64,000 nt of DNA, taken from NCBI RefSeq assembly GCF_030684315.1, contig NC_081374.1:11954837-12018836 (forward strand). Direction: 5' to 3'. The stretch is from Stegostoma tigrinum (taxonomy: Eukaryota). The notes below the pieces were generated by a model. The model was given only the letters and a program-made list of their open reading frames with translations. It did no database searches and was not told where the DNA came from. Below are positions 1 through 64,000 of the stretch, in pieces (positions within the stretch are counted from its first letter, which is position 1; every line of letters begins with the position of its first letter). The position numbers and the translations under genes are program-made.

Positions 1-1778
1 GGTGGGGAGGTAGGGAGGGGATAGGTCAGTCCAGGGAAGACGGACAGGTCAAGGAGGTGGGATGAGGTTAGTAGGTAGCGGGGGGTGCGGCTTGGGGTGG
101 GTGGAAGGGATGGGTGAGAGGAAGAACCGGTTAGGGAGGCAGAGACAGGTTGGACTGGTTTTGGGATGCAGTGGGTGGGGGGGAAGAGCTGGGCTGGTTG
201 TGTGGTGCAGTGGGGGGAGGGGGTGAACTGGGCTGGTTGAGGGATGCAGTAGGGGAAGGGGAGATTTTGAAACTGGTGAAGTCCACATTGATACCATATG
301 GCTGCAGGGTTCCCAGGCGGAATATGAGTTGCTGTTCCTGCAACCTTCGGGTGGCATCATTGTGGCAGTGCAGGAGGCCCATGATGGACATGTCATCAAG
401 AGAATGGGAGGGGGAGTGGAAATGGTTTGCGACTGGGAGGTGCAGTTGTTTTTTGCGAACTGAGCGGAGGTGTTCTGCAAAGCGGTCCCCAAGCCTCCGC
501 TTGGTTTCCCCAATGTAGAGGAAGCCGCACCGGGTACAGTGGATGCAGTATACCACATTGGCAGATGTGCAGGTGAACCTCTGCTTGATGTGGAATGTCA
601 TCTTGGGGCCTGGGATGGGGGTGAGGGAGGAGGTGTGGGGACAAGTGTAGCATTTCCTGCGGTTGCAGGGGAAGGTGCCGGGTGTGGTAGGGTTGGAGGG
701 CAGTGTGGAGCGAACAAAGGAGTCACGGAGAGAGTGGTCTCTCCGGAAAGCAGACAGGGGAGGGGATGGAAAAATGTCTTGGGTGGTGGGGTCGGATTGT
801 AAATGGCGGAAGTGTCGGAGGATAATGCGTTGTATCCGGAGGTTGGTAGGGTGGTGTGTGAGAACGAGGGGGATCCTCTTGGGGCGGTTGTGGCGGGGGC
901 GGGGTGTGAGGGATGTGTCGCGGGAAATGCGGGAGACGCGGTCAAGGGCGTTCTCGATCACCGTGGGGGGAAAGTTGCGGTCCTTAAAGAACTTGGACAT
1001 CTGGGATGTGCGGGAGTGGAATGTCTTGTCGTGGGAGCAGATGCGGCGGAGGCGGGGGAATTGGGAATAGGGGATGGAATTTTTGCAGGAGGGTGGGTGG
1101 GAGGAGGTGTATTCTAGGTAGCTGTGGGAGTCGGTGGGCTTGAAATGGACATCAGTTACAACCTGGTTGCCTGAGATGGAGACTGAGAGGTCCAGGAAGG
1201 TGAGGGATGTGCTGGAGATGGCCCAGGTGAACTGAAGGTTGGGGTGGAAGGTGTTGGTGAAGTGGATGAACTGTTCGAGCTCCTCTGGGGAGCAAGAGGC
1301 GGCGCCGATACAGTCATCAATGTACCGGAGGAAGAGGTGCGGTTTGGGGCCTGTGTAGGTGCGGAAGAGGGACTGTTCCACGTAACCTACAAAGAGGCAG
1401 GCATAGCTGGGGCCCATGCAGGTGCCCATGGCCACCCTCTTAGTCTGTAGGAAGTGGGAGGAGTCAAAAGAGAAGTTGTTGAGTGTGAGGACGAGTTCAG
1501 CTAGGCGGATGAGAGTGTCGGTGGAGGGGGCCTGGTCGGGCCTGCGGGACAGGAAGAAGCGGAGGGCCTTGAGGCCATCTCCATGCGGAATGCAGGTGTA
1601 CAGGGACTGGACGTCCATGGTGAATATGAGGTGTTGGGGGCCAGGGAATTGGAAGTCCTGGAGGAGGTGGAGGGCGTGGGTGGTGTCACGGACGTAGGTG
1701 GGGAGTTCCTGGACCAAAGGGGAGAAAATGGAGTCCAGATAGGTGGAGATGAGTTCGGTGGGGCAGGAGCAGGCTGAG
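1..1778 (-). mobile_element. Penelope-like retroelement (Neptune-type), 5'-truncated, young; continues past the window start
   Basis: Uninterrupted ORF from 1778 down to 131: RT motifs (MDVQSLYT, VAMGT.MGPSYA, RYIDD), Cys-rich linker CNRRKCYTC, GIY-YIG (VVYCIHC..CGFLYIGET..R..EH), then the C-rich terminal repeat. The first ~17 aa of the listed ORF come from flanking DNA. Confidence 0.92.
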
Positions 1779-1785
1779 GTAATTC

Positions 1786-2300
1786 TCCCCCCACCCAGTG
1801 CATCCCAAAGCCCAGCTCGCCCCCACTGCATCCCAAAATTCAGCTCGTCCCCTCCCCCACCACTGTGTCACAAAGCCCAGCTCATCCCCTGCAGCCCCAA
1901 CTGAATCCTAAAACCAGCCCAGCTTGTCCCCTCCTCCCTAACCTGTTCTTCTTCTCACCTAACCGCTCCTCCCACCTCAAGCCGCATCTCCATTTCCTAC
2001 CTACTAACCTCATCCTGCCTCCTTGACCTGTCCGCCCTCACCGGATTGACCTATTCCCTCCCTACATCCCCACCTATACTCTCCTCTCCACCTGTCTTCT
2101 CCTCTATCCATCTTCGGTCCACCTCCCACTCTCTCCTTATTTATTTCAGAGCCCTCACCCCATACCCCTTTTCTGATGAAGGGTCTAGGCCAGAAGCGTC
2201 AGCTTTTCTGCTCCTAAGATGCTGCTTGGCCAGCTGTGTACATCCAGCTCCACACTTTCTTATCTCGGATTCTCCAGCATCTGCAGTTCCCATTATCTCA
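1786..2300 (+). mobile_element. Solo Penelope 3' terminal repeat (pLTR); paralogs 17127-17641 and ~49910-50360
   Basis: Same C-rich repeat and ...gatgctgcttggcc...ccattatctc end found at the 3' ends of the coding Penelope copies. Confidence 0.8.
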
Positions 2301-2319
2301 GATCATGATATTCAAAGTG

Positions 2320-4660
2320 GGAATAAAGTGTGAAGCTGGATGAAGACAGCACGCCCAGCAGCATCTCAGGAGCACAGAAACTGACGTTTCAGGCCTAGAC
2401 CCTTCATCAGAGAGGGGGATGTGGTGAGGGTTCTGGAATAAACAGGGACAGAGGGGGAGCCGGACCGAAGATGGAGCGAAAAGAAGATAGGTGGAGAGGA
2501 GAGTATAGGTGGGGAGGTAGGGAGGGGATAGATCAGACCAGGGAAGACGGACAGGTCAAGGACGTGGGATGAGGTTATTAGGTAGGACATGGAGGTGCGG
2601 CTTGGGGTGGGAGGAAGGGATGGGTGAGAGGAAGAACAGGTTAGGGAGGCAGAGACAGGCTGGGCTGGTTTTGGGATGCGGTGGGGGAAGGGGAGATTTT
2701 GAAGCTGGTGAAGTCCACATTGATACCATTGGGCTGCAGGGTTCCCAAGTGGAATATGAGTTGCTGTTCCTTCAACCTTCTGGTGGCATCATTGTGGCAC
2801 TGCAGGAGGCCCATGATGGACATGTCATCTAAAGAATGGGAGGGGGAGTTGAAATGATTCGCGACTGGGAGGTGCAGTTGTTTATTGCGAACCGAGCAGA
2901 GGTGTTCTGCAAAGTGGTCCCCAAGCCTCCGCTTGGTTTCTCCAATGTAGCGGAAGCCACACCGGATACAATTGATGCAGTATATCACATTGGCAGATGT
3001 GCAGGTGAACCTCTGCTTAATATGGAATGTCATCTTGAGGCCTGGGATAGGGGTGAGGGAGGATGTGTGGGGGCAAGTGTAGCACTTCCTGCAGTTGCAG
3101 GGGAAGGTGCCGGGTGTGGTGGGGTTGGAGGGCAGTGTGGAGTGAACAACGGAGTCACGGAGAGAGTGGTCTCTCCGGAAAGCATACAAGGGTGGGGATG
3201 GAAAAATGTCTTGGGTGGTGAGGTCGGATTGTAGATGGCGGAAGTGTCGGAGGACCATTCATGACCTCATCACCTCAGGAGACCTCCCACCCACAGCCTC
3301 CAACCTTATTATTCCCCAACCCCGCACGGCCCATTTCTATCTCTTTCCCAAAATCCACAAACCTGCCTGCCCTGGTCGACCCATTGTCTCAGCCTGTTCC
3401 TGCCCCACCGAACTCATCTCCACCTATCTGGACTCCATTTTCTCCCCTTTGGTCCAGGAACTCCGCACTTACGTCCGTGACACCACCCACACCCTCCACC
3501 TCCTCCAGGACTTCCAATTCCCTGGCCTCCAAAACCACATTTTCACCATGGACGTCCAGTCCCTATACACCTGTATTCCGCATGCAGATGGCCTCAAGGC
3601 CCTCTGCTTCTTCCTGTCCCGCAGGCCTGACCAGTCCCCCTCCACCGACACCCTCATCCGCCAATCCGAACTCGTACTCACCCTCAACAACTTCTCTTTC
3701 GAATCCTCCCACTTCCTACAGACAAAGAGGGTGGCCATGGGCACCCACATGGGATCCAGCTATGCCTGCCTCTTTGTAGGTTACATGGAACAGTCCCTCT
3801 TCCGCACCTACACAGGCCCCAAACCCCACCTCCTCCTCCATTACATTGATTACTGTATCGGCGCCGCCTCTTTCTCCCCAGAGGAGCTCGAATAGTTCAT
3901 CCACTTCACCAACACCTTCCACCCCAACCTCAAGTTCACCTGGGCTATCTCCAACACATCCCTCACCTTCCTGGACCTCTCAGTCTCCATCTCAGGCAAC
4001 CAGCTTGTAACTGATGTCCATTTCAAGCCCACCGACTCCCACAGCTACCTAGAATACACCTCCTCCCACCCACCTTCCTGCAAAAATTCTATCCCCTATT
4101 CCCAATACCTCCGCATCCATCGAATCTGCTCCCAGGATGAGGCATTCCACTACCGCACATCCCAGATGTCCAAGTTCTTCTAGGACCGCAACTTTCCCCC
4201 TTCAGTGGTCGAGAATGCCCTTGACCGCGTCTCCCGCATTTCCCACAACACATCCCTCACACCCCGCCCCCGCCACAACCGCCCAAAGAGGATCCCCCTC
4301 CTTCTCACACACCACCCCACCAACCTCCGGATACAACGCATCATCCTCCAACGCTTCCGCCATCTACAATGCGACCCCACCACCCAAGACATTTTTCCAT
4401 CCCCACCCTTGCCTGCTCTCCAGAGAGACCACTCTCTCCTGCAGTGCCACAATGATGCCACCCGAAGGTTGCAGTAACCGCAACTCATATTCCGCTTGGG
4501 AACCCTGCCGCCCAATGGTATCAATGTGAACTTCACCAGCTTCAAAATCTTCCCTTCCCCCACCGCATCCCAAAACCAGCCCAGTTCATCCCCTCCCCCC
4601 ACCATATCCCAAAACCAGCCCAGCCTGTCTCTGCTTCCATAACCTGTTCTTCCTCTCACC
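2320..4660. mobile_element. Penelope element with inverted 5' arm (2320-3254 minus: GIY-YIG + pLTR; 3255-4660 plus: RT with stops, EN deleted)
   Basis: ORF 2641..3258(-) is the GIY-YIG region; ORFs 3206..3895 and 4205..4477(+) are RT pieces; orientation switch at ~3254; internal deletion at ~4437. Confidence 0.88.
2383..2410 (-). ncRNA. Hammerhead ribozyme core (inverted pLTR); other minus-strand copies at 17724-17751, 31751-31778, 41188-41215, 55232-55259
   Basis: Reverse complement reads CTGATGAAGGGTCTAGGCCTGAAACGTC; the other copies have 1-2 substitutions. Confidence 0.6.
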
Positions 4661-5224
4661 CTTCCTCTCAAACTTGTTTGAGTTTTTTGAAAATGAAACC
4701 AAAAGGATTGATGCGGACAGAGAAGTAGGTAGTGTCTACATAGGCTTTAGTAATAAGGTTCCTCATGGTAGGCTAATTAGTAAAGTTAGCTCTCCTGGGA
4801 TTGAGGATGATCTTGCCAAATGGAACAAAATTGGCTTGACAGCAGGAGACAGGGTGTGGTGATAGAGGACTGTTTTTTGGACGGGAGCCCTGTGACCAGT
4901 GAAGTTTCTCATGAGTCAGTATAATTTATGTAAACAATCTGGATAAGAATTTTGGAAGCATGGTTGGAAAGTTTTCAGCTGACACCAAAATTGGTGGTAA
5001 AGTTGAGGGCAGTTCAGAGTCAACCACATTGCTGTGGGTCTGGAGCCACATGTAGGCCAGAACAGGAAAGGATGGCAGTTTCCCTCCCTCAAGGACATTA
5101 GTGAACCAGATGGGTTTTTCCTGAAAATCGACAATGATTTACCAGGATGTTACCGGAACTGGAGAGTTTCAGTTATGAGAACAGGCGAGAAAGGCTGGGA
5201 AGTTTTCCACAAGACGTTTTTATA

Positions 5225-5575
5225 ATTCATTTATTGGATGAGAGTGTTGCTGGCTACGCAGCATTTATTGCCCATCCCTAAATGCCCAGAGGGCAGTTCA
5301 GAGTCAACCACATTGCTGTTGGTCTGGAGCCACATGTAGGCCAGAACAGGAAAGGACAGCAGTTTGCTTCCTAAAAGAACGTTCATGAACCAGATGGGCT
5401 TTTATTGACAATCAACAATGGATTCAGAGTCATCATTTGACTGGCAATTCCAGATATTTATTGAATTCCAATTCCACCATCTGCCATGGCGGGATTTGAA
5501 CCCTGGTCCTCAGATCATAATCTGGGTCCCTGGATTAACAATCCAGCGATAATACCATGAAGCCATTGCCTCTCC
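5225..5575 (-). mobile_element. SacSINE/DeuSINE-like SINE; related copies ~5004-5137, 22170-22300, 22390-22740, 28868-29215, 52650-52995
   Basis: Recurrent gcatttattgcccatccc...gagtcaaccacattgctg...gaaccagatggg...ggatttgaacc module (B-box on the minus strand). Family name is from recall. Confidence 0.6.
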
Positions 5576-7119
5576 CGGAGTGTAGTATGCGTTGTAAATT
5601 TACGACAACAATGGCCATTTCTGATGAAAGGTTTAGGCCCGAAACATGAGCTTTCCTGCTCCTAAGATGGGCTTGGCCTGCTGAGATCATCCAGATCTAC
5701 ACCTTGTTATCTCCCGTGATGTGTTTCACTTTGATACGGGATAGATCAATGTATATTTTTAAGGAGAGAGGGAGACTATCATAGCGAAAGAGGAAAGTGG
5801 GTGGAATATTTCCCTCCCTGGAACAATCAGGGAAATTACAAGAAGTTGGGAAAATATGCCAATCATGAAAGAATCAGAACTTCTCATCAAGGAAAGATTT
5901 TCCAATTTTCTCCTCAGGTGTATGAATGGCATCTTCAGAATCTCACTACTGAGTTGTGACTATCTTATTTCCATGTATATTTGTGCCTCGTTATGAGCCC
6001 AACTCTCACCTCTTTTTCACCATTTCCAATTGTGAACACTACTCACTGATTGCTTGTCCCAAACCTCACCAAGGCTTCATCTGTCTTCACCACGACATCC
6101 CTGCACCCACCGTGCAGACAATCCTAAACCACTTTTTATCCGCTCAAGTCATCATGAGCAAACCATCAGCCTTCCCTGCAGCATCAGAACTCCCCTCGCT
6201 CCAGCTCTCACACCATTTGAATTTGCAGCTCGGGGACACTTGTTTGCAGGCTGCCAGCCTCAGTGCTTTACATTGTTTTTAAACACAGAGCATTGTCATT
6301 GTGAACTGCAGCCTGCCAGACTCTGTGAGCTGCATTGCATTGTACCACAGAGTTCAAAGTTGGCAACTTGTCACAGTGGGAGGCACTGAGCAGAAAAGGG
6401 AGTGAGCATGTCATTGTATGGCACCATACCATGTCAATGTCACTCTGATATTACTGGCCAATACCGCATGTGGCAAATATAGTGATCTACTTCAGTGAAA
6501 TTGCCATGTCTGAAAGTGAATTGATGGAGACCATTGCCTCACGGGGTGACTGGGGACTATCGGGACCCTGAGGCTGACACCTCAATCAGTTCAGATGCTC
6601 ATTCAATTCCAGTCCATGGTCACTCAGTGCCTGATCTAACCAGACTTTGGGGATCTGGTTCCTTGTCTTTCCTGGGCCTCATTCAGTCCCATAATTGAAG
6701 TGTATCCAGTCCAGGGATTACCGAGAGCGCAGTCTGGAAGCTTAGAGAAATTAGCTCGTGCACTGGGCCACTTTCATTGGAGCTCTCCTGCCGAGTCAGT
6801 CCACATTCGGGTTGGAGTAGGTGATGGTTTGATCAGGAATGTTTTGTGGGTTTGTCAGGGCGAAGTCTATGGAAGCCAGAGGGAAATGATCAAATCAAAT
6901 CTGGAATAGGCTCGATTGGACTGAGAATGATGACAGTGAGTAAAGACAGTTCAAGATGAAAGAGTATTAAAAGAGGAAAATAAACAGAGTAGGATTTCTG
7001 GTCATCACAATTACACACCTACAGTCAGAAGATGTACTTCCAGCTTGAAGACGTGAAAATCTTACAGTATTTGACAGGATGTACATTATATTTTTGGGTA
7101 ATAAAATCATATTCATCAA

Positions 7120-7450
7120 GTCATATGGTCATAAAATGCAGAATTAAATCCTTCAGTCCAGTTCGTCCCCCTCGAACACACATCCCAATCTGACGTGGTC
7201 CATTTGTCAGTTTTGGCCCCACTAAACCTCTCCTATTCACATACCCATCCAGATGCCTTTTATATGCAGTAACTGTACCAGCATTCACCACTTCCTCTGG
7301 CAACTCATTGCATACCTGCACTGCCCTCTGCATAAGAAAGTTGCTCCTCAGTTAGTTTGTCAAATCTTTTCCCTTTCACCTTTGACCGCTGCCCTTTGGT
7401 TGTGAACTCCCACACCAGGGAAAAAGACCAGGGCTATTCAGCCTGTCCAA
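7120..7450 (-). mobile_element. CR1 3' end remnant; paralogs ~24290-24610, ~35630-35965, ~59110-59445
   Basis: NELPEEVVNAGTVTAYKRHLDGY, the C-terminus of CR1 ORF2, plus 3' UTR. Confidence 0.7.
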
Positions 7451-9030
7451 GCCCTCATTTCAATTAGTTTATTTCCTATAGACATGTGTAATAATGTGGA
7501 ATGTAGACAATGTGAATACTGTTGGGTACAGGTATGGGTGAGTTCATATCTAACAGTTTGTTTTGGATATTATTACTTACAGAAGGCATTGTACGGAAGC
7601 TTGTTAGCTGTATGAATCAGATAAAAGCCTTGTTGTCATTTGAAAGATGTGATCTGTTTGCCACATTTTCATATATACAGCTTCAATGCATGCATTAATA
7701 AATATTTAAACAAAGAAAACTGACTCTGTTCTGGTCAAAAGAGGAAACACCACAAAAGATCACGCTTTTGGGGGGCTCTCATCGAACATCGGAAGTGCCA
7801 GAGAGAAAGGTTTTCCCAGGTCACAATCACTTTAGCCTGTACATGGTGTGGGTTCAGGGCCAATAAAGACACTGAATTGTATATCAGAGAGGAGATAGTC
7901 TGCAATGTGCAAGGGAGCCTCTTCATTGGGAGGGAAATGTCTATCACAGTGACTTACTGCCAGAATTCTACACCCCCAATAAATCTCGATGTCTTTGGTT
8001 GTGCAGATTACATTTGCATGACGTTATACACCTCGGACATTCTCATGGTGTTATCACATAGACAACAGTTGCCCTGAATTTTCTTGCCAATTTTCAAGGA
8101 CCAACTGGACAGCTGTATGGCACCCCCGACTCTCTGACACACAAATGCAGACTAGCTGTCTCTGTTGCCGTTTTCTCCAGATCACAGCTATTCATATGTT
8201 TCCCTGAGCTGTGACACAGAGACCCTCTCAGTCCAGGAAGGGAAATATTCCACCATCACTGGCTTCCGCCAGGGACAGGATGCTATAAGCTGCACCCACA
8301 TTGCTTTCAGAATGTCCGTTGATGCCAGCTTTTGGAGGTGGCTCATTGATATCCTGGGAGCTCTCACAATGCTCAGATAGTCGAGAGGTCACTGGGTCCT
8401 GCTTCTTCCCAATGTTCTCAGGACATACAGGAATGGCTGCTGGGAAACAAGGAGAGCGCTCCTGAAACATGGCCAATGGCATTTTTATCAAACCCATAGA
8501 CTGATACAGAATGAAGATACATTGCTGCTCCTGCTTCCACCAGGGCCACTGTGGAACAGGCCACAGACCTTGTTAAAATGAGATTTTGATGCTTCAGTGT
8601 GATCTTGCAGCTTTGCCCAGAATATCTTTGCCGTCAGTATGGCTGCTGGGGCCCACACAGCTGGAGTTGACAAAGGATTTTGGTGGGGGGCAGTGGGATG
8701 TCCCACATACAGATGAAATGTGGTGGGGGTCATATTCAGGCTCACTGTCACCAACAGGAACTACTGCAGTGGCTCTGCATCCCAGGCAGGAAGGAAATGG
8801 AGAGACCAGACATCACTGGAGTGTCCTGAGGGGAAACATCGAGGGATTTTCTTTGATGCTCCTCCTCTCTATGGGTGCCTCCTGACACCATCCTGTCTCC
8901 CTGAGATGGAGGGGAACCTGGAGTGATGTCAATAGCCACATCCCACTCTCACCTCCTCAGTGACACTGAGCACCAACGGCCTCAGCGATGGAATGTCGGC
9001 CCATGTTCATGTCCAGCAGACACTGAGTGG

Positions 9031-9951
9031 TTCTGGATGTCCTGTAGACGCTGGTTTGAAGTTCCCCATTGACTGTTCGCTCTCCTGTGACATCTAGGAA
9101 TGGCAGTTTGTTGTTGTTTTCCTCCTCTTTTGTGAATGTTATGCCAGTAAAGGGTATTATTGATGGTCTTGAAGGTTTCCTCTCATTTGTTTTGTTTAGT
9201 GATGACAAAGGTGTCATCCACGTAGCGGACCCAAAGTTTGGGTTGGATGATTGGCAGAGCTGTTTGTTCCAGTCTCTGCATTACTGCCTCTGCTAAGAAC
9301 CCTGATATCGGAGATCCCATGGGTCTACCGTTGGTTTGTCTGTAGGTTTTGTTATTGAAAGTGAAGTGGGTGGTGAGGCATAGGTCCACTAGCTTGATGA
9401 TGTTGTCCTTGCTGATGAGGTTGGTGGTGTCTGGTGTATGTGTCTTCGGTTCTTCTAATGGTGTAGTCAGTGTTTCTTTGGCCAGGTTGATGTTGATGGA
9501 TGTGAACAGGGCTGTTACGTCAAAGGAGATCATTATTTCATCCTCTTCTATCTTGGTGTCTTTGATGGTGTTCAGGAATTCTTGGGTGGAGCGAATAGAG
9601 TGGCGGGAGTCTTCTACTAGGTGTTTTAGTCTTTGGTGTAGTTCCTTGGCTAATCTGTAGGTTGGTGTTCCAGGTAGCGACACTATGGGTCTGAGGGGGG
9701 GTGCTCCTGGTTTGTGAATTTTTGGTAGTCCGTAGAAGCGTGGTGTGTTGGATCCATCTGGTTTCATTTTTTGGAAGTCTCTCTTGTCTAATTCTCCAGA
9801 TTTTTGTTTTTTGAGTAAGGTTGTGATTCGTTTGTGGGGTCGGGTCTATCGCCACCTGTTGGTAAGTATTGGTATCTGCAAGCAGTGAGTTCGCTTTCTC
9901 GCTCGTCCAGAACCTCAACATGAGCTACAAATCTTCTCAAAACTCTCTGGT
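9031..9951 (-). mobile_element. Second Penelope family (Poseidon-like) RT fragment with TSD; paralog 26207-27121
   Basis: ORF 9183..9767: TPRFYGLPKIHKP..LRPIVS, SFDVTALFT, GRPMGSPISGFLA, RYVDD. CACTGAGTGG is duplicated at 9021-9030 and 9952-9961; empty sites at ~37625 and ~61105. Confidence 0.85.
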
Positions 9952-12900
9952 CACTGAGTGGGCTGGACCTGAGTCTGAGTGACAGCTGCCCACCCCTCCA
10001 AGGGGAGGTCCAGACACATCGCCTGGGACTGATAGTGTTGGTTGATTCCTCCAGCCTTTGATCTGGCCTGATAACCTCCTCTGACATACCTACCTGCTGT
10101 GCTTGTGCCTGTCAGTGCATTTTCACAATGTCAGTAAAATTACAGCTGACAATTCTGAAGATTGAAACCATTGTCTTTGATGCCACACAGTCACGTTTCC
10201 TTAGCCATTGTCTCCATCCATCTCCCTGTCTAACACAGCCCTCAACCACCATGTTGTGAGTTCCACACTCAGCCATTCCCATACCATCCCAGCCGGACTT
10301 GAACTTTCCACCATACATCAACTAAATCTCATCCAAATCTTTGCTCCAACTTTACACCTTTAAAGGTACGATAGAAATGCAAGTTACCTTGTTTGCAAAC
10401 AGTGATGGGGCAAGATTTTAAAAAAATATAATATGCAACTCAGCTCACTCTGTCTACAAAGCTGTAGATCCATACTGCACTGAAGAGCAAATTGAAATTT
10501 TGTCCCAAACATTAAAATTCAAATTACTTTGAATTGCAATGAGCACAATGAAATTTTTTTCAAATTAAAATTTAAAGTTTTCAGAATAACTTTCATTCCA
10601 AAATTACTTTCTTCATAAAAATGTTTCTGTCTGCAGCAAGCTACGTGTGAATGACTTATTCTCAATGAACACACATTCAGTTTGGGCCCAGTCCCTTAAA
10701 TCCTCAACTTGAACCATGGTCAATGAGGAACATGAATAAGAATCATAGAATCCCTACAGTGCAAAAAGAGGCCATTTGGCCCATCAGGGCTCACCATCTC
10801 TGTCAAGAGCATCCCACCAGACTGAGAATTCCATTCTATTCCGTTAAGCCACACATCTAATGTCTAGCCCACCTGGACTGCACAGCCTGTGAGCTCTCGG
10901 AAACTGAGCATGATCAATTCACCTAACGTGCACATAAATGCACAATCAGAGGAGCTTGAAGCACCTTCTGGAAACCCATGCAGACACGGGGAGAATGTAC
11001 AAACTGCACAGTGTCTGACAAGGCTTCAGTTGAACCCAGGTCACTGAGGCTGTGAGACAGCAGTGTTCAACACTGAGACACTGGGCTGTCCATACTTGTG
11101 AAGTTGAGATCTGAAAAAAATGCTTCTACATTTGTTGCACGCTTTGGTGTTTATTGTGGTTTGACACTGTAAGAAAAATGTGTGAATAATTTCAAGGGGG
11201 ACGTGTGACAGAAACCCATGAATGTACAAAGAGACAAAGTGCTAAATATTCCCATCTGCACATTGGAGTTTGGTGTGTAAGTGGGATGGCAGAGAAAAGG
11301 TTCAGGCAGGTTGAACAGCAACATTTAAAAATCATTCAGATAGGTACATGGATGGGAGAGGTTTAGAGGGATATGGGCCAAATGCCAGCAATTGGAACTA
11401 GCCGACGGTGTACTATGGTCAGTATGGACCAGTTTGCGCTGAAGGGCCAGTTTCCATGCTGCCTCACTCTAAGAGAATATTACTTCATTCTCGAGGGCTG
11501 GAAGAGGAATTATCGTCTAAACTGTGCTCCCAACTGGAGCCATAGTTCCTACAGCTCAGAACATGTCGATGTTAAAGTATTATATCAGATCACCACTCAC
11601 ATCTCAGGCCTCATCTCAACGTCCTCACCGACCCGAAAACCAATCCACCGGTTTTAATCAGGGCCTGCTAGACACCTGGGATTGGCCTCCTCTATCACTG
11701 GTAAAAGCCCCGAGCCTGTGGAGAAAGCCCTTTGGCAAACCACAAACCATACCTACAGGCATTGTAACGCTGTGCGGGCAGCCATTGTCTACAGCTCATT
11801 AAAGAGATAGAACTGGGTCACCTGCAGCAATATGTCTGCAGCTACTGACAGAAATGTTCAGTGGAGACACATTCTTGAAAGACAGGGAGGGGACAGTTTT
11901 CTTAGAGCCCACATCACTGTTAATAAACTGGACATTGTGGGTAGGGCACTATGTGTCATTCAAGGCTGTTCTGAGAGTTTTCAGAGCGAGCCCTTTGATT
12001 ACCGTCTCTGTGAAGGTAACCTCCTGGGACAGGCTCATGTACACGTTGTGGTGGATCACTGCACCATTCCAGATCAAATGGGACGTCTATCCCGATGAGG
12101 GAGGGGTTTTGCGGCAGATCCAGTTCATGCAATGACTTGTCTCAGAAAAACAGTCTTTTGCCAACTGCCAAGTGCCCATCTAAAGGGCCATGGCTTTGAA
12201 ACTGAGCATGTTTTAAAACTCAACAGATTTTTAGAAGTGCTGGCTGCCCATCGACCTGAACGTGGCATTAACACTGAGTAAGTCACTTCAGAAGATCGCT
12301 GATAATTTGATCAGATATTCTACACTTTGTTAAAAAGAGCTGCATTTCCTGCTTCATTCCAGTCTAATTGTACAATCTCGTTATATTTTTCCAGCTGTTT
12401 CTGCAGTGCCCATGTCATTCAGTGCCTGGCAGTTCCCTGCTCTCTATTTCTGGCCCTCAGACACTGATGACCTATTGTCAGAGGGGTTTCATCCACATTG
12501 CGGTAATAACCCACAAATGTTTCCAAGTGTTCTACAAGAGATTACCCGATGTACTGTTTCTGTTTCCCAGACAGAGCAATGCGATGGTCCTCACTGGTTC
12601 AGTCTCTGGGTAACAATTCCAGTGACTCTCCTTCTATATTAAGCAATAAGGTGGGAGCACTGCCTTCAGCATTGTGGGTGGGGGTTAGCAGGGTTGATGA
12701 AGGGTGTCAACCCCTTTGACTTTCTCAAAGGTAAAACCCAACATGATTCACCAGGCTCACTCTTCATCAACCATGTCCTGGCAAATACAAAGCCCCATGT
12801 CAGGCAGTTCACCAGAGGGACCCTCGCCTTGGCATTGAAACTCACTCCCAGTTCCTCAATCACAGCTCACTTCTCCCAGAATTGTCCCTCCGTCAGTTGA

Positions 12901-13493
12901 GCTCCTTTTTCTGCCTGAAATAAGCCTCAGTACTTGTTTACTTGGATCTTTTGGAGGCAGAGCAGAGAGTGTAATTATCCTGCACATCCAAGAGTTTAGA
13001 TCCTGGCATAATAATTATTCAGCACTCACAACAGGAGGCACATTGTGCAGAAAAAGATAAAATATTCAAAACAAATCAATTTTTAACTGCAGGATGAATT
13101 TTCACACAATAAATCTGCATTTGTCATGAACTGTTTGCAGGAATTTTCCTACATGGGAGAATGAGACAGTTTTCATTCATCTGAGAATTCAGTCTAAATA
13201 CTGAGCTTCAGTCACTGCTATCCTTACACCTGACTTTTGAACTGTCTTGATTTCAGAAATTATTTTTTCATTTGATGAAAATTAGTTTAGTTTTTCTGTT
13301 AAGCATAGCTGATAGGACAAAAATTTCTTCAGGGTTAATTTGCGTCATCTGGCAGACTGTAGTTTCAGAAGTTGGCTTCCTGTATCCTCTTCCTCATTTA
13401 CATTCTTGTAAACTTTGTATTACTCATTTATTTCAGTGTGAGCAACAAGAGCTGTGAGACTGACATCAAGAACTGATCTTTGTGAATAAAACG

Positions 13494-16093
13494 ATGTGGA
13501 TTGTGATTCTCCTCATTTGTTCCTTTCTCAATGAGTGACCGTCCGAGATGTTTATTTCACTAATTAATACTTATTAAAGCCTCCCATCTGGTTTATACTG
13601 TATAGAGGTGTTTACAGATTTGGAGACATGCAAAAACACAAAGGAACATCATGTTGACACAGCAGGTAATATCTTTATTGCTGTGGCAAATGCCTGAGAG
13701 TTTGATTCATTCTTGAGCACATTTTGCAAAGGAATGCGCATTCTCACAAACCCAAACAGGTTCATCATCATCCTGTAAATTCGTCCAATGTGCTCATGGC
13801 AGGGAGCAAGCGTGAATGAGATTCCAGGTCAGATTTATCCAGCGCAGTGTGATATCCCTCAAATTACACAAACTGGTCTCAGGAGGGTAAACTTTTCCAG
13901 GAAGAACAAACTCCAGAAATCTGATGCACTCTGAAACGCCAGCTTTTGTGCTGCTAAGATGCTGCTTGGCCTGCTGTGTTCATCCAGTTTCACACTTTGT
14001 TATCTGATGCTCCATGTGCTTTAAGGAAGCCTTTGAAGTTCAAATGAAAAATGTAAAAATACATGAACAACATCAGGAAATGTTACATCTTCTTCTGAAT
14101 ATATGATAATGTCATGGGACATAATTACCAAATACTTTACACCTGCATTAGTAATTATCAGTACAATGAAAAAGGACAGCAGAACATTTTTTTATAGTGA
14201 TTCAAACAGGATAAGCAATTGAGCTCGTCCAAAGTTTTTAATGTTTAATATGCACTGAAAACTGGTGTGCAAGACATCCCTCAAACAAAAGATCTTGGGG
14301 TTTGCTTTCATATTTTTAACTCTTATGGAACAATTCATTAAATATCGTTTTGCAAGGTGCTGTCACAAAAGTAAATGGTTGGAAGCTATTTCTTCCCATA
14401 AGGTGGTATTTTCCTTTCAGTCATTAACTTTAACTAAGCTGCTTATGGTTTTTTTTGCCCATCAATTATAACATTAAAATCTAACACTGCAGTAAAATGA
14501 TTGTTCAGTATTGTCTCTTCTCCTTCATTGATGATCAAGCAAATTTGAAACAAAATATTAAAATTCCAAGGCTCGGAGCTCAAGGAACCTTTCTGCAACA
14601 GTTTGAGAATCAAGCTCATCAATTTCATGTGGAATATCTTACAGACGGAAAACTGAAGCTTGTCGTGGTCGTCCATAATTGGAAAAGGAACAGGGTCCCT
14701 TGTGCTGTGAGGCATCGATGCAAACCTCTGAGCCACTTTACCACCCGTGATTAGGCTTCACATTTGTGAACTGTCCCTTGCTAAACTTCAAATCACTTCA
14801 TTATGTCCCTGAGGAATCTCATAATCTTCCTGTGTCACCTATTGGATCTCCACCTCACAATCAGAAAATTCAGCCCCTGTGCCCACCTTGAGCTGACACA
14901 CAAGCCCCCTATCCCTCCCTGGCTGAAAGCCTCACTCTCTGGTCAGAACAAGGACACTCCAGCCCCTGTAGCTTCCTTCACACTCATCCCCAGCTGACTC
15001 CAATCCAGGCCTGTCACTCAGGTTGCTCTCCAGGACGGCAAGATCTCGATGATGCCGCACACAGTGGAGTTCGAGACCACAGCGTGTAGCACAAGCACAA
15101 TTTCAAGTTTGGCCAAAACCCGACCAGTGAGGTAACACTGTTTAAGTTATTCCCCGTGAATCTGGAACACTCTGAGGACCTGATAAGGGTTTATATTAAT
15201 GATTACCTTCATCATAAATTGGATAGAATGGAACTGATTACAATGTAACTGAAAATGAAAAGCACTTCTTTGGAAATTTCCAAGTCTCTGAAATATTTTC
15301 TGCTCAGTTTCAGGTGCTTTATGGGCAGAGAGATCCTTGACGGGAATTTTGGGAAGAGCGATCATAATACATTGCCGCTACGAAGCACAGCGGTACCAGT
15401 CACACATTAAATATTGGTGTCACGGATGGACTCGTCAGTGTAATGTTATAGCAGCAACAAACTGGGCAAATGGGAGAATATCAATCACTGATAACAAAGC
15501 ACAAGGATTATTTCTTGTTACAATGAAGAACCTTCAATGGGGAGATGCAGGATGGTACAGCTGTGGGATTGACGCTCCAGGACTTGACCCACTGTTTAAT
15601 GTACAGCTGCACATCTCAGAAGGTACATATGTCTCACTGATATTATTTCAATTTTCAATTCTGCTGATATCTCTGATCAAATCTTTATCCAGGAAACAAG
15701 ATAACATAGTGTTGGAGGATATTTGATTTTTTGATGGCAGTCGATTTCTCAACAATTGTTTCTTTCCCACAGAAGCTGTCTCTACTCCCAAACTTCAGTT
15801 TTTGTCACAACCAAATGTCTCATGTTCTGGGGGCTCGGTCACCATCTCCTGTGAATCTGCCCGGGGATCCCTCCCCATTCTTTACACATGGTATGAGAGC
15901 TCATCTCAAAACTCAAAGATCTCTGGCACCAATAAACTGGATCTACATTGTCAATCCTTCACACAGCAACATCATCAGTATTACTGCACAGCCTCAAATA
16001 CTCAGGGAACAAAATCCAGTGAAATTGTTCGTGTGTCAGTCAACAATGTAACAGAGAAGAACTGCAGTTACACAGTGAAAATCAGCAGGATTG
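13494..16093 (+). pseudogene. Gene A: paralogous Ig receptor 5' half (exon 1 13494-13530, V exon 15308-15622, C2 exon 15773-16093); probably non-functional
   Basis: Leader MWIVILLICSFL is followed by ATGAGT instead of GTGAGT. V and C2 exons are intact and nearly identical to gene B. Homology to gene B ends at ~17126, before the stalk exon. Confidence 0.8.
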
Positions 16094-17513
16094 GTAAGTG
16101 TGAAGCAAACAATGTGATTTTTTTTGCTGAATGTCCGTTCAAACTAGATGCTTTTTGTCTCACTCTCTAAGGCTGTAATTGATAAAACTCACACCATTTG
16201 TTTCATTGCCAGTTCTGAACAAAACCATCGGTCTGCATTGTCCTTCAAAAATGAGCAGGTACATAAAATATTCCCCACAGCATGCATAAACACTGTACAA
16301 TCTCCAGTAATCCACAAAAATTAAAATAGTTTTAGATTGATGAACAATTTGAATTTTTCTATCAGATGGAATTATCAAACTCAGTGCATGACAGTTCTGT
16401 CCAGATTTTAGACAGATGTTGGGTATGGATTGGAGATGAGTTGTACAAATGAAATATATGAAAGTATTGACTGCAGGCATTTCCTGATATACTCTTGTGT
16501 TTGAGCTGTCAGAGAAGGAGCAGCTCAGCAACAAGTAGCGGTGATACACATAAACTGTATTTGGAACTATCAGCAGCGGCTCATGTGGCTGCTCTCTATC
16601 ATTGGTCACAAATATGCTGTGTGTTCAAGTTCCCCTTTGTGGTTAAAATGCAGCTGGATATCACTGCCCAGCAGAGAGAGGGAATGCTGTGGTCTTGCAG
16701 CTGAGACAGTGTCCATGAGGTAATAAACTGAGAACGTGTTCACCCTTTGGGTATGGCATCATTTGTAAACTGTTTGCAGAATGGAGAATTCCTGCTTAAA
16801 AGCAAGCATTCATTCCTCAAACAATATTGCTAAAAACAGCGAGATTTTTGTCAGAATTATATCAAAGCTTTTTGCTGCATTTAAATTAACTTCTACATAT
16901 TGCTGCATTACAACGGTTTGCTTGTTTCATAGAAGCACTTCTTCAAATGTGAGGTATTTTAGGGACTCCTGAGATCCTGTAAGGCATTATTTGATTCATT
17001 AATGCCCTTTTGGGAAGGAAACATGCAGTCCTTTCCAGCTCTGGGCTACATGTGACTCCAGCAATGAGCTTGATTCTTAAGTGCTCTCTTTAAAAGGCCA
17101 GACAGCCAACCAATCAGGGGTAATTCTCCCCCCACCCAGTGCATCCCAAAGCCCAGCTCGCCCCCACTGCATTCCAAAACTCAGCTCGTCCCCTCCCCCA
17201 CCACTGTGTCACAAAGCCCAGCTCATCCCCTGCAGCCCCAACTGAATCCTAAAACCAGCCCAGCTTGTCCCCTCCTCCCTAACCTGTTCTTCTTCTCACC
17301 TAACCGCTCCTCCCACCTCAAGCCGCATCTCCATTTCCTACCTACTAACCTCATCCTGCCTCCTTGACCTGTCCGCCCTCACCGGATTGACCTATTCCCT
17401 CCCTACATCCCCACCTATACTCTCCTCTCCACCTGTCTTCTCCTCTATCCATCTTCGGTCCACCTCCCACTCTCTCCTCATTTATTTCAGAGCCCTCACC
17501 CCATACCCCTTTT

Positions 17514-17541
17514 CTGATGAAGGGCCTAGGCCCGAAACGTC
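17514..17541 (+). ncRNA. Minimal hammerhead ribozyme core in a Penelope pLTR
   Basis: CTGATGA-A-GGGC-CTAG-GCCC-GAAACGTC; stem II is fully Watson-Crick here (C-G in place of U-G). Confidence 0.7.
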
Positions 17542-17659
17542 AGCTTTTCTGCTCCTAAGGTGCTGCTTGGCCAGCTGTGTACATCCAGCTCCACACTTTG
17601 TTATCTCGGATTCTCCAGCATCTGCAGTTCCCATTATCTCAGATCATGATATTCAAAGT

Positions 17660-20379
17660 GGTAATAAAGTGTGAAGCTGGATGAACACAGCAGGCCCAGC
17701 AGCATCTCAGGAGCACAGAAGCTGACGTTTCATGCCTAGACCCTTCATCAGAGAGGGGGATGGGGTGAGGGTTCTGGAATAAACAGGGACAGAGGGGGAG
17801 CCGGAACGAAGATGGAGAGAAAAGAAGATAGGTGGAGAGGAGAGTTTAAGTGGGGAGGTAGGGAGGGGATAGGTCAGTCCAGTGAAGACGGACAGGTCAA
17901 GGACGTGGGATGAGGTTAGTAGGTAGGAAATGGAGGTGCGGCTTGGGGTGGGAGGAAGGGATGGGTGAGAGGAAGAACAGGTTAGGGAGGCAGAGACAGA
18001 CTGGGCTACTTTTGGGATGCAGTGGGGGGAGGGGGCGAACTGGGCTGGTTTTGGGATGCAGTAGGGGAAGGAGAGATTTTGAAGCTGGTGAAGTCCACAT
18101 TGATACCATTGGGCTGCAGGGTTCCCAAGCGGAATATGAGTTGCTGTTCCTTCAACCTTCGGGTGGCGTCATTGTGGCACTGCAGGAGGCCCATGATGGA
18201 CATGTGATCTAAAGAATGGGAGAGGGAGTTGAAATGATTCGCGACTGGGAGGTGCAGTTGTTTATTGCGAACCAAGCGAGGGTGTTCTGCAAAGCGGTCC
18301 CCAAGCCTTCGCTTGGTTTCCCCAATGTAGCGGAAGCCACACCGGATACAATTGATACAGTATATCACATTGGCAGATGTGCAGGTGAACCTCTGCTTAA
18401 TATGGAAAGTCATCTTGGGGCCTGGGATAGGGGTGAGGGAGGAGGTGTGGGGGCAAGTGTAGCACTTCCTGCAGTTGCAGGGGAAGGTGCCAGGTGTGGT
18501 GTCATTGGAGGGCAGTGTGGAGTGAACAAGGGAGTCACGGAGAGATTGGTCTCTCCGGAAAGCAGACAAGGGTGGGGATGGAAAAATGTCTTGGGTGGTG
18601 GGGTCGAATTGTAGATGGCGGAAGTGCCGGAGGACCATTCATGACCTCATCACCTCAGGAGACCTCCCACCCACAGCCTCCAACCTTATTATTCCCCAAC
18701 CCCGCACGGCCCGTTTCTAACTCCTTCCCAAAATCCACAAACCTGCCTGCCCTGGTTGACCCATTGTCTCAGCCTGCTCCTGCCCCACCGAACTCATCTC
18801 CACCTATCTGGACTCCATTTTCTCCCCTTTGGTCCAGGATCTCCCTACCTACATCCGTGACACCACCCACACCCTCCACCTCCTCCAGAACCTCCAATTC
18901 CCTGGTCCCCAAAACCTCATTTTCACCATGGACGTCCAGTGCCTATACACCTGTATTCCGCATGCAGATGGCCTCAAGGCCCTCCGCTTCTTCCTGTCCC
19001 GCAGGCCTGACCAGTCCCCCTCCACCGACACCCTCATCCGCCAATCCGAACTCGTCCTCACCCTCAACAACTTCTCTTTCGAATCCTCCCACTTCCTACA
19101 GACAAAGTGGGTGGCCATGGGCACCCACATGGGCCCCAGCTATGCCTGCCTCTTTGCAGGTTACATGGAACAGTCCCTCGTCCGCACCTACACAGGCCCC
19201 AAACCCCACCTCTTCCTCCATTACATTGATGACTGTATCGGCGCCGCCTCTTGCTCCCCAGAGGAGCTCGAACAGTTCATCCACTTCACCAACACCTTCC
19301 ACCCCAACATCAAGTTCACCTGGGCCATCTCCAACACATCCCTCACCTTCCTGGACCTCTCAGTCTCCATCTCAGGCAACCAGCTTGTAACTGATGTCCA
19401 TTTCAAGCCCACCGACTCCCACAGCTACCTAGAATACACCTCCTCCCACCCACCCTCCTGCAAAAATTCTGTCCCCTATTCCCAATTCCTCCGCCTCCAC
19501 CGAATCTGCTCCCAGGATGAGGCATTCCACTACCGCACATCCCAGATGTCCAAGTTCTTCAAGGACCGCAACTTTCCCCCTTCAGTGGTCGAGAATGCCC
19601 TTGACCGCGTCTCCCACATTTCCCACAACACATCCCTCACACCCCGCCCCCGCCACAACCGCCCAAAGAGGATCCCCCTCCTTCTCACACACCACCCCAC
19701 CAACCTCCAGATACAACGCATCATCCTCCAACGCTTCCGCCATCTACAATCCGACACCACTACCCAAGACATTTTTCCGTCCCCACTCTTGTCTGCTCTC
19801 CAGAGAGACCACTCTCTCCTGCAGTGCCACAATGATGCCACCCGAAGGTTGCAGTAACCGCAACTCATATTCCGCTTGGGAACCCTGCAGCCCAATGATA
19901 TCAATGTGAACTAAACCAGCTTCAAAATCTTCCCTTCCCCCACCGCATCCTAAAACCAGCCCAGTTCGTCCCCTCCCCCCACTGCATCCCAAAAGTAGCC
20001 CAGCCTGTCTCTGCTTCCCTAACCAGTTCTTCCTCTCACCCATCCCTCCCTCCCACCCCAAGCCGCACCTCCATTTCCTACCTACCACCTCATCCCACCT
20101 CCTTGACCTGTCCATCTTCCCTGGGCTGACCTATCCCCTCCCTACCTCCCCACCTATACTCTCCTCTCCACCTATCTTCTTTTCTCTCCATCTTCGGTCC
20201 GCCTCCCCCTCTCTCCCTATTTATTCCAGTACCCTCTCCCCATCCCCCTCTCTGATGAAGGGTCTAGGCCTGAAACGTCAGCTTCTGTGCTCCTGAGATG
20301 CTGCTTGGCCGACTGTGTTCACCCAGCTCCACACTTTGTTATCTCGCATTCTCCAGCATCTGCAGCTCCCATTATCTCT
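17660..20379. mobile_element. Paralogous inverted-arm Penelope (17660-18634 minus; 18635-20379 plus)
   Basis: ORFs 18006..18638(-) GIY-YIG and 18829..19857(+) RT with YIDD; same switch point and same EN deletion (~19817) as the 2320-4660 copy; flanked by GATCATGATATTCAAAGT on both sides. Confidence 0.88.
20252..20279 (+). ncRNA. Hammerhead ribozyme core (pLTR)
   Basis: CTGATGAAGGGTCTAGGCCTGAAACGTC. Confidence 0.6.
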
Positions 20380-20397
20380 GATCATGATATTCAAAGT

Positions 20398-22170
20398 AGT
20401 GCTCAGTTACGAGTGGCATAACACAAGGATCTGTCCTGGATCCTCCTCTATTTGTGATTTTGGTAAATGATTTGGATGTAGGAGTGGAAGGGTGGATTAG
20501 TAAGTTCATGAATGATATGGTGGTGGTTCGGGTTGTCGATAGTGCAAAGGGCTCTTCCAGGTTCCAAAGGGACTTTGATGGGATGCAGAGCTGGGCTGAG
20601 AAGTCGCAGATGGATTTTAACCCTGAAAAGTGTGAGGTGATTCATCTTGGAAGGACAAATTTAAAAGCAGAATACAGGGTTAACGGAAAGATTCTTGACA
20701 GTGTGGAAGAGCAGAGGGATCTCACACTTCAGGTCCACAGTTCGCTTAACGCTGCCACCCAGGTGGGTAGAGTTGTTAAGAAGGCGTATGGTCTGTTTGC
20801 TTTCATTCATAGAGGGATTGAGTTCAAGAGCCATAAGGCTGTGCTCCAGCTGTACAAAACCCTGGTTCAGCCACATCTGGCGTATTGTATCCAGTTCTGG
20901 TCGCCTCATTACAGAAAAGATGTGGAAGATTTGGAAAAGGTGCAGAGAAGATTTCGTAGTATGTTGCCTGGAATGGAGGGAAGGTCTTATGAGGAAAGGT
21001 TGAGAGAGTTAGCTCTTTTCTCTTTTGAAGGATGAGAGATGCCTTGATGGAGGTGTATGAAACGATCAGAGGTATAGAAAGAGTGAACTGCCAGGGACGT
21101 TTTCCTCGAGTAGAGGTAGCTATCATGAGGGGCCATTTTTGTAAAGTGAGTTGAGGTAGATAAAGGGGAGGCGACAGAGGCAGGTACTTTACTCAGAGTA
21201 TGTTAAGGGCCTGGAATACATTGCAGGAGTGGGTAGTGGAGTCAGCCTCATTTGAATCATTTATGTGACAATTAGATAGGCAAATGGATACTTGTTTAAG
21301 GTTGGGGTGGAGATTAGATAGACTTTAGGTTTAGGGTCAAAGTTCAACATAACATTGTGGGCCAAAGGCCCTGTACTGTCCTGTACAGTTCTAGGTTCTA
21401 TGTTCTTGAAACACACGGAAGCTGGGGAACTCGGGAATATAAATATTGATGGCCGGATTACAGTCCATATTACAGAAGAAGAAATGCTGAAAGTCTTAAA
21501 AAACACAAAGGTGGATAAATCGGTGGGACCTGATTAAGCATGTCCCGGGACATTGTGGGAAGTTAGTGAAGAAATTGAGGGATCCCAAGTGGAGATATTT
21601 GTGTCATCCATAGTCACTTGTGACATGCTTGAGGGCTGGAGGCTGGCTAATGATAAGCCTTTATTTAAGCAAGGCTATAATGGGAAGCCTGGGAACTATA
21701 GGCCTGTGAGCCTGATATCAGTGATGGGTAAGTTGACAGAGGGGATTCTGAAAGATTGGATTTATATGCAATTGAAGCGGGAAGGACAGTTTAGGGTGAA
21801 TCAGTATCGCTTTGTGTGTGTGAAGTGTACCTTACAAACTTGTTTGAGTTTTTTGAGAATGAAACCAAAAGGATTTTTGCGGACAGAGAAGTAGATAGTG
21901 TCTGCACAGGCTTTAGTAATACGGTTCCTCATGGTAGATTAATTAGTAAAGTTAGGTCTCCTGGGATTGAGGGTGATCTTGCAAAATGGAACAAAATTGG
22001 CTTGACAGCAGGAGACAGGGTGTGGTGCTGGAGGACTGTTTTTTGGACGAGAGGCCTGTGACCAGTGAAGTTGCTCATGAATCAGTATAATTTATGTAAA
22101 CAATCTGGATAAGAACTTTGGAGACATGGTTCGAAAGTTTTCAGATGACACCAAAATTGGTGGTAAAGTT
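20398..22170 (+). mobile_element. CR1-type LINE fragments (ORF2 RT 3' end, then a second RT fragment); diverged paralog ~50380-52620; remnant 4670-5000
   Basis: NDLDVGVEGWISKF.ND, WAEK.QMDFNPEKCEVIH, QFWSPHYRKDV, PGNYRPVSL; many stops and frameshifts; ttctatgttct tail near 21335-21410. Confidence 0.85.
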
Positions 22171-25100
22171 GAGGGCAGTTCAGAGTCAACCACATTGCTG
22201 TGGGTCTGGAGCCACATGTAGGCCAGAACAGGAAAGGATGGCAGTTTCCCTCCCTCAAGGACATTAGTGAACCAGATGGGTTTTTCCTGACAATCGACAA
22301 TGATTTACCAGGATGTTACCGGAACTGGAGGGTTTCAGTTATGGGAACAGGCGAGAAAGGCTGGAAAGTTTTCCACAAGACGTTTTTATAATTCATTTAT
22401 TGGATGAGAGTGTTGCTGGCTACGCAGCATTTATTGCCCATCCCTAAATACCCAGAGGGCAGTTCAGAGTCAACCACATTGCTGTTGGTCTGGAGTCACA
22501 TGTAGTCCAGAACAGGAAGGGACAGCAGTTTGCTTCCCAAAAGAACGTTCATGAACCAGATGGGCATTTATGGACAACCCACAATGGATTCAGACTCATC
22601 ATTTGACTTGTATTTCCAAATATTTATTGAATTCAAATTCCACCATCTGCCATGGCGGGATTTGAACCCTGGTCCTCAGATCATAATCTGGGTCCCTGGA
22701 TTAACAATCCAGCGATAATACCATGAAGCCATTGCCTCTCCCGGAGTGTAGTATGCGTTGTAAATTTACGACAACAATGGCCATTTCTGATGAAAGGTTT
22801 AGGCCCGAAACATGAGCTTTCCTGCTCCTAAGATGGGCTTGGCCTGCTGAGATCATCCAGATCTACACCTTGTTATCTCCCGTGATGTGTTTCACTTTGA
22901 TACGGGATAGATCAATGTATATTTTTAAGGAGAGAGGGAGACTATCATAGCGAAAGAGGAAAGTGGGTGGAATATTTCCCTCCCTGGAACAATCACAGAA
23001 ATTACAAGAAGTTGGGAAAATATGCCAATCATGAAAGAATCAGAACTTCTCATCAAGGAAAGATTTTCCAATTTTCTCCTCAGGTGAATGAATGGCATCT
23101 TCAGAATCTCACTACTGAGTTGTGACTATCTTATTTCCATGTATATTTGTGCCTCGTTATGAGCCCAACTCTCACCTCTTTTTCACCATTTCCAATTGTG
23201 AACACTACTCACTGATTGCTTGTCCCAAACCTCACCAAGGCTTCATCTGTCTTCACCACGACATCCCTGCACCCACCCTGCAGACAATCCTCCACCCACT
23301 CTTTATCCGCTCAAGTCATCGTGAGCAAACCATCAGCTTTCCCTGCAGCATCAGAACTCCCCTCGCTCCAGCTCTCACACCACTTGAATTTGCAGCTCGG
23401 GGACACTTGTTTGCAGGCTGCCAGCCTCAGTGCTTTACATTGTTTTTAAACACAGAGCATTGTCATTGTGAACTGCAGCCTGCCAGACTCTGTGAGCTGC
23501 ATTGCATTGTACCACAGAGTTCAAAGTTGGCAACTTGTCACAGTGGGAGGCACTGAGCAGAAAAGGGAGTGAGCATGTCATTGTATGGCACCATACCATG
23601 TCAATGTCACTCTGATATTACTGGCCAATACCGCATGTGGCAAATATAGTGATCTACTTCAGTGAAATTGCCATGTCTGAAAGTGAATTGATGGAGACCA
23701 TTGCCTCACGGGGTGACTGGGGATTATCGGGACCCTGAGGCTGACACCTCAATCAGTTCAGATGCTCATTCAATTCCAGTCCATGGTCACTCAGTGCCTG
23801 ATCTAACCAGACTTTGGGGATCTGGTTCCTTGTCTTTCCTGGGCCTCATTCAGTCCCATAATTGAAGTGTATCCAGTCCAGGGATTACCGAGAGCGCAGT
23901 CTGGAAGCTTAGAGAAATTAGCTCGTGCACTGGGCCACTTTCATTGGAGCTCCCCTGCCGAGTCAGTCCACATTCGGGTTGGTGTAGGAGATGGTTTGAT
24001 CAGGAATGTTTTGTGGGTTCGTCAAGGCCGAGTCTCTGGAAGCCAGAGGGAAATGATCAAATCAAATCTGGAATAGGCTCGATTGGACTGAGAATGCTGA
24101 CAGTGAGTAAAGACAGTTCAAGATGAAAGAGTATTAAAAGAGGAAAATAAACAGAGTAGGATTTCCGGTCATCACAATTACACACCTACAGTCAGAAGAT
24201 GTACTTCCAGCTTGAAGACGTGAAAATCTTACAGTATTTGACAGGATGTACATTATATTTTTGGGTAATAAAATCATATTCATCAAGTCATATAGTCATA
24301 AAATGCAGAATTAAATCCTTCAGTCCAGTTCGTCCCCCTCGAACACACATCCCAATCTGACGTGGTCCATTTGTCAGTTTTGGCCCCACTAAACCTCTCC
24401 TATTCACATACCCATCCAGATGCCTTTTATATGCAGTAACTGTACCAGCATTCACCACTTCCTCTGGCAACTCATTGCATACCTGCACTGCCCTCTGCAT
24501 AAGAAAGTTGCTCCTCAGTTAGTTTGTCAAATCTTTTCCCTTTCACCTTTGACCGCTGCCCTTTGGTTGTGAACTCCCACACCAGGGAAAAAGACCAGGG
24601 CTATTCAGCCTGTCCAAGCCCTCATTTCAATTAGTTTATTTCCTATAGACATGTGTAATAATGTGGAATGTAGACAATGTGAATACTGTTGGGTACAGGT
24701 ACGGGTGAGTTCATATCTAACAGTTTGTTTTGGATATTATTACTTACAGAAGGCATTGTACGGAAGCTTGTTAGCTGTATGAATCAGATAAAAGCCTTGT
24801 TGTCATTTGAATGATGTGATCTGTTTGCCACATTTTCATATATACAGCTTCAATGCATGCATTAATAAATATTTAAACAAAGAAAACTGACTCTGTTCTG
24901 GTCAAAAGAGGAAACACCACATAAGATCACCCTTTTGGGGGGCTCTCATTGAACATCGGAAGTGCCAGAGAGAAAGGTTTTCCCAGGTCACAATCGCTTT
25001 AGCCTGTACATGGTGTGGGTTCAGGGCCAATAAAGACACTGAATTGTACACCAGAGAGGAGATCGTCTGCAATGTGCAAGGAAGCCTCTTCATTGGGAGG

Positions 25101-28100
25101 GAAATGTCTATCACAGTGACTTACTGCCAGAATTCTACACCCCCAATAAATCTCGATGTCTTTGGTTGTGCAGATTACATTTGGATGAGGTTATACACCT
25201 CGGACATTCTCATGGTGTTATCACATAGACAACAGTTGCCCTGAATTTTCTTACCAAGTTTCAAGGACCAACTGGACAGCTGTATGGCACCCCCGACTCT
25301 CTGACACACAAATGCAGACCAGCTGTCTCTGTTGCCGTTTTCTCCAGATCACAGCTGTTCATATGTTTCCCTGAGCTGTGACACAGAGACCCTCTCAGTC
25401 CAGGAAGGGAAATATTCCACCATCACTGGCTTCCGCCAGGGACAGGATGCTATAAGCTGCACCCACATTGCTTTCAGAATGTCCGTTGATGCCAGCTTTT
25501 GGAGGTGGCTCATTGATATCCTGGGAGCTCCCACAATGCTCAGATAGTCGAGAAGTCACTGGGCCCTGCTTCTTCCCAATGTTCTCAGGACATACAGGAA
25601 TGGCTGCTGGGAAACAAGGAGAGCGCTCCTGAAACATGGCCAATGGCATTTTTATCAAACCCATAGACTGATACAGAATGAAGATACATTGCTGCTCCTG
25701 CTTCCGCCAGGGCCATTGTGGAACAGGCCATAGACCGTGTTAAGATGAGGTTTTGATGCCGAGAATGCTTCAGTGTGATCTTGCAGCTTTGCCCAGAATA
25801 TCTTTGCCGTCAGTATGGCTGCTGGGGCCCACACAGCTGGAGCTGACAAAGGATTTTGGAGGGCGGCAGTGGGATGTCCCACATACAGATGAAATGTGGT
25901 GGGTGTCATATTCGGGCTCACTGTCACCAACAGGAACTACTGCAGTGGCTCTGCATCCCAGGCAGGAAGGAAATGGAGAGACCAGACATCACTGGAGTGT
26001 CCTGAGGGGAAACATCGAGGGATTTTCTTTGATGCTCCTCCTCTCTATGGGTGCCTCCTGACACCATCCTGTCTCCCTGAGATGGAGGGGAACCTGGAGT
26101 GATGTCAATAGCCACATCCCACTCTCACCTCCTCAGTGACACTGAGCACCAACGGCCTCAGCGATGGAATGTCGGCCCATGTTCATGTCCAGCGGTCACT
26201 GAGTGGTTCTGGATGTCCTGTAGACGCTGGTTTGAAGTTCCCCATTGACTGTTCGCTCTACTGTGACATCTAGGAATGGCAGTTTGTTGTTATTTTCCTC
26301 CTCTTTTGTGAATGTTATGCCAGTAAAGGGTATTATTGATGATCTTGAAGGTTTCCTCTCGTTTGTTTTGTTTAGTGATGACTAAGGTGTCATCCACGTA
26401 CCAGACCCAAAGTTTGGGTTGGATGATTGGCAGAGCTGTTTGTTCGAGTCTCTGCATTACTGCCTCTGCTAAGAACCCTGTTATCGGAGATCCCATGGGT
26501 CTACCATGGTTTGTCTGTAGGTTTTGTTATTGAAAGTGAAGTGGGTGGTGAGGCATAGGTCCACTAGCTTGATGATGTTGTCCTTGCTGATGAGGTTGGT
26601 GGCGTCTGGTGTATGTGTCTTCGGTTCTTCTAATGGTGTAGTCAGTGTTTCTTTGGCCAGGTTGATGTTGATGGATGTGAACAGGGCTGTTACGTCAAAG
26701 GAGACCCTTATTTCATCCTCTTCTATCTTGGTGTCTTTGATGGTGTTCAGGAATTCTTGGGTGGAGCAAATGGAGTGGTGGGAGTCTTCTACTAGGTGTT
26801 TTAGTCTTTGGTGTAGTTCCTTGGCTAACCTGTAGGTTGGTGTTCCAGGTAGCGACACTATGGGTCTGAGTGGGGGCTCCTGGTTTGTTAATTTTTGGCA
26901 ATCCGTAGAAGCGTGGTGTGTTGGATCCATCTGGTTTCATTTTTTGGAAGTCTCTCTTGTCTAATTCTCCAGATTTTTGTTTTTTGAGTAAGGTTGTGAT
27001 TCGTTTGTGGGGTCGGGTCTATCGCCACCTGTTGGTAAGTATTGGTATCTGCAAGCAGTGAGTTCGCTTTCTCGCTCGTCCAGAACCTCAACATGAGCTA
27101 CAAATCTTCTCAAAACTCTCTGGTCACTGAGTGGGCTGGACCTGAGTCTGAGTGACAGCTGCCCACCCCTCCAAGGGGAGGGCCAAACACATCGCCTGGG
27201 ACTGATAGTGTTGGTTGATTCCTCCAGCCTTTGATCTGGTTTAATGACCTCCTCTGACATACCTACCTGCTGTGCTTGTGCCTGTCAGTGCATTTTCACA
27301 ATGTCAGTAAAATTACAGCTGACAATTCTGAAGATTGAAACCATTGTCTTTGATGCCACACAGTCACGTTTCCTTAGCCATTGTCTCCATCCATCTCCCT
27401 GTCTAACACAGCCCTCAACCACCATGTTGTGAGTTCCACACTCAGCCATTCCCATACCATCCCAGCCGGACTTGAACTTTCCACCATACATCAACTAAAT
27501 CTCATCCAAATCTTTGCTCCAACTTTACACCTTTAAAGGTATGATAGAAATGCAAGTTACCTTGTTTGCAAACAGTGATGGGGCAAGATTTTAAAAAAAT
27601 ATAATATGCAACTCAGCTCACTCTGTCTACAAAGCTGTAGATCCATACTGCACTGAAGAGCAAATTGAAATTTTGTCCCAAACATTAAAATTCAAATTAC
27701 TTTGAATTGCAATGAGCACAATGAAATTTTTTTCAAATTAAAATTTAAAGTTTTCAGAATAACTTTCATTCCAAAATTACTTTCTTCATAAAAATGTTTC
27801 TGTCTGCAGCAAGCTACGTGTGAATGGCTTATTCTCAATGAACACACATTCAGTTTGGGCCCAGTCCCTTAAATCCTCAACTTGAACCATGGTCAATGAG
27901 GAACATGAATAAGAATCATAGAATCCCTACAGTGCAAAAAGAGGCCATTTGGCCCATCAGGGCTCACCATCTCTGTCAAGAGCATCCCATCAGACTGAGA
28001 ATTCCATTCTATTCCGTTAAGCCACACATCTAATGTCTAGCCCACCTGGACTGCACAGCCTGTGAGCTCTCGGAAACTGAGCATGATCAATTCACCTAAC

Positions 28101-29219
28101 GTGCACATAAATGCACAATCAGAGGAGCTTGAAGCACCTTCTGGAAACCCATGCAGACACGGGGAGAATGTACAAACTGCACAATGTCTGACAAGGCTTC
28201 AGTTGAACCCAGGTCACTGAGTCTGTCAGACAGCAGTGTTAACCACTGAGACACTGGGCTGTCCATACTTGTGAAGTTGAGATCTGAAAAAAATGCTTCT
28301 ATATTTGTTGCACGCTTTGGTGTTTATTGTGGTTTGACACTGTATGAAAAATGTGTGAGTATTTTCAAGGGGGACGTGCGACAGAAACCCATGAATGTAC
28401 AAAGAGACAAAGTGCTAAATATTCCCATCTGCACATTGGAGTTTGGTGTGTAAGTGGGATGGCAGAGAAAAGGTTCAGGCAGGTTGAACAGCAACATTTA
28501 AAAATCATTCGGATAGGTACATGGATGGGAGAGGTTTAGAGGGATATGGACCAAATGCCAGCAATTGGAACTAGCCGACGGTGTACTATGGTCAGTATGG
28601 ACCAGTTTGCGCTGAAGGGCCAGTTTCCATGCTGCCTCACTCTTAGAGAATATTACTTCATTCTCGAGGGCTGGAAGAGGAATTATCGTTTAAACTGTGC
28701 TCCGAACTGGAGCCATAGTTCCTACAGCTCAGAACATGTCGATGTTAAAGTATTGTATCAGATCACCACTCACATCACAGAACTGATTTACCAGGATGTT
28801 GCCAGAACTGGAGGGTTATAACAACAGGCGAGAAAAGCCGGGACCTTTTCCACTGGAGTTTTTTATAATTCATTCACAGGATGTGGGTGTCGCTGGCCAG
28901 GCGGCATTTATTGCCCATTCCTAACTGTTCAGAGGGCAGGGAAGTATCAACCACATTGCTGTGGGTCTGGAGCCACATGCAGGCCAGAACTGGTAAGGAT
29001 GGATATTTCCTTCCATGAAGGACATTAGCGAACAATTGGGTTTTCCTGACAATCGACAATGGATTCTGGGTCATCATTAGACTCGTAATTCCAGATATTT
29101 ATCAAATTCAAATTCCACCAACTGCCATGGCAGGATTTGAATCCTGTTCCACAGATCACAATCTGGGTCCCTGGATTAACAATCCAGCAATAATATCATG
29201 AGGCCATTGCCTCTCCTGG

Positions 29220-29605
29220 AGTGTTGGAAGTTGAGGTGTAAACTTATAATGGCTTGCAAACTCCTGAGGGGCATAGATGAGATGAATAGAAAACATCTTT
29301 TTCCGTAGGATGGGAGTGTTCAAATGCGAGGGAATATTTTTAAGATGAGAGAAGAAAGATTTAAAAGGGACCTGAGGGACAACTGTTCACACAGAGGTTA
29401 TTTTGTATGTGGACAGGGGCACATCTAACAAGTGGGCAGTTACAATGTTTAAAAGATATTTGAATAAGGTGATAAAAAGGAAAGGTTTGGAAGGATATGG
29501 GCCAAATGCAGATGAGTTGAACTGGTTTAGTTTGAGAAACTTGGTCAACATTGACATGTTGAACGGAAGGGTCTGTTTCTGTGCTGTATGACTCAATGAC
29601 TCTAT
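29220..29605 (+). mobile_element. CR1 3' end remnant; paralog ~53005-53370; shorter remnants ~11275-11470, ~28445-28640, ~42320-42520
   Basis: gagaagaaagatttaaaagggacctgaggg...ggatatgggccaaatgc...tgctgtatgactc: CR1 terminal pattern. Confidence 0.65.
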
Positions 29606-30595
29606 AAAATTATCGGTAGAGCGAGGTCATTTATAGGTCTCACTGTGACCAGGAAAGGGGAAGTAACAATATTACACAGGCTTTTCTACGAGTAATGAAC
29701 CTCCATTTGTTCATGATGTCCTCTTGGATAATTACAAGTGAAAATGAAGTGAATCTGAGCATCATTCCCTTGTTTTAACAGGTCAAAGATATATTTGTGA
29801 CATTTCATCTACAATATCACCGACTACTGCACATTCCTATGACAAAAACTCTGAAAGGTATGATCTTCATTGTTTTGATTCCATGTGCGAGATTAACAAT
29901 ATTGTTTAACAATTTTGACCAAATGAGTGAAAGCCGCTTATTATTTTGGAAATGAAAATGGTGCTGGCTTTATATCAGGCTGCTGTGTCAGTTTCACATT
30001 GAAGGTCCAATTGTTTTTGAAAAGTACAAATGGAGAGCAATGTTTCTACTTTGCTGACCTTCAGGCTGCATTGCTCTTCTTCATTACTTCACAATTAAAC
30101 CGCATGGAGTGTGATGCACTGTGCTTGCCAAACCTACCTTGCTGCTGTGTGTTCTGGAGTGACTTTTCAGGGCAGTTTCATTCCTGCTGGTGAAAAGGAA
30201 TATTTGAGGTGATATATCTGCACAGTGACAGGGAGCTTTCAGCGTTAGCCTTTCGCATCACCTTACTCGCCTGAGCTGTCGGAAATAAGCAGCAGGAACT
30301 GAGAGTGTGATATAAACACTGAGTAAATAATTCTTTGAAGTTACAAAGATGATGAAGAGAAAATGCGAATTAAGTGCCAGTGACAAACAGAGAATATCGG
30401 AAACGCACAGCGGTTTAGTCCACATCTGTGCAGAAGTTGATCGAAAAAGTCAGTCTGATCATATCTTCCTCACAAATTCTGTTTCTTATTCAGGTCTCCA
30501 GCAGGTGCATTTCATTTGTTTTTAGCCAGATAGTGTTCTGTGATAGAAAAAGCATTGTCAGACTATAAATTTTATTTTAGGCCACATTTAATCAG

Positions 30596-30775
30596 CGGCC
30601 TGGTGGCTCACACAGCGCCAGGGACCCGGGTTCGATTCCGCACTTGGGGAATTGCATGTCTGTAGTTTGTATATTCTCCCCTTGTGGGTGTGGGATTCCT
30701 CTGTGTGCTCTGGTTTTAATCCCACAGCCCAAAGATGTGTAGGTTTGGTGGATTGGCCATGCCAAATTGCCTATA
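30596..30775 (+). mobile_element. HE1-like tRNA-derived SINE; paralog 54082-54255; minus-strand copies ~10850-11085, 28030-28255, 41900-42135, 46060-46410
   Basis: tggtggctc (A-box-like), GGTTCGATTCC (B-box), and ttctcccc..gtg..tgtgctc..cccacag.ccaaagatgtg..ggtggattggccatgc.aaattg body. Confidence 0.7.
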
Positions 30776-31585
30776 TCCGTGTTCCATCACCTTACTTCAC
30801 GAAATGGGAGACTGAAGGCCAAAGTATTCGGGGATTTTCAATTTTTCACTTCTAGTGAGTTTTGCAGTAATTCTTTTACGACCCCACCTCAAGATTCAGA
30901 GAGAACTTTGACATCAATAAACTGGATCTATGCTTTGTCAGTTGCCAGGGGAGCAGAGAGAAGCTGTAGTGAGATGACAAAAATCAGCAGCATCTATAAT
31001 TTTGAAATGGACTCTGATGTTGATTCATTCATTTCATGACAATTCAAGATGTTCATTCGTTTAGTTTCTTCAGTCACATGAACAACTGCACCTCATCACA
31101 TTTCATCACTTTGATATTTGAACAAATTTGAAAAATTCAATGAATCATTTTTGAAAATGAATGCAAGTGTAAGATATCTCCAGAAAATGCACGAATGTTG
31201 CACTCCAGTTTTGTTTTACATCTCCCAGCTTGCAGGTGTTATGCCTTGAATAGACAAATTCATCACTGTATCAGAGCATGTGACCTAAGGGGATAATGGT
31301 GGCAGACTCCATCTCAGTTTGGGTCACTTCAAGCATAACATGCTGATGGAAGTGTTCCACTGTATGTAATAGAAGAGCTCAGTTTTAGCACGCACCCTGA
31401 AATGATGACTTTGTCCATTAGAGGCTGAACACATCAAATTAGATAAAATAAAATGTGTTATTACTCATCTCAGCTCAGGGTGTTGTAGTTTTCAAAGTAA
31501 AGAAATGGCAGCTTTTGAAAACTCAGGGCATTCAGCGGTATCATCAACAGGGTCATTACATTCTCCACCATCTTCTCTTCCTCAG

Positions 31586-32527
31586 ATCCGCAGAGGTACA
31601 AACTGAGAGGGTGAAAGACTGTCTGGTTCCAGATGGTTAAGACTTGCCTGTTAGAAAGTGCAAGGAGCAATGTGGGTTAATGCTATGATAACAAACTGTG
31701 AGGCTGGATGAACACAGCAGGCCAAGCAGCATCTCAGGAGCACAAAAGCTGACGTTTCGGGCCTAGAACCTTCATCAGAGAGGGGGATGGGGAGAGGGAA
31801 CTGGAATAAATAGGGAGAGAGGGGGAGGCGGACCAAAGATGGAGAGTAAAGAAGATAGGTGGAGAGAGTGTAGGTGGGGAGGTAGGGAGGGGATAGGTCA
31901 GTCCAGGGAAGACGGACAGGTCAAGGAGGTGGGATGAGGTTAGTAGGTAGCTGGGGGTGCGGCTTGGGGTGGGAGGAAGGGATGGGTGAGAGGAAGAACC
32001 GGTTAGGGAGGCAGGGACAGGTTGGACTGGTTTTGGGATGCAGTGGGTGGGGGGGAAGAGCTGGGCTGGTTGTGTGGGTTAATGCTATTGTGAGTTTCTC
32101 ACTCAGTGATCAGACACCTCACTGTTGTAATATTATACCAGACTGCAGTGCCTCCTGCAAATGTCCAACCATTTAAACTTTTAATCCTCATGTATAACTT
32201 TGTCCTGAGCATTACAGGACATGCTACTGAAACTTGTTGAATTTGACGGTTACCTATTTGTTCATGTCATTCAAGAATTAAGATGTAGTTCAGTTTTCCC
32301 GCTGCCGCCCATGAGCTGTGCTACTTTAATTTGCTACAATATATTAAGATTGCAGGTTAAATAGTGGATAAATGTTTGAAACCTGAAGCGGACTCACTTT
32401 TGTCAAATGATTTTGTATTTCTTACATTTTGCTCAGTTACGTTGTCTGGAATGTGATACGCTGGATGGTCTTCGCTCTCCTGGTGATTTGTTCTGTTTCT
32501 GTCACAAAGAATGTGAGAAAACATTAG
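31586..32527 (+). pseudogene. Orphan 3' half of the receptor gene: microexon 31586-31595 and TM exon 32437-32527
   Basis: Matches gene B exons 5-6 at offset 23481, with intact splice sites; no leader, V or C2 exon in its own unit. Confidence 0.75.
31687..32072 (-). mobile_element. Solo Penelope pLTR with 16-bp TSD in the microexon-TM intron; paralog 55168-55553
   Basis: TGTGGGTTAATGCTAT at 31671-31686 and 32073-32088 flanks a reverse-strand pLTR. Confidence 0.85.
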
Positions 32528-32619
32528 GTGAGTATCATGGACTTTACAAAAATAATTCTGTGCGCTCTAAGCTCTCCATCAATGAGATGTTCCTGTTTGG
32601 AGATGTTTCTGAAGCAGGA

Positions 32620-33475
32620 GACACTGTTTGAGAAGAATGGGTTGGCCATTTGAGACTGAGATAAACAGGAATTTTTACTCAGAGGAGAGGAATATTTGGA
32701 ATTCTCTTCCCCAGAGAGCTCTGGAGGCTCCAGCTTTGAGTATAGTCTAAACAGAGATCAATAAATTTCTGGGTAATAGAGATATCGAGGGACATGGGAA
32801 TAATGCAACACAAAAATGGCTTTCAGGGAGAAGATCTGACATGATCCAGGTGAATGCTGAAGGAGCCTTCAGGGGCTGAATGGTGTCCTCTGCTCGTGCC
32901 TCAGAAGTCTCCGTATCCATATTCCAAAGGAATTGTATAATGCTATTGCACAACCATGCTAAATCCATTCATGTCTTCAGGTAGAATCAAGGCTAAACAT
33001 TAGGCTGGTCCCAGGTATGGAGGGATTATCTTATGAGGAGAGTTTGCATAGGATTGGTGCTGTCCTCATTCGAATCTAGAAGAATGAGAAGTTGGCTTCT
33101 AGAAACATTCTAGCTACTTCCAGGACATGATGCGGTAAATGCAGGTTGTATGTTTCCACTTGTGGTGGAGATGTAGATGACAGCATATCATCACAGATGG
33201 TACATATGTTTAAATTGCAGATGAGGAGAATTTGTTTTTATCTCTGAGGTGGCTGTGAACCTGTAGAATTAGTTGACAAGGAGGATTGATGAGGCTCTGC
33301 CATGAGTGCTCTACACTCAAGGCTGGGATAGACAGGTTTTTAATCAGTCAGTGAATCAAGAGTTACGGGAAAAGGTTGGAAAGTGGGGTTGAGGATGATG
33401 AGATCAGCCATGATCCAGTTGAATGGCAGAGCAGACACAATGGGCTGAATGGCGCAGATTTGTTCCAATGTCTTA
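32620..33475 (+). mobile_element. Old LINE (CR1-like) 3' fragments downstream of the TM exon; paralog ~56100-56955
   Basis: Degenerate SYEERL/RRMRGDL-like coding remnants and a LINE 3' UTR (gatcagccatgatc...gggctgaatggc). Confidence 0.55.
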
Positions 33476-36400
33476 TGTCTTCACCTATTTCTGCTGTCAC
33501 CTGATCACCAGCACAACTACAGGGACACATTAACTCTCTGTGATCCAATGATCTTCGATGTGTACAAGCAGCATTGATATGTATTAGTTTTCCAGAACAT
33601 GTGTAACAGCCAATGGGGAAGGAGGAGTGTGATCTGGACATAGCTCCAGTTCATTTCAAGTTATCTTCAGTTCATTGCCATGTCCAGAATTCAATTCAAA
33701 ACTAACGTGAAAACGAAGGCATCAGACTCTGTCTCAGTGTTTCTGATGTTTCTTTCCAGTTCCTCATTGAATGTGATACTCTCAGCTCGACCAATTGGGA
33801 AAGTAAAGATTTTCTGCACCTGTGCCACTGGCTGGAAGTTTACATCTTGAGAAAATATTGACTAACTATCTCACATCGGATATTTGTTTCATCAATCCTG
33901 TATGAGAAAAGAGATCTTGTCATAAGATGATTTTGGATTAATGTAGTTGAAAAAGAACAAAAACCTGAAATGATCGCTGTAATCACAAATTGTAATCAGA
34001 GATGAGAACTGCAGACACTGGAGACTCCAAGATAACAAGGTGCAGAGCTGAATGAGCACTGCAGGACAAGCAGCATCTTAGGAGCAGGAAAGCGAGGTCG
34101 AGCCCCGAACCATCAGCTTTCCTACTCCTGAGATGCTGCTTGGCCTGCTGTGTTCATCCTTGTTATTTCACATGATGTGTTTCACTTTTATACGGGATAG
34201 ATCAATGTATATTTTTGAGAATGGGAGAATATCACAAAGAAAGAGGAAAGTGGGTGGAATTTAAACCTCCCTGGAACAATCAGGGAAATTACAAGAAGTT
34301 GGGAAAATATGCCAATCATGAAAGAATCAGAACTTCTCATCAAGAAAATATTTTCCAATTTTCTCCTCAGGTGTATGAATGGCGTCTTCAGAATCTCGCT
34401 ACTGAGTTGAGACCATCTTATTTCCATGTATTTGTGCTTCGTTATGAGCCCAACCCTCACCACGTTTTCACCATTTCCAATTGTTCTCTTCCACCCGGGA
34501 AATACACAGTGCAAATTCCCAATATGTTATTCACAGCAGCTTACTGGCAGGTACTACTCACTGATTGCTTGTCCCAAACCTCGCCAAGACTTCTTCTGTC
34601 TTCACCACAACGTCCCTGCACACTCCCTGGAGACAATCCTCCTCCACTCTATATCCACTCAAGTCATCATGAGCACAGCATCAGCCTTCCTTGCAGCATC
34701 AGAACTCCCCTCGCTCCAGCGCTCCCACCACTTGAATTTGGAGCTCACGGACAATTGTTTGCAGGCTGCCAGCCTCAGTGCTTTACATTGCTTTTAAACA
34801 CAGAGCCCTGTCATTGGAAGCCGCGGCCTGCCGGACTCTGGGAGCTGCATTGCATTGTACCACAGAGTTCAAAGTTGGCAACTTGTCACGGTGGGAGGCA
34901 CTGAGCAGGAAGGGAGTGGGCATCTCACTCTATGGCACAATGCCAAGTCAGTGTCACTCTGACAATACTGGTCAGTACGTCATGTGGCAAATACAGTGAT
35001 GTGTTTCAATGAAATTGCCATGTCTTAAAGTGAAAGTGGAGTAGTGCCGAGTGGGGTGATTGGGGACTATGGGGAATCTGGGGCTGACGTCACAATCAGT
35101 CCAGATGCTCATTCAATTCCAGTCCATGATCAGTCTGTGCCAGCTCTGACCAGACTCTGGGGATCTAGGGCCTTGTGTTCCAGGCACTGGGCCTCACTAA
35201 TGCAAGTGTATCCAGCCCAGGGATTACAGAGGGCTCAGTTTGGGAGCTTGGAGATATAAGTTACTGTACTGGGCCACTTTTATTGGAACTCTGCTGCCGA
35301 GTCAGTCCACATTGTTGTGGGAGTAGGCGATGACTTAATTGGGAATGGATTTATCAGGGCCAAGTCCATGGAAGCCAGAGGGAAATGATCAAATCAAGTC
35401 TGGGCTAGGCTCGATTGGACTGTGTCACTGAGAGAATGATGACAGTGAGTAAAGGCAGTTCAAGTTAAAAGAGTATTACAAGTGTAAAATAGACAGAGTA
35501 GGATTTCCGGTCATCACAATTACATACCTACAGTCAGAAGATTTTCTTCCAGCTTGAAGACATGAAAATCTTACAGTATTAGACAGGATGTACATTGTAT
35601 GTTTGGGTAATAAAATCATGTCCATCAAGTCATATAGTCACAAAATGCAAAGTTAGATACTCCAGTCCAACTCGTCCCCCTCAAACACACATCCCAATCT
35701 GACCTGGTCCCATTTGTCAGCTTTGGCCCCACATACCTCCAAACCTCTCCTACTCACATACCCATCCAGATGCCTTTTATATGCTGTAATTGTATCAGCA
35801 TTCACCACTTTGTCTGGCAGCTCATTGCTTAAATGCACTACCCTCTGTGTGAAAAGGTTACTCCTCAGTTATTTTGTTAAATCTTTTCCCATTCACCTTT
35901 GACCGCTGCCCTTTGTTTGTGGACTCCCACACCAGGGAAAAAGACCCGGGCTATTCAGCCTGTCCAAGCCCTCATTTCAATTAGTTTATTTCCTATAGAC
36001 ATGTGTAATAATGTGGAATGTAGACAATGTGAATACTGTTGGGTACCGGTATGGGTGAGCTCATATCTAACAGTTTGTTTTGGATATTATTATTTACAGA
36101 AAGCATTGTACGGAAGCTCGTTAGTTGTATGAATCAGATAAAGTCTTGTTGCCATTTGAAAGATGTGATCTGCTTGTCATTTTTTCATATATACAGCTTC
36201 AATGCCTGCATTAGTAAATATTTAAACAAAGAAACCTGACTCTGCTCCTGTCCAAAGAGGAAATACCACATAAGATCACCCTTTTGGGGGGCTCTCATAG
36301 AACATCGGAAGTGCCAGAGAGCAGCAGGAGGTGAGGTTTTCCCAGGTCACTGTCACTTTAGCCTGTACTTGGTGTGGGTTCAGGGCCAATAAGGACACTG

Positions 36401-36479
36401 AATTGTAGGCCTGAGAGGGGATAGTCTGCAATGTGCAAGGGATCCTCTTCATTGCGAAGGAGATGCCTATCATAGTGAC

Positions 36480-37800
36480 TTACTGCCAGAATTCTACACC
36501 CCCAATAAATCTCAATGTCTTTGGTTGTGCAGATTACATTTGGATGAGGTTATACAGCTCGGACATTCTCACGGTGTTATGACAGCGACAACAGTTGCCC
36601 TGAATTTTCTTGCCAATTTTCAAGGACCAACTGGACAGCTGTATGGCACCTCCAACTCTGACACACAAATGCAGACCAGCTGTCTCTGCTGCCGTTTTCT
36701 CCAGATCGCATCTGTTCATATGTTTCCCCGAGCTGTGACACAGATAGTATCTCCGTCCAGGAAGGGGAATATTCCACCACCACTGGCTTCCCCCAGGGAC
36801 AGGATGCTATAAGCTGCACCCACACTGCTTTCAGAATGTCCCCAGCACTAACTTGGAAATCTCAACAACAGGAAAGACTCCACCTCCATCAAGGCACACG
36901 TTGGGTGTAACCATCGATGCCAGGTTTTGGAGGTGGGTCATTGATATCCTGGGGGCTCCCACAATGTGCAGATAGTCGAGCGGTCACTGGGTCCCGCTTC
37001 TTCCCAATATTCTCAGGACATACAGGAATGGCTGCTGGGAGACAGGAAGAGCCCTCCTGAAACTTGGCTGATGGCATTTTTATCAAACCCATAGACTGAT
37101 ACAGTATGAAGATACAATGCTGCTCCTGCTTCCACCAGGGCCACTGTGGAACAGACCATAGGGCTCGTTAAGATGGGGTTTTGATGCCTAGAATTCTTCA
37201 GCGTGACCTTGCAGCTTTGCCCAGAATGTCTCCCCCATCAGTATGGCTGCTGGGGCCCTCACAGATGGAGCTGACAAAGATTGTTGGAGGGGGGCAGTGG
37301 GATGTCCCACATCCAGGTGAAATGGGGTGGGGGTCATATTCGGGCTCACTGTCACTGACTGGAACTTCTGCAGTGGCTCTGCATCCCAGGCAGGAAGGAA
37401 ATGGAGAGACCAGACATCACTGGAGTGTCATGAGGGGAAACATTGAGGGATTTTCTGTGAGGGTCCTCCTCTCTATGGGTGCCTCCTGACACCATCCTGT
37501 CACTTTGAGAGGAAGGGGAACCTGGAGTGATGTCAATAGCCACGTCACACTCTCACCTCCTCAGTGACGCTGAACACCCACGGCCTCAGCAATGGAGTGT
37601 CGGTCCGTGTTCATATCCAGCAGACACTGAGTGGACTGGACCTGAGTCTGAGAGACACCCGCCCACCTCTCCAAGGGGATGGTCAGACACATCGCCTGGG
37701 ACTGATAGTGTTGGCTTATTCCTCCATTCTTTGATCCAGTTTAACAGCTGCCCCTGACATACCTACCTGCTGTGCTTGTGCCCGTCAGTGCATGTTCACA
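36480..37800 (-). mobile_element. Possible highly decayed PIF/Harbinger accessory (Myb/SANT-type ORF) relic; paralogs ~7960-10120, 25125-27290, 59960-61280
   Basis: Minus-strand remnants MSGAAVKLDQRMEE / MSEEVIRPDQRLEES and QCLLDMN..RHSIAEAV recall the C-terminal part of shark Harbinger-associated proteins; gccagaattctacacccc resembles their termini. Based on recall only. Confidence 0.25.
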
Positions 37801-37860
37801 AAGTCAGTAAGATTACAGCTGACAATTCTGAAGATTGAAACCATTGTCTTTGGTCACACC

Positions 37861-40478
37861 ACATAGAACATAGAACGTAACAGCGCAGTACAGGTCATTC
37901 AGCTCTCAATGTTTCACCGGCCTATGAAACCAATCTGAAGCCGAACTAGCCTACACTATCCCATTATTATCCATCTATTTATCCAATGACCATTTAGATG
38001 CCCTTAAAGTTGGCGAGTCTATTACAGTTGCAGGCTGGGCATTACACGCCCTTACTTCTTTCTGAGCAAAGAACCTACCTCTGACATCAGTCCTGTAGCT
38101 ACCACCCCTCAATTTAAAGCTATGTCCCCTTGCGCTAGCCATCACCATCAGAGGAAAAAGCCTCTCACTGTCCCCCTATCTAATCCTCTGATCATCTTAT
38201 ATATCTCTATTAAGTCGCCGCTTAACCTTCTTCTCTCCAATGAAAACAACCTCAAGCCCCTCAACCTTTCCTCATAGGACATTCACTCCATACCAAGCAA
38301 CATCCTCTGCACCCTTTCCAATGCTTCCACATCCTTCCTATAATGCGGCGACCAGAACTGTAAGCAATATTCCAGTGTAGCCGCATCAGAGTTTTATGCA
38401 GCTGCAACATTACCTCATGGCTCAGAAACTCAATCCCTCTACCAATAAAACTTAGTACATCATACACCTTCCTAACCACCCTATCAACCAGGGTGGCAAC
38501 TTTCAGGGATCTATGCACATGGACACCAAGATCTCTCTGCTCATCTGCACTACCAAGAATCTTACCATTAGCCCAGGACTCTGTATTCCTGTTACTCCTT
38601 CCAAAGTGAATCACCTCACACTTTTCTGCATTCAACTCCATTTGCCACCTCTCAGCCCAGCTCTGCAGCTTATCTACATCTCTCTGTCATCTGCAACGTC
38701 CTTCCACACGATCCACAACTCCACTGACTTTAGTATCATCCGCAAATTTACTAACCCATCCTTCTACACGCTCATCCAGGTCATTTATAAAAATGACAAA
38801 CAGCAGTGGCCCCAAAACAGATCCTTGTGTTATACCAGAAACTGGACTCCAGGATGAACATTTCCCATCAACCACTACCCTCTGACTTAGAACATAGAAC
38901 ATAGAAAAGTACAGCACAGTACAGGCCCTTTGGCCCACGATGTTGTGCCGTGGAATAATCCTAATCCAAAAGTAAAATAACCTCACCTACATTCCCCTCA
39001 ATTCACTGCAGTCCATGTGCATGTCCAGCAGTCGCTGAAATGTCACTAATGACTCCGCTTCCATGACTACCACTGACAAACTATTCCATGCGCTCACAAC
39101 TCTCTGGGTGAAGAACCTCCCTCTGACATCTCTTCTATACCTTCCAACTAATACCTTAACACTATGACCCCACATGGCAGTCAATCCTGCCCCGGGGAAA
39201 AGTCTCTGGCTATCAACTCTATCCATGCCTCTCATTACCTCGTACACCTCGATCAGGTCACCTCTCTTCCTCCTTCTCTCCAGAGAGAAAAGTTCGAGCT
39301 CAGTCAACCTCTCCTCGTAAGACAAGCCCTCCAGTCCAGGCAGCCTCCTGGTAAACCTCTTTTGCACCCTCTCCATAGCCTCCACATCTTTCCTGTAATA
39401 GGGCGAACAGAACTGGACACAATATTCCAAGTGTGGTCTCAACAGATTTTGTAGAGCTGCAGCATAAACACGCGGCTCTTAAACTTGATCCCCTTGTCAA
39501 TGAAATTCAAAACACCATCTGCTTTCTTAACAACCTTATCCACCTGGGTGGCAACTAGGCTGACTGGTCTGTAATTTCCAGGGATTTCCCTATTCCCTCT
39601 CTTGAAAAGAGAAACAACGTTTGCCTCCCTCCAATCTTCTGGTATGACTCCCGTGGAGAGTGAGGAAGCAAAGATCTTTGGCAGTGGCTGAGCAAACTCT
39701 TTTCTTGCTTCCCGAAGAAACCTAGGATAAATCTGGTCTAGCCCTGGGGACTCATCAATCTTAATGTTCACTAAAATTTCCAGCACATCACCTTCCTCAG
39801 TCATGATCTGTTCAAGCCTGTCTTCCTGCTCCTCAAAGTTCTCATTCACAACAAGGTCCCTTTCCTTTGTGAAAACCAAAGAAAATAACTCATTTAGGGC
39901 TTCCCCTATCTGCTCAGAATCCATGCACAAGTTCCCTATGCTATCCCTGATTGGCCCTACCTTCTCCCTGATCATTCTCTTATTCCTCACGTATGAGTAA
40001 AATGCCTTCGGGTTCTCCCTCATCCTTCCTGCCAAGCCTTTTTCGTGCACCCTCCTGGCCCTCCTCAGTCCACTTTTGAGCTCCTTCCGAGCAAGCCTGT
40101 AATCCTCTAAAGCTGTGCTAGACCCTTGCTTCCTCCACCTTACGTAAACTGCCTTTTACATTTTGACAAGAAGCACTTCTGTACCCGTCATCCAAGGCTC
40201 CTTAATCTTACCCCTTCTTACCTGTCTCAGAAGAACAAATTTACACATCATTCGCAACAACTGCTCCTTAAACAGTCTCCGCATGTCTGTTGTGCCCCTT
40301 CTGTGGAACAACTGCTCCCAATCTGTACTTCCCAACTCCTGCCTGATAGCGTCATAATTTCCTTTTCCCCAGTTAAATATCTTCCCCTGGTAACTGCTCC
40401 TTTCCTTTTCCATGTCTTCTTGCAGCTAGCCAATTTCTGATCCAAACCGCTAAATCACCCTCAATCCCATGCCTCCGT
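37861..40478 (-). mobile_element. Two adjacent or nested CR1 LINE fragments (junction ~38890), internally deleted
   Basis: ORFs 38261..38641, 38687..38986 ([17 protein letters not shown]), 38987..39442, 39439..40050; (CATAGAA)n 3' tails at ~37862 and ~38890; absent at the paralogous site ~10190. Confidence 0.88.
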
Positions 40479-41120
40479 ATTCAATCACCTTTCCTTAGCC
40501 ACTGACTCCATCCATCTCCCTGTTCAACAGAGCCCTCATCCAACATGTTTTGAGTTCCACATTCAGCCATTCCCATACCATCCCAGCTGGACTTGAACCT
40601 TCCACCATACATCAACTTAATCTCATCCAAATCTTTCCTCCAACTTTACATCTTTAAAGGTACGATAGAAATGCAAGTTACCTTGTTTGCAAACATTGAT
40701 AGGGCAAGATTTTTTTTAAATGTGCAAACCAGCCTACTGGATCTAGAAAGATGTGAATCCATACTGCGCGGAAGAACAAATTGAAATATTGTCCCAGACA
40801 TTAAAATTCAAATTAATTTGAATTGAAATGAACAGAATGAAATTCAAATTAAAACCTGACATTTTTAAAATAGCTTTCATTCCAACATTACATTATTTAT
40901 AAAAATGCTTCTGTCTACAGCAAGCTACGTGTAAATGGCTCATTCTCAATGAAACCGCATTCAGTTTGGGCCCAGTCCATTAAATCCTCAACTAGAATCA
41001 TGGTCATTGAGAAGTGTGAATGAGAATTACACAATTCCTACAGTGCAGAAAGAGGCCATTGGGCCCATCAGGGTTACACTATCTCTGTCAAGAACATCCC
41101 ACCAGACTGGAAATTCCACT

Positions 41121-41871
41121 CAAGATAACAAAGTGTGGAGCTGGATGAACACAGCAGGCCAAGCAGCACCACAGGAGCACCAAAGCTGACATTTCGGGCC
41201 TTGACCCTTCATCAGAAAAGGGGAATGGGGAGAGGATTCTGAAATAAATAGGGAGAGAGAGGGAGGCAGATCTAAGATGGACTGAGGAGAAGATAGGTGG
41301 AGAGGAGAGTATGGGTCGGGAGGTAGGGAGGGGATAGGTCAGTACACGGAGAACGAACAGGTCAAGGTGACGGAATGAGGTTAGTAGGTGGGAAATGGAG
41401 GTGTGGCTTGAGGTGGCAGTAGGGGATAAGTGAGAGGAAGAACAGGTCAGGCAGACAGGGGCAAGCTGTGCTGGTTTTGAGACGCAGTGGGAGGAGGGGA
41501 GATTTTGAAGCTGGTGAAGTCCACATTGATACCATTGGGCTGCAGGGTTCCCAAGTGGAATATGAGTTGCTGTTCCTGCAACCTACGGGTGGCATCATTA
41601 TGGCACTGCAGGAGGCCCAGGATGGGCATGTCGTCGAAGGAATGGGAGGGGGAGTTAAAACGGTTCGCGACTGGGAGGTGCAGTTGTTTACTGCGAACCG
41701 AGCGAGGGTGTTCTGCAAAGCAGTCCCCAAGCCTCCACTTGGTTTCCCCAATGTAGAAGAAGCCACACCGGGCACAGCAGATCCAGTATACTATATTGGC
41801 GGATGTGCATGTGAACATATGCTTGATGTGGAATGTCATCTTGGGGCCTGGGATGAGCATGAGGGAGGTGG
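41121..41871 (-). mobile_element. Penelope 3' fragment (GIY-YIG + pLTR)
   Basis: ORF 41447..41860 is the GIY-YIG region; flanked by AATTCC(A/G)CT on both sides; empty site at ~10827 and ~28000. Confidence 0.85.
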
Positions 41872-44436
41872 TAGAATTCCGCTCTATTCCCTTAACCCTA
41901 CATATCTAATGACTAACCCACCTGCACTACACAGCCTCTGAGCTCTCGGAAATTTGGCATGATCAATTCACAAACCTGCACATCAATGCAGCATCAGAGG
42001 AACCTGAAGCACCTTCTGGAAACCCATGCAGACACGGGCAGAATGTGCAAACTGCACAGTGTCTGACAAGGCTTCAGTTGAACCCAGGTCGCTGAGTCTG
42101 TGAGGCAACAGTGTTAACCACTGAGACACTGGGCTGTCCATACTTGTGAAGTTGAGATGTGAAAAAAATGCTTCTACATTTGTTGCACGCTTTGATGTTC
42201 ATTGTGAATTGACACTGTAAGAAAAATATGTGAATATTTTCAAGGGGGACGTGTGACAGAAATCCATGAATGTACAAAGAGACAAAGTGTTAATTATTTC
42301 CATCTGCACATTGGAGTTTGGTGTGTCAATGGAATGACAGAGAGAAATGATTCAGGCAGGTTGAACAGTAACATTTAAAAATCATTCCGATAGATATATG
42401 GATGGGAGAGGTTTAGAGGGATATGGGCCAAATGCCAGGAATTGGAACGAGCTGGGGATGCACCATGGTCAGTATGGACCAGTTTGTGCTGAAGGGCCAG
42501 TTTCCATGCTGCCTTAGTCTATGAATATATTACTTTATTCTCAAGGGCTGGAAGAGGAATTATCGTTTAAACTGTGCTCTCAACTGGAGCCATAGCTCTT
42601 ACAGCTCAGAACATGTCTATGACAGAGTATTGTATCCGCTCAAAGCTTCTGGGTTAAGAATTATCCGCACATCTCAGGCCTCATCTCAACATCCTCACCG
42701 ACCCGAAAACCAATCCACCGGTTTTAATCAGGGCCTGCTAGACACCTGGGATTGGCCTCCTCTATCACTGGTAAAAGCCTCGAGCCTGTGGAGAAAGCCC
42801 TTTGGCAAACCACAAACCATACCTACAGGCATTGTAACGCTGTGCGGGCAGCCATTGCCTACAGCTCATTCAAGAGATAGAACTGGGTCACCTGCAGCAA
42901 TATGTCTGCAGCTACTGACAGAAATGTTCAGTGGAGACACATTCTGGAAAGACAGGGAGGGGACAGTTTTCTTAGAGCCCACATCACTGTTAATAAACTG
43001 GATATTGTGGGTGGAGAACTCTTGTGCCATTCAAGGCTGTTCTGAGAGTTTTCAGAACGAGCCCTTTGCTTACCGTCTCTGAGAGGGTAACCTCCTGGGA
43101 CAGGTTTGTGTACACATTGTGGTGTATCACTGCACAATTCCAGAGCAAATGGAATGTGTGTACTGATGACGGAGGGGTTTTGTGGCAGGTTCAGTTCATA
43201 CAATGGTTTGTCTCAGAAAAGCAGGCTTTTGTCAACTGCCAAGTGCCCATCTCACGGGATATGGCTTTGAATCTGAGCATGTTTTAATACTGAGTGGCTT
43301 TTAAAAAGTGCTGGCTGCCCATCGACCAGAGCGTGGCATTAACACTGAGCAAGTCACTTCAGAGGATCTCTGGCAATTTGGTCAGACATTCTACACTTTG
43401 TTAAAAAGAACTGCATTCCCTGTTTCATCACAGTCTAATGATAAGTCTCATTATATTTTTCCAGCTGTTTCTACAATGCCCATGTCATTCAGGGTCTGGC
43501 AGTTCCCTGCTCTCTATTTCTGACCCTCAGACACTGACAACCTAATGTCAGAGGGTTTCATCCACATTGATGTAATAAACCCCAAATGTATCCAACTGTT
43601 CTACAGGAGATTACCCGATGTATTGTTTCTATTTCCCAGACAGAGCATTGCGATGGTCCTCACTGGTTCAGTCTCTGGGTAACAACTCCAGTGACTCTCC
43701 TTCTATATTAAGCATTAAGGTGGGAACACTGCCTTCAGCATTGTGGGTGGGGGTTAGCAGAGTTGGTGCAGGGTGTCAGCCCCTTTGACCTTCTCAAAGG
43801 TGAAACCCAATATGATTCACCAGGCTCACTCATCATCAACCACGTCCTGGGAACCACAAAGCCCCATGTCAGGCAGTTCACCAGAGGGAACCTCACCTTG
43901 GAATTGAACTCACCCCCCAGTTACTCAATCACAGCTCACGTCTCCCAGAATTGTCTCTCTGTCAGCAGAGACCTTTTTCTGCCTGAAATCAGCATCATTA
44001 CTTGCTTACTTGACTCTTATAGAAATGGAGCAGAGAGTGCCGATCTCCTGCAATCCAGGAGTTCACAATAATTGACACAATAATTATTCTGCACTCTCAA
44101 TAGGAGGCACATTCTGCAAACAAAAATTCAAAACAAATCAATGTTTAACTGCACGATGAATTTTCACACATAAATCTGCATTTGTCATGAACTGTTTGTT
44201 GGAATTTTCTAACATGGGAGAATTAGACAGTTTTCATTCACCTGAGAATTCAGTCTAAATACTGAGCTTCAGTCACTGCTATCTGTACAACTGACTCTTG
44301 AAATGTCGTGATTTCAGAAATTTTTTATTCATTCATTGAAAATTAGTTGAGTACTTCTGTTAAGCATAGCTGACAGGACAAACATTTCTTCAGGGTTAAT
44401 TTGCATCAAGTGGCAGACTGTAGTTTCAGAAGTTGG

Positions 44437-44459
44437 CTTCCTATATCCTCTTCCTCATT
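44437..44459 (-). promoter_or_regulatory. Candidate Ets/PU.1-type sites ~100 bp upstream of the gene B ATG (paralog 13376-13398)
   Basis: Reverse strand reads AATGAGGAAGAGGATATAGGAAG: two GGAA cores, one PU-box-like, conserved in both paralogs; no TATA box seen. Confidence 0.35.
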
Positions 44460-44554
44460 TACATTCTTGTAGACATTGTATTACTCGTTTATTTCAGTGT
44501 GAGAAACAAGAGCTGTGTGACTGACATCAAGAGCTGATCTTTGTGAATAAAACA

Positions 44555-44591
44555 ATGTGGACTTTGATTCTTCTGATTTGTTCCATTCCCG
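44555..44591 (+). CDS. Gene B exon 1: signal peptide (MWTLILLICSIP) of a CD300/pIgR-like Ig receptor
   Basis: ATG at 44555, 12 hydrophobic codons plus 1 nt, then strong donor G|GTGAGT at 44592; phase 1 fits exon 2. Confidence 0.85.
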
Positions 44592-46972
44592 GTGAGTGAC
44601 CATCTGAGTTGTTAATTTCAATAACTAATACTTATTAAAGTCTACCGTCTGGTTTATACAGTATAGAGGTGTTTACATATTTGGAGATATGTAAAAAAAC
44701 AAAGGAACATCATGTTGACACAGCAGGTAACATCTTTATTGCTGTGACAAATGCCTGAGAATTTGATTCATTCTCCAGCACATTCTCACAAACCCAAACA
44801 GGTTCATCATCAACCTGCAAATTCTTTCAATGTGCTCATGGCGGGGAGCAAGTGTGGATGAAATTCCACGTCAGATTTATCCAGCGCAGTGTGTTTCCTC
44901 TCAAATACTGTCTCAGGACAGTAATCTTTTCCAGGAAGAACAAACTGCAGAAATCTGATGCACCATCTGCTTTACGAAAGCCTTTGAAGATCAAATGAAA
45001 AATGTAAAAATACATGAACAACATCAGGAAATATTATATCTTCTTCTGAATATATGATAATGTCATGGGACACAGTTAACAAATACTTTACAGCTGCATT
45101 AGTCATTATCAATAAAATGAAAAAGGAGAGCAGAACATTTTTTTATAGTGATTCAAACAGCATAAACAATTGAACTCGTCCAAAATTTTCCATTTTCAAT
45201 ATACACTGAAAACTGGTGTGGAAGTCAGCCTTCAAACAAAAGATCTTGGGTTTTGATTTCATTCTTTTTTTACTCTTATGACAATTCATTAAATACTGTT
45301 TTGCAAGGTGCTGTCACAAAAGTAGGTGGTTGGATTATATATCTTCCCATAAAAAGCTTTTTTCCTTTCAGTCATTAACTTTAACTGAGTTGCTGATGGT
45401 ATTTTTTGCCCTTCACTTATAACATTAAAATCTATCACTGCAATAAAATTATTGTTCAGTATTGCCACTTCCCCTTCATTGATGATCAAGCAAATTTGAA
45501 ACACAAAATATTAAAATTCCAAGGGATGGAGCTCAATGATGTGTTAGAGGAAAACCTTCTGCAACAGTTTGAGACTCAACCTCATCAATTTCATGCAGAA
45601 TACCTGACGGACAGTAAACTGAAGCGTGCCTCTGTGTGTTCAGAAATCCTCTTCGTTTCGAGGCTTCCTCTTTCCAATAAGAACTCTAATCCATGACTTC
45701 CATCAGCTTTAACCATTTATGCATTTTCTACCTTTTGCATTTCCTTTCAACTGCCTCATTTATTTTTAAATCTTTTCTATCATTTCAGTCGAGAACTGTT
45801 CCCCACAGAAAGAGCCTATCTCCCAAAAAGACTGATCGCCTCGTGTCTTTTGTAGTAAACACTACCCAGTCATCAACAGGCTGTTCCCGTTCCACTCCAG
45901 GACACAATGTGACAGCAATTCAAACATTTTCTCATGAAGTATCCCTCTGGAACAATCAGTAAATTACTTCTGTTATTTCACTCTGCTTTAAAATGACAAC
46001 AATGTTTCATTACAGATAATCCTGACTTTCCTGCCCTCAAGTTTCTGCACATTCCTCAAACAGTGCGGAAACTGGCCATTCAGCCCAACAAGAAGTCACT
46101 ACAATCCTCTGAAGACCATCCCACCCAGACCCATTACCTGACCCTATTACTGTAGGCCGGTGTTTCCCATGGCTCATGCATCTAACCTCCTCATCCTTGA
46201 ATATTATGGACACATTAACATGACTAATCCGATGAACTTGCACCTTTTTGGACTGGTGGTTGAAACAGGAGGGACCAATGGAAACCCATGCAGACATGGA
46301 GGGAATGTGCAAGCTTCACACACATTCGTGATCATCCAAGATTGGAAAAGGAACAGAGTCCCTGGCGCTGTGAGGCATCAGTGCAAACCACTGAGCCACT
46401 GTGCCACCAGTGATCAAGCTTCACACTGGTGAACCGTTTGTTGCGCAACTTCAAATCTCTTCATTATGTCCTTGAGGGCTTTCATAACCATCCTGTGTCA
46501 CCTGTTGGATCTGCCCCTCACAACCTGAAAATTCAGCCCCTGTGCCCACCATGAGCCGACACACCAGCACCTCCATCCCTCCCTGGCTGAAAGCCTCACT
46601 CTCTGGTCAGAACAAAGACACTCCAGACCCTGTAGCTTCCTTCACACTCATCCCCAGCTGACTCCAATCCAGGCCTGTCACTCAGGTTGCTCTCCAGGAC
46701 GGCAAGATCTCGATGATGCCACACACAATAGAGTTCGAGCCCACAGCGTGTAACAGAAGGCCAATTTCAAGATTGATCCAAAACTCGACCAATGGGGAAA
46801 CGCTGTTCAAATTATTCCCTGTGAATCTGGAAAACCCTGAGGGCCTGATAAAGGTTTATATTAATGACTACCTTCATCATAAATTGGATAGAATGGAACT
46901 GATTACAATGTAACTGAAAATGAAATGGACTTCTTTAGAAATTTCCAAATCTCTGAAATATTTTCTCCTCAG

Positions 46973-47287
46973 TTTCAGATGCTTTATGGGCAGAGAGATC
47001 CTTGACGGGAATTTTGGGAAGAGCGATCACAATACATTGCCACTATGAAGCACAGTGGTACCAGTCACACATTAAATATTGGTGTCACGGATGGACTCGT
47101 CAGTGTAATGTTATAGCAGCAACAAACTGGGCAAATGGGAGAATATCAATCACTGATAACAAAGCACAAGGAATATTTCTTGTTACAATGAAGAACCTTC
47201 AATGGGGAGATGCAGGATGGTACAGCTGTGGGATTGACGCTCCAGGACTTGACCCAATGTTTTATGTACAGCTGCACATCTCAGAAG
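46973..47287 (+). CDS. Gene B exon 2: V-type Ig domain, CD300/pIgR family
   Basis: Acceptor ttttctcctcAG, donor G|GTACAT, phase 1-1. Translation VSDALWAERSLTGILGRAITIHCHY...KYWCHGWTRQC...GRISITDN...GDAGWYSCG has B and F strand Cys, the C-strand Trp, DxGxYxC, and the extra WC-x6-C pair typical of CD300/pIgR/TREM V domains. Confidence 0.92.
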
Positions 47288-47437
47288 GTACATATGTCTC
47301 ACTGATATTATTTCAATTTTTAATTCTGCTGATATCTCTGATCAAATCTTTATCCAGGAGACAAGATAACATAGTGTTGGAGGGTATTTGATTTTTTGAT
47401 GGCAGTCGATTTCTCAACAATTGTTTCTTTCCCACAG

Positions 47438-47758
47438 AAGCTGTCTCTACTCCCAAACTTCAGTTTTTGTCACAACCAAATGTCTCATGTTCTGAGGGCT
47501 CGGTCACCATCTCCTGTGAATCTGCCCGGGGATCCCTCCCCATTCATTACACATGGTATGAGAGCTCATCTCAAAACTCAAAGATCTCTGGCACCAATAA
47601 ACTGGATCTACATTGTCAATCCTTCACACAGCAACATCATCAGTATTACTGCACAGCCTCAAATACTCAGGGAACAAAATCCAGTGAAATTGTTCGTGTG
47701 TCAGTCAACAATGTAACAGAGAAGAACTGCAGTTACACTGTGAAAATCAAGAGCACCG
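47438..47758 (+). CDS. Gene B exon 3: C2-type Ig domain (FCRL/PECAM-like)
   Basis: Acceptor tttctttcccacAG, donor G|GTAAGT, phase 1-1. EAVSTPKLQF...GSVTISCESARGSLPIHYTWY...YYCTASN; the C-x4-GSLPI-x-YTWY and YYCxASN patterns resemble FCRL-type C2 domains. Confidence 0.9.
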
Positions 47759-48911
47759 GTAAGTGTGGAGCAAACAATGTGATTTTTTTTGCTGAATGTC
47801 CGTTCAAACTAGAGTCTTTTTGTGTCACTCTCTAAGGCTGTAATTATTAAAACTCACACTATTTTTTTTCATTGCCAGTTCTGAACAAAACCATCGATCT
47901 GCATTGTCCTTCAAAAATGAGCAGGTACATAAAATATTCCCCACATCATGCATAAACACTGTGCAATCTCCAGTAATCCCCAAAAATTAAAATAGTTTTA
48001 GATTGATGAACAATTTGAATTTTTCTATCAGATGCAATTATCAAACTCAGTGCATGACAGTTGTGTCCAGATTTTGGACACACTTCGGGTATGGATTGGA
48101 GATGAGTTGTACAAATGAAATGTATGAAAGTATTGACTGCAGGCATTTCCTGATATACTCTCGTGTTTGAGCTGTCAGAGAAGGAGCAGGTCAGCATCAA
48201 GTAGCAATGATACACATAAACTGTATTTGTAACTATCAGCAGCGGCTCATGTGGCTGCTCTCTAACATTGGTCTCAAACATGCTGTGTGTTCATATTCCC
48301 CTTCAGGGCTAAAACGCAAGTGGATACCACTGCCCAGCAGATTTAGGGACTGCTGTGCTCTTGCAGCTGAGACAGTGTCCATGAGCTAATAAACTGAGAA
48401 CCTGTTCACCCTTTGGGTATGGCATCATTTGTAAACTGTTTGCAGAATGGGGGTTTTCCTGATGTCGAAGCAAGCATTCATTCCTCAAACAATATTGCTA
48501 AAAACAGCCAGATTTTTGTCAGAATTACTTCAAAGCTTTTCGCTGCATTTAAATTAACTTCGACACATTGCTGCATTACAATAGTATGCTTGTTTCAACA
48601 AAGCACTTCATCAAATGTGAATTGTTTTGGGGTCTCCTCAGATCCTGTAAGGCACTATTTAGTTCATTAATGTCCTTTCAGGAAGGAAACATGCTGCTCT
48701 TTCCAGCTCTGGTCTGCATGTGACTCCAGCAATGTGCTTGATTCTTAACTGCCCTCTTTAAAAGGCCTGACAGCCAATCAGTCAGGGGTAATTCAGAATG
48801 GGCAGCAAACACTTTCCAATAAAGTATAAACAATAAAAAATTTAACAATTTAGCTCTTGCAGAAATGACTCACTTAAAATACACTTAAGCCATGTTGTGT
48901 CTGTACTCCAG

Positions 48912-48980
48912 GGAGATGGGGAACCTCATTTGTCTGCCTCATGGACCCTAATACCTCAGCCAATGGGAAATCACTGGCAG
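48912..48980 (+). CDS. Gene B exon 4: putative stalk exon (GRWGTSFVCLMDPNTSANGKSLA)
   Basis: Acceptor tgtctgtactccAG, 69 nt open in the phase-1 frame, weaker donor CAG|GTTATG. Contains a Cys that could pair with the Cys at the end of exon 3. Confidence 0.6.
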
Positions 48981-49439
48981 GTTATGTGTCTGTTGGGGGT
49001 TCACTTTATTCCTGACAGTTCAGAAAACTGACACTAAGAGAGTGGAATTAACCAAAGCCAACATCAGCAAATGGCAGCTCCATGTGAAACTCATGGTTTT
49101 AAACAAGTCCGATACCTGTGTTGTAGTTTCCAGCCCAAACCCTTTAACAAACCCATTTCTAACACATCAACTCTCAGATTTGAGAAAGAAAGTCAACAAG
49201 ATTGTCTGTGTGTGCAACCACAGAACATGGGAGAGATACTGATCCAAAGCTTTCACATCAGTTTTTACTGTGGAGTGCTTGGCAATGAACCGGGCCAAGT
49301 GTCAGACCTGTTGGTCGGGGCATTTTGGCATAAGCGAGCATAACTCTGTTACTTTTATAGTAGTCATGAAAAAGGATAGGCACATACAGCAGAGCTGGGT
49401 AACATAAAATGGGAACAGATGCTGTGAGGGAAGAACACG

Positions 49440-49885
49440 ACTGAAATGTGGAGATTGGTCAAGAAATGCAGACTGTGTGCACTCAATATGTTTGTCCCTC
49501 TCAGGCAGGGAAGCTGCGGTGAGTGAGGGAGCCTTGGTTCTCAAGAGAGGTCGAATGACTGGTTAAGAGGAAGAAGGATGCTTATGTAAGGCTGAGGAAA
49601 AGAGGAACGAAAAAGGCTCAAGAGGGATACAAGTTATCCAGGAAGGAGCTGAAGAAAGAGCACAGGAGAGCTATAAGGGGGCATGAGGAAACCTCAGCAG
49701 TTAGGATCAAACAAACTCCAAACCTTTTTACACGTATGTGAGGAATAAGAGAATGACCAGAGTAAGATCAGGCCGATCAAGGATTATAAAGGGAATTTGT
49801 GTGCGGAGCCTGAAGAGACAGGAGAGGTACTTAATGAATACATTTCTTTGGTATTCACAACTGAGAGGGACCTAACTGTAGGGGA
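49440..49885 (+). mobile_element. CR1 ORF2 internal fragment
   Basis: Similar to the CR1 segment encoding WEQL...EPW...NPKAFYSYVRNKRM...GNLC.E.E..GE.LNE. Confidence 0.65.
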
Positions 49886-50232
49886 GAGCAGTAAGCAGCC
49901 TCAGGGGACTTCCCCTCCCCCGACTGCATCCCGAAGCCCTGCTCGTCCCCTGCACCCCCACTGCATCCCAAAACCAGCCCAGCTCATCCCCGCCTGCCTA
50001 ACCTGTTCTTCCTCTCACCTATCCCCTCCTCCCACCTCAAGCCGCACCACCATTTCCTACCTACGAACCTCACCCCGCCCCCCTTGACCTGTCCATCTTC
50101 CCTGGACTGACCTATACCCTCCCTATCTCCCCACATATACTCTCCTCTCCACCTATCTTCTTTTCTCTCCATCTTCGGTCTGCCTCCCCCTCTCTCCCTA
50201 TTTATTTCAGAACCCTCACCCCATCCTCCTCT

Positions 50233-50260
50233 CTGATGAAGGGTCTAGGCCCGAAACGTC
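50233..50260 (+). ncRNA. Minimal hammerhead ribozyme core in a Penelope pLTR
   Basis: CTGATGA-A-GGGT-CTAG-GCCC-GAAAC-GTC: CUGAUGA and GAAA boxes, 4-bp stem II, palindromic ACGU and a GUC cleavage triplet. Confidence 0.7.
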
Positions 50261-53200
50261 AGCTTTTGTGCTCCTGAGATGCTGCTTGGCCTGTTGTGTT
50301 CATCCAGCTCCACACTTTGGTGTCTTGGATTCTCCAGCATCTGCAGTTCCCATTATGTCTGATCATGATATTCAAAGTAGTGCTCAGTTACAAGAGGTGT
50401 ACTTCAACAATCTGTTCTGAGTCCTCTTCTATTTGTGATTTTGGTAAATGATTTGGATGTTGGAGTGGAAGGGTGGATGAGTAAGTTCACGAACGATGTA
50501 ATGGTGGTTTGGGTTGTAGATAATGTGGAGGGATCTTCCAGGTTCCAAAGGGACTTTGATAGGATGCAGAGCTGGGCTGAGAAGTGGCAGATGGATTTTA
50601 ACCCTGAAAAGTGTGAGGTGATTCATTTTGAAAGGACAAATTTGAAATCAGAATACAGGGTTAACGGAAAGATTCTTGGCAATGTGGAGGAGCAGAGAGA
50701 TCTCAGGCTTCAGGTCCACAGTTCCCGTAAAGCTGCCACCCAGGTGGGTAGAGTTGTTAAGAAGGCGTATGGTATGTTCGCTTTCATTCATAGAGGGATT
50801 CAAGAGTTCAAGAGCCATTAAGCTGGGCTCCACCTGTACAAAACCCTCTTTCAGCTACATTTGGAGTATTGTGTCCAGTTCTGGTCGCCTCATTACAGGA
50901 AAGATGTGGAAGATTTGGAAAAGGTGCAGAGGAGATTTACCAGGATGTGACCTGGAATGAAGGGAAGGTCTTATGAGGAAACGTTGAGAGAGCTAGGGCT
51001 TTTCTCTTTCAAAAGACGAAGAATGAGAGGTGACTTGATGAAAGTGTATGAAATGATCAGAGGTATAGAAAGAGTGAACAGCCAGAGACTTTTTCCTCGG
51101 GTGAAGGCACCTATTACGAGGGGCCATTTTTTTAAAGTGAGTGGAGGTAGATATAGGGGAGACGACAGAGGAAGGTCCTTTACTCAGAGTGTGGTGGGGG
51201 CCTACAATGCATTGCTGGAGAGGGTAGTGGAGTCAGCCTCATTTGGAGCATTTAAGCGGCAATTGGATAGGCATATGTATGATAGTATAAGGCAGGGGTC
51301 GAGGTTAGATGGGCCTGAGGTTTAAGGTAAAAGTTAGACACAGCACTGTGGGCCCATGGCCCTGTACTGTGCTCTACAGTTCTATGTACTATGTTCTCGA
51401 AACACACGGTTGTTGGGGAACTTGGGGATATAAATATTGATGGCTTGATAACTGTCCACATTACAAAAGAGGAAGTGCTGAAGGTCTTAAAAAACACAAA
51501 GGTGAATAAATTGGTGGTCCCTGATTAAGCATGTCCCAGGATATTGTGGGAAGTTAGTGAAGAAATTGAGGGATCCCTTGTGGAGATATGTGTCTCATCC
51601 ACAGTCACAGGTGCAGTGCCTGAGGACTGGAGGCTGGCTAATGATGAGCCTTTATTTAAGCAAGGCTATAATGGGAAGCGTGGGAACTATAGGCCTGTGA
51701 GCCTGGCATCAGTGACGGGTAAGTTGCTGGAGCGGATTCTGAGAGATAGGATTTATATGCAATTGAAGCGGGAAGGACTGTTTAGGGTGAATCAGTATCA
51801 CTTTGTGTGTGTGAAGTGTACCTTACAAACTTGTTTGAGATTTTTGAGAATGAAACCAACAAGATTGATGAGGACAGAGTAGTAGATGTTGTCTACATGG
51901 GCTTTAGTAACAAGGTTCCTCATGGTCAACTGATTAGTAAAGTTAGATCTCATTGGATTGAAGGTCATCTTGCCAAATGGAACAAAATTGTTTTGACAGC
52001 AGGAGACAGGGTGTGGTGCTGGAGGGTTTATTTTGGATGGGAGGCCTGTGACCAGCGAAGTTGCACATGCATCAGTATAATTTATGTCAACGATTTGGAT
52101 GAGAATTTAGGAGGCAGGGTTAGAAAATTTTCAGGTGACACCAAAATTGGTGGTAAAGTCGACCATTAAGAAGAACATCTAAGATGACAAAGGGATCTTG
52201 ATCAATTGGGCCAATGAGCACATAGTTTTTAATTTGGAAAAATGTACGATATTACATTTTGGTAAAACAAATAAGGGCAGGACTTACATAATTCTTGATA
52301 GTGGCCTGGGGAGTGTTGTCGAAATGAGAGATCTAGAAGTTCAGTTTGATAATTCTTTAAAATTTGCATCACAAGTCGACATGGTGGTTGAGATGCTGTT
52401 CAACATTTTTTCCTTCATTGCTCAGACCATTGAGTACAGGATTTGGAACGTCGTGTTGAGCTTGTACAGGATTTTGGTGAGGTTACTTTTGTTGTCCTGT
52501 GTACAGTTCTAGTCACCCTGCTGTAGGAAGGTAAATGTTATATTGAAGCAGCTTCAGAAGAGATTTAACGGAATGTTACTGGAACTGGATGGTTTCAGTT
52601 ATAAGAATAGGTGAGAAAGGCTGGGGCTTTTTCCACAAGGCTTTTTTATAATTCATTTATTGGATGAGGGTGTCGCTGACCAGGCAGCATTTATTACCCA
52701 TCTCTAAATGCTCCGAGGGCAGTTCAGAGTCAACCACGTTGCTGTGGGTCTGGAGTCACATGTCGGCCTGAACAGATAAGGATGGCAGTTTGCTTCCCTG
52801 AAGGACGTTACTGAACCAGATGGGTTTTTCCTGACAATCGACAATGGATTCAGAGTCATCATTAGACTCTTAATTCCAGATATTTATTCAATTCAAATTC
52901 CACCATTTGCAATGGCAGGATTTGAAGCCTCGTCCCTAGATCATAATCTGGGTCCCTGGATTAACAATCCAGCAATAATACCACAAGGGAATTGCCTCTC
53001 CCAGAGTGTAGGTTGAGTTGTAAATTTATAAAGGCTTATAAAGTCATGAGGGGCAGACATGAGATGAATAGCAAAGGTCTTTTTCCCGAGGATGGGGGAG
53101 TTCAATTGAGAGGGAATGTTTTTAAGATGAGAGAAGAAAGATTTAAAAGGGACCTGAGGGACAACTATTCACACAGGGGTTATTTCATGTGGGGACAGGG

Positions 53201-55066
53201 GCACAACTAATGAATGGACAGTTACAACAAATAAAAGATGAAAAGGAAAGGTTTGGTGGGAAATGGGCCAAATGCAGACGAGTGGGACTAGTTCAATTTG
53301 AGAAACTTAGGCAACATTGACGTGTTGAACCAAAGGGTCTGTTTCCGTGCTGTATGACTCATTGACTCTGTAAAATTATCGGTAGAATTAGGTCATTTAC
53401 AGGTGTCATTGTGATCAGAGAAGGGGAAATAATGATATCACACAGACTTTTTGTGCAAGTAATGAGCTTCCATTTGTTCATGATGTTCTCTTGGATAATT
53501 ACAAGTGAAAATGAGGTGAATCTGAACATCATTCCCTTCTTTCAACAGGACAGAGATATATTTGTAACAGTTCTTCAACAATACCACCAACGACTACATA
53601 TTCCCCAAATACAAATCGAATTTCTTCTCCCAGTCAAACTCCAAACTCAGCAGACAATCTGTCTGAAAGGTATGATACTCTTTGTTTTGTATCCATGTTC
53701 GAAATTAACAACTTGTTCAACAATTTTGGCCAAACGAGTGAAAGCCGCTTATTATTTTGGAAATGAAAATGGTGCTGGGTTGATATCAGGCTGCTGTGTC
53801 AGTTTCACATTGAAGGTCCAATTGTTTTTGAAAAGTACAATTGGAGAACATACTTTCTATTTTGCTGACCTTCAGACTGCATTGCTCATCTTCATTACTT
53901 CACCATTAAACCACATGGAGTGTGATGCACTGTGCTTGCCAAACCTACCTTGCTGCTGTGTGTCCTGGAGTGTGATATCAGGGCAGGTTCATTCCTGCTG
54001 GTGAAAAGAAAGATTTGAGGTGATATATCTGCACAGTGACTGGGAGCTTTCAGTGTAAGTCTTTCGCATCAACTCCAATCGCGTGGTGGCTCACAGCGCC
54101 AGCGACCCGGGTTCGATTCCGCACTTGGGGAATTGCATGTCTGTAGTTTGCATATTCTCCCCTTGTGGGTGTGGGATTCCTCTGTGTGCTCTGGTTTTAA
54201 TCCCACAGCCCAAAGATGTGTAGGTTCGGTGGATTGGCCATGCCAAATTGCCTATTTCCGTGTTCCATCACCTTACTTCACGAAATGGGAGACTGAAGGT
54301 CAAAGTATTCGGGGATTTTCAATTTTTCACTTCTAGTGAGTTTTGCAATAATTCTTTTACGACCCCACCTCAAGATTCAGAGAGAACTTTGACATCAATA
54401 AACTGGATCTATGCTGTGTCAGTTGCCAGGGGAGCAGAGAGAAGCTGCAGTGAGATGACATAAATCAGCAGCATCTATAATTTTGAAACGGACTCTGATG
54501 TTGATTCATTCATTTCATGACAATTCAAGATGTTCATTCGTTTAGTTTCTTCAGTCACATGAACAACTGCACCTCATTACATTTCATCACTTTGATATTT
54601 GAACAAATTTGAAAAATTCGATGAATCATTTTTGAAAATGAATGCAAGTGTAAGATATCTCCAGAAAATGCACGAATGTTGCACTCCAGTTTTGTTTTAC
54701 ATCTCCCAGCTTGCAGGTGTTATGCCTTGAATAGACAAATTCATCACTGTATCAGAGCATGTGACCTAAGGGGATAATGGTGGCAGGCTCCATCTCAGTT
54801 TGGGTCACTTCAAGCATAACATGCTGATGGAAGTGTTCCACTGTATGTAATAGAAGAGCTCAGTTTTAGCACGCACCCTGAAATGATGACTTTGTCCATT
54901 AGAGGCTGAACACATCAAATTAGATAAAATAAAATGTGTTATTACTCATCTCAGCTCAGGGTGTTGTAGTTTTCAAAGTAAAGAAATGGCAGCTTTTGAA
55001 AACTCAGGGCATTCAGCGGTATCATCAACAGGGTCATTACATTCTCCACCATCTTCTCTTCCTCAG

Positions 55067-55076
55067 ATCCGCAGAG
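55067..55076 (+). CDS. Gene B exon 5: 10-nt microexon ATCCGCAGAG (D-P-Q-S)
   Basis: Long polypyrimidine tract ttctccaccatcttctcttcctcAG, donor AG|GTACAA. It supplies exactly the phase 1 to phase 2 shift the TM exon needs. Confidence 0.65.
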
Positions 55077-55917
55077 GTACAAACTGATAGGGTGAAAGAC
55101 TGTCTGGTTCCAGATGGTTAAGACTTGCCTGTTAGAAAGTGCAAGGAGCAATGTGGGTTAATGCCATGATAACAAACTGTGAGGCTGGATGAACACAGCA
55201 GGCCAAGCAGCATCTCAGGAGCACAAAAGCTGACGTTTCAGGCCTAGAACCTTCATCAGAGAGGGGGATGGGGAGAGGGAACTGGAATAAATAGGGAGAG
55301 AGGGGGAGGCGGACCAAAGATGGAGAGTAAAGAAGATAGGTGGAGAGAGTGTAGGTGGGGAGGTAGGGAGGGGATAGGTCAGTCCAGGGAAGACGGACAG
55401 GTCAAGGAGGTGGGATGAGGTTAATAGGTAGCTGGGGGTGCGGCTTGGGGTGGGAGGAAGGGATGGGTGAGAGGACTAACCGGTTAGGGAGGCAGGGACA
55501 GGTTGGACTGGTTTTGGGATGCAGTGGGTGGGGGGGAAGAGCTGGGCTGGTTGTGTGGGTTAATGCTATTGTGAGTTTCTCACTCAGTGATCAGACACCT
55601 CACTGTTGTAATATTATACCAGACTGCAGTGCCTCCTGCAAATGTCCAACCATTTAAACTTTTAATCCTCATGTATAACTTTGTCCTGAGCATTACAGGA
55701 CATGCTACTGAAACTTGTTGAATTTGACGGTTACCTATTTGTTCATGTCATTCAAGAATTAAGATGTAGTTCAGTTTTCCCGCTGCCGCCCCTGAGCTGT
55801 GCTACTTTAATTTGCTACAATATATTAAGATTGCAGGTTAAATAGTGGATAAATGTTTGAAACCTGAAGCGGACTCACTTTTGTCAAATGATTTTGTATT
55901 TCTTACATTTTGCTCAG

Positions 55918-56008
55918 TTACGTTGTCTGGAATGTGATACGCTGGATGGTCTTCGCTCTCCTGGTGATTTGTTCTGTTTCTGTCACAAAGAATGTGAGAA
56001 AACATTAG
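55918..56008 (+). CDS. Gene B exon 6: transmembrane segment with Arg plus very short tail (YVVWNVIRWMVFALLVICSVSVTKNVRKH*)
   Basis: Acceptor ttcttacattttgctcAG; hydrophobic ~22-aa stretch followed by basic residues; TAG at 56006-56008 directly followed by GTGGGT (GTGAGT in the paralog). Confidence 0.82.
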
Positions 56009-57240
56009 GTGGGTATCATGGACTTTACAAAAATAATTCTGTGCGCTCTAAGCTCTCCATCAATGAGATGTTCCTGGTTGGAGATGTTTCTGAAGCACGA
56101 GACACTGTTTGAGAAGAATGGGTTGGCCATTTGAGACTGAGATAAACAGGAATTTTTACTCAGAGGAGAGGAATATTTGGAATTCTCTTCCCCAGAGAGC
56201 TCTGGAGGCTCCAGCTTTGAGTATAGTCTAAACAGAGATCAATAAATTTCTGGGTAATAGAGATATCAAGGGTCATGGGAATAATGCAACACAAAAATGG
56301 CTTTCAGGGAGAAGATCTGACATGATCCAGGTGAATGCTGAAGGAGCCTTCAGGGGCTGAATGGTGTCCTCTGCTCGTTCCTCAGAAGTCTCCGTATCCA
56401 TATTCCAAAGGAATTGTATAATGCTATTGCACAACCATGCTAAATCCATTCATGCCTTCAGGTAGAACCAAGGCTAAACATTAGGCTGGTCCCAGGTATG
56501 GAGGGATTATCTTATGAGGAGAGTTTGCATAGGATTGGTGCTGTCCTCATTCGAATCTAGAAGAATGAGAAGTTGGCTTCTAGAAACATTCTAGCTACTT
56601 CCAGGACATGATGCGGTAAATGCAGGTTGTATGTTTCCACTTGTGGTGGAGATGTAGATCACAGCATATCATCACAGATGGTACATATGTTTAAATTGCA
56701 GATGAGGAGAATTTGTTTTTATCTCTGAGGTGGCTGTGAACCTGTAGAATTAGTTGACAAGGAGGATTGATGAGGCTCTGCCATGAGTGCTCTACACTCA
56801 AGGCTGGGATAGACAGGTTTTTAATCAGTCAGTGAATCAAGAGTTACGGGAAAAGGTCGGAAAGTGGGGTTGAGGATGATGAGATCAGCCATGATCCAGT
56901 TGAATGGCAGAGCAGACACAATGGGCTGAATGGCGCAGTTTTGTTCCAATGTCTTATGTCTTCACCTATTTCTGCTGTCACCTGATCACCAGCACAACTA
57001 CAGGGATACATTAACTCTCTGTGATCCAATGATCTTCGATGTGTACAAGCAGCATTGATATGTATTAGTTTTCCAGAACATGTGTAACAGCCAATGGGGA
57101 AGGAGGAGTGTGATCTGGACATAGCTCCAGTTCATTTCAAGTTATCTTCAGTTCATTGCCATGTCCAGAATTCAATTCAAAACTAACGTGAAAACGAAGG
57201 CATCAGACTCTGTCTCAGTTTTTCTGATGTTTCTTTCCAG

Positions 57241-57480
57241 TTCCTCATTGAATCTGACACTCTCAGCTCGACCAATTGGGAAAGTAAAGATTTTCTGCAC
57301 CTGTGCCACTGGCTGGAAGTTTACATCTTGAGAAAATATTGACTAACTATCTCACATCGGATATTTGTTTCGTCAATCCTGTGTGGGAAAAGAGATCTTG
57401 TCATAAGATGATTTTGGATTAATGTAGTTGAAAAAGAACAAAAACCTGAAATGATCGCTGTAATCACAAATTGTAATCAG
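57241..57480 (+). other. Probable non-coding 3' UTR exon of gene B (end not defined); paralog starts at 33760
   Basis: Strong acceptor tttctgatgtttctttccAG after the TM-exon donor; no clear AATAAA seen, so the end coordinate is arbitrary. Confidence 0.35.
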
Positions 57481-60400
57481 AGATGAGAACTGCAGACACT
57501 GGAGATTCCAAGAACACAAGGTGCAGAGCTGAATGAGCACTGCAGGACAAGCAGCATCTTAGGAGCAGGAAAGCGAGGTCGAGCCCCGAACCATCAGCTT
57601 TCCTACTCCTGAGATGCTGCTTGGCCTGCTGTGTTCATCCTTGTTATTTCACATGATGTGTTTCACTTTTATACGGGATAGATCAATGTATATTTTTGAG
57701 AATGGGAGAATATCACAAAGAAAGAGGAAATTGGTGGAATTTTTCCCTCCCTGGAACAATCAGGGAAATTACAAGAAGTTGGGAAAATATGCCAATCATG
57801 AAAGAATCAGAACTTCTCATCAAGAAAATATTTTACAATTTTCTCCTCAGGTGTATGAATGGCATCTTCAGAATCTCGCTACTGAGTTGAGACCATCTTA
57901 TTTCCATGTATTTGTGCTTCGTTATGAGCCCAACTCTCACCACGTTTTCACCATTTCCAATTGTTCTCTTCCACCCGGGAAATACACAGTGCAAATTCCC
58001 AATATGTTATTCACAGCAGCTTACTGGCAGGTACTACTCACTGATTGCTTGTCCCAAACCTCGCCAAGACTTCTTCTGTCTTCACCACAACGTCCCTGCA
58101 CACTCCCTGGAGACAATCCTCCTCCACTCTATATCCACTCAAGTCATCATGAGCACAGCATCAGCCTTCCTTGCAGCATCAGAACTCCCCTCGCTCCAGC
58201 GCTACCACCACTTGAATTTGGAGCTCACGGACAATTGTTTGCAGGCTGCCAGCCTCAGTGCTTTACATTGCTTTTAAACACAGAGCCCTGTCATTGTAAG
58301 CCGCAGCCTGCCAGACTCTGGGAGCTGCATTGCATTGTACCACAGAGTTCAAAGTTGGCAACTTGTCACGGTGGGAGGCACTGAGCAGGAAGGGAGTGGG
58401 CATCTCACTCTATGGCACAATGCCAAGTCAGTGTCACTCTGACAATACTGGTCAGTACGTCATGTGGCAAATACAGTGATGTGTTTCAATGAAATTGCCA
58501 TGTCTTAAAGTGAAAGTGGAGTAGTGCCGAGTGGGGTGATTGGGGACTGTGGGGAATCTGGGGCTGACTCCACAATCAGTCCAGATGCTCATTCAATTCC
58601 AGTCCATGATCAGTCTGTGCCAGCTCTGACCAGACTCTGGGGATCTAGGGCCTTGTGTTCCAGGCACTGGGCCTCACTAATGCAAGTGTATCCAGCCCAG
58701 GGATTATAGAGGGCTCAGTTTGGGAGCTTGGAGATATCAGTTACTGTACTGGGCCACTTTTATTGGAACTCTGCTGCCGAGTCAGTCCACATTGTTGTGG
58801 GAGTAGGCGATGACTTAATTGGGAATGGATTTATCAGGGCCAAGTCTATGGAAGCCAGAGGGAAATGATCAAATCAAGTCTGGGCTAGGCTCGATTGGAC
58901 TGTGTCACTGAGAGAATGATGACAGTGAGTAAAGGCAATTCAAGTTAAAAGAGTATTACAAGTGTAAAATAGACAGAGTAGGATTTCCGGTCATCACAAT
59001 TACATGCCTACAGTCAGAAGATGTTCTTCCAGCTTGAAGACATGAAAATCTTACAGTATTAGACAGGATGTACATTGTATGTTTGGGTAATAAAATCATG
59101 TCCATCAAGTCATATAGTCATAAAATGCAAAGTTAGATCCTCCAGTCCAACTCGTCCCCCTCAAACACACATCCCAATCTGACCTGGTCCCATTTGTCAG
59201 CTTTGGCCCCACATACCTCCAAACCTCTCCTACTCATATACCCATCCAGATGCCTTTTATATGCTGTAATTGTATCAGCATTCACCACTTTGTCTGGCAG
59301 CTCATTGCTTAAATGCACTACCCTCTGTGTGAAAAGGTTACTCCTCAGTTATTTTGTTAAATCTTTTCCCATTCACCTTTGACCGCTGCCCTTTGTTTGT
59401 GGACTCCCACACCAGGGAAAAAGACCCGGGCTATTCAGCCTGTCCAAGCCCTCATTTCAATTAGTTTATTTCCGATAGACATGTGTAATAATGTGGAATG
59501 TAGACAATGTGAATACTGTTGGGTACCGGTATGGGTGAGCTCATATCTAACAGTTTGTTTTGGATATTATTATTTACAGAAAGCATTGTACGGAAGCTCG
59601 TTAGTTGTATGAATCAGATAAAGTCTTGTTGCCATTTGAAAGATGTGATCTGCTTGTCATTTTTTCATATATACAGCTTCAATGCCTGCATTAGTAAATA
59701 TTTAAACAAAGAAACCTGACTCTGCTCCTGTCCAAAGAGGAAATACCACATAAGATCACCCTTTTGGGGGGCTCTCATAGAACATCGGAAGTGCCAGAGA
59801 GCAGCAGGAGGTGAGGTTTTCCCAGGTCACTGTCACTTTAGCCTGTACTTGGTGTGGGTTCAGGGCCAATAAGGACACTGAATTGTAGGCCTGAGAGGGG
59901 ATAGTCTGCAATGTGCAAGGGATCCTCTTCATTGCGAAGGAGATGCCTATCATAGTGACTTACTGCCAGAATTCTACACCCCCAATAAATCTCAATGTCT
60001 TTGGTTGTGCAGATTACATTTGGATGAGGTTATACAGCTCGGACATTCTCACGGTGTTATGACAGCGACCACAGTTGCCCTGAATTTTCTTGCCAATTTT
60101 CAAGGACCAACTGGACAGCTGTATGGCACCTCCAACTCTGACACACAAATGCAGACCAGCTGTCTCTGCTGCCGTTTTCTCCAGATCGCATCTGTTCATA
60201 TGTTTCCCCGAGCTGTGACACAGATAGTATCTCCGTCCAGGAAGGGGAATATTCCACCACCACTGGCTTCCCCCAGGGACAGGATGCTATAAGCTGCACC
60301 CACACTGCTTTCAGAATGTCCCCCGCACTAACTTGCAAATCTCAACAACAGGAAAGACTCCACCTCCATCAAGGCACACGTTGGGTGTAACCATCGATGC

Positions 60401-61340
60401 CAGGTTTTGGAGGTGGGTCATTGATATCCTGGGGGCTCCCACAATGTGCAGATAGTCGAGCGGTCACTGGGTCCTGCTTCTTCCCAATATTCTCAGGACA
60501 TACAGGAATGGCTGCTGGGAGACAGGAAGAGCCCTCCTGAAACTTGGCTGATGGCATTTTTATCAAACCCATAGACTGATACAGTATGAAGATACAATGC
60601 TGCTCCTGCTTCCACCAGGGCCACTGTGGAACAGACCATAGGGCTCATTAAGATGGGGTTTTGATGCCTAGAATTCTTCAGCGTGACCTTGCAGCTTTGC
60701 CCAGAATGTCTCCCCCATCAGTATGGCTGCTGGGGCCCTCACAGATGGAGCTGACAAAGATTGTTGGAGGGGGGCAGTGGGATGTCCCACATCCAGGTGA
60801 AATGGGGTGGGGGTCATATTCGGGCTCACTGTCACTGACTGGAACTTCTGCAGTGGCTCTGCATCCCAGGCAGGAAGGAAATGGAGAGACCAGACATCAC
60901 TGGAGTGTCCTGAGGGGAAACATTGAGGGATTTTCTGTGAGGGTCCTCCTCTCTATGGGTGCCTCCTGACACCATCCTGTCACTTTGAGAGGAAGGGGAA
61001 CCTGGAGTGATGTCAATAGCCACGTCACACTCTCACCTCCTCAGTGACGCTGAACACCCACGGCCTCAGCAATGGAGTGTCGGTCCGTGTTCATATCCAG
61101 CAGACACTGAGTGGACTGGACCTGAGTCTGAGAGACACCCGCCCACCTCTCCAAGGGGATGGTCAGACACATCGCCTGGGACTGATAGTGTTGGCTTATT
61201 CCTCCATTCTTTGATCCAGTTTAACAGCTGCCCCTGACATACCTACCTGCTGTGCTTGTGCCCGTCAGTGCATGTTCACAAAGTCAGTAAGATTAAAGCT
61301 GACAATTCTGAAGATTGAAACCATTGTCTTTGGTCACACC

Positions 61341-63958
61341 ACATAGAACATAGAACGTAACAGCACAGTACAGGTCATTCAGCTCTCAATGTTTCACCGG
61401 CCTATGAAACCAATCTGAAGCCGAACTAGCCTACACTATTCCATTATTATCCATATATTTATCCAATGACCATTTAGATGCCCTTAAAGTTGGCGAGTCT
61501 ATTACAGTTGCAGGCTGGGCATTACACGCCCTTACTTCTTTCTGAGTAAAGAACCTACCTCTGACATCAGTCCTGTAGCTACCACCCCTCAATTTAAAGC
61601 TATGTCCCCTTGCGCTAGCCATCACCATCAGAGGAAAAAGCCTCTCACTGTCCCCCTATCTAATCCTCTGATCATCTTATATATCTCTATTAAGTCGCCG
61701 CTTAACCTTCTTCTCTCCAATGAAAACAACCTCAAGCCCCTCAACCTTTCCTCATAGGACATTCACTCCATACCAAGCAACATCCTCTGCACCCTTTCCA
61801 ATGCTTCCACATCCTTCCGAGAATGCGGCGACCAGAACTGTAAGCAATATTCCAGTGTAGCCGCATCAGAGTTTTATGCAGCTGCAACATTACCTCATGG
61901 CTCAGAAACTCAATCCCTCTACCAATAAAACTTAGTACATCATACACCTTCCTAACCACCCTATCAACCAGGGTGGCAACTTTCAGGGATCTATGCACAT
62001 GGACACCAAGATCTCTCTGCTCATCTGCACTACCAAGAATCTTACCATTAGCCCAGGACTCTGTATTCCTGTTACTCCTTCCAAAGTGAATCACCTCACA
62101 CTTTTCTGCATTCAACTCCATTTGCCACCTCTCAGCCCAGCTCTGCAGCTTATCTACATCTCTCTGTCATCTGCAACGTCCTTCCACACTATCCACAACT
62201 CCACTGACTTTAGTATCATCCGCAAATTTACTAACCCATCCTTCTACACCCTCATCCAGGTCATTTATAAAAATGACAAACAGCAGTGGCCCCAAAACAG
62301 ATCCTTGTGGTATACCAGAAACTGAACTCCAGGATGAACATTTCCCATCAACCACTACCCTCTGACTTAGAACATAGAACATAGAAAAGTACAGCACAGT
62401 ACAGGCCCTTTGGCCCACGATGTTGTGCCGTGGAATAATCCTAATCCAAAAGTAAAATAACCTCACCTACATTCCCCTCAATTCACTGCAGTCCATGTGC
62501 ATGTCCAGCAGTCGCTGAAATGTCACTAATGACTCCGCTTCCATGACTACCACTGGCAAACTATTCCATGCGCTCACAACACTCTGGGTGAAGAACCTCC
62601 CTCTGACATCTCTTCTATACCTTCCAACTAATACCTTAACACTATGACCCCTCATGGCAGTCAATCCTGCCCCGGGGAAAAGTCTCTGGCTATCAACTCT
62701 ATCCATGCCTCTCATTACCTCGTACACCTCGATCAGGTCACCTCTCTTCCTCCTTCTCTCCAGAGAGAAAAGTCCGAGCTCAGTCAACCTCTCCTCGTAA
62801 GACAAGCCCTCCAGTCCAGGCAGCCTCCTGGTAAACCTCTTTTGCACCCTCTCCATAGCCTCCACATCTTTCCTGTAATAGGGCGACCAGAACTGGACAC
62901 AATATTCCAAGTGTGGTCTCAACAGATTTTGTAGAGCTGCAGCATAAACACGCGGCTCTTAAACTTGATCCCCTTGTCAATGAAATTCAAAACACCGTCT
63001 GCTTTCTTAACAACCTTATCCACCTGGGTGGCAACTAGGCTGACTGGTCTGTAATTTCCAGGGATTTCCCTATTCCCTCTCTTGAAAAGAGGAACAACGT
63101 TTGCCTCCCTCCAATCTTCCGGTATGACTCCCGTGGAGAGTGAGGAAGCAAAGATCTTTGGCAATGTCTTAGCAAACTCTTTTCTTGCTTCCCGGAGAAA
63201 CCTAGGATAAATCTGGTCTAGCCCTGGGGACTCATCAATCTTACTGTTCACTAAAATTTCCAGCACATCACCTTCCTCAGTCATGATCTGTTCAAGCCTG
63301 CCTTCCTGCTCCTCAAAGTTCTCATTCACAACAAGGTCCCTTTCCTTAGTGAAAACCAAAGAAAATAACTCATTTAGTGCTTCCCCTATCTGCTCAGACT
63401 CCATGCACAAGTTCCCTATGCTATCCCTGATTGGCCCTACCTTCTCCCTGATCATTCTCTTATTCCTCACGTATGAGTAAAATGCCTTCGGGTTCTCCCT
63501 CATCCTTCCTGCCAAGCCTTTTTCGTGCACCCTCCTGGCCCTCCTCAGTCCACTTTTGAGCTCCTTCCGAGCAAGCCTGTAATCCTCTAAAGCTGTGCTA
63601 GACCCTTGCTTCCTCCACCTTACGTAAACTGCCTTTTTCTTTTTGACAAGAAGCACTTCTGTACCCGTCATCCAAGGCTCCTTAATCTTACCCCTTCTTA
63701 CCTGTCTCAGAAGAACAAATTTACACATCACTCGCAACAACTGCTCCTTAAACAGTCTCCGCATGTCTGTTGTGCCCCTTCTGTGGAACAACTGCTCCCA
63801 ATCTGTACTTCCCAACTCCTGCCTGATAGCGTCATAATTTCCTTTTCCCCAGTTAAATATCTTCCCCTGGTAACTGCTCCTTTCCTTTTCCATGTCTTCT
63901 TGCAGCTAGCCAATTTCTGATCCAAACCGCTAAATCACCCTCAATCCCATGCCTCCGT
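61341..63958 (-). mobile_element. Duplicate of the CR1 block at 37861-40478
   Basis: ORFs 61741..62121, 62167..62466 ([12 protein letters not shown]), 62467..62922, 62919..63893. Confidence 0.88.
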
Positions 63959-64000
63959 ATTCAATCACCTTTCCTTAGCCACTGACTCCATCCATCACCC

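What the first reader, a model, noticed from the sequence alone, without database searches (positions are those of the whole stretch)
55918..56008. TM motif PQ-S-Y-x3-N-x2-R matches the FcRgamma-coupling signature of LILRA/FcalphaRI/GPVI/NKp46
Seen: the spliced sequence reads DPQSYVVWNVIRWMVFALLVICSVSVTKNVRKH*, with no tyrosine motif in the tail. Established (recalled): activating LRC receptors have PQDYTVENLIRM (LILRA), YTTQNLIRM (FcalphaRI) and YTKGNLVRI (GPVI), and pair through this Arg with FcRgamma/CD3zeta. The Tyr, Asn and Arg spacing is the same here. Inference: this is an activating receptor signalling via an ITAM adaptor, probably FcRgamma rather than DAP12.
Basis: partly seen in the sequence, partly recalled or inferred. 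Interest (0 to 1): 0.78.

Follow-up and report, generated by a model that had tools for sequence, protein, structure and literature searches.

The report
Shark activating immune receptor, known family
This is the membrane anchor of a shark immune receptor from a family already known in skates; its buried arginine probably recruits an activating partner protein, but the close match to mammalian receptors that caught the eye is mostly coincidence.

Summary
The TM exon is real (55918-56008, +). It ends a 294-aa receptor: signal, pIgR/CD300-type V, FCRL-type C2, mucin stalk, TM, 7-residue tail without Tyr. The V domain is 100% identical to a zebra shark RefSeq model. The family is MDIR: skate MDIR5 has the same TM type. 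Y-x3-N-x2-R is present, but 'DPQ' comes from a 10-nt intronic piece that competes with the conserved stalk exon; RefSeq splices stalk to TM (SESY). In 41 homologous TMs the Arg is invariant (41 of 41, column masked) and Y/F at R-7 is common (37 of 41), but Asn at R-3 is in only 3 of 41; 12 of the 13 other shark TMs have Asp. So the family motif is W-x-V-x-R-W, not the LRC NxxR/DYT signature, and the protein is not an LRC member. An Arg in the outer third, a signal-free tail and near-identical ITIM-bearing paralogues still favour an activating paired receptor docking an FcRgamma/CD3zeta-type dimer, not DAP12 (about 0.65, inferred; no RNA or binding data). This copy looks like a recent chimera: inhibitory-type ectodomain on an activating TM exon.

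The parts
44555..44591 (+). Copy 2: coding part of signal-peptide exon (ATG to phase-1 donor)
   Evidence: Canonical donor CCG|GTGAGT; matches homologue N-termini
46973..47287 (+). Copy 2: V-set Ig exon, pIgR/CD300 type
   Evidence: Pfam V-set E 1.8e-9; best PDB hits pIgR and CD300f; 50% identical to skate MDIR5, 54% to MDIR2
47438..47758 (+). Copy 2: C2-type Ig exon, FCRL-like, ending with a conserved extra Cys
   Evidence: Pfam Ig_3; best PDB hit FCRL5; in frame in the spliced model
53549..53669 (+). Copy 2: Cys-bearing Ser/Thr/Pro-rich stalk exon, phase 1 to 2; the likely real partner of the TM exon
   Evidence: Strong splice sites; matched by homologues; Cys pair in 26 of 30; 36 of 39 aa identical to the stalk of the ITIM unit of P0001
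54081..64000 (+). Block 98.9% identical to 30598-40520 of copy 1; its left edge is the apparent crossover point between stalk and TM exon
   Evidence: Self-BLAST; 82.6% identity before, 98.7% after
55067..55076 (+).
   Evidence: In frame only if the stalk is skipped; frameshift with it; weak donor; absent from RefSeq model P0001
55918..56008 (+). Copy 2: TM exon with Tyr (55919), Asn (55931), Arg (55940), 7-residue tail and TAG stop before a GT donor
   Evidence: 13 of 23 identical to MDIR5 TM; present unchanged in runs X1, X2
57851..59094 (+). Tentative 3' untranslated exon (end set at first polyA-like hexamer; uncertain)
   Evidence: Strong acceptor; RefSeq P0001 uses the homologous exon at 34371; hexamer at 59089
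13494..13530 (+). Copy 1: signal exon with a dead donor (ATGAGT in place of GTGAGT)
15308..16093 (+). Copy 1: V exon (15308-15622) and C2 exon (15773-16093), each 97.5% identical to copy 2
29782..29857 (+). Copy 1: shorter stalk exon, 74% identical to copy 2
   Evidence: used by RefSeq P0001
32437..32527 (+). Copy 1: TM exon, identical to 55918-56008

Best explanation
The exon encodes the TM of the activating member of a shark paired-receptor cluster of the MDIR (pIgR/CD300-like V plus FCRL-like C2) family. Shown: gene structure, family, short Tyr-free tail, invariant Arg-Trp near the outer end of the helix, ITIM-bearing paralogues with almost the same ectodomain. Inferred: the Arg pairs with the Asp pair of a disulfide-linked FcRgamma or CD3zeta-type dimer (RDD assembly); ligand binding clusters the complex and the adaptor's ITAMs recruit Syk/ZAP70, opposed by the ITIM paralogues seeing the same ligand. 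The Arg and its depth carry the coupling; the Asn is a lineage-specific state (probably from Asp by one transition) and DPQ is not part of the main protein.
For: Arg in 41 of 41 homologous TMs scored with the Arg column masked; W at R+1, and W/V/F/L pattern nearly invariant. No ITIM in 30 of 30 short tails. The other TM class in the family is uncharged with ITIM tails. V domains group by species, not by signalling class (SH-aLRT 95 for the zebra shark clade). FcRgamma takes an N-terminal Arg, DAP12 a central Lys, flanking residues largely exchangeable (PMC1440944 passages; PMC13107469). Xenopus non-LRC receptors with a similar Arg TM need FcRgamma for surface expression (PMC2413239 passages). 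AlphaFold2 model of the epaulette shark orthologue puts the Arg inside one continuous helix after a disordered stalk (pLDDT 82).
Against: No RNA or binding data. A 2014 survey found no FcRgamma in cartilaginous fish (PMC4016189); I could not search for the adaptor. In catfish LITR 2.6b the TM charge was dispensable for FcRgamma binding (PMC4810170), and mouse CD300 member LMIR8 couples to FcRgamma with a Lys (PMC5974347), so residue rules have exceptions. This TM has the shortest uncharged run after the Arg of all 41 (15 residues against 18 in 32 of 41) and a longer branch than its shark relatives. Homologues are mostly automatic gene models, many fused.
Confidence: 0.65

Rival explanations
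1. One reading: the TM carries the LRC signature itself (PQ, Tyr, Asn, Arg), with DPQ spliced in and the Asn a conserved part of the FcRgamma interface.
For: Y-x3-N-x2-R spacing is exact; the DPQ piece has a good acceptor and gives an open frame when the stalk is skipped; the real V-exon donor is almost as weak; a review allows that polar residues one turn above the Arg may matter, untested (PMC13107469 section 2.2.1).
Against: Asn in 3 of 41; Asp at R-8 in 0 of 41; Thr at R-6 in 0 of 41; PQ in 2 of 41. Asn rows fall in three separate places of the TM tree (28 columns only). Skipping the stalk leaves an unpaired Cys.
Confidence: 0.07
2. The Arg is only an interfacial (snorkelling) residue next to Trp; the receptor couples by another surface, to another adaptor (DAP10/DAP12), or acts as a non-signalling decoy or Ig/lipid-binding capture receptor.
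For: Arg is flanked by Trp at R-4 and R+1, typical of membrane interfaces (established knowledge); 18 uncharged residues follow in most homologues, enough to span alone; LITR precedent; a sturgeon pIgR-like protein has the same W-x-x-L-R-W pattern; FcRgamma not found in sharks in one survey.
Against: A mere anchor would tolerate Lys, yet Arg is 41 of 41; in this copy only 15 uncharged residues follow, so the Arg must lie within the membrane span; strict pairing of this TM with short tails and of uncharged TMs with ITIM tails.
Confidence: 0.2
3. This particular copy is a non-expressed duplicate or an assembly artefact, so the TM exon here has no function.
For: 9.9 kb at 98.9% identity with copy 1; copy 1 has a dead signal-exon donor; RefSeq P0001 skips this copy's stalk and TM; no listed contig bridged 53744-54257.
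Against: Copy 2 has an intact 294-aa frame with canonical sites; the copies differ strongly upstream of 54081; orthologous short-tailed genes exist in three other carpet sharks.
Confidence: 0.12

Closest known systems
Modular domain immune-type receptors (MDIR2, MDIR5) of clearnose skate; MDIR5 = ABC86800.1
   Same: pIgR/CD300-type V plus C2 plus stalk; V 50-54% identical; MDIR5 has the same Arg-Trp TM (13 of 23 identical) and a short tail; MDIR2 is the uncharged long-tail form. Described as an activating/inhibitory multigene family (PMC3031540 passages).
   Different: One V rather than MDIR5's two V matches; Asn instead of Lys at R-3; tail cut to 7 residues by a stop where 29 of 41 homologues have Lys.
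NxxR-TM receptors of the LRC (LILRA, FcalphaRI, GPVI, NKp46, OSCAR, TARM1)
   Same: Arg in the outer third, aromatic at R-7, polar residue at R-3, short tail; probable RDD coupling.
   Different: Ectodomain is not LRC-type; no DYT, no acidic residue at the TM end in this protein; Asn not conserved in the family; Trp at R-4 and R+1 instead.
Xenopus XFL (FCRL) and SLAM-like receptors with NxxR TM
   Same: A non-LRC Ig family using an outer Arg TM in its activating members; FcRgamma dependence shown for XFL2 (PMC2413239; PMC4536121).
   Different: There NxxR is the conserved family motif; here it is W-x-V-x-R-W, and the N-terminal domain is V-type.
Mammalian CD300/CLM/LMIR paired receptors and pIgR
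   Same: V domain with the extra disulfide, mucin stalk, paired activating and ITIM forms; some members couple to FcRgamma (LMIR8).
   Different: CD300s lack the C2 domain; LMIR8 uses a TM Lys, not an outer Arg.

Membership tests
MDIR | N-terminal V domain related to CD300/TREM/pIgR | tested here: met
MDIR | C2-type domain(s) and stalk behind the V domain | tested here: met
   (same layout as MDIR2)
MDIR | Multigene cluster with activating and inhibitory forms | tested here: met
   Two copies in window; ITIM units in P0001, P0012; labels rest on automatic models
MDIR | TM homologous to a deposited MDIR | tested here: met
   13 of 23 identical to MDIR5 TM
MDIR | Expression in leukocytes | not testable with these tools
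   No RNA holder listed
LRC activating receptors (LILRA/FcalphaRI/GPVI/NKp46) | LRC-type C2-only ectodomain | tested here: not met
   Best hits pIgR, CD300, FCRL5; none of these LRC names among the 60 shown of 110 PDB hits or
LRC activating receptors (LILRA/FcalphaRI/GPVI/NKp46) | NxxR as a conserved TM motif | tested here: not met
   Present in this protein, but Asn in 3 of 41 homologous TMs
LRC activating receptors (LILRA/FcalphaRI/GPVI/NKp46) | DYT consensus at TM start and acidic residue at TM end (PMC6557307) | tested here: not met
   Asp 0 of 41, Thr 0 of 41, Tyr 27 of 41; no acidic residue in this tail, 16 of 41 in the family
LRC activating receptors (LILRA/FcalphaRI/GPVI/NKp46) | Linkage to TTYH1, LENG8, RPS9 | not testable with these tools
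   No whole genome held; window holds only this cluster and repeats
FcRgamma/zeta-coupled (RDD) receptors, as a mechanism | Arg, not Lys, in the outer third of the TM | tested here: met
   rule from PMC1440944
FcRgamma/zeta-coupled (RDD) receptors, as a mechanism | Short tail without signalling motif | tested here: met
FcRgamma/zeta-coupled (RDD) receptors, as a mechanism | Adaptor gene present in the species | tested here: inconclusive
   Literature only: not found in 2014; searches and supplement look-ups gave no statement either way
FcRgamma/zeta-coupled (RDD) receptors, as a mechanism | Arg-dependent physical association | not testable with these tools
   Needs co-expression experiments

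The most novel reading that the evidence does not exclude
The elasmobranch Y/F-x2-W-x-V-x-R-W TM, the similar TM of a sturgeon pIgR-like protein and the tetrapod NxxR TM descend from one FcRgamma/zeta-docking exon of the jawed-vertebrate ancestor, shuffled onto unrelated ectodomains (MDIR/CD300, FCRL, SLAM, LRC). Sharks would then run FcRgamma-class activating receptors although FcRgamma was reported absent, and the cluster would still be making new activating receptors by moving this exon onto inhibitory ectodomains, as copy 2 suggests.
Probability: 0.25. Interest if true: 0.6.

Novelty: new member of a known kind. Interest (0 to 1): 0.3.

Why it matters
It gives a concrete, testable receptor for asking which ITAM adaptor cartilaginous fish use for innate activation, which the papers I could read leave open. 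It also shows a paired-receptor cluster in motion: an activating gene whose V domain is identical to that of an ITIM-bearing neighbour. The family and its Arg TM have been in GenBank as skate MDIR5, so the basic fact is not new, and the headline match to mammalian LRC receptors is weaker than claimed.

Tried and rejected
No whole genome held, so no synteny or adaptor search. No RNA holder listed; the four runs laid were contigs covering introns and gave no splice evidence, and none listed bridged 53744-54257. TM alone against PDB: only weak P2Y14 hits, E at least 0.14; against Pfam: none. ESM Atlas on the orthologue's TM region: no usable hit. First fold (P0094, 11 rows) poor, pLDDT 51. Search for a remnant small tail exon in 56015-57840: nothing convincing. 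Longer readings of the DPQ region (upstream acceptors, a Ser/Pro-rich frame ending in phase 1) have no homologue support and were dropped. Teleost pIgR TM sequence not found in a supplement. Elephant shark supplement held as text gave no hit for the adaptor names; parts not held as text may bear on this. Kortum 2014 not held. No earlier scan findings. No complex prediction: no adaptor sequence was available from the tools. Searches ended in script errors after printing part of their output and were redone; one search had two exon bounds off by one, corrected.

Full report
1. Observation. The stretch 55918-56008 is a real exon. It follows a pyrimidine-rich acceptor, begins in phase 2 and encodes a hydrophobic helix (Kyte-Doolittle 2.1 over 19 residues) with Tyr at 55919, Asn at 55931 and Arg at 55940, then a 7-residue basic tail and TAG directly before a GT donor. 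The tail has no Tyr. An identical exon lies at 32437-32527. Contigs from public runs X1 and X2 carry the exon without a difference (at most two samples of one study, one may be the source).

2. The gene. Upstream lie a signal exon (44555-44591), a V exon (46973-47287), a C2 exon (47438-47758) and a stalk exon (53549-53669). Joined by canonical sites they give an open 294-aa frame. The V domain is closest to pIgR and CD300f, the C2 to FCRL5. The V domain is 100% identical to a zebra shark RefSeq model, P0001, which fuses four V-C2 units; units 2 and 3 are the two copies in the window. An AlphaFold2 model of the epaulette shark orthologue shows V, C2, a disordered stalk and one helix holding the Arg.

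3. 'DPQ' is probably not in the protein. It needs a 10-nt piece at 55067-55076. Like the stalk it runs from phase 1 to phase 2, so the two exclude each other; using both shifts the frame and loses the TM. RefSeq joins stalk to TM. The stalk carries a Cys 12-18 residues after a Cys at the end of C2 in 26 of 30 homologues with a C2 near the TM; skipping the stalk would leave it unpaired (inference). PQ at the matching place is seen in 2 of 41 homologues. The donor of the piece matches 5 of 9 consensus letters and failed a scan that passed 11 candidates. Against this: the acceptor is good, the true V donor is hardly stronger, and no RNA was available, so a minor isoform is not excluded.

4. The Asn is not the family signature. 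Two searches gave 98 homologues, nearly all elasmobranch. They hold 41 TMs of this type (33 distinct; an earlier, narrower pattern found 38). Scored with the Arg and R-3 columns masked, all 41 have Arg. R-3 is Lys 17, Asp 12, Ser 4, Asn 3, Thr 3, Met 2. Among the 14 shark TMs 12 have Asp, one Ser, and only P0001 has Asn. The Asn codon is AAT, one transition from GAT (inference that this was the path). In a 28-column tree the Asn rows fall in three separate places (weak resolution). What is conserved is S-[YF]-x-x-W-x-V-[GI]-R-W-x-x-F-x-L-L. The LRC features listed in PMC6557307 (passages), DYT and an acidic residue at the TM end, are absent: Asp at R-8 and Thr at R-6 in 0 of 41. The aromatic at R-7 (37 of 41) is the one real family-wide likeness besides the Arg.

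5. Family. Skate MDIR2 and MDIR5 are in the hit lists. MDIR5 (ABC86800.1) has the same TM (13 of 23 identical) and a short tail; MDIR2 has an uncharged TM and long tail. MDIRs are described as activating/inhibitory multigene families related to CD300, TREM and pIgR (PMC3031540 passages). I did not see the original MDIR paper (Cannon and colleagues 2006, recalled); searches surfaced only PMC3031540 as relevant, so I cannot say what it states about the Arg. Among 129 new representatives from a profile search, five more had the same TM with varied R-3, and looser W-x-x-x-R-W TMs occur in further ray and shark pIgR-like proteins and in a sturgeon pIgR-like protein.

6. How it most likely works. 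Shown: two TM classes in the family, uncharged with ITIM tails, and Arg-bearing with short tails (no ITIM in 30 of 30); V domains of both classes cluster by species (quick tree, 37 rows, labels from automatic models). [quoted passage not shown] Inferred: this receptor docks an FcRgamma or CD3zeta dimer through the Arg and signals by its ITAMs (0.65). Against: FcRgamma was not found in sharks in 2014 (PMC4016189 passages), though that survey also missed pIgR-like genes that current annotations list; charge was dispensable in catfish LITR 2.6b (PMC4810170 passages); LMIR8 couples to FcRgamma with a Lys (PMC5974347 passages). Searches listed no paper settling FcRgamma in sharks. The ligand is unknown; by family, immunoglobulin, lipid or pathogen surfaces are candidates (established for pIgR and CD300, not tested).

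7. A side result. Copy 2 looks chimeric. Its V is 104 of 104, its C2 104 of 106 and its stalk 36 of 39 residues identical to unit 4 of P0001, which ends in an uncharged TM and ITIM tail, whereas copy 1's stalk is only 74% identical in DNA. From 54081 on, copy 2 is 98.7-98.9% identical to copy 1. Unequal crossover between stalk and TM exon would explain this: an inhibitory-type ectodomain on an activating TM. Copy 1 has a dead signal-exon donor. The joint was not bridged by independent contigs, so an assembly artefact remains possible. The stop sits where 29 of 41 homologues have Lys and where five carpet-shark models also end, which suggests a carpet-shark AAG-to-TAG truncation (inference).

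8. Verdict. Observation partly confirmed; interpretation partly supported. It works like an FcRgamma-class activating receptor; it is an MDIR, not an LRC member. New member of a known kind; interest 0.3. The bolder reading, one ancestral Arg TM exon shared by MDIR, FCRL, SLAM and LRC, is open at about 0.25. Other papers seen: PMC9321927 (passages, supplement search), PMC3964593 (supplement search only).

Noticed in passing
window 53549-54081 and 54081-64000: Copy 2 appears chimeric: ectodomain and stalk nearly identical to an ITIM-bearing unit of P0001, TM region 98.9% identical to copy 1.
   Followed up: partly
window 13528-13536: Signal-exon donor of copy 1 reads ATGAGT instead of GTGAGT; copy 1 may be a pseudogene.
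   Followed up: partly
window 56006-56014: Stop codon is the last codon of the TM exon, at a position that is Lys in 29 of 41 homologues; shared with bamboo and epaulette sharks.
   Followed up: partly
window 1778-11607 and 17119-28780: About 10 kb duplicated at 96-98%; it places a copy of the putative 3' terminal exon (23084) inside the C2-stalk intron of copy 1 and another at 5918, which could yield secreted V-C2 forms.
   Followed up: no
window 47700-47758 and 53549-53570: A Cys at the end of the C2 exon and a Cys at the start of the stalk exon are co-conserved in 26 of 30 homologues, suggesting an extra disulfide across the exon joint.
   Followed up: partly
P0001, P0002, P0012 and other RefSeq models: Automatic models fuse several tandem genes of this cluster into 900-1700 aa proteins; P0001 also reads past the TM stop.
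   Followed up: no
P0161: A sturgeon pIgR-like protein has a W-x-x-L-R-W-x-x-F TM with a short tail, like the elasmobranch activating TM.
   Followed up: partly
window 134-1867 (-), 18760-19854 (+), 62170-63905 (-): Reverse-transcriptase-like frames of retroelements, apparently Penelope- and CR1-like (judged by eye).
   Followed up: no
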